Of a stretch of 64,000 nucleotides of DNA, positions 1 to 64,000 are shown piece after piece. The notes beneath the pieces are model-generated. The model was not told where the DNA came from and made no database searches. It saw only the letters and a list, made by a program, of their open reading frames with translations. This DNA comes from Balanoglossus misakiensis (Eukaryota > Animalia > Hemichordata). How positions within the stretch are numbered: position 1 is the first letter of the stretch; each line of letters begins with the position of its first letter. The DNA is taken from positions 5,131,319 to 5,195,318 of the forward strand of contig CM082594.2 in NCBI GenBank assembly GCA_040954595.2, given 5' to 3'. Position numbers and translations under genes: made by a program.

Positions 1-815
1 ATCAAGCCGATGTGTGGATGCTTTCATGTCGCAACACTCGAGTGGCAATATTCCAAAATACCACAGCTGCTAAGTAGCACAGACACTGTGATAAACAACA
101 AATTTACACGTTGTAAATTAACCCAGTTGTCTGACATTGGAGTCCTAATAACCCACTAAACCAACTCGAAAAGAAACTGAACAATCCCGAAAGATTAAAA
201 ACAATTCATTGATTCTAGAAATTTTGTAGGTCACAAACTGAAAGTGCATCGATGTTGTTTGCGACCACAGGCTGGCTTGGAGCCAGACCATGAAGAATGA
301 GGCACTCTGGTGTACAATGACATGGTGTTACGTTTGTCTGGCCCATTGCCAAGATCACGAAAAACCAGCACACGACATCAACAATAACATGGAGGTCAAC
401 TGGTGTCAAACTCATGTCAAGACCCTGCCAAGGTCATTCTTTTATAGTCCACATTCCCCTTTAACAGTCACTGATCAGTAGAATCTCACAGAGGGTCTTT
501 AAAATCGCAACATGTTTCATCGAGTGTCAACATCCAATATGTCAATAATTCATACTATTAATTCAGTACATGTGACATGGGACAGATGATACACTGTACC
601 TATATGTATGCATTAAATAAACCATTAGTTATGTTGGAAAGCCTTCGTCCAAGCTTAATTTTCACTTTTTATGACAATATTCTATCGTTTTTCAACTTCC
701 AGTACAGAATATGGGTGTAATACACAACTGAAGGTCGTACAGACAAATGTATTGATCTGTACAAATCAATTAAGTAGCACAAGGTGATATTACAATCTAC
801 TCTTACAATACTTAC

Positions 816-3800
816 ATGTGTCCTTTCGCCCGCTTTACTCCAGAAGGTCACTTTGACCTTCTGTTTCTTGCCAGTCCTCTGATCAAAGCATTCGCACATG
901 TCGAACGGTGGCGAGTACAAGTGGAGGCTGACACCTGGGTTGACGTGGCTGATATTTTCAACCCGGTGAAGACCATCAGCGTCTGCAAGAGAAATGGAGG
1001 CTTAAATTATAGCAGAGAGACAATTGGCAAGAAATTGTGTCGGGTTATTAACGTTGTCAACCATCTGACAGGCAATTTGCTCATTAATGTGTGTTTCTAG
1101 TTCAGAAACATTACATGTACAATATATAGCTGGTCACATGCTCAGACAGTTTTGACCAAGCACCAGATATTATCTACATCACTGCTTTTAAAGGTACCAG
1201 ACTGATGCCAAGAAATTCCTGGAAACTGACTCAGATCTTTTATCTGAAAAACTGACAAGTTTGGCACCAGATGCCAAAACTGTTAAAACAACACCAGTTA
1301 ATTTGCTGCACATCATGCATTCAATATATCAATGCATACCGCAGATGTAGGCAACTTCATCCCGGTGGTATCTGTTTTTGGCTTTTTCTGTCATCTCGTG
1401 TTCCGGTTCGGATTCGCTCGGCCAGGCATACATAGTCTCTTGCAGTTCCCCATCCAGGATTTTCATGAAACAGTGTGCGTCTGAGTGACTATGAATACCA
1501 CTGTGTATAAAGGCCAAAAAAACAGAAACGCGTGTATTATTGTATATATAGAATTAATTATATGTACATACAGAATTAACAATAAGTCCAAAAAATGTAT
1601 TATTGTATATATAGAAATAATTATACATGTATCTCTGTGTACTGTACACTCTCAAACCAGCTTCTTTCAAATAATAAATCAATTAAGTTATTTTGTACTT
1701 TGACGCACGCACATCTGTCCAGGTGCTTGTGTTTTAAATGCTGCTGAAATTTCCTGATCGTCAGTAAAAAGTAATGTACTGAGAAGTGATACATTATATT
1801 ATAAAAACTCGGAGAGAACGAAAACATGGAAACTAATCCTGGTCATTCAAATCCATACACAAGACTTGAAAAAAAAAAATAATTAAAAAAATTATTTGCT
1901 GTACCTTCCTTGGCCTTCTCCCCAACAGAGGACGATTAAATTAAACTTTCCGTTTCCTTCATCCACTAAATTTCTTGTGTACCTGAAAGATAAAAAAAAA
2001 TTTTGTTTTCATTATTCTTTTTTTGAAGAGGGGTTGAAAAACTATATATACCCAAGAACACTAAACAAAAAATTGTGGGATGAATATACTGATACATACA
2101 TGTATATTTAACTGTTTACTCTATTGTGGTCATCATTACAAATTAACACATGGAATTGCTGACGAAGCAAAAAAGAGATTATCGCGATAGCACGACTGAC
2201 GTCTACTGAAGCGCCAAAGCCAACAAGATGATCAATCAAGCCACCATTATCAGCATACGTGTGGTATCTGCAATTGGGTGTAACCGTGTTGACAGTTTTT
2301 ATTTGAGAACAGACGACATTAACCTATCACACAGTCAGCACAGAAGAGTCGATTGAATGGAACAATTACAAGTACATGTACATGGGTTGAACTGTCATGT
2401 ATATACATGTACAAACTTTCATTAACAGCAGACAGATGCTAATATTTGAGGCAATGTCAAGGGATTGTACATGTTGGGAAAAGTTTGATACATGCTTTCA
2501 CATCTTTCAAAAGAAGTCGTGTATTTACACGTACTACATACATGGCGAAGTGGACAAATAATAATTTTATGAATTTATTACTTTGCAAACAATTATAAGT
2601 GCATTTCGGTGATAAGGGAACAAGTCTTAAGTGATAAAAGTCTATGTAAAACATGTACTATCAAAACAATATCTCATTTTTGATATTTAACTAGTGTCAA
2701 ATCATCTTATTATTTCCAATTTGTCAGATAATGTTCGCAAACACAGGATTTGTAACAGGGACATGGCAAGCCCTCACTGAGAAATAGTTTTGGGCCATCA
2801 CACTTGATTGTACATGTACATGTTTATGCAACTCAGAACTGGCATAAATTCCTACTCTCTATTGAGATAGAAATTAAAAATCGCTGACGTGAACAATGGT
2901 AAAGCTTTTCTAGCATTTTTAACATACCACAAGGGCTAACATGACAATTACTCAGCACTTTGCACACACAAACAATTATTCAACTTGGAGGAATGTACAG
3001 AACAGCAGAATAATGACTCGGGGACTGCCACGTTTTTTTGAGACCATCTGTGTATCAGAGTGCCCCCTCGTGCCAGATGTTCCACTCGCTCACTGTTGAC
3101 ACGAGACGATTATCCTTGTTAGAAATAGATACGTCTGACAACCAGAAATGTCCAGAAATTCTCCCGCTTTTAAAACTTTTACTTGTTAAATACACAGACA
3201 CTCAGTGCTGTATATGACCATGGCAATTAAAAGTGGGTGGTCTTATTTACAAATTCTTTCCTAGTTTTTTTGAAATATTGTTAATCACCTTTAATACCGA
3301 GATAAAACAATGCTGTGATGACCACTACAGTTACCTTGTCTTCCTAGGGGTCATGCCAGGACAGCACAAATTTAACTGTCTGTGATTGACAATGCCACAA
3401 AATCACATGCAGGTAAACACTGTACATGTGATCAGGTGGGATTTTGATAAATTAAAAATCTGAACCACGAACTTGCATTGTGGGCAAATGTTGTGAATGG
3501 GGTCGTGTCAAAGGCTAATGCCCAGCTCCGTTAATGTAGAAGACAACGTTACCCGACCCGCATGTCATTTCAACATGCACTACATTCAGGTACACCAGGC
3601 CAATGTTCACAAGTGCTGTGTAAATGTAAATGTACAGAAACCAGGGTGCCTGGCCTGTCTATCTAACAAGCATGAACTTTCGAATCAGGAGTATTTCTGT
3701 AAATCTTAAGTTCTTTTGCATCAGCAATGGGACCGTAAAATTAATATACAAAAATAATCATGGTTTCTATGGTTACAAGATGGAACATATTTCCCCATGA

Positions 3801-6474
3801 AAAGACTGGTTTCACACTTAAATTTCATCCTAAGACAAATTATAGTGTATTCATTTTCTTCACTGTTTGTGCAAAATATTTATGTTGATGAATTTTTGAT
3901 ATCTGGATGGCACGATGTCCCTTGATAAATTTGCAAAAAATGTATATTTCACAGACCAGGTACACATGTATCACAGAATAAAATTATTTGCAAGTTTACT
4001 CCGATCAGCTCCGATCACAAATACATGACCCGCATCGGAAGGGAAATATCAACAAAATATGTCTTTGCGAATGGTGTATGCTTGGCAAATTCCCCAGTCT
4101 ACTAAAGCGTGGGGATTTTCCATTAAATTTTACCGCACGGCCCTACAAAACATGTCGGTGTTGTGTGGAACTACCACGTACCAGATTGCGCCATGTGGGA
4201 CTTTCCATTTTAATGACATTCTGATCATCCATTTCTTGGACATATAGCTCCGTATTATAACATGAACAAAACATGCACCCTCTCCAGTAAGTTTTCAAAT
4301 AAACGTAGGCGATTTTAAGATTGGGATCTAATACGATTTGTTCACAACATGTACCGCCGAGCGATAGACTACCGGGTATGTGTACATATGCGCAGGCGTC
4401 TACAATCTCGCCGGTAGCGGTTGTGTGTGTATCGCTAACCTTGAGGTGTTTTGAGTGACTGCGAATAAATAAAATCACACAAAGCCTTGAAGGCAACAAA
4501 AAATAATTCTTGAGTTTTTACCTGTGAGGGTCAAATTTTGCAAAACGTGCCCAATCGTTCTCGTTGCTCGTATAATTTGTCATCACGCCGCGAACTTCCT
4601 CAACGTTGATCATGTCCGACTCGAAGATCGTCGTCAACGTTTGCACGAGTTCGTCAAGGCAAGATGGCTCCTTGTAATACGGTTTTTCTCGGCGATCGTT
4701 CATTTTTGAACATAGATGGGGAAACCTCCGTTATTAGAATCGACAGGGACGCACGATGTCGGCCACGCACATCAGATGTAAAGGGCGATTGCACCAGAAT
4801 CGGGAGTGTGAACGTAAAGTAGGGCGCGAACCAATGTCTATTTCAGGTCTGTGAGTACGCGTGAAGTGAATGAATCGTCGTTTCTATACGTCATAGATCA
4901 CATGACAAAATATTCGCCATTAATTGGTTGCGGAGGGGGCGCGCCGATCTTATCAATTTTGATATATACATATCATGTACTATGTGCATACATGATTTTT
5001 TAAATATCAATATGTAACGTGACTAACCATTTATGCCATATTTGACTGACAAAAGGTGTAATGAATGTAAATTTAAAGCTACAATACAAATTAAATCTGC
5101 GGTTGTCGCATTAGTTCGTATTGTTCATGCTGTGGAATCTTTTTTGTATCCTTCAGAAATTTGTTTATTCAATATGCTTTAACTTGCTGATAGGCAACCT
5201 ACTTTTAGAAAAATTCAACATACATGTACTATTATTAGTTTTAAAAGTATTATGCACCGTACGTACATGTAATACCTAAAAAGTTCCGTCGGCTGGAGGA
5301 AGGAGCGATAGAGGGCGCACTTAGAGATGGATATCTACTCCGTACTGAAACGTTTGCTAGAAAAAATCTTTCACGTCAACGATGGTATTACATTAACACA
5401 TGCAGTGAGTGTCATGTGTATCGCTGAACATCGCGTTGATTTTAAAATGACTGTACAGTGTCAGACGTAAGTGTACTTTCGATTCGACACGGGAACGACA
5501 GGATGGAATCGCACTTATAACATTAACTTCTATTTTACTCAAACATATCGTTGACCTAAAATGCAGATTACAAATATCAAAAGTTCGGTCTTTCGTTTGT
5601 ACTATTCTCGGAAATATTACTCACTTGTACGTGACTGCTGTATAATAATGATCGGAATACATGACGTCATTGACAAAACCGTAACAGTTTGAGTGTGTCA
5701 GTCACGGGTCACAGTCGTGAGGGACTGAGACTGAATGGCGTACTGACCACTTTTCTGAACACTTAGTCTACGCGCTGAAAACTACTTCTGAAGAAGTAAA
5801 AAGTAAGTTCTGACGAGGTTTATACTGAAAAATTCTCACACTTTCTTTTTCTCTTGTTAACACTGCGCAACGACATTCGCCCAATTTTTCGCCTCGTAGA
5901 GACGTCAACATTACATCAGGGAAAGTGGAGAAGTAAAAAGGCAAATGTTGACGTCGACGAAATACCTGAAAACAGATCAACCCTTTGAAAGCCACATTTT
6001 CTCTGTCAAAAATGATTTGTAACATTTTAAACATTTTCACCCATTTTTATCTAATTTTCTTGTTAATTTTAGACCAAATGAACATAGATTTCCACTGTCT
6101 GCAGGTCTTGGTCAAAATTGTTGAAAAATGTGGGAAAAAGTTATCATGGGTGTTTTCTAATTTTTGAAAGATGGCGACAAGTTCACTACAGCAATGAGAG
6201 CTGGTTAAACACAAGCCGGACACAGAAAACGAAAATAAGAGCAGAGAATCTCAAAAATCACGTCCAGCGAACGAACAAAGGAGCTGCAGACCACTTACGT
6301 GTGGGGGTCGAACAATGAATATTTCTTCCAGTCCTCGTCGTTGCTCTTGTAGTTGCGCATCAGCTCTTTCACTTCTTCGACGCTGATCTTGTCGGACTGG
6401 AAGATTGTGGCCAGAGACTCGCGCAGCTCAACCAAGCTGGCTGGCGTGCGGTTGTACTTTGCGACAGAACTCAT
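816..6474 (-). CDS. CDO1: Cysteine dioxygenase type 1, isoform using distal first exon 1a; short terminal exon not located
   Basis: Exons 6474-6299 ([14 protein letters not shown]...FDPH, donor AC|gtaagt), 1982-1905 ([25 protein letters not shown]), 1500-1340 ([22 protein letters not shown]), 982-816 (GLHRVEN...[11 protein letters not shown]...KVTFWSK). All GT-AG and in frame. The 3-His iron site, the Cys and Tyr of the crosslink and the substrate Arg (YTRN) are present. Donor CAT|gtaagt at 815 implies one more small exon. Confidence 0.95.
4522..4703 (-). CDS. CDO1: CDO1 alternative proximal first exon 1b ([23 protein letters not shown]...[11 protein letters not shown])
   Basis: Homologous to exon 1a ([12 protein letters not shown] vs [12 protein letters not shown]; FDPH in both). 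Own ATG; phase-2 donor AG|gtaaaa is compatible with the shared exon 2 at 1982. Confidence 0.9.
4860..4930 (-). promoter_or_regulatory. Putative core promoter of CDO1 exon 1b
   Basis: Minus strand: CCAAT (~4925), E-box TCATGTGA (~4898-4905), TGACG directly followed by TATAGAAA (~4881-4893), pyrimidine-rich Inr-like TCATTCAC (~4866-4873). Confidence 0.45.
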
Positions 6475-6534
6475 CTTCGAACTTTCGAGAGGGTCGGTGC
6501 TTCTTCTCTTCACGATTGTGGTTCAGAGTGAAAC

Positions 6535-6602
6535 TGTCTGAATACTGGGGCAACAATAGGTTCCCGTCCTATATATGCTCATTTTTATCAAATTCACGTG
6601 AT
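6535..6602 (-). promoter_or_regulatory. Putative core promoter of CDO1 exon 1a
   Basis: E-box TCACGTGA (6594-6601), TATATA (~6570-6575), Inr-like CCAGT about 25-30 nt downstream, ~70 nt before the ATG at 6474. Confidence 0.5.
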
Positions 6603-9600
6603 AATGCGGATTATTGTCATTGGTCGATCAGAAGCCCGCGGTCGAAACACCATTGGACGATTTTTAATTTTCCACTTTGAGCCTTACAAGGAAGCGTTTC
6701 ATTTGGCTCGATCGCCTATGAGTTTCATTTTACGGAGAGAATTCATACTTTCATTTCACCGGAATCAAGTCGTCAGATCTATACATAATCTTGCATAATT
6801 GCCGTCGCCACAACAACACCTGCAAATAAATGTGACCTCAACAAACCCGTCCAACCGATTTATTACATCATGCGACATGGGTACGGGTTAAGAATGAGCA
6901 ATGACAACATGTCATTTAGCTATGTTTCAGCGAGTAAAACATTTATAAACAACCCACCAAAAGAAAACGAAATGATCAATATAATGTCACAAGTTACAGC
7001 GACTTTGTCCCTTTTAGAAAAAGCTCGGGAATGTGCCACTATCTTCAAACATGACATGTTCAGTATGTAGTCCTTCATCTGGTATGTGACTTTGGAAAGG
7101 AGTGCAAAATATTCGGTGGGTGGAAAGAGAAAATGAAACAAATTTTTCGCAAAATTACGTGCAGTTGCCTTTAGAAGGAGGAAATGTCATCATGGTCATG
7201 TCACGATTGTACCACGAGTTGTCGACTCTGGATAAGTTTATTTTTTTCTAGCATTTTCCTTGTTTAGACGCTTCGTTGTTTTTTCATATTGTTCTAAGTT
7301 TCCATTATCTGTTCTGCTGTTACCTCGAACAAGGCAAGTTGCGTGTTGCCCAACTAAACTGGTGTTTTATCAATAAAGTCTGAAGTTTGACCTCCTAGTC
7401 GCAGCCGCCTTTTTGGATCCCATTCCTTATTTTACAGTGAAATAATCGACCAGAAGTAGATTTAGGCCTACTCGGCCTTCCATCCCAGTTACCGTGGCAA
7501 CAACTTGTAAACATAACGTGCACGTAGGCCCGTGCGTGGAATTATGCAATCATCTACTGGGAGTGGTCTACTCAAAACTTAAAATATTGTCATTTGCCAA
7601 AATGGCGTCTCAGTAAGTTAGACACTGTGAAAAATTCTTCTATATTTTCGCTTTCGTTTCATTTCATCTGTTGTTTCGTTTCGTCATCACAAGAGGGATT
7701 AACAAAGGCGACACTTATCCACTGTCGAAAAAAAAACATTTCACTTTTCAAACGATTACGCATTAAATTGTGCGGCACAAAATAAGAACAAAGCAAATCA
7801 GGTCACGCTTCCCCCGTTCACCAATCATACTACTCCCGTCACAAATAATCTCACATTATAAAATTGTTTTAAATTTTAACAGAAGCTAAGCATTCTTTAC
7901 TCACTCCGTCATTTGACAATAGCTGAATGTGCACACATTCTTGTACAGCGACCACAATCCAAAAATATATCAAATACCTAACACAATGAATTGGCATAAT
8001 TGATCATCGTGAAGTACTTCCAAAAATCTAATAATACCCTATAGTCATTTCTTGTGTTCGTTATTTTAGGGCATATAGTAGACACAACTAAGCGATATAT
8101 TTCTGTCTCTTGCCAATTGCAACAACGCTGGACATTATGATATATTTAGAATCCGTAACTGAAAATTAAACTGTACACTAATGAGACGGGGGAAACAAAT
8201 GACACTGCGCAAGAGTTATATGGTTCATATGTGTCATGCCAGTGCATCGCTGACATTGCAACACGAGCAAGATGGTATTTTGAGAGAACAATGACATATT
8301 TTGAAGCTTACTTGCACGGCAGAAAAAAACACTCTCCACTTTCGTTTCATAGACGTTTTGGAAGATGTCCAAAATTGAGTCGTTTCTGGTCACGGCAAGC
8401 ATCACTTTAAAAGCCCCCTTGTCGACCTTATTTTCAGTAGTTCTATCAATATATAATGCGTTGCTTTGATTAATTTTTTTTTTTTTTGGGGGGGGGGGGG
8501 GACAACGACCCGGCCAGAAATTATCGTATCATGTTTTTTTTGTCTAACCATTCATTTCCTTATACATGTACATGGATAATATGCATTAAAGTTATGTAGC
8601 ACTCTTTGATCAACAGTTGAAATTACCGCATGAGCTTTCGGGAACATGTAGTCCCCTTCTTCAGATGCACTCGTGGAATGAACAGAGAAACAGAGAATCA
8701 TGGGGTATTCAAAGTAGAAAATATGTGCAGGACCAGGTGGCTCGGAAAACAAAAGAAGAGTTGAGTGTGAAAATTGAACAATGGAAATGTTAATGGGTGC
8801 AAATGTGTTGATGTACATGTATGTAAAACCTCACCAGTAGCTGCGCTATCTTATTCCGCATACTGGAGCCCTACTCGTAGCTGGGTCCCGAGATCGGGTT
8901 ATTGCCCTAAGACATTGCTTGCAGGTGCACGACACGAACCGTACAGTCGCTGACCTGGTCGCTTACAAACCACAAGGGTAGGTAAGAAAGCGCAGTGAGG
9001 AATTGAAAACGGCCAGTTGGCCACCAAAAACTAAAAGTTGAACATTAAAATTCCACACAGCAGTTGACCACTGAATCTCACAGGTGACTGAAACAAACGA
9101 GGGACCACCAAAATATAATCAAATGGTCGCATGAGGGCGCTGTGGGCTGAACCTTATTGCGCCCCGTAACTACATTTCTAAGAAGATCTGTGTGAAATTT
9201 CTTGCATAAATTCCATTTCATTTGGAAGGAAATCTATTTTTTTGTAATCAACGTGATCAAGAATGATTCAATTATATTCCAAATGAAATGGACTTTGCGG
9301 AAGAAATATCAGACAGAGAAAATGGAAAATGTGTTTTAACATGTACATTCAATAAAAACATGTTAGTGCGAAAAGAAGGTGCGCAACACCACCAAAAATA
9401 ATACAGTGGGGTTGCTAGGTGACAATGGAAAAAGACTGATGGATAAGAATATCGCAACAAACTACACTATAACCTTACACCCAATCACCATCGTTCAGTT
9501 TATGTGAGTGACTTCAAGGGGACGGACGCTAGTTAATACATCACAATTCCCAGCAAGGGGTATAGGGTCTTATTTGGTGGCATGAGTGAGGCTAGACCGT

Positions 9601-12059
9601 AGACGTTAGTTTTGGACGCAAAGCGGACAAAATACGGTTTTTTCATATTTTGCGCGCTTAGCACGGTCGTTCACACACAGGACTTCATACAGCAGGTGAG
9701 TAAAACTAAAAAAAAAAAATACAACTTAATAATGGGATCAGTACTTTCCGGAGCTAAGACGCTTTTCTTTCAGATGTCTAGGCTAAACCACGGTCAATGA
9801 CCGTGGCTGAACGATAGACGACAGGCATGACATACTAGTATTACCCCCCCCCCCCAAGGTAATAATGGAGGATGACTGGTTAACAAGTGCATTCACGTAA
9901 ACTTCTGGTGTTACTCAAAGCATAGCTGCTCAAAAGATCTGTTACATAAACCATAGACAGTAGCCTGAGACAGTACAGTCTATGCATAAACAGAACCACT
10001 CAAGTGAGACTTCGAATACAAAGGGGAAATCCACCATCATAAGGGGTGCCTGGTGCGGCATCATTTGGTATCCGAGGGGAGGGGAGGGGAGGGGAGGGGG
10101 AGATGTTGCCAGCCGAATGTGAACTTTCGAAAGAAGTGTTTGCATTTGCAGGAAAACACTCAGACAGAAATTTGCTTCTGGGGCTACCCCATACAAAGGC
10201 ATTTTTCCAAAGCAAGTATCCTTGGAGCGATTCACGCGTCATGTCGATTTGTTTCATGCAAATACCAGCACCACATATTTTGTGTCTGGGTCACTGAACA
10301 GGGAGATAAAAACAACGCCTTTTCCTGTCAACTGTAACATCAGAATGTACACATTCGATTGCGGTGCACTGCAGCAATTGAACTAGTCTACAAACGTTAA
10401 AGAGGAAGTACAGTCCAGCTGATTTCCACACATGTGCTATGATTTTTACGTCTTGCACCCCCCCCCCCCTGTTCAGAGACGCTGAGTCAAAGCTTGTATT
10501 ATGTGTACCTGCATAGACACAGTCAGGTCTGTTATGCTTGGTTAAGTTTTCATGTAACCCATAACAAGAGTCCCAAGATAAGAATAAACCTGCTACGCAT
10601 CGACATAAATTTACATTTACGTTAAAGGGGTACAGCGCACTAACCTAAACGCTAGTAATTTTCCACTCGCGTGGTATAAACAGCGATGACGGTAAACTCG
10701 GACAAGTAAGATCATGTCACGGTGTCCTGGTCGTGGAAATATCACGTGACCACAGGGATACGTCTGAATGAAGCCTCCGATTGTCATTTAAATGTTTTGA
10801 GGTACAAAAAGAGGTGACTACGACACCCGGGTCTATTTTAGATGCTAACTTTTCCGCCGGGGCAATTGACAACGCTGGAGAAACATTTAGGTCGGTGAGT
10901 AACACTTTTAGTTTCCGAAGCTCCCTGCCAGTCGACCTAAAAAAGGCGCGCGGAGGGGGGGAGGGGGGAGGGGGGAAGTGAGTTGCAAGTCCAAGTCGAA
11001 TATTGTGAATGTGGGTGTGGCAATGTCTTGTCTAACGAATGGGTGTTTCTGGACTATCGCCAACCTTCTCCGAGTCAACATATGGGGTCGAAACCCCGGC
11101 TGTCTGGAACCCAGAAACAAGTTTTTTTTGTCTATTTTGGCGAGGATGTACGATCTGCCTGAAGTTTGCAACCGTGGCCGAGTGTTATTTTTTCACCCGG
11201 CAACAGCCCGGAAAATTTCCTAAAACCCCATCGGGTATAAAGGTCATGCATAGACAAGTACTGAATGCGACAGTAGAATTACCGCACAATGATGAAATTG
11301 ACATCATGACATTGCCACGACCGCGTGTAAAGTGGGTTACTTTACTTGCACTCTGTGGTAAAGACCGTGTGTGTGGGGGGTGGGGGTGGGGGTGGGGGAG
11401 GGGGGTATTAGTTTAGATCTCGTTCCTACCCCTGGTCCTGGTAGGGAGGTAGACCCCCTATATCATGACGAAGTTTTCGCTACTACCCTCGGCGAGGGTT
11501 ACTAGTATTTCAAAGTCACGGTATCATTGAACTTTTTCTAGACCGCCTCGAGCCTTGGAACGTATCCAGAAAAGACAACTGCCATTGAATTAGTCTCCCT
11601 TCTGAACAAAACAGGGACGAGCCAATGATTTGGTGGGTGGGGGCCACGTGACGCAAAATAAAAGAGGTCGTGCTGATAAGATAATAGGGGTCGGTTTTGC
11701 CAGGTTTTACTGTATATGCTTTAGAATATCATTGAATGCCAGACTATCATAAAAAAAACTGAACCAGGTTGCACAACAATTCAATCTGCCGCCATACACC
11801 ACCACTCACTCAGTACAAAGTTAACGTCTACAGTAAAATGACCCAGAAGTTACAAATACTGTAACAGTTGTTTCATGTAACCACCGAGTACTTTGGATTG
11901 AATAAGACTGCCCGACACAACAACCCCCCAGAGTACTGTTCCTGCATATCATTAGCTCTTGTCTTTCTAATTAACAGAAACTGCAAAGTTAACTGCCCAC
12001 GCTTTTTTTTTGAAAATAAAATAATTGCTGGGAAGAAGCAGTATAGAAGTGAGCCGGCA

Positions 12060-15000
12060 ATGGAGACCAATCAGTGCGAGAACGGACATTCGTATTCTGC
12101 TCATTACTTCGACGAAATCGGGTATCTGGACGACAAAACCGTCACTGCGTTCAATGTCGGCGGGGCGGGAATTCCGGAGCTGAGAAAGGCCGCGGAGATT
12201 ATGAAGACAGCGTCCAACGAAAGACTGGTGAGACGAAGTTTACAATGACTACATTTGGTGTTATGGTGTATCACTTGCAAACTATTCAAATGTGTCCCTT
12301 CTTTGCTAATAGAAGTCTTGACCTATTTCTGCTTATTGATGGCTTTGGTGGCCGGGAAGTTCATCTCTCAGGACATGTGGCGGAAAACCTAGTGCTATAT
12401 CCTTATATTGGGAACTTGTTCAAAATAAACTACAGTTTGATCAGAGAAACTGTATGCATTTTATATAACTTTAATACTCATGTTTTTATCAATGCAATCT
12501 GACGCGAGTGTCGACTAAAACTATAATGTTCTTCATGATCAAGTGATATGTCCTTATGTGAATTTTGACACTTCTATTTCGAACCTGTCTTATCGTATTT
12601 TCTATTACAGACGTACGAGTCCAGCAACGAGGCCAGCCTAATGCAATACGGGTTCACCATGGGCGATTCCGACTTCCTCCACAACCTGGCCGAGTTCCTG
12701 TCGCTCGAGTACGTGGAGCCCGTTCACAGGTAAGCTGAAATAAATAGCGCCGATGGCACTGAAGCTACTGATCTGTGCGCGGAATTTTACAACAAGCAGT
12801 ATCTTCTTCCAGAAGATGTATAGCGCTATCATTGCTATGGTGACTTTGATGGGCAAATAAAACTATCGTCCATCCCCTATCTATACAGTTTTAAGTTTTT
12901 TTTTTCTCAAAACCATTTTCCATTGATGCTGATATGGGTGTAGCTACAGACAGTAGTTCGACAGACAGACAGACAGACAGACAGACCACCAACTTTCAAT
13001 GACTGTGTCGCTGAAACTTTTTGCTCCACTTCTTCCGACCACTGCAGTAATGATTTAATCGCCACATCCGGCGCTTCGCATGGGATTAGTACTCTAGGGT
13101 GTCTGGCGCTGCAAAGGGGCGACTTCGTCTTCTTGGCAGACGTCACATTCTTCGCAGCCATAGATATACTCGAGAAGGACCTCGGCATGTCACTGGTTAA
13201 AGGTAAGTTCGGGTCTTCGTAGACAGTCGCGCCGGCACGGGGCCAGTTTGCGTGAGGCATATTTCCTACTCTACAGTCACGATGGTTTTAATCGAACACT
13301 GCAAGACAGGTCGCGGACAGAAAGCAACCTTTCTCATCTTATTGAACTCGTCGGCACTGCACTCGAAGGTGTATGCGAACCACTGTAAGCGCATATGATA
13401 TCAAACCGACGTGAGAATGTAATAACAGGTTGCTATTTGCATTGCATTGTTTTTATTGTGTGAAATCCTTTTCTTTGGAACAGTGAGGCATTAATAAAAG
13501 TCCATTCACTTGCAGTTCCAATTGACGAAAACGGCATCGACGTGGACGCGCTGGACATCTTGCTCACTACCTATCGACCTCGTTCAAGGCGCCAAATATC
13601 GGAGGAGAAACCTTTCTGGGCAGCCGTGTATGTCATCCCGTGCTTCCAAAATCCGACAGGGAGAGTTCTCGGCGAAGGTTAGTATGTGTGTATGACGTCA
13701 TCGAAGCTGGTGATACTGATAAGACACATTCATCGGGGGGGGGGGGAGATTCTCATAGAAACGAAACCATCTTACAGTATCACCGCCAAAACTGTGTTTA
13801 CTGGAACACCAAAGGTCCGATATTGAGAAAACTGCTGTGACTGTTGTTATGCAACACTTCAGTCGCTTATTTGAGAGTAAGTACAGTCACACACCAGCAT
13901 CACACTGCAACAAAGAATTCTTATATTTTCCGCACTGGGCCAATTATTGGAATTGTGATGACGCGTTCCATCTCCTGCTTTTGGGGGGATTGGCCAACAC
14001 AGAACATGGAAAGTCGCTATGTAAATACTAAGTAAATACTGCCTATTTACCAAAACACGCAAAAACACTTTGACATCACATGTATCTCTCTGTCTTACAG
14101 AACGCAGCCGAAAGCTCATCGAAGTTGCCAGAAAGCACGATGTCTTGGTTATCAGCGACGATGTGTACAATCTACTCTCTTACATGACACCGACAGATCG
14201 CGCCCTCAGCGATCGCGAGTTTGTCTGCCCGAAAAGACTGTTTGCTTACGACGACAAAAATGATTCCAACTACAAAGGAAACGTTGTCTCTGTTTGCTCC
14301 TTCTCCAAGATTTTTGCGCCCGGTCTTCGACTTGGGTGGTACGAACTTCCGCCTCGAGTGCACAGCATTGTCAGAGATAGGTAATTAGTTTCAATGGACC
14401 ATTTTGCGAATTCCACGAGAGGCTGTGAGTCTTGTAGTGGGTGGTGTGGTGTGGTGTGGTGTAGCGTATTGTGTCGCACCGACTCGTCTCATATAAGAAC
14501 ATTTAGTTGTTTGCCAGAGAAAGGTATACCCTCATTCTTAATTTACATATGCTCATTTGTGGTAAAAATGACGAGTCTAAGTCACCGAATGGTCGTTGGT
14601 GGCATTTTATTTTACATGTGATCATCCCACGAAAACAATGACTGATTTCAATAGACCATTTTCCGAGCTCAACGAGACGTTATGAGTCTTGTAGTGGGTG
14701 TTGCGTTGTGCTGTGATGTGGTGTGGTGTGGTGAGGTATGGTGTAGTGTGGTGTGGTGTGGTGTGGTGTCGCACCGACTCGTTTCATAACAGAAATTTAG
14801 CGTTGTTATTGGCCAGGGAAAGTGATACCTCCACGCTTAATTTGCATATGCCCATATGTGGTCAAAAGTGTGAGTCTAAGTCGTCGCATGGTCGTTGGTG
14901 GCAATTTTTTTTACACGTGATCACCCCACCCAAACAAGCGAAGGTATTGTGGTTATCAAAATGACAGGTATTGTCTCAGAGTTCTACAAAGAAAGCAAGT

Positions 15001-16387
15001 TTAATAGGAAACTACAGATAAACTTGAGTATGCGTTAATATACCGTTTTTTTTTTCTTTTGGTCATACGAAGTAGTTTTTGTCCATTATTATATTGTTTT
15101 TTTTCTCCCCTTTTTGCTCCTTCTTTTACAAAGTGGATTGTGCCAAAGCAGCGGGGGTTTCAACACGTATACATCGGGCATCGTGGCAACAGCGATTAAC
15201 CGTGGACTTATAACCGACAATCTGAATGACTTACGGCGTCTGTACAAGGTAAGGCTGGCTAAATAATATGTGAATACATTTGCAATACAAAAAAAAAAGT
15301 TTATCGAAAGAAACGAAAATATCCAATGTATAAAGTTAGCGATTTGTGTTCCTTTAATCAGTTTAATATTGCGTGAACAATAACCATTGAAATTGGGCGT
15401 ACATGTACATGTACATGTCTCCTGATACACAAATTAGGCCTTTGAGGGTTTGGAATTGCCAGTGAACGATCTCGCTTATCATCATGCCAAAATGTACTTG
15501 ACATTACTCTTTCAGAAACGCATGGACAGACTCATTGAAACCTTGGAACAGGAGATACCTCCTCAAGTGACGTTCACAAAGCCGAAGGTTAGTGGTCAAA
15601 GAACCGTGGCACTAAAGAAACTGTTTAGATTCGGTCGCTGGGGGGCTCTCACGAACGAAACCGTGACCAAGTTCGAAAGGGGCCGTGTAAAATTCCAGGA
15701 GTCTACCGTACCAAAGTGATACCTCCCCCGCTGGTCGCGAGACCAGTGGTTTAGGAACCATCAGACGGGAAATCATGCTTGGATCTGCCTGTGAAACGAG
15801 CAGGCGTTCATTATTATAGATGTAAATCCCTTATTTTTGTATAATCAGCATATTGGGCCCCAGTAACTTTTCACACTCGCAAATTTTGTACCTCTCTGCC
15901 TCGTTTCTAGGGTGGCTACCACTTGTGGATTGAGTTGCCGAAGCAATACTCTTCGTCGGAGCTGCTAGAAATATGCCAAGAGAAATACAAAGTGGCGTTC
16001 GCGCTGGGACCGAAGTAAGTATACACAGACCGGTAACATCAATAACTAACAGAAAGTACACTGTGGAAAAGTGTCATTGTTGGAAATTTTTAAATTCAGG
16101 ATTTCATGTTTTCCCTCCTGTCACATACAATTTTGTACGAGGACATTAGTGACAACCGGGTCCAGTAAATTCAGAACATGGGCCTATTGGCATACGTGAA
16201 ATATAGTTGGCTATAACCTTTAACCTCCCTTCATTTCTGTTGTCTTGGCAGCTTTTCGCCAGACGGGCAATTCCAAAACTGTCTTCGCCTCTCCATTGCC
16301 TACGTAAACGAAGAAGACATCGTGAAAGGAGCGCAGAGACTATGCAGCGCCATCAAGCGTTTCCTCGTCCCTACCTACGAAGAGTAG
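12060..16387 (+). CDS. Class I/II PLP-dependent aminotransferase (YER152C / 2-aminoadipate transaminase-like), ~436 aa
   Basis: 9 exons: 12060-12227, 12611-12729, 13048-13202, 13516-13677, 14101-14380, 15134-15248, 15516-15587, 15911-16014, 16252-16387 (1311 nt, in frame). Motifs: MQYG, ATSGASHG, YVIPCFQNPTG, ISDDVY, SFSKIFAPGLRLGW (PLP lysine), PKGGYHLWIELP, CLRLS. An acceptor at 11977 suggests an upstream non-coding exon. Confidence 0.92.
14389..14937. repeat. Diverged tandem duplication (two ~260-290 bp units, each with a (TGGTG)n tract) in aminotransferase intron 5
   Basis: Both units begin TTTCAAT(G/A)GACCATTTT (14389, 14646) and share TGAGTCTTGTAGTGGGTG, GTGTCGCACCGACTCG, GAGTCTAAGTC and ATGGTCGTTGGTGGCA. 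Confidence 0.8.
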
Positions 16388-17549
16388 TTTAGGTTTCTGG
16401 AGGGAAATACTACTGCAGAATCAGTTCCTATGGAATTATTCAAAATTAATGCAAAGTTTACCTTTTTTATCGTGTATTATTACGTTATTTCTGAAATATT
16501 GTCATTCGATATGCGGATGTTGTGTACAGAATGCTCAGCTGGCATGATATTTTTTTTTGTTATAAGGAAAATACCGACCATGATAGGAACATGAACCATA
16601 TGGGATATTTTAAAAAGTGGGGGTTCTACTTTGATTGGTAAATTGAAAACGCAATAAAATATTTAAAAAAAAATGGCAAAGATTGCGTAAATACTAAATA
16701 ATTTGAATTTGTTTTGTAGAACAGGGTAATATTTTAAAAATCTGAATGGTACAATTCCGTAAACATTAAAAACTTTAATACCATAAAAATGTAATTTATA
16801 TGTTTTTTTTGTCATGTTTTTGCGAGGAAGTTGTGATCTTACGGCAACTGATTTGTATTGGGTAGATTTTAAACCAATAAATGTAACCTTCATAATTATC
16901 AAAAGACGATAATATATTGTCCAATAAAAATACAACTATATTGTACCCTGGTTCATGCCAGAAACTACATGAACTGCGCCATTGTCACAGAAACGAACGG
17001 TAAAGAAAAACCGCTACAAAAATTTACGCTTGCGCATTCAATTCAAATCTTACAACATCTGTCAGAATGGGACATGTGAAACAGAAAAATAAAACCAGTC
17101 ATTGCAGTGTTATTATTCCTTGAGTATTGATGTTTATGCTTTGGAGGAATCTAAGCGACGAGGAAACGGAGTTCTGGCAGGTAGTTCAGAATGCTGATAA
17201 GGTCATACATGTATATCTACACTGTTATTACACACATGCCTTAACATGTAGTCATTCAGAGAAACAAGAACAAACCAGCACAGTTTCAATCACTTCTAGT
17301 TTACAATGTCAATATTTTGTAGAGGGGCGTGTCTAAGTCTTCTGATAACCATGTCCATGCGACCTACGTGAAAATCTGTAATTTGCCAGATCTGAACTTT
17401 CCACGGTAGCTATGGTATTTGCATAAGTGACCGCATTTGAAGTGTGGGTAGGGCATTTGACTGGCAGAATAAATCAAGCTTTAAGGCATGTGACTCGTTC
17501 TGCCTGGCCTGGACTATTTAGCCACTGTTTTTTTTCCGGCGGGCACAAC

Positions 17550-20500
17550 ATGTCGTCTTATCGTCGCTTAAGTGTCGCCGCTACGGTCTTGTTAATCAGT
17601 TTCGTGGTCGACACTGAGGCATTCTATGCCTTTCTGAGTAAGGCGAGAGACCCAGGAGGTGACTTTACACACAGAACCTTGTCCCACGAAGCCCTGCTGA
17701 AAGTAGTGGCCAGGTATCTTGAAGACAACCCTCGACCAGGAAGTTCCGTACAGCCTGGCGATTTAGTTGGACTCGATCCGTTGACGACGTCACGTCTGTT
17801 AACAGCTTACTATGGGGGTATGCTTTGCTTTCTTTTTTTCGACAAATCCACAATGCATAAGTTATATTGACTAAAATCTTTTAGACATATTATAAAGTGC
17901 GAAGGACTTCGCTACAGTGAAGTGAAAGTCCCATAACCATATTAGAAAGACAACACTGTGTGGCCATTGATGATGCCTTATACAAAAGGAAAGCGAAATA
18001 TTAAACTCGGGAATGATATTAGGATCCTGCCAAACGTTGAACTCGATAAAAAAAATAACTTCGTGAACAAATTAAGATTTGCATGCCGATAGCATTCCTT
18101 GTGTTAGTTGTGAACGTCAGCTTTTGAAAATGTCGTAAAGGGCGGAAAACTGGTCGATCATTTTCCGAACTCCACGAGATCCTGTAAGATCTCGCGTGGC
18201 TAGGCAGTTTATATGGGTCTGGGCAGTTTACTACACGCTCGATTGAGCAGTACCCTGGGCAAAGCTTGGGCGTCTCCCAAGCTTGTGTGAAGGGTGGTGA
18301 TAAAGGTTTAGCTAACCTTCAATTGTTTATACGCCTATCCTATCGACAGCCGCTTTTGGCTTATGCGCGCGATGTCCAGTGCTGCATGCATGTCCTCGGT
18401 CAGTATAAAGTTTGACATGCACAGAAGAAACAACACATAGCCCATCGTGTTATTAAAAAGCACAGAAATTACATTTTTTGCAAAACTCTGCATCTATTCT
18501 CGTTTCATACAAAGCTTGGCTTGTATTACATAGAAACGAATGCAGAGACGTGGATCTTAGCCCGATAGTAGCGTAATCAGTAACAAAAGCACGCTATCTG
18601 TGCAAGTGGGACACGTTCGCCCCAGATGTTAATCATATTACATGCATAAATCATTACTGCTCCCAACGCACGCTACGACAGAATTAATCATAACACCAGG
18701 CTTGCTATTGTAAACGTCAAATTATTTGCGAGTAAACAAAACACAAATCAAATGCCTTTGTAGTGCAGCTTCGATTGCACAGCAACACCTGTCAGCTAAT
18801 TGCCTATTTAACATTTCACCGATTTAATAAATGCCAATGTTCAAAGAGAGGGAAAAGACAGCATATACGTTGGTGAAAATTGACAAAAGGTTAGGCAAGT
18901 AACTTGCTTCTGGGTACTGTCATTCTTCGGTGTATGCCAAGGTCTGATTTTGGTTTTAAAAAACCCTAAGAACTGTAAAGTTGATGATCACAACACAACA
19001 CAACACAACACAACGCATCAAATAACATCGCATCGCGCCACATCGCATCATTAACATAAATGCATATGTATGCACTAATTATCCGTATGCTCATTTTCTT
19101 TGAAGATGGACAAGTTTCCGCTGTTCCCCTGGAAGAAGCTATACTAGAAATGATTGAAGGCAACATGAACGTCGATTTCTATGAATTCTCATCTCCGGAG
19201 CCGCATATGAATGCAGAAAAATTTAAAAAAGGTACGAAGTCAAAACAACAACCTGTTTCAGTTTTAATGTTATTTAACATTAGTACACATTTTGGAATAT
19301 TTCGCTCATTGCGACAACAGCAATGGCGGTATTTTCGAGTCTCAAACAACATATGCCTATCTGTAGCAAACGATATCAATTCAATATGATTTGACAATTT
19401 ACTAATTCTCCTCAACTGGGTAAACCTCTGAACAATCACAGCCAACCGCCGACTCCAAGACACCCGTGACGTCATCATCCAGCTCTTGCAGGAGTCACAG
19501 CCTGACTACTCTTCAGCCCGTTCTCTGATTGGAGAATATTTGCATATAGTTCAAGATTTCTATAGCAACGCAAACTGGGTGGAAATGAAAGGACCAGTAG
19601 CTTATGAAGACTTGGGTAATTAAGACTTCGAAATATTTTAGTAACCAACGGAATACTAAGTTTATGCAAATGGGTAGTTCGTCAGTGGTCAAAATGAACA
19701 GAAAAGTGAGATATCAGTATTTCCATTTTAAAAAGCTTAATCTAAAGATTAATACATTTTCTTCATGATTATCACGAACTTAGGAGGCTTTCCTGTTGCC
19801 GAAGCGAAAATAAATTTCTTTCAATTTCTTCTCATAACATTTGAGATAAATGTGATAACGATAAATAAAAATAGTCTGACATTTCAACAAACACAACGAT
19901 TTCTACCTATTATGGAGGTGTCAACGAGATTAATATCGATTTTGTGACAATTGTGTTATATGGGTAGGCTTATCGGGAGTCAGCATTCTTCCAGTTGCCA
20001 AGAGCAGTGAATACACGTGTAAGGGTTGTGACGACAGGTAAGATCACACTCTATACGTCAGGAATTGTTTTAGGGCTGTTCTGGTCCAGCTTTGACGGGA
20101 TGGAATAGGTATTGAATGGATAATCGCATACGCACGTGCAGAAAAAAAATATCAAGTGCGCAATGCAAATATATAAGTCATACTACGACAACGAAGATAA
20201 CTTGTGTTGGGGCAAGGATCAACAGCAATCAGTTATTTGACACTAATCCCACTTTTAACTCTAGGCTCTATAAATCCCATTTCTCACATTTCAGAATCGT
20301 TACGGCAGAACAGACCCCAATTTCCTTCTCAATTTGAAACGAAACTAATCCAAAATCACCACAAGTCAAATATGAGAGAAAAGACTTTAGACATTGATTC
20401 TCGAGAAGCATACTACGTTTCTATGTTACATACTACGTTACCAAAGAATTTTCACCCACAAACACCCCAACACACATACATCATGTTCATTTTATGACAG

Positions 20501-21783
20501 TAAACCTGGTGACTGCGATAATAATCTGATTGTCGGAGGAGATACGCTTACAAGTGGATATAGATCAGGGCAGGGGACCAAGAAACGAACAGGTATGTTT
20601 ACTCTCTACACACTACAGAGCAAAAGAAAACAAGAAGGCAATTCTATAACATTTTCTTGGTTAAGGTACACAGTCACCTCCAATTTACATACGCACATAT
20701 ATGGCTGAATTGGCGCATTTGAGGGTTCTAAAGAACATATGGTGGCGCCACCCACTGGAAATCCGTGATTGGCTAGATCTGTAGCTAAATTTTCTTAGGT
20801 GACCGTGGGTATTGGCTGTGTAGCAGTCCACTGTGTTTTTTTCAATCCGCATCGAAATCATGTATCGATACGAGCATGTTAATATTTGTAGCGCACACTT
20901 ATGTTTACGTGTACATCGACAGGTAAGAGTGGCGAGGGAAAGTGCTCACACGGTGGTTCTTACGACAGTACGAGGAAAGACGCGGCAACAGGCGGGATCA
21001 ACAAGGAATCACGTGACCCGACCCTGTCTCCTCATTATTCAATGCATCAGGATGCGGCCACGTCTGCCATGCTAGCCACTGAAAACTTTTTTTTAGCGTC
21101 TGGTAAGAATAAGTTCACAAAAGTCATTTCTTGCCGTGTACCAAAGCAAGGAGTATTACTTTTAACGTTACAGCAGCTTTTGACATTGCAATCTAACCAC
21201 ATCGGGCAAATAAAAGTTATTAGAGGTCACAACGGGTCAGAGGTGACGTCACCGCCTATATTAGGTACGAATGGTCAGAATAGGCCAGACCAAATAAAGC
21301 AAAATTATCTATAATAACTTTCTTAGTTGATGAGAATTCTTTCGACCAAAATATACACGGTGCAGCCAGATATATTTGAAATTCAAAGAGGATAGATATT
21401 ATATTATATACTCCTAGAAGGAAATGACCTGTGTAACATGATAACACAAATGATCGGGTAACTCTTGCTATCAGCTTATTATAAATCCATTTTTACCAAA
21501 GGGGCGGCATGCGAGTACGAGTGCGGAAGATGGGATTGCTTGATTCGGAAAGATTTCATTCTAAATCGAGAAGGTGGGATCAAAACCGACGGGTACGTAC
21601 CGAAAAACAGCACTGGTTACCCCCTTGGTCAAAGTGGCGTCACTATTGGCAGCGGAGTTGATCTTGGAAGCAAGACAAGGCAATATTTCATTGATCTCGG
21701 TGTTCCCTCAGGAGTCATTGCAAAGTTAGAGCCTTACTTTGGTCTGAAGGTAAGACTTCGACTTGCAACCCACGTCTACCACC

Positions 21784-21824
<41 letters not shown>

Positions 21825-24800
21825 ACGTACGTACGTACGTACGTACGTACGTACGTACGTACGTATGTATGTACGTATGTATGTATGTATGTATGTATGT
21901 ATGTATGTATGTATGTATGTATGTATGTATGTATGTATGTATGTATGTATGTATGTATGTATGTATGTATGTATGTATGTATGTATGTATGTATGTATGT
22001 ATGTATGTATGTATGTATGTATGTATGTATGTATGTATGTATGTATGTATGTATGTATGTATGTTATAAATATAATCATTGGAAAGGGTGGTTATCCATG
22101 GTTATTCCCATTACAACATATTCTAGGTATAGTCTTTGTATTTCCTTGTCTCAACGCAGAAACACGCGGCGGTAGACAAGCTCCTAGAAACACCATTGAC
22201 TCTGACATATTCTGAAGCCGAAGACCTCAGTTACCGGGTAATGGACAAGGAAATCACAGACATTGCTGAATTATACGACTCTGCAGTAGACACTATAGGT
22301 AGAAAATATGGCAATCAAATTTCTGTTGGTACATTTTTCAATATAAAATGATATATTTACAGGGTTCTAAATGTCAGAGAAGATAACGTTATCTGAATCG
22401 TTGATGAAAAGTGTCCATGGATGTTAGAGTCACTCGTTTTTTCAATGATGTCAGTTTCATTTTTACCCATGAACAGTAGTACACACATGAGGGATTGTAC
22501 TGAAGAAAATATTAATGCCTGTTGGCGAGTTTTTGAGTTGGGTTGACGCATGCTCTATTGGGCATGTGTTTGTTTACACCGTATTGACAGGTGACGATAA
22601 TTTGGAGAAATTCGGGGGCCTCACGGTCGCACAGAGGACTGTCATTGCGTCCGTGTACTTCCAATATGGCGGACCACCGACAACCAAGTTTCCAACGTTT
22701 TGGGGCCATGTGACAAACCAGCGATGGGAAGCAGCTATTTCTGAGCTCAGAGATTTTAAAGATAGCTACCCGACCCGCAGGAATAAAGAAGCGGACCTAC
22801 TTCAGCAAGACTCTAAAGATAAAACCTTTTGCCCAGGTATGACTGAACGTGGTTAGACGTCATCGAAAACATTCTTTTGATTGACAACGTCGCAACCATG
22901 ACGCCAGTGCAGAACAGGGAAATTTCTGGAAGATTTCTTAGTTAGCAGCACGCATCTGCATTTAGGTAGTATCGTGGGGAAGTATGCGCCTTGGGGACAT
23001 ATATTCAGATAAAAATGATATTTATCAAAACTTTCAAATTCAGAATAATCTAAATATGCAGTATTAGCAAACTATGAAGCTTTGAAACCAAAAAGTCATT
23101 CTGTTACACACCATTTAATACCACAAAAGAAAAAAGCCTTTAGGGATTAAAAAAACAAACTAGAGTCTACCTGGACTTTAAGAATATGAATAATTCTCAT
23201 TAATTGAATAGTGATTAAACAAAGGTTCGCTAATGTGAAAATAACCATAGACGTAAATTATAAGCACTCCATTTGTTTTTGTTTTTCTCGTTACGTAAAC
23301 AGACCCCAATCATAAAGAATATGGCCTCAAATTTCACATCAGCGATGGAGCCTTTCTGGGACTGTTCAACCTTGGACAAAACAGTTCCAAGTCCCTCAGC
23401 ATCGCCATGGACGTCACCGGAAGTATGTCTGACGATATACAGGCGGCCAAAGAGGAATGCCATCGATTGATCGATGAGCTCGCTGGCACAGTGAATGAAC
23501 CGGCCAATTACGTACTGGTACCTTTTAGTGACCCGGGTAAGTCCGACCGTCATGTTTAATTTTCAGCTTTGACAAGGTGATGGGGTGGTGGACGTGGTGG
23601 TGGTGATAATCTCATGGCAATTTTGTAATTCGTATCGCGAATGGAGACCATTTAGCATTCTGTTCACACCACCCCCTTTTATTTCACGATTGAGAAGCAC
23701 GCCTTAAATGTTGATGTCAACTTATTTTGGTTTATGTATGTACGAAACAGTTTCAATTGCTGGCAAAATATTGTACATGTAGTTCTCCAATATACAACAT
23801 TTCGATGTCTTATCTGGATTCAAGGGATGTTGCTAACACAAAATCATATGATCCTCATGACAGACTATGGTCCAGTGTTTGTTACCACAGATCCGGATGC
23901 TTTCAAAGTCGCCCTCAGTGCTTTACATGCCAGTGGTGGCGGAGATTGTCCAGAACTGTCGATGACTGGGACCGAGTTAGCGGTAGAACACAGGTATGTG
24001 CTCCTAAAAATGAATGAATGAATGAATGAATGATGCATGTATGCATGCATGCATGGATGTATGCACGCGTGCGTGCGCGCGCGCTTGTGTGTGTGTATGT
24101 ATGTATGTATGTATGTATGTATGTATGTATGTATGTATGTATGTATGTATGTATGTATGTATGTATGTATGTATGTATGTATGTATGTATGTATGTATGT
24201 ATGTATGTATGTATGTATGTATGTATGTATGTATGTATGTATGTATGTATGTATGTATGTATGTATGTATGTATGTATGTATGTATGTATGTATGTATGT
24301 ATGTATGTATGTATGTATGTATGTTTTTGTTTGTATGTCTGTCGACTGCAAAAACCTATTTTCTAGTTTATCTCAATTATTTTACAGTCTGCCTGGTTCA
24401 GATCTGTTCGTGTTTACCGATGCAAGTGCCAAAGACACCGACAAAACGGAATACGTTCATGATTTCGCCCTGGAACGAAATGTGCAGGTTTCTTATCTGC
24501 TGACCGGGACTTGCGGGTATGCTCGCCGATCAGTTGGGTCAATGGCTCGTGGTCAGTCTCAAGGTAGGGTGTTATTGCTCCACGGAATTCAGCACAAAGC
24601 GTGCGTGCATGGTTTCATAATAAAGAAAAAAATGTATTCCTTCTGGGGAAATTCAAATAAGTACAAAGCGACTCTGTTCACCTGAAGATGCAATCGCGAA
24701 TTCCAAGCAAAGTTTGAAAAAAAAATTAAAGTATTAAGTGTCGGTGGATGGGAACGGTGGATGGCAACTCCCAGAGAGAGTTCCATGCCTTGGCCGTAAC

Positions 24801-27800
24801 CCTTGTGATCTGCTTCATGCTCTCCCATTCAGCAAATCACGTGCCCAGCCCGAGAGAGCACTCTCGAAGGAAGCGCAGTTTAGACGCTTATCGGTCAATT
24901 TCCGAGGCGACCGGTGGAGTTGTGCTTGAAGTGACCAAAGAGGAGTTGAAAGGAGCGACGGAGATCATCAGCCGCAGCTTTGAAGGAGCCGAAGTCTCCA
25001 TTCTCATCGTCGATTTGACCGGGAATGGCACAGTGACATTTCCGGTGGATAACACAGTTTCTCAGATTGAGATTACTGTGGCGGCATCAGACACATTTCC
25101 CGATAGGATTGACTTTGCTGTCACAGACCAAAACGGTAATAATAACATTTTTATAGATCAGTAAGAGGAAATGCACAAACGTACGGGAGCTTGACCCGAA
25201 GGCCAGAACATCCTCTAAAAGAGTGGCTACGTGTGTGTTTATTTATATCACTTGAACGGTTTTTCGCATTATTTGACATTGCTTGACAATATTAATGTTG
25301 CTGTGATTCTGATACGATTTAAGTAAAATATGGAATTCATCTCCTACCGGATCGATAAAAAATGTCTGCACATTGTTGTGTAATCATTTATCAACACAGT
25401 AGAATTGCATAAAAATGCTACCCATGGGCCTTTAATACATAGTATTTTGGATTCCCGATCGCGAAATTCAATATAGATCATTCGTCAATTTTCATACTCT
25501 AGGTCTCCTTTGGAATGATACTAAAGAAATAGTTAATAAAAGAGGAGAACTTATCGTGGTCATAAACGCCACCGAACCAGGAGAATGGGGATTGACACTA
25601 AATGACAACGCACAGTGGCATATTGTCGTAAATGCAACAAGTCCCATAGATTTCTTGTACACTTTCTATAGTGAAGACGATGCTGGTCAGATGATACCCC
25701 TTTACGGCTCACCAGCATTAGGTAAGTTGTTAAGTACTTGCGAACAAAACCTGACACAAACATGTTATAACGCAATAGAAGAAAAATTATTCCTGATTGG
25801 AACAATAGTTTGGGATGTTTGTATGCACGCGACTTAGGGACGTACGTACATATGTCCATCCATCCATTTACTCACTCAATCATTCATTTAATATTTCGAG
25901 AATTTCTGTTCTACAGATCAAGAGGTTTCGCTAATCATATCCATAACTGGACAGGAGCATGTTTCTTCTGTGTCACAACTGATCTTCACCACCAACAACG
26001 GTACTGACTTGAAAACCATCGATGTGACTTTGATCAGTGTAGGATCGTACCTCGCCCAAACGCAGATACCGCGTGAGGTATGGCGTAAAATAAATACTAT
26101 AGACCAAAAGTTAATAACGTATCTTTGATGCGACATCAAGCTGGATTCTTTAAATAATTACTCCGATATACTAGTACCTAAATTTTGCTAGAAAAATCCA
26201 GTTTGAGAAGAAATGGGTAAATTTGGATTACTGGGATAGCACGGGGGTTTCGTAGGTGTTTCCGGACGGTTAAATTGGAATTACTCGGTCACCTATGCAA
26301 ATTTAACTATTGTTACCAGGGAGAAGTTATGATCTAGACAATCACAGGTTATCAGCCAGAGGGGGGGGGGGGGGGGTGGCAAGCGAAAAAAATGCGCCAC
26401 CGAACGGTCATTCGATGACTTCGGTATACATGTACTAAATTAAGGATGATTGTATAATGTTTAATCACAATGTCTTTCCTCAAAGGACTTCGGTATTCAA
26501 CTGAATGGACTGGACAGCAAATCAGTAGAATTCCAACGAAGGAAGTCAGTCGATGTTAAAGTTCAATCTATGAGCGTGGTAATACAGAATGGCGTAAGAC
26601 GTAAGTTTAAGTTTGCCTTTCGATTACTATAATAGATAATTTTCCGTTCATCGCGAGATCTCGCGAGACTTGGTTAATAATCTTATCAAAGGGGTTAAGT
26701 CATTCAAGTCAGGATATGTATGAAACTTCATAATATAAAGTGCTGAGTTTAACTAAAATTGCAATTTTTGTGCCATTTAACACAATGGGCAATATGTCGT
26801 TTTTCCTGTGTCCCATATGAACATTTTTTTTTCATTTTTGATTGTTCTGGCAGATTCCCTTGACCCGGCTGGCATTCCCCTGCAGATTAATTTTACCATA
26901 CGTAACCATGGAGACGAAACAGACAACTACACAGTCATGGCACAGGACGACTTGTTCGTAGAAGAATACTTTCCCTACAATATAGAGATACCCGCAAAAT
27001 CTACCTTTGATGGCTACATCATAGCTGCTGCTGCAGACAATGAGACTGAAAGTGGCTTAATCAGGTAGGCGATGTCTGATTTTTTTTTGTGGTTAGTCAT
27101 GATAGTTTTAGCCTTGGCCCAGTTTTGTAGATGAATATAAAAGGCTATCGTTTTTTGCGATAATTTGTCCCTGATATGAAGTTTACATCTAAATGCCATG
27201 ATAACTATACGGTTTAAAACTTTGCATGTACTTTATCTCCAGTGCGGGATCGTTGAAAGTTACTAGTGATGGTAGTGGGACATCCAATGAGGTGCAATTC
27301 AAGTTGGTTGTCATGGACTACCTGGAATATTACCGAGAGATAGATGACGAAGTCGAAGACCCGACAGTAAGTGATTATGATGTTTCAGAGATATATTCTT
27401 GAGAGCAGGAGAGAAAACCATGTTTCAAACAGTGTTCTTGGGAGTCATGCTTACTGTAATATAGTAGTAGATGGGACTGCATACTGTGATACGTTTGGTC
27501 GAAATCTATCAATACATGCGTAAACAGTGGTCAGCTGATCAGCTTCATCTAAGACGAAGTGCAGAATCAAAGCAGAAGATTTCACAGCAAATTTACAACA
27601 GCTTAACTTTTCAAATATGTCTTTCAAGTTCAAAGGGTTTCACATGCGGCTGTTGTTTGTTTCGTCACCACAGGATACACCTGTCGCCGATGGGGGCGCA
27701 TTCCACTGGAGCACTATCGTAATGATAGCAGCTGTGTCAGTGATGGTGCCGGTGACTGGCGTCGCGGTTGCCTTATGTTGTGTGAGGAAGAAAAGGTACC

Positions 27801-27805
27801 ACTGA
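17550..27805 (+). CDS. VWA7: VWA7-like type I membrane protein (~1115 aa): signal peptide, Het-C/Zn-PLC-like N domain, inserted pesticin-like muramidase, VWA (MIDAS), beta-sandwich region, TM helix, short basic tail
   Basis: 19 GT-AG exons: 17550-17817, 19106-19231, 19442-19615, 19968-20037, 20501-20592, 20923-21102, 21502-21749, 22160-22298, 22591-22836, 23303-23536, 23864-23993, 24388-24563, 24833-25135, 25503-25721, 25917-26077, 26486-26600, 26854-27064, 27243-27366, 27674-27805 (3348 nt, open). VWA7 hallmarks: LHIVQDFYSNANWVE, LTSGY, GKCSHGGSYD, GGINKES...SPHY, MDVTGSM, YVLVPFSDP, GGGDCPELS, FVFTDASAKD, EATGG. The symbol means VWA7-like, not a proven orthologue. Confidence 0.88.
21502..22836 (+). 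CDS. Pesticin C-terminal-like (T4-lysozyme/GH24-fold) muramidase module, exons 7-9 of the VWA7-like gene (211 codons)
   Basis: DFILNREGG...GYVP...GQSGVTIGSGVDLG...KLEPYFGLK...PLTLT..EA...QRTVIASVYFQYG...PTFW...WEAAISELRDFKDSYPTRRNKEADLL. The Glu, Thr and Asp positions match the pesticin catalytic arrangement (T to D = 6 residues). Confidence 0.85.
21785..22063. repeat. Compound microsatellite (TGTC)n-(TACG)n-(TATG)n in the intron inside the muramidase module
   Basis: Directly visible tetranucleotide runs. Confidence 0.97.
24011..24324. repeat. Compound microsatellite (TGAA)n / (TGCA)n / (TATG)n in VWA7-like intron 11
   Basis: Directly visible; long (GTAT)n run ~24095-24324. Confidence 0.97.
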
Positions 27806-29255
27806 ATAGGTTGGCATACTTGTGCATATTTGCAATTTTGAAGAATGTTCTAAACCAACATCATAATCGGTACGCCCCCGCGGTTATTTATCCAGACATC
27901 CTTTCTCGACCTGACCAATCCATCATGCAATATTTAGCCACATTACCACGGAAAGCAGAGTACTTGCCATTCATAGATTTCACCGGGTGGTCACATAAAA
28001 ATGGCAGTTCAACCTTCAAGAATATAACATTTAAAAAGTTTAATATTAAACAAGTCTTTTCAGATTGATGGGAACAGTAAGAATAGGACAAGAAGAAGAC
28101 ATTAAACAATATACTTGAGAGGTTTTTTAAATGCTTCAGCCACCAACTGACTTTTAAAAGGACAAAGTTACTTATCATTGATATTACTTTTGCTTTGTGA
28201 TAATCAAGAAGAAAATAAATAAATGCATAGAAAAATGTGAATACTGTTATTCTCTTTTGTTCATGTCAGTTTTTGTATTTGGCTGAGCGGTTTGTGCAGT
28301 TTTCCTTGCCAAATTAACGGGTAGTAGGTTCACATTTGGATTACATACAGAACAAGTTGATGATCACATAAAATCAATGCTTAAAATGTGGCCAAAATGC
28401 AAATATGTTCATCTTTGGTTCATGTGGCCCTGAGAATATGCAAATTATAGGTCAAAGGTCATTCTTCACAAGATAAGTAAACTTGCAATAAAGCTGTATA
28501 CAAAAATATATACATGTATTCATATAAAGTTCATTTTATGTGGTCTTGATCTTGTAGAAAAATCCACCAACTTTATAGTTTTAAATGGTAACAAACACGA
28601 AATTGCAAGAGAAAATGTCACTAACTTCATTTTCTCAAGTTTTAAAATTTATATACATGAGATAAGGAAATACGACCTCCTACATCCTGTGGCTAAAATG
28701 TAAGAGTAAGATGAACCACCAAATGACTTGACTGAATATTTTGCTACATGTGTGTACTCTGTAAGAGACATTGTTATACACCAGTAGTGTTGAAGTCTGT
28801 CAAATCAGACTAAAAGGTGATCCTAGGCACTGCTGGTTAAAAGATATGGATGACAAAGTGATATATTGAAAATAATAAATATACAAGTCAAGAAAATTAT
28901 TGCAAGAAAAAACTCCAACCCATTTTCCTGTGCTCTTCATGAGTGCAACTTCTCGTTTTTCCTCTCACACCACCATCGTTTGGATCAACCCTATTGTTTT
29001 CAATGGAGTGGCTGGGACAGTCCACTGGAAAATGGGGGTGAGAGCAGACTATAAACAATCCACTGGATAAACAAACAACAGTGAACACATTAAGATATAT
29101 TCAACATATCAGGAATTTTTTATAAGGGTTCCTGGTTCATAAACTTTTAAACATTTGCTACACCACTGCAAACAATATGTTGAAACCAAACTTTTAGGTG
29201 GTGGAGAGATTGCATTCCTGGGTGTAATGCTCAACAACATGTACAACCACCTATT

Positions 29256-32200
29256 TCAGTACATGATTTGCCAGTGAGTTGGCTGTTCACACTCTTCTTT
29301 AGTCTGCTTGTCTCCACAGAATCTGTTGTATGTCTTTTTAGGGTCAAATCCTAAGATTTCCCTTTCATCGTGGATGCGGAATGAAAACGTGGAGACTGAA
29401 GTTCCCATGAAGTACCTAGGCAGCAGAAGTAAAGGAGAGAAAAAAGAGAATCTCAGAACAAAATCTGTATGCATAATTTGTGAACAAAATAACAGGAAAT
29501 TTATCTGAAATTTTATTTAATTCATGTAAGCAGGCACAGTGACTCTGTTGGTTGTAAAACTGGAAATTATCACATACAATGTGATATCTTGATTGATTTG
29601 TATGTCTTGTGGCCAAGCAATGACCAGATGGTCACTTGACAATAAGCCAACACCAGAACACATTGCAGCATACACACTACCGGTACAAGGTAAGACTCAT
29701 ACCTTGCATGAGCACAAATCCACTGGTCAATGATGGCCACTCCACCATCTTTGTACTTCTCATGCAACTCCTCTGGCGGCACATAATGAAACACTTCAGC
29801 CTTGCTTTTGAGATGTTTCTTCAGTTCGTCCAACTCTAAAACACAGGAAAGGAAAACGTGTGAACTTTTAACCCATTCACCATCGTAGTTTGGTCCAAAT
29901 GCATAGTTTTCTATAGTAAAGTTGGACCTCTGTAGACAGAAAAGGGGGTGTGAATGGGGTAACGCTTACACATACAGTAGACTTTTGCTCTGCCTATTTG
30001 CAGTATATAAAGCAGAACAGGTCAAGTGTGGGGAGGACTTTAGCAAAATTAGAAAGGAAGGAGGACTAAACATACCTGCAGGAGCGACAAGTGACAGACG
30101 ATGTGCGACTGGAAATGACGGGACGTCTGGATGACGCGGAAGATTGGCCGAAAAAGTAGGGAGCACTATAGGTGCAGGTATTGCTAAAGTAAAACTACCT
30201 AATCTGACAAAGTAACTACACGTAGGTCTGAAGGGTCACATCAAACAAACTACGCAAGTTGTCCTAATGGCTCCATCTTGAAATACTCCTTGCGCGAGGC
30301 TTGAAAAAAAATTGACGTCGGACTGCCTTAGCGGTAACAAAACACACTGAGCAGGTGATGCCTGGGACTGGCCGATACCCAATTGTACTTGCGATGAAGC
30401 AAGGGGTTTGAGTTAAAACCCTCGTCTGCCGTAAGATCCGAGAGAAGGAACAGCGAAAACTGTGAGCAGTTGGACAAGCTACCAATGCAACATGATGCAG
30501 TCAGGAAGCCATTGCTAACTGCACCTGCACTGCACTGAGATCATCCCAAAGTTCTGTGGCTGTGTCATGGTAGGTGTACAGTATACTACAGTTTGTATAT
30601 GTATGCATATATGCAAATCTTTCAGGGGTGGGGGATGGGAAAACTTTTTATGGGGGTGCGAGGGTTAGAGTGGACATGCACTTACCTTGCTTCGGAGCAT
30701 CTGTAGCCACAAAGAGTTTATCCAGTTTTTCCTCTTTCAAAACTTTCTTGATCTGTTTTGCAGCTTCTTTTAGTGAAGGCACATCTTTCCGGTGGCTGTG
30801 AACAAAGTCTTTCCTTCTGAGATGCACTGCCATGTACGGACCACCTAAAGCTGACCCCGCCTTTGGCTGAAAAAAAGAACTCAGCTAATGTATTCTGTCA
30901 GCTAAAAGTGCCTATACAAGACAATGTTATGGTTCACCTCCAAATTTATGTTCTGCCTTCATATTGATGTCTTGCAGAATAATGCATTTGAGCCAATCAG
31001 AATGAGTGTCTTATGATGGCAATAATTGTAATCATTCACTATACTGAAACAAAAGTCTGTATCAAGCAACATACATACACATACCTTCATTTCACGCCAA
31101 TCATCTATCAACACAGTCTTGTCTCTCTCATCATCCGAGTCTAAGTACTGTTTTCGAAACTCATTGGCAATGTCCCGCAGTTGTTTGGAAAATCTCATGC
31201 TCCGCCTTGCCTGTAAGTCAAAGAAGAACCTTTTATTTTTGTGTTCATATTTCTGTGAAATATCTCGCATTTATAAGTTAAGTATGTGAAAAATAACACA
31301 AATATTCATTTACACTTTAACATTGCTGCAGTTGATACACTTTGAAAAATATAGTATATAAACATTAACGAAATAGTTATGCTAATGGTGAATCAAACAA
31401 CAATTTGCTTCTAGTTAAACCATAATCCCATAATAATGGATCCTACTTTACTGAAAACAAACACAAAAAGCAGAGTGCAAAGGGGTGCGGTCAAAGAATA
31501 GTACCATTGAAAGCAACAACTTACATCCCAATAATCTTTTTGGCCATAGCTATCATGTAAAACTTCTTCAGCACGATCAATGAACACAGATCTAAAGCGG
31601 AAGAGACAACAGATCAACATAACAATCATTTCACGGATATTTAACTTACACTCCAATAGTCTTGTCCTCCGAACTGATCATGGTGGACTTTCTCTGCCCT
31701 GTCTATGAAGATGGATCTGTAGTAAATTTAGTTCAGCAGATGTGTTAAACCAAAAGCACACAGAGGCAATATTATTGATATGGTAAAAACATTAAGGTTA
31801 CACTGAAGGATTTGATGTGCTTGTCAGTAGTTATTGTTGAGAAGATCCAAGCTGCTGCATGTGAAAAATCTTGATGTTCCATGGATAAATGACCAACCCC
31901 CACACTAATATTCCCCCCTTTCTAACTCTGGAGTTAGCAGCCGAGACAACAGTGCATCATACTAGCTTCTTGGATACCTTCATTTTAACAAAAAATGCAA
32001 ATCACCAACTTTACCTGGCAGTTGTGTTTAACAGAAACGGGGCAAGTATCCCAGCAAATCCTTGAACAGAAAGACATCTGAAGTTTCTAGCAAATGCTTC
32101 TGTGTAACCCCAGAAGAATCCTTTGTAGACCCCAGATGAGTCTCTCCTGTACACGGGCGGATCTATACAGTCTCTCTCGTCCAATTTTTCCTCCCATTTT

Positions 32201-33427
32201 CCATTTGTCCATCCTTCTTTGTACCTCTGGAGATAGAAGAGTTCATCTATGGCTGCTTCTCCAGTTTCTAATCAAGAAAATAAAATAAAAATGTTAGTTT
32301 TCTTTCCCTACTTCCCATCTTCATTAGGATACATATACTCTACTTATGACGTAACTTACAAACACATGCAAAAACAATAATAAACCTAATTTGAAATAAA
32401 GATCATTTTCACTCAAACTAAGCAGATTTTGTGTAAGGTCTATGTCAACTGAAAATGTTATTTCCTTCTTATGATATTTTTTAACCTTACCTTTTATGAA
32501 ATCCTCAAATTCAATGACTGGCACATGTTTGCTCATGCTGCCCAAGTCAAAAAACATCGACCAGGGCAGTTTCATTTGATCAAGGTGGTACGACTGCCAG
32601 TGGTATATTCGACCCCAAGGAGGTAGGACCAAAATCCATTCTTCGGTCTGTCGAAGTTTTTTGACCAGATTAGAAACCCTCATGTAGACATCTCTCCTCA
32701 AATTGAACCCTTCACCAGGGTTGACATCATATAACAAGAACCTACAGGAAAATAGAAAGAGATCTGGATTCACAAAACATGTCTTTGGCAGCACAAGTAC
32801 ATGTACATTTCAAACACACTTGGTTTGTTAGATAACAGACATTTTTGCTTGTGGAATGTTAGAGGGTTAGACATTAATCCCACTTTGCCACCAATTTCTT
32901 GGCCTTTTCAGAGAGAAAAATCAGGAAGACTGTCTCCGCGAATGAAGCTCTGCGGGCAGACTGTTTCGATCCAGTCTTGTGTACTGGTGGTGAAAAGTAA
33001 AAGTTAAAAACTTCATCTGTTCACCCTCACAGATCACACTGTATTGAGAAGTGAGGGTGTGGCTACAGGCACATTTACTAAGATTCAATTGTTATGTTGT
33101 TCCAATAACAATTCGTTGTGTGACCAATTTGTTGTATGACCGACGTTACAGGGACTATGAGGACAAACGCCCAATGGTTATGAATGAATGACGTAAGCTA
33201 TCGTAACGAGTCGAAACTGTAGTCCCGGACTGTAGTACATCTCTATCAATATACTCCACGGCCTAAACTTACCTTCTCGGTTTCGCCACACCAACGTTAA
33301 GAGTCTGTTGAGTTCCCGGTTGAAATTCTAACACTTGACCGGGCTCATGAGCAGTTGCGTGCAATATTGCGCTCACAAACGCCAAATATAAGACGAGAAT
33401 CGGACCTTCGCGTGAAAGGGAAGCCAT
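29256..33427 (-). CDS. POFUT2: GDP-fucose protein O-fucosyltransferase 2, ~441 aa
   Basis: 8 exons: 33427-33273, 32741-32491, 32267-32015, 31591-31525, 31210-31085, 30866-30686, 29835-29703, 29415-29256 (1326 nt). Motifs: [110 protein letters not shown]. Confidence 0.97.
29868..29962. mobile_element. ~90 bp MITE-like element with (T)TAACCC...GGGTTAA-like ends; related copies at ~56014-56106, ~58463-58554 (inverted) and a degenerate one at ~28965-29045
   Basis: Copies share TTCACCA..TAGTT..GTCCAAA...TTTTCTAT.GTAA.G.TGGACC and end in inverted CCC.TTCA/TGAA.GGG next to TTAA-like sequence (piggyBac-like ends). Confidence 0.6.
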
Positions 33428-34080
33428 TTTGAAAATTATCCTTCTGGTGCGCATGTGTAGAATATTTGACCAATCAGGACACAGAACAAAAGTCGTCGTC
33501 TGCCACTTGACTGGGCTGGACTACGCGGTGGGAAACATTGAGCTCTATATTCGAACATTTACCAAAATAATCGGTAACGACAGGAGAAATATTAACATTA
33601 TGAAAACGCCCAAACCCTTTCAGAAGTCAGTTGAGTATTTAATTTAGCACGGACTGATAGTTTGATTGAATTTTCCAGTCTGAGCCCAGAGCCTGGTCAA
33701 GCCGAAAACGCCACCTGCCGTCACTCGCGAGTACCAACAAAAAGGCGTATACGAGACACTTATAATTCCCAGTAGCCTAACTGCGTCTTTTGGATATAAG
33801 GCCCATATTATCACAATATAGATCCAGATCTTAAACTCACTCTTTTAAGTACATACAAGTAGGGCCTATAGCCTATTAGTGTCGACATTTCAACCCAGAA
33901 GCTTAGTGTCAGTTTGCACTATTCATTGGGGATTTGCCGATCAGAACGCAAGAAGTCTTACTTCAGCTGTCAGTTTTGCAGCCATATTCTTGATCCGCTA
34001 AATGCACTATCACAGTGTATTTTGTAAACTTTAATTTAACAAGCCTATTAAAAAGATAGTCTTAGCCTACATCAGTCAGT

Positions 34081-34209
<129 letters not shown>

Positions 34210-37061
34210 AATCCATGAAAACATTGTAAACATAAAAAAAACACTTCCCATAGTTGAGTCACTCTGGCGATGGGGTGAAAATCCCGAAGGCTTACATATA
34301 TGCCTACACAGACCTACAAGGTGACAGAAATCACACGCCTATTAGCCTGACGTCCATTGATTGGAATAAACTGCCGATGCAGCACAGAAACAGGCCTGGG
34401 CCTAGATGTAATAATTTGCGAAACATTTAACGGATGTGACGATGTTTACATGTTCTGTTTGGCCGTTGTTAAAAGAGAAGGGTCTAAGTGGCGATGAATC
34501 ATCGGTCTCGTCGTTAACTGTCTCGTAAAAGGTCCAGCAGTCACACACAGATGCAGGCATTTTCTCATTTCTGCTCGACAGTGGCGCGAACAAATTACTG
34601 CAAATATCAGTGTTTTTTTCTAAATTCATACGCCTGGGGAGCAACCCAGAAGTATTGCAAATTCGCAGACAACGACTGCTGAATAGTAAATTTAAGCAGC
34701 TTGCCTCGTAGATGGGTAAATCATAAGACTCCTATTCTATTCCCCGATACATCACGTGACTTCGAGCAAACTCGCCCCATTTTACTATTTTCCAGAGCCT
34801 GGAATACTTACAAAAATAACATGACAATATCAGACGCATTGCCAATGTGCACCCGTATAAATTCTTAGCGCAGTAACCCCACTAAATGCAATTATGTGGA
34901 TAGGATGAATTGTTTCTCCCTCCCTCCCCTCCCACCCTCGCCCACACTCTCTCTCCCCTCTCCTCCTCTTTTTGTTTATTCCTCTGTCTAACGATGAGAT
35001 TACGAGAAGCATATGCATTCAGCCAATTCAATCCAATCCAATCATTTTCCGTTCTGTAATTTATGACCATCAGACCTATAAATCTACCACTAGCTCGCAG
35101 TATGATGGATCGTTGACTGGCATGAACATAATGCAATGAAAGGAATTACAGCATAATTGATACCATACAGGCACATTGAATCGTTTAAAATCCCATTTAT
35201 GTTTCAATATCCGAACTGTTTCTTAGAATTTTATTGGAAATCGCTAGTTTTTTTTTTCAAGAGGTGCGTCACTACCTTCATTAAATATCGTGCCGCATCA
35301 ATCACTGTGTTGTAAATTCTTTCCTTTGTTTGATTTTTTTTGAGCGAAGTCTAAAAGTTACACTTATCTTCTGGCGGACATGTTTAGTTGTTGGTGACCA
35401 AACACAGTCACCGCGCACAGGCAGTTTCGTGCTGTTTAGAGAAATTGGGTTCATTCATGATCCAATTAAAGATAGGGACAGTCAGTTCATTGCCTTAAGA
35501 TTTATTTGCATCAAGAATAGGTGAAATCCAGGAACAGAAAACCCAGATATTGGGAAAAACTGTAACTATAGTAACAGTAAAGTGTAATTTCTATGTACAG
35601 CCAGTCAAAATCAACGGAGAGAGAAAGACTTGTATCGCCAAACTACAAAATAAATTGTACTTATCGTGATAGCTCTGGGTGAGGGGATAATAGCCAAATC
35701 TACGTCAGGGCAGACGTGCAGACACACGGCACATTGTTACACCTATCTCAAAGGTATTGTATGAAAAACGGAGAGGTAATGGTTTTACGTTCAGAAAACT
35801 TTTCGCCATTTTCTTTATGCAACTTGGAGTAGTGAAAAATATTTCGAGATTCGTCTTAAAACTTCAGCTTGAGGATAAGGACGGCTTCGTTTGACATTCC
35901 AGCGGCAAAATACTCTAGCGAATTCTAGCGGATATGGATCAAAATTAAGCAAGTATTTAAACGCTGTGATTGGATTTGCACAAAGGGTGTCGTGTTATAA
36001 ATCTAAGCAAAAAAACGTTTACGACAACCGGTCATCGAAGCTTTTATATATAACCCTGCTAAGAACAAGTAAGTGTTCATAAATAAGACCAATCAGTGAT
36101 ATTGATATTGGTCACGTGGTAGTCACGCGCAAAAAGGTAAATTTTCTTTGAAGAGGGTTTAATGATCTTTTTGTCAAAACGGACTCTATTACCTATCAAC
36201 AAACTAAATGAGGTCTGTACTATTTCGCCATTCACCATGGTTTCTGACGTCATGTTTCCCGGAACTTAAACTGGCTTTAGGCCACACAGCATCAAACGAT
36301 CTGAAAATCCGCGTATCATACGAGGTTTAATAATCTATGCAGCCATATATGCATTTTTATATCACCGATCAGTATGTCCTCGTTTTTATAATTCTAATTT
36401 CAAGATTATGACTCGTTTTAATATGCCCCCTGCAAGCATGACATAAGTCTGGTAGTGATATCGTGTTAAGTCCGTTGAATTAGAAAAATAGTAAAATATT
36501 CTTTCTCCCCGAATCATTCACGACCCGAAACCTTCGAAATATATTAACATGAATGGAGTTCTTTTATTTTCTTAAAAATAAAAACAGAAAATCTTTTCCC
36601 GGCACTTCACGTCTTCCTAAATCAAATTGTAGGGGTTATAGTTGTCTTCACTGGTACCGCTTGAAAAACTGCTGGAGAAAGCGGTCGTATTGGTCTGCAA
36701 AAGAAAGAAAACAATTATATGTCACACAACAGTCGTAACAAGCATACGTGACTGTACTTTCAATCAAACGATTATGATAGTCACAACAAACGTTGTGTAC
36801 AAATGCACAGTTTGGTATTAAACCGAGGCGAGGTGCTTCCGTCAAAACAGGGGTAATCGAATCAGGGCGCACGCGCATTTCCCTCGTGTCAAGATGGGCC
36901 ACAGCATATAGTAAAAACACTTCAGCGATGCAAACCTCTAAAGCAGTTCCTTTAATCTGTTTTGAAAGAGTGACAACTTTCTGTCACAGTGACTTAAGCG
37001 TCGTAATTGGCCGTCAGAGGCTCTCGTCAAAAAAGCGGGAATGAATGCAAAACTGCAAGGT

Positions 37062-38985
37062 TCACAAACCTTCGAAATCTTTGTCCATTTCTGAAGGATA
37101 TCCGACTTCTTGGAAGGGACCTTCATAGGATCTTCCATACCTAGAATGGAGCGAAGCGAAGAGAATTATGTCAAATTTGCAATTACTCGACATATTTCAT
37201 ACTTATCAGCCAGTGGAAGTTGGGCGAGGTCTTAAAACCAAGATGAAGTCAGAATGTGAAGTAGCAGACTACGGCAGCGTTCCCATGACAACTTTTCGTG
37301 GAAAGTAACCTAATCTGATCAAAAGTTGCATCCAAATACTTATGTCATTTTTTCACTGCCAATGTATGCGTGGCGACACATAATCTCTCAGTGGAGATGG
37401 TGCATCTGTTCAGCGAGAACAACAATGTATAGCTACACTTATTGATATGATCGATCAGTACTGGGACAGTTATACCACTGGACATTTATCCCGGCCCTAG
37501 CAAACTTGTAGACTTGAAACGTGCGCCGAGATGAAGAAATATTCCCACTGCGTTTCATATCTGTCAAGTTTCTCAGAGGAAATATCATCACCGAGTTTAA
37601 TGCATCGAAATGCGAGTTTTATGAGCGGAGAAGGATTCGTACACGGTGGAAAACAGCTTTCCGTTGATGTGTGTAATTTCTAGGAGTGACATTTCGCTGT
37701 TTGTTCGGCGTGACAGCGCCACATTTATAACCACTGCGAGATTTCCAAGCGCCCGTTTTCCCGCCATAACTACATCCTGCGCGTGAAAAGCAGGTGTTTG
37801 CCTCAATTGGCGGACGATAACAACTCGAGAACACTTCATGACGTGATCATGTGCGCCAGAAAGCAGGAATTTCAGGTACCACAAGACAGTTATGGATAAT
37901 TCAAGCGCAATGAAAACCGAAATAACTGGAATCGCTGTTATTATACCACAAAACATCAAATTTGGCTCATGAAACTCATTACATTGTAATTGTACTTGCA
38001 CCTGAAATCAAAGTCATTTGGATTGTAAAACGGCTATGTAGTGAGATTTTAATTTTTTTTCAAAGGAGAGAAAAATATAATTGGAATCATAATTCATTTA
38101 CACGTTGTATAGAAGGATATTGTTTAACTGAATTCACAGGGGAATAACGAATGCTGAAGTTGTGAAGGAATTCGCATTTAAGCAAAACAAACCATTCCGT
38201 GCACAGTGTGAGATAGACACCAGGCCGGATGGAAGCTACTAAATATGAAAAATGACTTAAAAACCGCATAACGTCCAACTGGATGTATAATAGAAAGCGA
38301 CTTCCATATAGGAAATTCAGGGTACAAGTCACTAAGAAATTTGAGAAAAATTGAAATACCACAGCCTTTCAACACCGTGATATATCGGCTATCAGGCACG
38401 GAAATGGGCGGTACACTGTGGTCGAATAAAAAACAATCAAGGTTCACCTGTTCGCCGAGAAGATAAGGATGCATTTCGTTTAAAGTCACTGCCTCGGCAG
38501 ATGGGGACCGAAGAAGCCGGGCAGAAGATATGTGATCTGAAATCTCATCGCCCATTAAATTTGTCAAACTAATCACTGGATTTACGACTTTTAATTGTCA
38601 GGTGACATTTGTCACTCGATCAATAATCTCTAGCCCACCTGAAGAATAAATACATGCGCAGGTATAGGAGCGATAATGAAAATATTTAATAGCTGGCGAT
38701 CCATCTATATGGGGATAATGAGGATAGCGGGGCGCAGATGCGGTGCTTTCCTCACCAACAATACCCAGGAATTAATCGGTGTTGAGAGATACAAGTAAAT
38801 ACAAAAAAGGGCCCGGCTTACCTTTGTTTGCCGCAGTATCGGAGATAACTGACGACATCGGAGACGTATTCGGCTAGGGATTGCTTGGCACCTTTTTTCG
38901 GCTGATTGCCGCAGACTATAGTGGCGGCCGCTTGGTGAATAAACAGGCCGATGCAAACGACCAGGATTACCCGACAGTTCTTCAT
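37062..38985 (-). CDS. Neuropeptide Y/F-type precursor 2 (Cys-containing), ~80 aa: MKNCRVILVVCIGLFIHQAAA|TIVCGNQPKKGAKQSLAEYVSDVVSYLRYCGKQRY|GR|SYEGPFQEVGYPSEMDKDFEGL
   Basis: Exon 38985-38822 has a signal peptide and ends CAA AG|gtaagc (phase 2 inside the Arg codon). Exon 37140-37062 follows a strong acceptor (ttctcttcgcttcgctccattctag) and reads G TAT GGA AGA = R-Y-G-R. The split-Arg intron, QRY-G-R amidation signal and Tyr spacing (Y20, Y27 equivalents) are NPY/NPF hallmarks. The 3' end may instead splice at GAAG|gtttgt (37070). Confidence 0.8.
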
Positions 38986-40325
38986 AATGACAGCGTTGAT
39001 ACCCGTTTCTATCTGTCTTAAGAAGGAAGACATAAACTCCGTCAGACTTTTATCTAGCCACCCAATTACGGCGAGATTGCAACCACTGGCGTCACACGAC
39101 CGCGTAAGCTCCCCACTGTGCGACGTTTTAATCCCCCTCCGCATCAGAGGGGAGACGATATACGTTTAACTCGTGTAGTATACGCGAGGGGGTCTGAAGA
39201 AAGGGGGACTCGCTATAGTGAGTCTTCATCATGCAAATCTGGATAATATCGGCTTGTCTGAAATTTATAATACGTCGCGCAAGTATCAATACAGAGTCGA
39301 TAAATTTGTCTTATCTTTGTGGAAATGTCACAGGTCTCTGCTAACAACTGCATTATTGCCTACGAAAGTCCCCCTCACTGTCATTTCATCTTACTTGTAT
39401 ACCAATTCATTGGATATTTATATGGCACGTCTCGGGTAAGATTAAACGCCCGTTGCAGCGTATATTTCTCTCGCCTTATTTCAGAAGCGAATTCCTCCCG
39501 AGTTTGTTTTGCTCAGCCAAACAAGGGAAGACGCAAATTACTGAGACAGTAACTTTGCTTTCGGCAATTTTTCAGTATTTTATTCTGTCAACTACACAGT
39601 TTCTCGTTCTGTTCTCCAAAGCCCGCTTCGATTATTTATTAAAACATGAGAATTCCATAACACACTTCCAATTTCACTGTGTTACAGTAAACCCGTATAT
39701 GCTCTGCGCGAGGCAAGAGTATTTACGGTGTATAGTGGTTCGAATGGTTTGTGATAATAGTATCATGAATTTAGCTTACATTGCTGTTCTACTTCATTGT
39801 GATTATTTCGCAAAAAAGTGAACTTGAAAAGTGTCATTCAGCCCCGAGTCAAATCAATATTAGGCGATAAAGGCGGATTTCGTCGACAACTTTTAAACGG
39901 TTCGGAGCATCTTGGAGAGTCTCTCTAAGCCATTTTCTAATTTTATCGCTATAATTCAAGGACTCCTAAAAATCGTGTGTCGCGAGCGCGGCAATTATTG
40001 CAATATTAATCTGACATTTCTCCTTCGACCGTGCGAGCGAGAAACGGCGTCAACCGGGGCAGTGAACATGACTTGAGACCGCCGCGAAAACAGGCGTTAC
40101 CCGCAAATGGCCGGCAGTTAAACGACGTTGTCTTTGGGGCATGGTACGTGGTACGCACGTGTTGATTAGCAATCCCGGCCTACCTTCCACTACCAACAGC
40201 ATGCAGCCATCATACACAAATTGCCATAAAAATACACAAATTGCAATAAAAAGTGCTATTTCCGCCCGTTTCCTTCCATTTTCTTTGAGAGTCAATGCCA
40301 ACCCGACAAAATTGACACCGCGTGT

Positions 40326-40787
40326 GTGTACCCTCAGACCCCAAATTGCGAGCGTCTCCTCGCCTCCGGCGAACTGAAGTTTTTGCGGTACATTTGCACT
40401 GACCTTCGACGGAGTCAGAATTATCACTTGCCACCAATTGAAAAAACAACAACTGCCCGTTACGTTGCAAAACGTATGGAGATTATCACCGTGTGGGTAA
40501 GTTTGCGGCAATAAAATATTGATGAGAATTTGTTCCGGGAATTTAGTCACAAAAATTTACACTGTGCATGTGTACCTTCAGATCCCAAATTGCCAGCGTC
40601 TCCTCCGGCGAACTGCAGTTTTCGCAGAACATTTGCACTGACCTTCGACGGAGTCAGAATTATCACTTGCCACCAATTGAAAAAACAACAACTGCCCGTT
40701 ACGTTGCAAAACGTATGGAGATTATCACCGTGTGGGTAAGTTTGCGGCAATAAAACATTGATGAGTATTTGTTCCGGGAATTTAGTC
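40326..40787. repeat. Near-identical tandem duplication, two ~240 bp units
   Basis: CATTTGCACTGACCTTCGACGGAGTCAGAATTATCACTTGCC...TTGTTCCGGGAATTTAGTC occurs at ~40391-40548 and ~40630-40787; the ORF track shows the same peptide twice. Confidence 0.93.
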
Positions 40788-41339
40788 GCATGAAGTGCTG
40801 AACACATGTAAAGTGCATTTATGCGCAATTATACAATAAACCTTTTAGTACATGGTTATAACGTAAATTGCATTCAACGCGGTTAAAAGAAATAAGCCTC
40901 ACAGGATGCTAATATATCACATTGTTATTTAGTTCGGATTTTGAACATTTTCATCTCGCCTTGTAGGTTGTAGACTCATTTCAACCGACAAATGTAATAT
41001 GTTTTATGAACACACAATCAACGTACCAGGAATTTGAATTGGTCATGGCAGACACATTTTTGTTAATGGCCGTATTGAGCAAACAACCTGTTGCAGCCGA
41101 CGACGACAAAATAAACTGGTTTCAAACTGCAATTGGGAATTTATCAAATTCAATTTACAGAGCAATCTCGTCGTAGCGTTAAGATTAATCCTGGCCGTAA
41201 TGGTACGTCACATAAACGTGGAGGGTCGGAAAGCAGTTGGGTTCGTTTCGAAGGGTAAGGTTATGTCTCTTTGTGAAGACAGTACGACGGAGCCACATCA
41301 GCAAACGAGGAATAAAACGATGAAGACAGCTAGACTTAC

Positions 41340-41484
41340 CTCTACCCTGAAGCTTGGCCCTGTTTATCTGAAGTTTAAAGGCTTCTCTGGTGACAGCAGG
41401 TAGCGCAGCGAGCAATATAAAAAAGTTGCAAATAAGCCGCGGGTATATCTTACTTTAATTGGTGCTCATGATAAGGCTTATATA
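41340..41484 (-). promoter_or_regulatory. Putative TATA box and non-coding first exon of NPY-type gene 2
   Basis: Minus-strand TATATAA at 41484-41478 and strong donor GAG|gtaagt at 41340/41339. It would splice to the acceptor tcttccttcttaagacag before 39012, which lies 27 nt upstream of the ATG. Confidence 0.5.
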
Positions 41485-43146
41485 CCGTGCGTCTTAAAAA
41501 CGCGGCATTGTTGGTATGCAAATATCCAGCGTTGGAAAAAAAGTGACAACTTGACGGCGATGAGGGATGATGGATACGGCGATTGATTTCCTCGCCTTCT
41601 CCGCCCTCGCCGTCAGCGCTGATTGGCCCGCGCCGTTGCTGGGGGGGGGGGGGGTGAAATTACGACCGTGGCAAATCACCGTCTTCAGTTCAAGCGATGA
41701 CCCAAGGAGAAAATCGGTGTACATCGCGTCACAAGTGACGTCAACTGCGCCCAAGAACCGCGAGAACTCATACGGTAATTCTGCGACATACATAGTTTGA
41801 CGTACGCACGCAAACGCGTATACCAAAACAGCAAACTCGTCATATTCGACAGTAGCAGTCACTCATAATCCGGGTACTTACAAAGAGAACAAATTATGAA
41901 AAGGTCTTTGCAATGGACTACGCCCTACCCACATGCACATTAAGTGGTCCGGTGACCACGGCACGCGCGTGTTGCCCAGCAACCGGCATCGGTGCCAGAA
42001 TTCTTTACACAGGACAAACCAACAATTTATACCGCATTCTTCCCTGAAACGTTTCATTATGGAAGAAAATTTTCATAGATAATATGGCACATTTGGTGGA
42101 TTGAAATTTAACGAATTGAATAGACAAAAATCATTGGTCTTGGATGCAGTGCAACGATGTGTATTATAGGGGTAAATGGTGGTTATGAAATGAGAGTACA
42201 GATGACACCGATTTCAGACTAAGAATCGATCGGAGGATAAAATTGTACCAGAAGGCCAGATTCAAACTGCAACAGGTCGTGTTCAATCCCAAGTGTCCTT
42301 CGACAATCGTTTAGTTCCCTTTCTCAAAATACCGATAAGTTGAAAATACTCAGAATTTACGAATTGGGGCATCTGATACTAGTAGTTCGTTTTTGAAGGC
42401 TGTTGAAATCCATGTCAAGATGTATCGTTTAATAGATTTTCAAGGAAGTCTTAAAGTTTCAATAATTATGGAAACCTCGCAGTCTACATTTCTATGACCT
42501 CACAACTACGCAGTTATTGGTCGGGATGGTCATTTTCTGAAAATTATCAAAAGACTATCTAAGAATCCAACGTCGCTCATCAATTTGATTTGAATCTTTC
42601 GGTATATATCGCTTTGATAGTTACTTCATCAGGTTTAACCAAGGTTAATCGTCACTATTTCAAGAAAAAAACACCTGACCATATACATGTACATACACCA
42701 TTTATATATATTTACAATGATCATGATGTTTTTCCACTTCTTTCAGTTACGAAAGTGTAGACCTACTAACGCTTAAGGCTTCCTTGGCTTAGAATTGCCC
42801 GGTCTGCGACAGAGGGAGACAGCTTAAGCCAGAAAGCGGGGATGGTGATTGCAGCACGCAGACCACACGGTAGAAGAACTTTTTTCAGACTGCCCACACT
42901 GATATCATTTGCTTGGTATTCTCTCGGGAGGTTCAAGCGTCAAACAAGACACCCTTCATGCACCTGGTCTAAACCGTAATCGCGAAATGGGTTCACGAAG
43001 AACATTGGCCAATCAGAGACCATTGTGCTATACAAGAACAAAGCGCGTCATGTCTCTGTTTAGTTATCGCTCGCATAACACGTTTACGGATGAGCACCCT
43101 CATATAGGTTCGTTATGTCTGGGGACTGTAGTATACAAGGTTAACT

Positions 43147-43182
43147 CATAGACCCCCAGAGAGAGTTTCTCTAGGGTCTATG
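43147..43182. mobile_element. Minimal TIR-only element CATAGACCC...GGGTCTATG (36 bp), same family as 63791-63822
   Basis: Terminal inverted repeat; flanks GTTAACT / GTTAAAC resemble a decayed 7-bp TSD. Confidence 0.6.
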
Positions 43183-46100
43183 GTTAAACATAACGATCAA
43201 CTCTACCGTGTGCCCACAATATACATTCTGCGCGAGTCAACGCGTATAGTTGCGCACAATTCTGCGACCTTTTCACTTCGACGTTTCTCCGAGAAGTCTC
43301 AAATAATTACTCTTCTTCTGAATGCTGTCATTTTCGGTGTACATATAGTTTTTTCTTCTTCCTCAAATTGCCAAGAACCGGGACTGAGGATTTGAATACA
43401 TCGGGTTTCCATGTACGCGATATGCACGCGAGTTAGGGTAGTCTTATACGACTTCTCTAGCCAACTTCTTTCAACTTGGTGATTTGGTAGACTAGGACTG
43501 TCTTTTCACCAACATTTAATACATTATGCTTAATAAATGGCACTAATTATAATGTGAAAATGACAGTAAAACTTTAGCCGCCTCGAAAACTAAACCCGTT
43601 CGACTAATAAACCTCACAGAGTTAACTTTGACGCCAATACAAATACCAGCAGCTAGTAGCAGCTGCATAAATTAGAACATGACATTTAGGATCTAAGTGT
43701 TTTCACATTTTTCATCGATAAAGATAAAAACTAGAAACGCGGACCGCTATCGAAAAGGAGCATTCCTGATCATCTTAAATGTTCAAGTCTGAATAAGTCC
43801 TATATAAAAATGATAAAAGGAAATGAGCTCCGAAAATTGATTATCATCTGGCAGATCTGACTCTTAAGTATAAAATCCAATTTCTAAGAATGAATGTGCG
43901 ACTTTCAGTTAATCACGGAACTTGGGATTCTTTTGTATGCGCATACAGCTATCATCCATCAAACATTTAAAAAAGTCTGTCCCCTATCTCAGGTGACAAT
44001 TCCTCTGCCGTGTCTTTGCTGAATGTGATGTACTCAAAGACGCGCCTCGCATGCCTGTACAGCCTTATCTATCACCGCGTCGCGCAGTGAAAGCGAACAA
44101 CAATGCGAGTCGAAATTGATTTCAAGTCATCTCCAAACGGGCCATAATTTAATCCTGACAGCGAGTAATTTGCTGCAGGCGGCCACCTGCTTCGCCGCAC
44201 GGCGTCTTTTTTTTGGGGGGGGGGCGCCCGCTAATCGGAAGCGTTTCCCCCCGATGACAGACTATAACTGCCACGGACTACTGTACTCCTATTCAGTGTT
44301 CCTAAGACTGATCTCGTTCGGAATTCACCTCTGAAATGGGAGACCTGAGGTTTTGTCAGTGGAGGAGGTGATATGGGGGGGGGGGAGAGGCTCGTCATTG
44401 ATTTCTGTCAGCATCACTCTACTCGGTTCTGACGGTACAATTAATCGCACTTAACATTAATCACAAAAGCCACGCCTTCTCCAGTTCTTGGAATATTATC
44501 GCGATCCCCTACGTCAGAGACCTGTCCGCGCGCCATGCATACAAATCCTTCTGCGTGACGCTAACTAGCGAATAACTTCAAAGGGTGCAAAATTAAAGTA
44601 ATATTAACTTTTTAAAACTTCTCTTTTATTCCCATTGTCACTAAAGATGCAGCTCCCGATTCGTTACGCAAAACATCTCGGGGCCGCCAAGCCCAAGTCC
44701 CGCGACGCGTAAAACCACTGTGACGACGGTAAACAGAAGTCATGACGTAAGCATGATCAACTGGACGCAAGCCATGGCATGTGCATCGATGATCCCATGA
44801 CAACGTGTTCAACGCTATAAGCGGCGACAAGAAAAAGGAAGAGACTTATTTTGAGCATGCGTACACAAGATGAACGGTGACGTCAATTGGTAAATACTAA
44901 GTTCTTGGGAGTTGAGCACACTTAACTTTGATTTGAAAATAAAATGTTGTTTTCTTTCCACCATTTGGTACAGCCTATATGTAACGTTGAAATGAGAACA
45001 CATGGTGCTATTTTAACATTTTATGGTCTAATTGCTAGCCAGGTAATATAAGTCAAGCTTTGTATGAAACTCAAATAGGTGCTGCGTATAACAAAAAATT
45101 GCAACTTTCGTATCGTTTCTCAGGATGGGCCATGTGTTGTTTGTCCCACGTCATATGAGAATGTCCTCCCATATCAACCGCCTATAGCCACGCGAGATCT
45201 TGCAGGGTCTCGCGGAGTTCGGAAACTGGTCTATTGAACGTCTTCAACCTCTCTTGTTTCAAATACTAGTATTTAGAGAGACAATCCTGTATGTACAATA
45301 AGACAGCGGCAGATAGTTATACTCAATACGTTTCTAGGAGCATTTAAGATTATTTTTTGAGTGAACTGTCCTGATTATAAACAAATTTTTGTGTCGCTTA
45401 ATCTCCCCCTCTTTATTACCTATGAGAATAATTGAGTAGTTTTTTTTAAATACTAAATGAAGTGATATTACCTGAAGGTTACTCTACTAACACTGGGACT
45501 ACCAGCCTGATACATGTACAATGTTCCCTACACGAAATTCCCTATCGTTGACTAATTTCACACTAGCAAGGTTAATCCCCCATTTACCTAGTATTTAATT
45601 TTCACTTACATGACAGAGTAAGACTCGATTTGAAAGGCTTTGATCTGTAAGAAAATCCGTCCCCGAATCGCATTAGTCCCCCGATCGGAGTCAGAAATTG
45701 TGCATATTCTCTGAAGAAAGAGCAAAGCTGAAAGGATGCAGCACATTCTATGAGTAAATTCCGACGATTTCCGTTCTCTGATCGTAAGGTACTTAAGGGG
45801 TAGCGTCAAATGGGTCCTGACATTCAAGTGATAATTAACCCCGTTTGGACACCTGCCCCACGGTTGTTCCGTCTGTTTATCTCGCGCGTACATGTTACGC
45901 TCACAGGATGTGCCACGTCAGTTACCCGAAGGATTTGACCGTTTATTAACGCATTAGTTTACGGACACAACTCGGGGACAGATTTCCAAAACGATATTTA
46001 TCGTACGGTTCTCCAAACTTTTCAATTCTTTCCCATATAAAAGTGTCTGCGAAGTCTTTACCTTCTTGTTGTCGTCATGAAAATCGCTACTTTTAATTGG

Positions 46101-47208
46101 CGGCCATTTTGAATTTCGACTTGGTCATTCAAAATTTTAAGCGATGACTCCCAATTTTATTCCAAATGTTAACAGAGAATGTTCTACCTCACTCACAACA
46201 GTACCACCAAGGCCGTGGAACCTCAAAATTCCGGAATTCGACGGAAGCCTTGTCTATCCAAGCAAAACATTAATTTTCCGCTAGATGTCATTAATAGAAC
46301 AGGAAAGTTATCTTTTGAGATTTCTTTTTACAAACGTGTAGTATCACTCTTTAAAAAATAATATGCCCATTATCTAAAGACAGAAAATCATAACGTCAAT
46401 AAAAATCAGGCATTTTCACCTGAAACTGGTACACCCTCCATGAGTAATGATACTCAAACAAATAAACTGCATAAAATGTAAAACGACAGCGCCGCCAACG
46501 CTACCGACAGTAAATGATTTTCTGTACACTTATTTGTCCATGAAATTTTACTTTCGACTCTAGGCGGCACCATAGACATCTTTTTTCTAGTTCGTTGCGG
46601 TGCACTATTAGCTATGACTTCTTGTCGAAAGTTTTAAACTAGGGATGTAAACGAAAAAATGTGGAAGAAAAATAGCGAAGCGTTGATCTCATGTATTCCC
46701 GTTCTTAATTACATTGGACGCGAAAAATAAAGGTAATTTAACAAACAGCCTATCAACAACAAAAGAACAAGCAAAACTCCTCATCATTCGAACATTGCCT
46801 TTGATAAGAGTAAACACTCTCGCGTCCATTTCCGTCAACCGAAGGACGTGAAACCACAAAATATGGGACTCGATGCCTTGTTAGTGTCCCCAGGAAAATG
46901 TAATTTTCCGCTGGTCCGGCTAGATATATCCATTCTCCGTCCTTCACGGAGCAGGAAATCCATTTTTGGAGTCGTCTCTTCCTTGTTGTTCGCTCCTCTT
47001 TGCAGATGTCGCTTCCTCTAGAAACCTTCTCTTTGAGTTTTTATTTTTACAGACGATGTCGTTTCCCTCTTTTAGAAAGAATACGCTGATTATCCGAAGA
47101 ACGATAACCATAACCATGATAACGACAATAAATTTCAGATATGTCTATCTGAAACTGTTTAAACCATTCACGACTGACGACAGGAACGTCCCGATGCATA
47201 ACAAACTT

Positions 47209-47314
47209 GTCTGGTTCCCTGCCCCATTCCCACCGCTGGCTGCGCTACGCTAAAGGGAAAGGAACCCTTTAGCGTAGCGCAGCCAGCGGTGGAAATGGGG
47301 CAGGAAAACCAGAC
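47209..47314. repeat. Near-perfect GC-rich hairpin (~49 bp arms, 7 nt loop), probable MITE
   Basis: GTCTGGTT.CCTGCCCCATT.CCACCGCTGGCTGCGCTACGCTAAAGGG-aaaggaa-reverse complement. Confidence 0.85.
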
Positions 47315-47811
47315 CAACACCAGTCTGTTGTGCCACGTGGAGTTGTTATGTGTTCACACACGCTACGAGGTTGATAAATTGAATGTGTTTGTGTATACCC
47401 ACCAGATAACTCACGCAAATGGAACATTCTAAGTTCGAAAGTAAAACCATGAAAACAATGCAACATATCACCTATTGGTTTATGTGCCTCGCAGTGCGTC
47501 TGCGTGGCTGGATGCTGTAAGCAGACGACCAACGTGTTTGTCAGACAAATCATCTCACCGGGGGGGGGGGGCGCGCGCATGGTGTAGCGGAGAGACTTTT
47601 TTAATAACCGTAGCAACAAGTTGCTAGCCAAGTGATACAAGTAAACCCATTTATAAAATGTATAGTGGAATATCACAAATACTCGGACTAATGGTATTCA
47701 ACAGGAAGTTCATGCGTGTTGGCTTGCAGATGTCGTGATCATCGAGGTCTAATTATAAAACAATGGAATTTGTATGGTTTGAGCCATCGCGATACCAAGG
47801 TTATGGAAGTG

Positions 47812-47875
47812 TATAAATTTACAATCTTGGCATCCTTGCTTTGTAGTCCGTGTTTTTCTGACGCCGACGAAACAG
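47812..47875 (+). promoter_or_regulatory. Putative TATA box and short non-coding first exon of NPY-type gene 1
   Basis: TATAAAT 47812-47818, Inr-like TAGT ~47844, consensus donor CAG|gtgagt at 47875, matching acceptor ttttcttccaacag ending 48585. Confidence 0.55.
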
Positions 47876-48659
47876 GTGAGTGTTGGTGCCAAACTTTGGC
47901 ATTATAACTGCCGAGACGATCGATCTATCGGTGGAGTTCTTTCAAAATGCCAGAAATCTTGTTTCTTTTCTTATCCAGCCAAGAATTCATTGAGGTGGCT
48001 TTTCGACGCAGACGTCGGGGTTGAGCATTTGTAAGGCTCTTTCGAAAAAAGTAAATTTCTCGAAAGTTGATCAGCTCACACGGTTTGAAAGTTCTATGCA
48101 ACAGGTTGGTACGTTGAACAGCAAGTTCAAACCAAAAGCAATTAGGCGCGAAATGCGTATCATCCGTCGAGGACCTCCATATCATATTTTGATCAGACAT
48201 AAATTTTGTGGAAAATTACGAAGATCTTGAACGTATAGACGCCCTGCCCGCGTAAAATTGATGTTGAATGTCGTCAGAAATGACATCGCGTCCGGACCTG
48301 GCGTGGTCTAGCCGCGATTATCGTGCGAGATGAAGGGAGAATATACAACAAGGTGCCACCTTATCAGAAAACGAAATCACGATGCGCACGATTAATTTGA
48401 CAAGCAAATTAATAGCCTATACATGTCTATCACTTTCCGCTCATTCTGTTTGTCTAGTAAAATACCCACGCAAAAGCGTCACGGACTTTCCGCCAAAGCT
48501 GCATCAAAAGAGGGAAAGTTCGTAATCCACGACCACACCTCCAGATACTAGATACAATCTTGCATATTTCATTTTCTTCCAACAGCCGATATAACCACCA
48601 GGACGGGAGAGACTCGACCACACTTAGTTTAATTCGGCTGCAGTAGACCTACATTCACA

Positions 48660-51160
48660 ATGCATTTGAAGCTGGTTGCTTTGCTTTTTGCTGCCGTCGC
48701 TTGTGCTGTGATTTGCTCGGCGGACGGAGGCGTCGTGTTCGACCAGGTGAAGAAAGGCTCGCCGCAGAAACCCGCCCCGCCCGCAGATGGTGCTAACCTC
48801 AGGGATTGGCAAAGGTACCTCATCGCTTTGAGGGCCTATAGACGATACATTGATACTTTGAGGTGAGTGTATTGACAGCTGAGGATTCTAGCACGCGATG
48901 ATGTTGTTCTGGGGGGGGGGGATAACGGTTCATGCTCTGATTTGTTGATCGATTTTCTTATCAAACTGTGTCTAAGAAGCGTTGACTGGTGTGTGGCGCA
49001 TATATCTTGCATCAAATGGACGCAACATTTTCACTTGACTTTATTTAGGCCTAGGTACTTTGTTTGAGGGTGGGATGGGTGGAACAAATTCATCCTCTTG
49101 GGGGAGGGGGGTCTGTCAGTGAAAGAGAAACTGTTAGAGCAAAAACTTTTTTCGTCGCGTTTTCCGCACTTCCAAACCATTCGTTTAGCGGAGGGGAGAC
49201 TTAGTTGAGTTGTTTTCTTTTTCGTTGTTTCCTTATGGTTGGAACTACCTAGCTTAAAAGGGGATTGTATGTTTCGTAAGATGTAGATAAAAACGCATGT
49301 TCGCGTCTGCAAGAACCATTTAGCGATGATCTACAGCAACCACTTTCCGAAGTGACTGAAAAATGCAAACTACAATAAAATGCAGACAAAAAATCTAACA
49401 TGCGGACTTTTCGTAGTTCAAACCGTAGACTGAGTGTGTGTATGTATGCATAGTAGTACACCATTTCTGATGAGTTCAATGAAGTTAATTCGACAGAGAC
49501 TATTGATAGTGTGCCTGGCAAATGCTGTTATGTATGAGAAGTGTTTTTGCTCAGCGAAACATGCCGGGCGTTGATAGGTAGACCATCACCCTCCTTTTTA
49601 AAGTTTCTCGTCACGAGAATAGTTCGTCTGTTCGAACTAATAAACGCAAGATGCGCTATGATTTGACGCATTTCAATGTAACGAAATCTCTTTCCGATAG
49701 ACAGACTTCTTTTAGATTCAGGATTCTTTCAGAAAATATTTTCCTTTACACGTGGAAAACAGTGCACAAACTCGCGACCGCCGTCAAGAACTTGTACAAA
49801 GCGATGACAGAATACTCTATTTCGAAGCCCATTTCTGCGCGTGTATATCAATTATACAGAAATCACGAGAACCTTAACCCCTGATTTCTAGATAAGGCCC
49901 ACTGTAAATGCAAATTCGAAACCTCGTCGACGATTTCGATTCCCCTGGTGACAAGGTGTTCAGGTTTTGCCAATCAAGAGAACGGAGATATCCTTTTAAT
50001 TTCGATGTAAAAACCGGCGTAAATCTCTCCTCGCTTCATAGAAGTGCCGCGAGAACGAGAGTCAATGTCACGTCATGGGCGTGGAAACCGAGAGTGGATT
50101 CGAATAAATGTGATATTATTCCTAGATCTCACAGTCAGTTGTAGATATCAACACATTAAAGCAAGGTCCGGATTTTAATAGTTCTCGTCAACTGAGCTAT
50201 TACCGCTCCATATATATTCATTAGGCGAGTCGTATACGCGTAGAGATAGAGAGTGCGGGGATTTCCTTAAATCTTCGGACGTCACTCAAAGAGATAAATC
50301 TTGGCCTGTGGGTGACATGATGAAACGTTTTCTATTTCCTTCCGTTATCAGGAGAGCGGTACTTACACGGTCCCGGAGGTGCCGTAACTTATCCCGGTCG
50401 TGATAAAAAGGATGCGTTTACTTTCGCCGGAATTTCTGCTCTTCTCGCGTCGTCAACCCTCGACGTTGAACTTTCTCTTTAACAAAGAGACATTGTCGGT
50501 CACTTTTGACATTATTTTGGTCATTTTAGATTCTTTTGAAATTTATGTTGTCTGCTCACGGGACTATTTGAGTCATGCCATTGCAAACCTTTATATTCTT
50601 TTATATACGAGTTCGCTAATTAAGATGTTTACCCTCGCGGTAAATGATTATCAAGTACTTGCAGTGTAGGCCTAACCAGAGTTATTTCCTCCGGGTTACA
50701 GATACGGCCGCAGCGCCCGCTCACAGACTACTCCGATGGAAGAATTGTTGGACGACGACACAGAAAACCTGGATGTTAAAGAATTGAGCATTGATATCGA
50801 TGAAGATCCCCAAAGTGCTATGGACGCTGTGCGCCCCAAAAACGACAGAAAGATATGGATGTCAATACTGGTGAGTACATTACTAGTAATTCCATTAAAA
50901 TTATCCGACGATAATGTTATGCGCATGTGCGTAGTTTCGTGTGTACTTGCCAACATTTCCAAATTTTCTTCAAATTTTGCGTTCGACGCATTCAGTTAAT
51001 GCACTGCCTTAGCTAAAATGTACGTCACCGTAGCCGTCTAATGGTCAAATTTGGACGATTCTAGCGCTAAAAGTCGAAAGATGGACGTTTACAGTGTATT
51101 AATTAAGTTCCACTCTGTGTTGTTCATTTTCAGATAAAAAGTTTGCTGAACCTGCTGTGA
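48660..51160 (+). CDS. NPY: Neuropeptide Y/F-type precursor 1, ~132 aa; predicted mature (G)SPQKPAPPADGANLRDWQRYLIALRAYRRYIDTLRY-amide
   Basis: Exons 48660-48862 (signal peptide, KK site, peptide, ends AG|gtgagt), 50702-50870 (A TAC GGC CGC = R-Y-G-R, acidic C-peptide), 51134-51160. The 36-mer aligns without gaps to vertebrate NPY (P2,K4,P5,P8,A12,D16,R19,Y20,A23,L24,R25,Y27,I31,R35,Y36 identical) and has the conserved phase-2 intron in the Arg codon. Confidence 0.9.
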
Positions 51161-52592
51161 AAAGCTGGTATCAGAAGAACAAGACTCGTCGAAACTGACG
51201 ACAGTTAACGCGGTTTGTTTAATTTGTTGACATGCGAAAGGCGAGATTATTATTTGTGATTTGGAATTCTTAAAACAGGATTACTACAGGCACGGTTTTT
51301 GGGGAAATCGTCTCGTGTGACAGCGCAGAGAAACTACGAAAACTTGACACAGAAGCACATGTACAAGCAAATAAAACCTTGTATCGTTTCATTTAAATGT
51401 CTGTTCCACTGTATGCCTCCATTTTTGTTTTAGTGCCTTCTCCGATAATAAAGAGTTATTTTCAAAAGAGCTATTCCGAGAATGTCGCTTTCTTATTTGA
51501 TGGTACTGAGTGCCTTGAAGACATTGCAAAATGATTTTGTGCTCCAGTCCTGATTGTCATAGGGGGTACTCAACAGGTTGCAAGGACCCCCTAAGTTCAG
51601 TAATAAAGATCGTACTCGTTGGCAGCCATCTTTGTCAGTGATAACTTGTCCAATGTCGTCTGAATGTTTTCCTATTGGCCGCAGTGCCATAGTCTTACAA
51701 TACTGCTAGTCAAAAATTCTGACTGCCAAGTTTCACGATACTTTGAACACAGACATTCCACAAAGTCCCTTATTTATCTTTGACTCGTCCAGACCAAAAA
51801 CAAGGTTGGACTAAATGCATTCACCATGCAGTGATCAAAACAGAGTCTTGCAGAAAAAGTATTGAAACAGAAAAATTAATAGGCTTTAGGGGCCAGTTGA
51901 AGATAGACATGTGAAAGAATAAAGCTCTGTACATAAGTATATAGATTTCAACTTTTTATTGAATGCACTTAGTGAAAATGTCAAAAACAACAAAATCCTC
52001 ATAATATCATGTGCGTGCGATTTGTGAGGTCCACATCGTCATGGAAACACGAGTGTAATACAGAGCCTTAACAATTAAAAATATAAACCTGTCAAGGTAA
52101 AATACGTGAAATAAATATAAAATAGTTGTGCCTTTGTCTTTATAAGTAAAGATTTCAACTCCCATAAACAGAATCAGACACCTTTTGAAAAACTGTCAAT
52201 AGGTTCAACATGTGCTCATAAAACGTGCCACTAAGGGCCTATATGATATGTATACGTGTATTACAACCTGTAGTAGATTTGACTTCAGATTGCATAAACC
52301 CTTGTTGCATACAACATGCTTCAGGCTTGAATCACCACATCTAATCTGCCTTAACAGCAGGAGTCTGATAGCTAGATCGTCGTATGACAACGCACGTGTA
52401 ATGAATTAACACAGAAGATAGCTTGCGTTCTGAAATTCACCCCTGAGGAATAGATTAATACTGATTTTTTTTTCTCTCATTCTCATTTTGATATGTTAAG
52501 ATTTCATGGTTTGGTCAGGTGTGTGAGGTCACACACTTCATGGTCAAGTTCACAAGCAGAAGCACAAATGTGTAATTCTCGTGAACTTCAAT

Positions 52593-55500
52593 TTATGGGT
52601 CTAGATCCAGCAGTGTGATGTTGCAGAATGTGATGTTACCACTGTGATGTAGTGAGCCATTCCCCCATGTACAGCCACTGGGGTCATCTGTTAGTGGAGG
52701 GAGGTCAACCAACAGGTAGACCAACAGACTGACGGCCAGGATCGTTAAGCACGAGAATAACGAGACGAGTCTCCTGTAGATGATGACTTTCACCGGCGCC
52801 TGGTCCGTATAATCGGGACTCACGCCGTCCCGATGACCAGAACTTGCCGGAGTTGCATCTTCGAGACATTCTGGGCTGTGGAGTTCATCACAGCCGTCAG
52901 AAACAGTGTTGCCATCGGCTTTGCTGTTGGTTGGTACAATCAGAGCGACATCTACACTTGACATTGGCCCGCCCTTCGCGTGACTGTTACAGTTTGACCT
53001 GTCTTCTGTGACGTTGACATCCGCGCTGATTTTAGAATCTGTCCTCCCATCACTCAGTAACGCCACTGGTGCTTCTTCCAATTGGACCATTTCCAGAGTA
53101 GCACCGTGAGTTCTCTTTTGGGCCTGTCAATGGACGTGGAACGCCAGACACAATTTCATTTCGATGTGAAACAAACTAACAGTGAACTCAGACGACATAC
53201 ATTTTATCATGTCAATACAGAGCCCTATTTTTCCAATTATAACCACACAAGGCAGGTCTTTACTTAATTCATGCATTCAAAGTGTTTGGTGGCTTTTAAA
53301 TGTACTTTTTCAAAAACTTGGACTTGGACTTTCTTACACTTGGATACACAGGCAGGGAATAAACAATCAATTATTACCGGTAGAATAACAAACACACTTA
53401 ATTAGCAATCTTATTCGGCTGGCCACATTAGGTTATATTTCTAAAAGAATGAGCTAGCCCTGCTCTAAAACAGAAAGCAGGTGAAAAGTCTCTCACCTTT
53501 GCTGCTTGTTTGCGCCAATTCAGTCTGCAGACACACAGGAGTAGAGAAAAGGCTTTGAATGCCAAGGCTATATCTAAACTAATCCAAACACCTAGACAAA
53601 AGAAGAATAGAAAAAAAATGACTATGAACCTCTGGTAAGGCCATCATCCACCACAACCTTCCATGTCTTTCTACTGTCTTTGAACAATCGTCGGAGGTGA
53701 AAACAGCCAGCAAGAAATTGGAAATTACCTTGTACACTAAAACCAGCCACTAGCACCAAAACAAACATTATGGGAATCGCTATGATATAATAAGTTATAA
53801 AGTTGACCAAGGCTCCAATCTTTTGAAGTCCTGAGCCTTGGAGGACACCGGTACATGTTTGCTGAAAATAGAGTACGTCAAAACATGAGTACCTAGAAGT
53901 ATGAGCAAAGAAACACGTTGCTTTATTTTTTCAAAGTTGTTTTGCACAGAAAAATGCTACGGTGAGTGATTGCGGAAAAAACAAAAACAACTGCAAAACA
54001 GATGGTTGAAACATCAACAACCTGATGATCGAAATCAACGCAAACGTTGACATAATATTGCAAAGAAAAGCATGTAGGTTTGCAACCTTAAAGGTCTAAT
54101 GCCATGCCCTATACAACCACGCGTAAAATCACTATTTGGGTCTTGAAGTTAACGTATGTTACTATCTTGCAATGCGTTTTGCCCCTTGTGCTTAGATAAC
54201 AAGCAAGTAAAAGTGGCGGGTGGGCGTGTACCCCTAACCCAACTCAGTCGAGTTTTTTCGGCTTTTCGAAGTTCAGTCGAAGGCTTATCTTGATGTGGAC
54301 AAATAGTCTTTCACACCTTTGTAAATCCTCTGCCTGTAATGTAAGGCAAGGGCTTCCTTTGCTTTGAACACTGTTTATATAGCTTGTCTTTGTCTGTGGA
54401 CTTAATTACTCATGGACTGCTAATTACACTTTACTGTTAGCAGAATGGTACACTAGAACATAAACCCCTTTCTCACGTGCCGTCAACGCCGCCCCAGTGG
54501 CGGTGCTAGGGCGGCGTTAATTTGTAAGTGCCACGTGTGAAAAGGTGAGAGCGGCCCTGCGCCGCTCTTTTTTTGTGACGGTGTTGAGGGGTGGGACCTG
54601 GGTCGGGGCGCCGCACTAAACAGCGATTCAAATCACGTGTGAACAGAAACACCGCACTAAACGCCGATCTAAACGCACTCTGCCGACGCGGTTTGAGGGG
54701 ATACAAGTGGCAGTTTCTAATGAGCTTGCATGTAAAATTACCCCTCTGAAAAGAGCGATGTTTAGCACCTTGCTTAGTCAACGGTCAATTTGCCTTGTTG
54801 CTGATGGTCATCAGTAAAATGAGGAGCCCCAAAACCTACAGGCAAAGCCTTGAGGTAGTCAGAACTTACTGCAGCTGGGGCTCTGCTGAAAAAATTGAGA
54901 CGCCCAGTGGAAGTGGTAGTGAAACTTGTAGCAAAGTTCATGGTGATAATTGCTAGGCAACTAGGTCTTGCCATTGTCTGGCTAAAAATACATCCCTGTG
55001 CGTGAATAAATTAAAAACGTCTGTGTCCCAAGGGACCAACTCAAAGCGTTCCCACATCCCGGTATGCTTTTACTACTAGCATGGAGTCATGCTACTAGTA
55101 TATTACGCACTGGTTTCAAAGCTGTAAGACTCACAGGCGGTACCGTAGAAGCGCTTATACTTATAGGATGACTGTACAAAAACTGGAAAAGTGTGGATTT
55201 TCTCGGATCTTCCATTTATTTGATGTGAAACAACAAATGGGACAAGTGGCGAAATGTGTCCTTGATTTTCAATCGCACCATGAAGCCTATTTGAACCTAA
55301 TTTGCATAAATGTCCGAGGGGGTCCTTCTGGCACTTTGACTCATTTTTACCCCCATTGTTTCATCTTTTTGTAAAGAATAATTATTTTTTCCTGGTCGAA
55401 CCCGAAGGATAGATTACGGTATACGCTGTTTGGGTATAAGTCCAGAGCTACATATACAGTAAACACATCACTGAATCCGCCATTGTGACCTTTAGCCACT

Positions 55501-58500
55501 CTGCTGTGGACGCATTGAGTGCGGTGATCCCGTCCCTTTTATACACATGTGAATGCAAAACTATTTGAGTCGCTGATAAGAAATGTTTGCCAACTTTTAT
55601 AATCCCGAAAAGGGCGCCCTAATCATTTCACGTGAGAAAGCCCTTGTAGTGTACTTGTTTGTCCATATGCAAATACCTTCGCCTGGCTCGAGTGCGAAGT
55701 GGCTCCCTGATCACAGGCATGAAAAAAGGGGGCAAATTCCGGCATTCGCGCACATTTTTCGGAACCGACACAATAGGCAATGCATAGACAGGTACCCTAG
55801 GTGAGCTTTTGACGTGGAAAAATGAAAACTTTCCAAAGCATGGCATTAGACCTTTAAAAGTTCTTACCCCGATAGCATCTCCTAACTGATAAAGAGCAAC
55901 CAGCGGAACTGAGCTGCCAATCAAAGCCAATATTTCCCTGTAAGAATGACAGAGAACTTTTAACATGAACCACAGCAACAAACTTTCATCTTGTTTTCAA
56001 ACTGTATAGTGACTTTACCCTTTCACCACCATAGTTCAGTCCAAACCCATTGTTTTCTATGGTAAGGGTGGACCAATCTTTTGAAGTCCAGGGATGAAAG
56101 GGTTAAAGGGGCACATGTTATGCACTTATGTAGCCAACCCTTTTCCAAACACAATTAAACAGTTCAATACACAGACAGAGGTCTATCAACTATATCTGTA
56201 TCACTTATACCTGTATATCCATATCAACCAATATGGGCTATGGTGAGCTGCTCTATTAACTTACCTGTCATTAGAGAATATTTTACCCAAAACATCTTTG
56301 GTAGATAGAAGAATGATGGCAATAACAATAGAAATTGCACCTGAAATCCAAAGGGATAATGATTATTCAGACATATTTCTCTAGAAAAAAAATGTTTTAA
56401 AACCATACCCCTTTATGAAATGATCAGCTGTTTACAAACTGACAGTACCACACCATGGCATAAGATTCGTGGAGTATAGTATAAACTGAGAAAATATGCT
56501 ATTTTTGGAATGGATTACTCACTTATTGAGAGTAGAGAGACAAGTGCCGCCAGTTTGGCCTGGTCGGGTTTGTTGGAACCAAGGCTGTTGCCCACCCGTA
56601 TACTGGCAATAACCCAGTAAGCATATGGTATCTGTCAACAGAACACAGTAATGCTGGAATGAGTGTACGCCAACACTGAAATTTCAGCTAATAAGAGCCT
56701 TTTATGCACTACAATGTACAAGCAATCATCATACGGTCGCCAAGCATTCTCTCGTGCTGCACCGAAACTCAGGAACTCTCTTTTTTGTCAATTGTTCACA
56801 AAATACTCATACATGATAAAAAATCCATCCAAGCATAGATATACACACATACAATTTTCCTATATGTTATTAATGACACATCCAACTCCAAACAATGTAA
56901 TGCCATTGAAAGATGATTACACCCCCCGCCTCACTGCACCCCCCCCCCTCCCCACAGCCTAGCTAGATCTCACAATTATGTTGCGTAAAAACCGACAATA
57001 GGTTGAACTGGGTTAGCTTATTTGAACAACACTCTGCGACACCTTTTTTTTCTGAACCTTATTAGCAATATGGCCTTGAGTTACAGAAGCACTTGTGTGC
57101 CTACCGACAATGTATTAATAAACTGTATCAATTTCTGTCGATCCTTACAAATAACAAGCTACTATAGTTCTTGTGTTTCTGGAAGATAAATTCAAAGATT
57201 TTTATATTATCTACTACATGTAATATCAAGCGTCCACAGCTTAGTACAAAAATGCATGCTATGGTAATTAAGCAGGTCTTCTGTAAAAAATGACATAGCT
57301 CATCCTAATTTTCGCTTCTAAGGTCTCCTTAGTATAGGCTGCAGAAACAAAACCCAACATGACTGCATTGTGTGTCGCTCAATTGTCATTTAAATGGAAC
57401 TTACCATGAAAACAGCAAAAGCGATGTAAAATAAACTTCCCTGAGCTGCGAGTTCCAGCTCACCAATTGTACCTTAGTACACAAATCCAATAAAAAGATT
57501 ACTTGGCATGGAAACATTAGAATGAACTATAGATCATTAAAATGAAAAGAATGCGAAAGAAAATTTGAGTTACTTTGACGTCAACACATTTCAGAGACTT
57601 GTAGGTTACCGTATAGGCATGGATGTCAGATACATTTTGAGTGCGGGCCCGACTTTCACAGAAATTATGCAGGTCTCATAAATCACTCCTTGGTATATAT
57701 GAAATATTTGAAGACTGAGACATTCTCAGAAGTGACTTACCCATGAAAAATGTGCCAATTTCCCAAGCCCACCATTCCAATCCAATGATTAACACACCCG
57801 CAACAGCAAGCTTGGAAAACATGCCCCAGTCATACAGACATTCAACGGACCATCCTTAAAATACAAAATTGATCAGCCACGTCAGAATCAAAGCAATTCC
57901 AAAGCTTTTATGAAAGTGACACAGGTTCTAAGGGAGGGGTTTCATTGTTTTTGGTAAAATGTGTTAACCATAACATTCTAAACGGTGAGAATCTACCTCT
58001 CAATTCACATACAGATACTAGGATGGAAATAATATCATAACATCATCAGTTGTTAGAATTCTGAATTTAAAAATTGATTTTATACAAGTTATCCAAACCT
58101 GAAAGTTGACCAATCACATCAAGGGGATTTCTCCAGTGGTCTCGCTTGGAGTTCAAATTCATGATGGATGTGTGAGAGCGCTAGACTATTGTGTTTCAGA
58201 AATTTATCCCTGAGGTGTGTACTACCTTAAAGAAGATGCGTAGTTTTACAACTTACCGTCCCAAGTTTCTTTGTGTAAATTTCTGACTCTGATGTAAATG
58301 ATCAGTGAAATGCCAAGTATCCACCAAACCAACGACAAGGCAAACGCTGCACCTCTGTGAGATGATTAACACAAAATATTTGTTACAGAAATACAACGTA
58401 AAAAAAAAAGCTACTAGTAGTCAATATTGTCAGGAAGTGAGGGATTCCTGTTCCAACCCTGCATCACCCCTTTCATCCCATATCCCTATCCAGAGGTCCA

Positions 58501-61500
58501 ACTTTACCATAGAAAACAACAGATTTGGACCAAACCATTGTGGTGAAAGGGTCAACCTGTATACAGTGAAACCTGTCATTACGGACACCTCTCTAATCAG
58601 GACACCTCTCTATTAAGGACACATTTTCTGGTCCCAGAGGTGACATGTCCTTAATAGACAGCTTTCACTGTACACCTCCAACCTCAGCTCACAACAGCGC
58701 TAAATGTTTAATCATCAGAAACTGAATTTACACGGGCCACCCAAGTTCAAAACACTCCACACTTGCCAATTAAGAATTTCAAACTACTTCTCGTGCACAA
58801 TCTGCGCATTAATTAGAAAGCCAATTACCAACCGCAGGAGCTAAAAAAAGTTTACCAACATTACAAAACATTAAAGGGACAAAGTCTCTCTCTTGTTGCC
58901 CTTTTTTCCATTAATTATATTTGATAAGAGACAACGTTTGTTATTCTACATGTGGATATATAGTGAATGAACATTTAACCACACACAACTTCCATCCCTC
59001 TTATAGACAGGAGAGTGAAAAAACTCGCCAAAATGAATAATCGTTCTTTACCATTTATTCATTTTGGGCGAGTTTTTACTCTCATATCCTACAAACAAGA
59101 TGGAAGTTGTGTGTGGTCGAATGTTGATTCACCATATATCAACATGTAGAATAACATAAATGGCGTTCTGTATCAAATATAATTAATGGAAAAAGGGCAG
59201 CGAGAGAGAGAGACTTTGTCCCTTTAATGCCAATTCAACCAAGCTAAAAATAGACATAAACAACCAAGTCGGACTAATGATGTCTTTACATAAATTTTAC
59301 TCACACCAAGTGCAGATCCCAAACAAACAGGAACACATAGTGTATTAAAACGCTAATTAGGTTTGCTGCTAAGGTAAGCAACATCACTGATATAACCATG
59401 CTCTGGTTTTGTAGGTACTTAGATATTACCATAACCAGCACCACTCCCTACGATACAAGAAAAAGAATGCATATTCAGGGTTATACTCTTACTCATTTTC
59501 AGGGGGGTGACAGTGAAGAACTAAATCTCCTTGTTAACCCAGGATGTAAAATTGGGAATATGCATAAAATAAAATAAAATAAAAAAATTGAATAAAATTA
59601 AAGGCATTTCTTTCCAGAGTCATGGGCAGATTTGATATATTGTTGCTTTCATTTTTGTTGTGAGAATTTTTTCTGCCTTTACGTTTGTTACATGAAGCCC
59701 TGGCACTAATACATCAATACATGTACTTACTGGCACAGCCAATGAGTAAGCATGGATGTAGGATGCTGAATGTCTGGAAGAAAAAGATATAGTTTTAGTT
59801 GATTACTTCATTATAATAGTGATATACGGTATACATTTTACAGACTAAAAGCTCCATTAGCTGAATATTTTCAGTAATTTTTTTAATCAGCATCTATACA
59901 ACCTTACAAATATCAGTGCGTAAGAAATACTTTTTTTTGCATTTGATGAAGGAGACTACATATCTCGGAAAGCTTATGCTCCAGAATAATTCAGTTAATT
60001 TCAGTGTGCTAGCAAACCTTAGTCTATATTGTATTAAAGATCAGCACTTCTATTAATACTATGCGTAAAAAGGAGATCATATGGGATTCAATATTTAGAT
60101 TTCTTAGCAAAGTCCGGTAGCTGATCGACTGACTAAACGACTGTATTTTAAATCCTGTGGGTTCCTGAACAAACCCTGGATGCCTCTGAACCAAAATCCG
60201 AAATAAAAAATCTCTCTGTGTGTGAAAAACTCTGAAAAAAGGTTGAGTATTGGGTCCCTTCTATGAAGCCAATTCTTGGTAACCATGGATACATTAATGA
60301 GTTGACTATGGCCTGTGTTTACGGAAGTGCATGTTTGCATCTGAATGCAGGAGAAATCTTAGTTCTCTGCACAACGGACATAGAAAACCTTAAAAGAGTG
60401 CATGTATGCAGAAATAAAGTAAATCAATCAGTGTTTGGTGACCTCGGTTGAAATACTTGTAATGAATAACAGAATCAATACTATGAAAAGAAAAGAGAAT
60501 ATGTAGAGTGTTGAAGACTGAATGATGGACACCATTCTAAATTCCAATAGACCAAAATTTAAAATTGGTAATCGCCAAAAGTTGGACGGACCTCCTTTCG
60601 TGGACTGGTGACAGCCAAAACTAACCTTGCAATGTTCCTATCAATTTGCAGACCAATCAGGATGGCTTCTGCATTGATGTAGATGGCCCAAGTCAGTAAA
60701 CACATCAGAAGTGTGAACAGCAAACTCCTCTGGAGAACCACTCCCACCTTCTTCTTATTCTTTGTCCCGTATGTCTGTAAAATTCAAATTTGAACAAAAA
60801 AAAAATGTTTTGAAACTGATTCTGTGTACATGTACATATATTACAGTTTTTCATTTTTGACAATTTTAAATCATTGTTATTTTTTACTCTGAGAAATGTA
60901 CATATTCCATGTATTCTTGATACCGGAAAAGGTAAAAACTTTAATATCATATAGCACACGTGCATCAGCTAAGGGCAGAATTCTTTGCCCCGTTTTTTTT
61001 TCTATCAAATGTTTGGCGTCAAAAATGTATGGTACTCTAAAAACATAACTGGTGATCAGATGCAGTCGTCAATATAAGCTTTCTGGGCAACCCAGGCCTA
61101 AAACAGACCAAATAGTTCCTTCCAGCAGTATATGTACCTAAAAATATCCCCTACTCTTTCCCACTACGGTATTTTTATTTCTGGAGCAGCAAAATGACAC
61201 AAAAAGCTACAGGAAATACATGAGGGTACATATCTTCACAAGCCACTAAAGACATCAAAATTAAGCATGAGGCATCTAACAATATTACGACCCAAATAGA
61301 ACTGTCCACGTACCTGGGCAAACAGAGTATCACTGGCAGACCCCACTCCGTATGCAATACATACTCCAGTCACATTGCAAAACTAAATGGAAAAAAAATA
61401 TATCTAATTATGGTTCATTGTAGGCTGATCAAATTTTCTCCTGAAAAATAATGCACCACGCTTTGCATACTGAATTACATCATAAAATTAAATAGATCGA

Positions 61501-63196
61501 AAGACAGTTTTGTCCCCCACTCTGATCAGACACTGCAGCTATAAGACCTTCGACAATGTTTCAGGACATGTCTGTTACAGGGTCAGATACCTACCAGTAA
61601 CATTTGTAGGACATGAGAGTAAAAATATCGTCAAAATCATAATGAATAAACGGTGAACACCGATTATTCATTTTGGCGAGTTTTTCACTCTCGTGTCTAC
61701 AAATGGGATGGAAGTTGTGTGTGGTCGAATGTTGATTCACTATATATCCACATGTAGAATAACATCAACAGTGTCTTGTATCAAACAAACCTCATGAAAA
61801 AAGGGCAGCGACAGAGAGACTTTGTCCCTTTAATGTTACGGATGGTGTAAGATCATCTCAGTGTAATTTGTAACTTACAGATTGGCCGAGAGAGCCAGCA
61901 GCCAGTTCTTCCTTGCCAAGTTTTCCAATGAATATCATACTAACCACAGTGAGTGCAGACAAGCTCTCTGTAAATACAATCTGATGAAAAAAAAAATTAA
62001 TATCACTCAAGCACTGCGTAGTCTGAACACAGGGAACTCAGTAATTTTGTTATTGTTATTGTTGTTGTTGTTGTTATTGTTGTTGTTGTTGTTGTTGTTG
62101 TTAAGATTGGTAATAAAATTTTAAAAAAAATCAATGTGTCATTTCTTGCTATGTTTGTCGATGTTGTAGATAACTGTAAAAAAAAAACCCAACCATAATC
62201 GTGGAAAACACGACCTAGGTCGCCGAATGTCACTACCGTCTTACATACAGGCAAGGGTGGAATCCACATGCCCTGGATCTAGGCTCATGGGCCACCTTCA
62301 AGGCCCTGAAAAATCACCCCATTCACCAGCGAGCGATTAAATTATGCCACCATAGGCATTGAAATTTATCTCACTGACCTAATTTGGGCTTCACTTCATC
62401 TATCGACCTGCAAACGAGTGGAAAAACGGCGATTTCCAAGTCGTACCCAGTCAAATTCAATCACATTTGAATGACGCGACCGGTGGTGATGGCTCCATTT
62501 CTCTGCCTATTTAAATTGACCAATCGGGCGCCCTGTAAAGGCTGCCTCGGCCACCGCTCAACTCGTACGAGCAACACCCGGAAGTGTACGTTCTGACTAT
62601 CGACTGCACTGTATTCAAGACGTAAAATGGTAGATTTTATGACAAAGTTGGGAAGTATCCATTTATCTGTATGACTCTTAAGGTTTCGCCTCCTTTTTTT
62701 CGCGTTATTTTGAACGCAGTTACACGTACTCGTACGAGTTGAGCGGTGGCCGAGGCAGCCTTTACAGGGCGCCCGATTGGTCAATTTAAATAGGCAGAGA
62801 AATGGAGCCATCACCACCGGTCGCGTCATTCAAATGTGATTGAATTTGACTGGGTACGACTTGGAAATCGCCGTTTTTCCACTCGTTTGCAGGTCGATAG
62901 ATGAAGTGAAGCCCAAATTAGGTGAGTGAGATAAATTTCAATGCCTATGGTGGCATAATTTAATCGCTCGCTGGTGAATGGGGTGATTTTTCAGGGCCTT
63001 GAAGGTGGCCCATGAGCCTAGATCCAGGGCATGTGGATTCCACCCTTGCCTGTATGTAAGACGGTAGTGACATTCGGCGACCTAGGTCGTGTTTTCCACG
63101 ATTATGGTTGGTTTTTTTTTTACAGTTATCTACAACATCGACAAACATAGCAAGAAATGACACATTGATTTTTTTTAAAATTTTATTACCAATCTT

Positions 63197-63256
<60 letters not shown>

Positions 63257-63668
63257 AACAACAACAATAATAACAATAACAAAATTACTGAGTTCCCTGT
63301 GGTCTGAAGGGAATTTCAATGGAGTTGAAAATTGATGGTATCAGGCCAAGCTTGATTTTCTTCACAGGGGACAGATTTTCAGAAAAACAGTATTCCTACA
63401 AACCTCTCAATTCTTACTAATGTTCATGAGTGCAAAGAGTGTTTTTTGAATTAAAGAAAAAAAAAGTGGATTTTCACCATCTTGGTTTCATAACACAATG
63501 ACATTGGAAAGTAACTATTGAACTGACATCTGTAATACCTACCGTAGGCCAGGCCAGTTTAGATTGCGTCCAAAATTCTTGCTTCATGGAAACAAAGGAA
63601 AAACCGCAAAACATACAGCCACGCGTGACCTCTGACCCTCCGCCACTCTCCTCCCCACTTTCCGCCAT
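52593..63668 (-). CDS. SLC47A1: MATE family (SLC47A-like) multidrug and toxin extrusion transporter, ~641 aa
   Basis: 15 exons: 63668-63543, 61980-61879, 61382-61314, 60774-60626, 59773-59731, 59447-59305, 58354-58257, 57854-57741, 57472-57405, 56631-56523, 56340-56265, 55937-55868, 53861-53729, 53591-53497, 53123-52593 (1926 nt). Motifs: KLAWPT, GKLGKEELAA, DTLFAQTYG, GVVLQR, KYLQNQS, TWDGWSVECLYDW, LEWWGLE, IRVGNSLG, GVLQGSGLQKIGA, extra C-terminal TM. The symbol means family-level similarity. Confidence 0.93.
54092..55853. mobile_element. Non-autonomous DNA transposon (Kolobok-like), 1762 bp, 16-bp TIR, TTAA TSD
   Basis: ttaa|AGGTCTAATGCCATGC ... GCATGGCATTAGACCT|ttaa; no transposase ORF inside. 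Confidence 0.75.
56715..56782 (+). mobile_element. Remnant of the 3' end of an L2/CR1-clade LINE ORF2
   Basis: Translates KQSSYGRQAFSRAAPKLRNSL, matching the conserved G.RAFS.AAP.LWNSLP terminal motif of these LINEs. Confidence 0.55.
58564..58670. mobile_element. Tc1/mariner-pogo-type MITE, 107 bp, TA TSD
   Basis: ta|CAGTGAAACCTGTC...GACAGCTTTCACTG|ta, with internal GGACACCTCTCTA direct repeats. Confidence 0.75.
58875..59223. mobile_element. Palindromic MITE (Kolobok-like), 349 bp, TTAA TSD; truncated second copy at ~61603-61829
   Basis: ttaa|AGGGACAAAGTCTCTCT...AGAGACTTTGTCCCT|ttaa; the element is an imperfect inverted repeat centred ~59047. The copy ending 61829 shares GATGGAAGTTGTGTGTGGTCGAATGTTGATTCAC and the same end. 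Confidence 0.82.
62028..63301. mobile_element. Foldback element (P-superfamily/Galileo-like), 1274 bp, ~544/573 bp near-identical inverted arms, 157 bp spacer, 7-bp TSD GTCTGAA
   Basis: gtctgaa|CACAGGGAACTCAG (62028) ... CTGAGTTCCCTGTG|gtctgaa (63301). Arms 62028-62571 and 62729-63301, each with a (TTG)n/(CAA)n tract. Confidence 0.9.
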
Positions 63669-63790
63669 CTTTGTTGGTGAGCTGAAATCAAGTGTATTTG
63701 GTAAAATTTAGATAAATATTCATCACATTTTTTACTGCTGAAGTCTCAGAACCTGAAACAGTGATGCAGTGGAAACTCCATTAATTAACC

Positions 63791-63822
63791 CATAGACCCT
63801 AGGTCTTTCTCTAGGGTCTATG
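63791..63822. mobile_element. Minimal 32-bp TIR-only element with perfect 7-bp TSD, just upstream of the MATE start codon
   Basis: attaacc|CATAGACCCTAG-gtctttct-CTAGGGTCTATG|attaacc. Confidence 0.75.
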
Positions 63823-64000
63823 ATTAACCTATGATTAACCCTACTTTATTGAATGTGTTCACTCATAGAAAAACTGTTGGTGAAAAATGCTGGCTGGCGT
63901 AATGTTGATTACAGACAGTATTTAATTAAAAACTAATTTACATATGTAATTTTGCAATTATGGCTACATCATTCTGTAGAATTTATTGTACCAATCTTGA

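Follow-up and report, generated by a model that had tools for sequence, protein, structure and literature searches.

The reading to which we assign a probability of roughly 0.6 is that the 64-kb window, the whole 64,000-nucleotide stretch of Balanoglossus misakiensis DNA that was analysed, carries a gene for a protein of predicted type I membrane topology in which exons 7-9 specify a pesticin-type muramidase with intact catalytic residues, a domain that an ancestral acorn worm likely took over from bacteria and that likely cleaves the peptidoglycan of bacteria trapped on the cell surface. Judged from its sequence, the product is likely to be a tethered and active peptidoglycan hydrolase of bacterial origin. 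Tethering is rated as likely and no higher because a furin-type site (RRKR, aa 706-709, 24865-24876 in exon 13), which lies between enzyme and anchor and is conserved in Ptychodera flava, may release the enzyme-bearing half.

The gene occupies 17550-27805 on the + strand and has 19 exons, an open frame of 1115 aa without an internal stop, and GT-AG boundaries at all 18 introns. Its product runs from a signal peptide through VWA7_N, Pesticin (PF16754, exons 7-9), VWA, and beta domains to a TM helix and a 6-aa tail. Exon 1 (17550-17817) supplies, by frame and hydropathy, the start codon, the predicted signal peptide (aa 1-24, 17550-17621, hydropathy only), and the start of the VWA7-like N-terminal region, which exon 2 (19106-19231) continues by frame; neither exon matched Pfam when searched on its own, and both lie outside the P. 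flava ortholog model. The VWA7_N (Het-C-like) domain is recognised in exon 3 (19442-19615; PF25107, E 5e-10), which also has a weak Het-C match (E 0.087) and a second in-frame acceptor at 19460. It continues through exons 4 (19968-20037) and 5 (20501-20592), assigned by frame and by tblastn of the P. flava ortholog, and its match ends in exon 6 (20923-21102; E 1e-16, model positions 165-216 of 230), which closes with a phase-1 donor. Downstream of the muramidase, exon 10 (23303-23536) encodes a linker helix and the start of the VWA domain (PF25106, E 4e-13) with the DxSxS-type motif DVTGS at 23410-23424. The VWA domain extends through exons 11 (23864-23993; E 3e-11) and 12 (24388-24563; E 2e-11) and ends in exon 13 (24833-25135), which holds the furin-type site and the start of a hemicentin-type beta domain. 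A beta-rich stalk follows in exons 14-18 (25503-25721, 25917-26077, 26486-26600, 26854-27064, and 27243-27366), and exon 19 (27674-27805) encodes the predicted TM helix (aa 1085-1109, 27710-27784, hydropathy only), a basic 6-aa tail, and the stop. The signal peptide and C-terminal TM helix claimed in the earlier note are thus both predicted by hydropathy and, with the basic stop, make up the features of a type I membrane protein; the TM helix is also found in the P. flava ortholog, whereas the signal peptide is read from the window sequence, as the P. flava model starts at aa 180 and leaves out the 179 aa before it.

Exons 7 (21502-21749; Pfam E 2e-16), 8 (22160-22298; E 6e-6), and 9 (22591-22836; E 2e-6) encode parts 1 to 3 of the muramidase. 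Searched singly, they score 60.6, 26.8, and 28.3 bits against PF16754, for which the Pfam cut-off is 25.8 bits, and they cover model positions 2-70, 72-112, and 117-156 of 156; since each exon exceeds the cut-off and they follow the order of the model, a chance match is excluded. The whole model is therefore matched above the cut-off, which upholds the identification as a pesticin C-terminal muramidase, and the P. flava ortholog matches it with 134.8 bits. The expected combination of profiles was recovered, with PF16754 in exons 7-9, VWA7_N in exons 3 and 6, and VWA_4 in exons 10-12. The estimate of about 211 aa proved exact (211 aa, aa 304-514), and all six motifs quoted for these exons were found in place: REGG at aa 326, GYVP at 334, SGVTIGSGVDLG at 348, YFGLK at 382, VIASVYFQYG at 450, and YPTRRNKEADLL at 492. 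The catalytic Glu, Thr, and Asp that had been claimed are intact, as all five pesticin active-site residues are kept: Glu327 (21570-21572), Pro337 (21600), Thr351 (21642), Asp357 (21660), and Gln457 (22662) align to pesticin E178, P187, T201, D207, and Q301. The module is acidic (net -6, pI ~5), and it contains Cys316 (21537, exon 7), Cys513 (22830, exon 9), a TRR motif encoded in exon 9, and an N-glycosylation sequon at Asn339 (exon 7) near the cleft that is absent from P. flava. No Phage_lysozyme (PF00959) match was obtained for the exons at E<=1 or for the ortholog at E<=0.1; NCBIfam matched 0 of 7 proteins, and the two PHROGs families matched are both of unknown function.

A lysozyme fold was recovered in the structure model, which is that of the P. 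flava ortholog standing in for the window protein. Its domain core has a pLDDT of 94-98, whereas the regions outside the module are mostly below 50. A Foldseek search with the ortholog model gave E 1.9e-11, in VIA it matched pesticin with Z 23.0 (rmsd 2.5 over 190) and T4 lysozyme with Z 11.6, and the Atlas comparison gave TM 0.83. The module thus resembles the pesticin activity domain (PF16754; PDB 4AQN; PMC3390615) in fold, in its five active-site residues, and in the TRR/RR motif, at ~29% identity. Unlike pesticin, the window protein has no translocation or receptor-binding domain, the match being confined to pesticin residues ~173-351, and its module has two introns and two flanking cysteines, is acidic, and is embedded in an animal membrane protein.

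The same architecture occurs in P. flava RefSeq XP_070536580.1, annotated as an uncharacterised protein, with identities of 74.2% in the module, 73.9% in the VWA domain, and 60.4% in the stalk, and with an alignment that is continuous across both outer module junctions. The earlier note had considered that the same fusion might prove widespread and already characterised; it is not unique, as P. flava has it too, and the P. flava protein is uncharacterised. Two GT-AG introns split the module, as the claim of intronisation held, and intron 7 carries a TGTA microsatellite of ~70 copies (21786-22064) within the muramidase domain. The gene sits among host genes, its neighbours (CDO, an aminotransferase, and an O-fucosyltransferase) being of animal type. 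Contamination was ruled out by the spliceosomal introns and the microsatellite, on which the original argument relied, together with the animal neighbours and the P. flava ortholog. Within the 64-kb window, tblastn found no further copies of the module, and around the cassette there were no transposon-like repeats apart from microsatellites.

Exons 7-9 form a symmetric phase 1-1 cassette, closed by the phase-1 donor of exon 9, and at the sequence-predicted junctions they splice in frame between VWA7_N and VWA through GT-AG introns, as had been proposed. In the four introns that flank or split the module, donors score within the 90.7-100th percentile range of background GT sites and acceptors within the 63.3-99.4th of background AG sites, the weakest being the exon 10 acceptor. 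The claim of exon shuffling fits the distribution of the hemichordate module, which was found in at least five other architectures besides the VWA7-like fusion. Its partners include a PGRP amidase (Glandiceps XP_077989182.1) and lipase+WSC (P. flava and Glandiceps), and some copies stand in tandem arrays. All five active-site residues are kept in 9 of 13 hemichordate domains, including that of the window, whereas Saccoglossus XP_077870017.1 has four repeats that have each lost catalytic residues. Octocorals have a separate pesticin+VWA family, which is intronless.

Relatives of the module number 2,801 at E<=0.001. Plasmid pesticin-like muramidases give the best named non-animal matches (45%, 154-162 bits), whereas cultured phages reach at most 111 bits. 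A phage donor, at first suggested, was demoted on these scores and on the IQ-TREE groupings: in both of two samples, the two animal clades grouped with bacterial pesticin-like proteins. FastTree (187 rows) did not recover this grouping, and all trees are unrooted, have a weak backbone, and were built from the top of the 2,801 matches. Hemichordate copies form one clade (99-100) among ~160 rows outside both animal clades, which supports the horizontal acquisition from bacteria that had been claimed, and from sequence a bacterial origin of the module is likely. A scan found one locus in bacterial genomes and 10 on viral contigs, both sets being left out of the trees; these are too few for a donor to be named. 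As to origin only, function aside, one ancient gain before the cnidarian/bilaterian split, or an animal-to-animal transfer, could replace independent gains by the two lineages, acorn worms and octocorals, and this we regard as a doubtful though appreciable prospect. Both IQ-TREE samples place the two animal clades in one group (98/93 and 97/98), and monophyly of the two survives an AU test (p 0.293). However, one or two non-animal rows fall inside the joint animal group in both of these trees, FastTree sets the two clades apart, octocoral-type genes are intronless and lack the cysteine pair (0/10), the window domain gives higher scores with unnamed non-animal rows (157 bits) than with octocoral rows (143 bits), and a single ancient gain would require many losses.

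In its scaffold, the window protein follows the usual layout of VWA7/hemicentin-N-terminal-like proteins (PF25107 + PF25106 + PF23560): VWA7_N, then VWA_4 bearing the DxSxS-type motif, then a hemicentin-type beta domain. It differs by a TM anchor and by a 211-aa enzyme inserted after position 217 of the 230 in the VWA7_N model; ordinary VWA7 is not known to have either. Among the 303 proteins collected, the P. flava protein was the only VWA7 homolog found. Bivalve co-opted phage lysozymes (GH24) are a close parallel, being borrowed wall hydrolases that gained introns, were duplicated, and were fused to host genes including PGRP, with one shown to be bacteriolytic (PMC5303276). They are, however, Phage_lysozyme proteins of another phylum with a phage donor, whereas the window module is Pesticin with bacterial pesticin-like proteins as its nearest named relatives, and a tethered insertion in a VWA7-like scaffold is absent among the three bivalve GH24 fusions described in the Results of that paper. 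Metazoan g-type (GH23) lysozymes, which PMC12855814 and PMC11576321 trace to bacterial transfer and link to digestion and defence, parallel the likely bacterial origin of the module but belong to a different family. The word “pesticin” is found in neither text; the unspecified “non-conventional” lysozymes of Saccoglossus mentioned in PMC11576321 may or may not be pesticin-type copies. Thus borrowed, intron-bearing, fused lysozymes are already known from bivalves, whereas a pesticin-type lysozyme in animals is apparently undescribed, as no description was found in the literature searched.

Under the preferred reading, a bacterial pesticin-like domain would have entered the hemichordate stem, gained introns, and become a phase 1-1 cassette with two closing cysteines, likely a disulfide clamp joining its ends. 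Shuffling would have carried copies of this cassette into a number of secreted or anchored proteins, and in a VWA7-like gene one copy would have settled where the VWA7_N domain ends. There, the stalk would keep the enzyme at a distance from the membrane and within mucus, the VWA domain would attach to a partner or matrix, and the 6-aa tail would be too short for signalling. The substrate would most likely be exposed wall, as in Gram-positive cells or damaged or ingested bacteria, given the acidity of the domain and its lack of a carrier for crossing the outer membrane, and such a substrate would serve both defence and the digestion of food bacteria. The PGRP amidase and lipase+WSC partners elsewhere in the family likewise point to bacteria and food.

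Bacterial lysis is the weakest step of the first reading. Alanine mutants of pesticin at E178, T201, or D207 abolish killing and those at P187 or Q301 leave 10%, but pesticin itself has low activity and hydrolyses no Micrococcus cells, cell walls, or spheroplasts in vitro (PMC3390615), so strong lysis does not necessarily follow from intact residues and a Micrococcus assay may give a false negative. That low activity, the acidic domain, and the production within the family of the four-repeat copy, which is C-terminally hydrophobic and without a complete active site, would fit a slow enzyme or wall-binding module whose main role is to hold bacteria or to trim out muropeptides that other receptors sense, without cell lysis. 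We think this unlikely, as all five residues are kept in the window domain and in P. flava, loss is plain in the paralog without catalysis, and the tail is unable to signal. It is also quite improbable that the anchor serves delivery only and that a furin cut frees the N-terminal half (VWA7_N, muramidase, and most of VWA) into mucus or gut fluid as a shed lysozyme. RRKR is kept in P. flava within an otherwise poorly conserved loop, and the hemichordate copies XP_002740238.1, XP_070538284.1, XP_077987947.1, and XP_077989182.1 have signal peptides and no anchor, but the site, at position 521 in P. flava, falls within the stretch matched by Pfam VWA_4 (364-545), so the cut pieces would likely stay folded together. 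Least credible is an optional or false fusion, in which exons 7-9 are usually skipped or part of a nested gene, leaving an anchored VWA7-like protein of the ordinary kind as the main product. Skipping would keep the frame (904 aa) and RefSeq models are sometimes wrong; against this, the module shows no start or stop of its own, its splice sites are good, the independent P. flava gene model makes identical joins, and the module is as conserved as the VWA domain (74.2% versus 73.9%).

Accounts of animal lysozymes usually list c-, g-, and i-type enzymes together with a small number of borrowed ones. Tentatively, and at somewhat short of even odds, we propose that acorn worms and soft corals each domesticated a pesticin-like bacteriocin killing domain as an unrecognised animal lysozyme family. 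In it, a disulfide-clamped, shuffleable exon cassette would have given rise to the tethered enzyme of the window gene, to secreted enzymes with PGRP or lipase, and to a catalytically dead wall-binding array, both lineages having separately arrived at a muramidase with VWA and a membrane anchor. Hemichordates and octocorals, in which the complement of wall-degrading enzymes is poorly documented, would thereby gain a pesticin-type lysozyme family, and a peptidoglycan hydrolase anchored at the cell surface would be an unusual design. The family would thus represent a bacterial weapon that was borrowed and then, as introns were gained and exons shuffled, remodelled into forms that are tethered, secreted, or dead.

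The gene was modelled from the window sequence as 19 exons on the forward strand (17550 to 27805), with GT-AG boundaries at every intron; joined, the exons form a continuous reading frame of 1115 amino acids. Residues 304-514 are encoded by exons 7-9 (21502-21749, 22160-22298 and 22591-22836). In an exon-wise Pfam scan, which covered 16 of the 19 exons, each of these three individually exceeded the cut-off for Pesticin (PF16754): exon 7 matches model positions 2-70, exon 8 positions 72-112 and exon 9 positions 117-156. VWA7_N was matched by exons 3 and 6 and VWA_4 by exons 10-12, so that all three domains expected by the earlier note were recovered. The donors and acceptors of the four introns in and around the module scored well against background, the exon-10 acceptor being a modest exception.

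The top database match of the window protein was XP_070536580.1 of Ptychodera flava, which makes an acorn worm the likely source of the window. This RefSeq entry is uncharacterised; it contains VWA7_N, Pesticin and VWA_4 and, weakly matched, a hemicentin-type domain. Between the two proteins VWA7_N is 68.5% identical, the module 74.2%, the VWA domain 73.9% and the stalk 60.4%. Their alignment was continuous across both outer module junctions, which supports the predicted in-frame splicing of the module between VWA7_N and VWA. The ortholog model begins at residue 180 of the window protein, leaving the signal peptide region outside this comparison. Among 303 proteins collected via enzyme-domain searches, the largest taking the best 150 of 2,801 matches, only XP_070536580.1 matched the non-enzyme parts; as the searches were enzyme-driven and limited in this way, further fusions may exist. 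The proposed VWA7-pesticin fusion is a real and well-supported architecture. It is already visible in public domain annotation and is not confined to the window.

The DNA of the gene region is host DNA. Contamination, which had been argued against earlier, is contradicted by the introns, by a TGTA microsatellite in intron 7 inside the module, by a module GC3 (0.48) equal to that of the remainder of the gene (0.47 and 0.49) and by animal-type neighbours. Ten other long frames of the window were scanned, and three matched animal-type genes, namely exons for cysteine dioxygenase (669-1001, reverse strand), a class I/II aminotransferase (14025-14384, forward) and GDP-fucose protein O-fucosyltransferase (32324-32809, reverse). 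Intron 11 holds a second microsatellite block (24009-24342) of AATG followed by about 65 TGTA copies.

The pesticin/T4-lysozyme-like identity of the module was confirmed by both sequence and modelled fold. The ortholog matched the pesticin activity domain with E 6e-18, and a profile search with the module reached pesticin at 2e-34 and T4 lysozyme at 0.003. In an AlphaFold model of the ortholog, the core of the domain reaches pLDDT 94-98, whereas most of the rest stays below 50. The modelled domain has the lysozyme fold: it matches pesticin with Z 23.0 (190 residues at rmsd 2.5) and T4 lysozyme with Z 11.6. Glu327, Pro337, Thr351, Asp357 and Gln457 correspond to pesticin E178, P187, T201, D207 and Q301; in PMC3390615, killing was lost when E178, T201 or D207 was replaced by alanine and fell to 10% when P187 or Q301 was. 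With a pI of 5.1 and a net charge of -6, the domain in the window is acidic.

Several hemichordate relatives were found. Saccoglossus XP_002740238.1 carries three pesticin-type domains and two WSC domains, XP_077870017.1 four tandem pesticin-type domains and a hydrophobic tail, and XP_077870016.1 is a partial relative. Secreted forms include P. flava XP_070538284.1 (two pesticin-type domains, lipase and WSC), Glandiceps XP_077987947.1 (one, with lipase and WSC) and Glandiceps XP_077989182.1 (one, with DUF6973 and two PGRP-type amidase stretches), the last resembling the PGRP-lysozyme fusion of bivalves. Both lipase-containing proteins have two WSC domains, and the combination suggests that they act on wall and membrane together, or in digestion. 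All five active-site residues are kept in 9 of 13 hemichordate domains. The other four are the repeats of XP_077870017.1, a protein that may be an anchored pseudoenzyme binding peptidoglycan. A cysteine immediately precedes and follows the domain in all 13; among 141 other rows 4 show the same (20 were left unparsed), and among 10 octocoral-type rows none does (3 were left unparsed). The pair probably forms a disulfide clamp. Such cysteines also occur in four non-animal pesticin-domain proteins (P0084, P0085, P0134 and P0234), which showed no well-supported grouping with the hemichordate clade in our trees.

A second animal group, the octocoral-type family with named members in Paramuricea and Dendronephthya, combines a signal peptide, a pesticin domain and a classical VWA domain (PF00092). 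A hydrophobic C-terminal tail is present in 30 of 32 long members, and the active site is complete in 13/13 domains sampled. Of six loci, three are single uninterrupted frames, one nearly so and two are broken by frame changes; the family therefore appears intronless. Its expanded set (loci L001-L006; proteins P0044, P0040, P0068, P0007 and relatives) has a Cys-rich leader between signal peptide and pesticin domain, and several of its copies lie on equally long contigs.

Trees were built from 265 domains with at least 150 profile positions, reduced to 187 by removing 80% near-copies and one duplicate model; non-animal rows were mostly classed by where they fell in the tree and by the domains that accompany them. 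FastTree placed the 13 hemichordate rows in a clade of their own (100) and did the same for the 13 octocoral-type rows (100), the two standing apart on a weak backbone. IQ-TREE under a mixture model joined both with a Serratia pesticin-like protein (44 rows, 30 non-animal ones chosen by hand; 98/93), and with that protein plus one further non-animal row when 32 rows were drawn at random besides it (45 rows; 97/98). Constraining the animal clades together was not rejected (p-AU 0.293), and long-branch attraction may pull them together; the data are compatible with one transfer or two. Named plasmid pesticin-like muramidases matched the ortholog at 154-162 bits and cultured phages at most at 111. 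In one collected protein (P0066), a phage SU10-type portal domain is fused to a pesticin domain at the C terminus. The trees are unrooted, and the direction from bacteria to animals is judged from the far greater diversity outside animals. Horizontal acquisition, as proposed earlier, is hence likely, with a bacterial source probably near pesticin-like bacteriocins.

No description of a pesticin-type domain in animals was found in the literature, where subscription papers or unsearched supplements could mention one, and "pesticin" with "hemichordate" gave no match. The word pesticin is absent from the accessible text of PMC12855814, PMC7379824, PMC11576321, PMC12419801 and PMC11470021, and two supplementary files of PMC4729200 lack lysozyme, pesticin, muramidase and peptidoglycan. 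For Saccoglossus, these papers mention unspecified non-conventional lysozymes (PMC11576321) and another bacterial-type toxin-like family acquired by transfer (PMC12419801). The closest precedent for the process is the bivalve GH24 lysozymes of PMC5303276, which gained introns and fused to PGRP and other genes. The process has precedent; no description was found of this enzyme family, of its presence in these lineages or of a tethered design.

Hydropathy predicts a signal peptide and a TM helix, which with the long stalk and the basic 6-aa tail point to an ectoenzyme that would not signal on its own. Asn occupies residues 125 and 174 of the Het-C-like N-terminal domain (19106-19615), which we take to be positions of acidic and His metal ligands in the family; the metal site may be lost. 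Both introns flanking the module are phase 1, making exons 7-9 a symmetric cassette that could be skipped in frame; that it is skipped or false is very improbable, the ortholog retaining it in a continuous alignment. Cleavage at a conserved furin-type site (residues 706-709), between enzyme and anchor, would shed the enzyme, which we consider unlikely.

A slow or merely binding module is rather doubtful with all five active-site residues kept, although pesticin itself, in PMC3390615, had low activity and in vitro left spheroplasts, Micrococcus cells and labelled walls unhydrolysed. This argues against strong lysis by the window domain, the part of the earlier muramidase claim that is weakened, and against the Micrococcus lysis assay suggested with it. 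We favour, at a probability of about 0.6, a tethered, active wall hydrolase: the anchored muramidase would cut exposed peptidoglycan in mucus or gut, and hydrolysis at the surface would serve both defence and digestion.

Follow-up and report, generated by a model that had tools for sequence, protein, structure and literature searches.

A spliced NPY/NPF paralogue with two cysteines, predicted to form a natural disulfide lock, beside a canonical NPY-type gene in the hemichordate Balanoglossus misakiensis

A two-cysteine NPY/NPF paralogue and its canonical neighbour

The window analysed here, a 64,000-nt stretch of the Balanoglossus misakiensis genome, very probably contains a real spliced NPY/NPF paralogue (gene A, minus strand), whose predicted peptide holds two cysteines, Cys4 and Cys30. 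Where a secreted peptide has paired cysteines, these are generally oxidised, and from the residues encoded we consider an intramolecular disulfide in this peptide reasonably probable; that the product would be a single chain closed into a ring between Cys4 and Cys30 is evenly poised, while a natural disulfide-locked NPY/NPF that is conserved in enteropneusts and functional, in ring or two-chain form, is plausible and falls just short of that mark.

Gene A lies head-to-head with gene B (48660-51160, +), about 10 kb away. The first coding exon of gene B (48660..48862, +) encodes prolines at NPY positions 2, 5 and 8, forming the P-x-x-P(-x-x-P) arm, together with Tyr20, Leu24, Tyr27 and Ile31, and it ends at a phase-2 Arg intron; a 9-residue extension and a Lys-Lys directly precede the 37-residue canonical NPY-type peptide. 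Exon 2 (50702..50870, +; Arg-Tyr-Gly-Arg and an acidic tail) and the predicted last coding exon (51134..51160, +), which would complete a 132-aa precursor, come from splice sites only. The first exon matched Pfam Hormone_3 at E 0.011 and 16.2 bits, against a curated cut-off of 28.7 bits, and its best PDB sequence matches were NPY/PYY chains (E 0.15 and weaker). A candidate 5' exon of gene B ends near 47875. Between the two genes, 47209-47300 is a short palindromic high-copy element with very high contig depth, in which two opposite-strand ORFs end in the same residues.

Structure and splicing of gene A

Three coding exons (38985-38822, 37140-37070 and 36694-36648) make up the 93-aa precursor of gene A. 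Exon 1 (38822..39012, -) comprises a short 5' UTR, the signal peptide and the peptide as far as bases 1-2 of an Arg codon; its acceptor is at 39013|39012, its donor reads AG|GTAAGC, and its coding part runs from the ATG at 38985 to 38822 (164 nt, phase 2, minus strand). Intron 1 (37141..38821, -; 1681 nt, GT-AG, phase 2) lies inside the penultimate Arg codon, where the signature intron of NPY/NPF genes is found (10.1101/712687). Exon 2 (37070..37140, -) follows a pyrimidine-rich acceptor and supplies the last base of Arg, then Tyr, the amide-donor Gly, a monobasic Arg and the acidic tail, and exons 1 and 2 join in frame, the split Arg codon opening R-Y-G-R. Intron 2 (36695..37069, -; 375 nt, GT-AG, phase 1) is drawn from its donor, a strong polypyrimidine acceptor and the contig arithmetic given below, and exon 3 (36563..36694, -) carries the last 15 codons, the stop at 36648 and a 3' UTR with AATAAA at 36568, the end of the supporting contig being calculated at 36595.

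The original prediction had described two exons with an intron splitting the Arg codon of RY, and this was borne out by the donor, the acceptor at 37140 and the in-frame R-Y-G-R. Its two-exon gene with a stop at 37062 had to be given up: that stop falls in intron 2, and the precursor has three coding exons and 93 rather than 80 aa, with the mature peptide unchanged.

The splice acceptor at 39013-39014 (-) precedes the coding exon, which implies an upstream non-coding exon. An upstream in-frame Met was considered as the start and rejected, as it sits in the intron ahead of this acceptor. Further upstream, 40330-40790 is a tandem direct duplication of ~250 nt, and a contig in one run joins 40319 to 40569; the duplication is perhaps an allelic copy-number difference.

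The region is present in three public sequencing runs of one sample. Two of them cover 30 of 30 bins, like genomic DNA, and the third run, X3, which is labelled 'DNA?' and comprises 28 million letters, has cover in 12 of 30, a sparse pattern that looks like a transcriptome. A 364-nt X3 contig matches 38819-39014 with 0 differences while its remaining 168 letters map elsewhere, and the match ends at 38819, the exact point where intron 1 and exon 2 stop sharing GTA. The three-exon model predicts a contig of 193+71+100 = 364 nt, equal to the observed length, and likewise returns the observed bin depths (6.40 and 7.79) and the end distances of the two listed variants (36 and 49); the two-exon model gives a bin depth of 6.68, against the observed 6.40/7.79 set fitted by three exons. 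The joint itself is derived from this contig arithmetic, its row not being among the 15 of 25 contig joints listed. The double-spliced form of gene A is thus present in a public run, with a contig that fits to the base, and the proposed junction 38822>37140 agrees with it in one sample and a run labelled 'DNA?'; a retrocopy in DNA would give the same X3 signal as a spliced transcript. The first coding exon of gene B has zero X3 cover.

We also wrote, after both genes had been seen, a first-exon filter combining a Met, a hydrophobic core, Tyr/Phe at NPY positions 20 and 27 and a phase-2 Arg donor. On both strands of the window it returned two sites, gene A and gene B, and it returned none in 60 simulated 128-kb sequences.

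Assignment to the NPY/NPF family

Several features place gene A in the NPY/NPF gene family: i) an intron between the second and third bases of the penultimate Arg codon (AG|G at 38822|37140); ii) a C-terminal RY followed by Gly and a basic site (R-Y-G-R); iii) a signal peptide and a single peptide copy, judged from hydropathy and a reconstructed von Heijne matrix, the predicted cut site not being certain; iv) a second intron in the tail (37069-36695). According to the accessible parts of two sources, a phase-2 intron in the penultimate Arg marks NPY/NPF genes, typically with a second intron in the tail, and in PrRP-type genes the intron is of phase 1 and interrupts another part of the peptide (10.1101/712687; PMC7314547). 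In gene A the peptide up to Arg is encoded in one exon, lacking the phase-1 intron in the N-terminal or central peptide that characterises PrRP/sNPF genes, and the gene also lacks the short peptide plus Cys-containing C-terminal precursor domain of Luqin/RYamide. The original prediction of an NPY/NPF paralogue is therefore supported by gene structure and C-terminal motif.

The helix residues Tyr, Leu, Tyr and Ile of the family are partly kept: both Tyr are present, Leu24 has become Val, and Ile has become Leu if the position is NPY 28 or Cys if it is NPY 31. Gene A has one Pro only and thus departs from the canonical P-x-x-P(-x-x-P) arm, which is why we place it in the NPY/NPF gene family and not among canonical PP-fold peptides. 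The statement that the PP-fold normally relies on P-x-x-P-x-x-P was too strong: in the accessible text the proline arm is absent or reduced in some members (PMC7314547), and the published peptides include some that have a single proline of this kind or none (PMC7314547; two Lingula precursors, PMC8557429 supplement). In that supplement, as far as it was accessible and read by eye, 2 of the 21 spiralian NPY/F precursors bear a label saying that the proline arm is missing, 9 of 21 have a monobasic G-R, and 0 of 21 have a Cys in the peptide, which makes the Cys pair of gene A unusual. Pfam Hormone_3 gave no match to gene A at E 10, in a scan of exon 1, which ends two residues short of the peptide's C-terminus; gene B also stayed below the cut-off.

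The predicted peptide and its cysteines

A signal peptide is predicted over residues 1-21 (38923..38985, -; hydropathy peak 4.0; von Heijne matrix), with a cut after Ala-Ala-Ala. With the cut after Ala21, the predicted 35-residue peptide carries Cys4, Pro8, Lys9-Lys10, Tyr19, Tyr26, Cys30 and Arg34-Tyr35, the layout of cysteines, helix tyrosines and Lys-Lys that had been proposed; a cut after Gly26 would leave 30 residues, and canonical PP-fold peptides have 36-40. Cys4 (precursor Cys25; 38911..38913, -) and Cys30 (38833..38835, -) both lie inside the long peptide, the acidic tail of the precursor being without Cys. Counted from the C-terminus, Tyr19, Val23, Tyr26, Leu27 and Cys30 correspond to NPY 20, 24, 27, 28 and 31, and Lys32-Gln33 to NPY 33-34. 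The first five of these residues lie on the same side of a helix that is amphipathic (hydrophobic moment 0.45), and on the helical wheel Cys30 stands 45 degrees away from the middle of the hydrophobic face.

Cys30, at NPY 31, is the last helix residue, on the hydrophobic face, where the N-terminus meets the helix in NPY hairpins. In the accessible part of one structural account, receptor-bound NPY forms a hairpin with a helix over 14-31 and its last five residues in the pocket, in the complex with Y1R residues 1-2 touch residues 30 and 33, and free NPY has no hairpin in solution, the hairpin occurring only on receptors (PMC9067930). Because Cys30 lies outside the pentapeptide that enters the receptor, an N-terminal tether at this residue would not block the tail. 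In the strict C-terminal register Cys4 is NPY 5, a position that faces mid-helix, so that a bond to Cys30 calls for shifting the register by about three residues; by arithmetic, with about 3.1 A for each of 7-8 arm residues and 1.5 A for each of 15 helix steps, the lengths permit an intramolecular bond. The two cysteines had been claimed to lie at the two meeting ends of the hairpin, and this held for Cys30; for Cys4 the strict register counts against it. One proline does remain in the peptide as had been stated, without a clear equivalent among the NPY prolines.

AlphaFold2, run in single-sequence mode on the 33 exon-1 residues of the gene A peptide, gave a pLDDT of 87 with coil at 1-15 and helix at 16-31; residues 1-10 scored 83, compared with 62 for the gene B arm, and the gene B peptide scored 79 overall. 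A fold search with the gene A model reached a best Z of 3.0, with 306 of 48161 chains at Z of at least 2, which is noise level. Tied in its top rows, and equally at noise level, were 5wha_B (Z 2.9, rmsd 2.9, 29 aligned) and 6gwx (Z 2.9, rmsd 2.9, 31 aligned), which we take to be miniproteins of PP-fold design. The control search with gene B behaved like that with gene A (6gwx, Z 2.6). Foldseek with the gene A model found nothing under E 7, and a second look gave 0 of 12 at Z 2.

We propose the following route. Signal peptidase would cut the precursor after Ala21, and the thiols of Cys4 and Cys30 would be oxidised in the ER to a ring, the bond doing the work of the lost polyproline packing and keeping the N-terminal arm on the helix. 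A convertase would then cut at the single Arg, a carboxypeptidase trim the end and PAM amidate Tyr35, with Lys9-Lys10 inside the ring mostly left intact. The five residues of the free tail (NPY 32-36, G-K-Q-R-Y-amide) would reach into the pocket of a Gi-coupled hemichordate receptor of NPY/NPF type, and the disulfide staple may pre-form the receptor-bound hairpin and slow proteolysis. An NPY/NPF-type receptor is reported in Saccoglossus (PMC7314547).

Other readings of the two cysteines

Lys9-Lys10 (38893..38898, -) is followed by Gly within a [ND]-Q-x-K-K-G-[AS] motif that gene B has as well. If the disulfide formed and this site were cut, an 8-residue chain would be tied to a 25-residue amidated chain, by an insulin-like logic. 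The idea is raised by gene B, where the Lys-Lys stands right in front of the 37-residue canonical peptide, and in gene A the pair falls within the loop predicted ahead of the helix. Lys-Lys is nevertheless the least used dibasic site and a poor convertase site; in gene A it has no upstream Arg and a Pro directly before it, and the shared motif has only marginal significance (p 0.03 and 0.05; 595 and 1071 of 20000 shuffles). Although Lys-Lys is named among processing sites, its use being unsettled in the accessible text (PMC9070308), we regard the two-chain product as quite unlikely. It is unlikely, too, that Cys4 belongs to the signal peptide, with a cut after Val-Cys-Gly that would release an NPY/NPF of 30 residues lacking the polyproline segment and having a single Cys, either free or in a homodimer. 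Val-x-Gly fits the (-3,-1) rule, and gene B has V-I-C-S-A aligned to this place; in the accessible part of the published precursors, four phoronid NPF precursors have V-C-G, V-C-C or S-C-G just before the peptide, and a Cys just before the peptide was counted by eye in 9 of 21 spiralian precursors. Against this cut, His17-Gln18 ends the hydrophobic core, Ala-Ala-Ala, five residues away, is a textbook site, the reconstructed von Heijne matrix scores 4.45 after Ala21 and -0.23 after Gly26, and Cys30 would be left unpaired.

Both cysteines might instead be kept and paired between molecules, giving a covalent antiparallel homodimer. PP-family peptides dimerise via the helix face, an engineered aPP-derived miniprotein dimerises by a disulfide, and the helix of the gene A peptide is strongly amphipathic, all of which count for such a product; the monomer model, however, already places the arm confidently, and the arm and helix lengths allow the bond within one molecule, so that we judge the homodimer very improbable. 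Gene A could also be a decaying duplicate, drifting, with cysteines that are chance substitutions without function, as would suit its strong divergence from gene B and its lack of a Pfam, PDB, Atlas or HMMER relative. Despite that divergence the frame, splice sites, signal peptide, helix face, and amidation and cleavage signals are intact, and the spliced form is present, which makes decay highly improbable. The reading that we prefer is thus a bond between Cys4 and Cys30 within one peptide.

Origin of gene A and searches for relatives

Gene A is likely a local duplicate of the adjoining gene B. Their post-signal parts are related, the global alignment score being reached by 7 of 5000 shuffles, and the best alignment of these parts has a 12-residue gap over the gene B proline segment (score 3; -7 without the gap), with the Lys-Lys-Gly motif in register. 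This suggests that a block of ~12 residues holding the polyproline arm was deleted, as read from the two predicted peptides, and that Pro was not swapped for Cys; the idea that a disulfide replaced the polyproline packing is amended to that extent. The short N-terminal extension that precedes Lys-Lys-Gly in gene B may then have been recruited as the new arm of gene A. When the signal peptides are included in the alignment, Cys4 of gene A falls opposite a Cys in the terminal part of the gene B signal peptide.

No orthologue of gene A was found in a word-indexed protein search (exon 1), in metagenome contigs (0 of 310 pattern matches confirmed), in the ESM Atlas (no usable match) or by HMMER, and the PDB gave 0 matches by sequence. 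The HMMER search of 1.84 billion representatives returned two matches (E 2e-5 and 4e-4) that we rejected as bacterial-type FG-GAP repeat proteins, with repeats summed across the signal region. The word-indexed search with gene B exon 1 gave one candidate and none at E 10; as it misses relatives even of a canonical gene, its null result for gene A says little about existence. With gene B, the ESM Atlas placed an arthropod NPF cluster at rank 9 with a score of 0.78, a lead only.

Synteny anchors flank the pair: a cysteine dioxygenase (669-1001, -), a class I/II aminotransferase (14025-14384, +), POFUT2 (29570-33274, -) and a MATE transporter (52593-55996, -). Among the best 120 of 538 matches, the best named ones to the POFUT2 exon were Ptychodera flava (90%), Glandiceps talaboti (80%) and Saccoglossus kowalevskii (79%). 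Elsewhere in the window, two exons at 21462-22856 (+), a short way upstream of a VWA_4 exon (23656-24021), match the phage-lysozyme-like Pfam family Pesticin (E 2e-16 and 4.5e-6); they apparently belong to one gene, presumably VWA7-like, and place a bacterial-type lysozyme domain in an animal gene.

Comparison with known NPY/NPF systems

To our knowledge, hemichordates are the only ambulacrarians that retain NPY/NPF signalling. Published accounts, in the portions accessible, name one hemichordate NPY/NPF precursor, and the Saccoglossus peptide is described there as an RFamide that keeps five of the six conserved residues (PMC7314547, PMC4062910). Both paralogues of the window end in RY-amide (37131-37140, -; 50702-50711, +). 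RY-amide has been called a chordate-derived trait, and two linked RY-amide paralogues would question it as a chordate innovation (PMC4062910).

A natural Cys-containing NPY/NPF, or a ptychoderid NPY gene, did not turn up in the literature searched, which was accessible in part and covered few subscription journals. We did not find a natural Cys-paired NPY/NPF described, and gene A is to be seen as a variant within a known family. If true, a natural lock beside a canonical paralogue in one genome would be a ready pair for probing the polyproline arm and the hairpin, and the two genes could show how far arm and hairpin matter for the choice of receptor and for the lifetime of the peptide.

Gene A shares with bilaterian NPY/NPF precursors (vertebrate NPY/PYY/PP, Saccoglossus kowalevskii XP_002741972.1 and gene B) the signal peptide, the single copy, R-Y/F-Gly-basic, the phase-2 Arg intron, the second intron in the tail, Tyr 20 and 27 and the amphipathic helix; it differs from them by the missing P-x-x-P arm, a length of about 35 residues, the two cysteines, Cys for Ile31 and Lys at 33. 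The N-terminal prolines are likewise missing from Branchiostoma floridae NPY and from two Lingula anatina precursors, and the peptides of the latter, in the accessible part of the source, are without Cys, unlike that of gene A (PMC8557429 supplement). Deuterostome PrRP-type peptides are long RF/RY-amides, and a gene A product cut at Lys-Lys would be of PrRP-like length (25 aa), but the intron of PrRP genes is of phase 1 and sits at another point of the peptide, while gene A has the phase-2 Arg intron of NPY. Chemists lock PP/PYY analogues to fix the hairpin, and cyclic NPY/PYY drug leads exist. Germain et al. in 2013 are said to have engineered locked PP-fold analogues of PP/PYY that are reportedly active. 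The lock in these engineered PP/PYY analogues is reportedly a disulfide, and like the proposed gene A peptide they combine a covalent arm-helix tie with a free tail; they are synthetic and keep the polyproline arm, whereas the lock of gene A would be natural.
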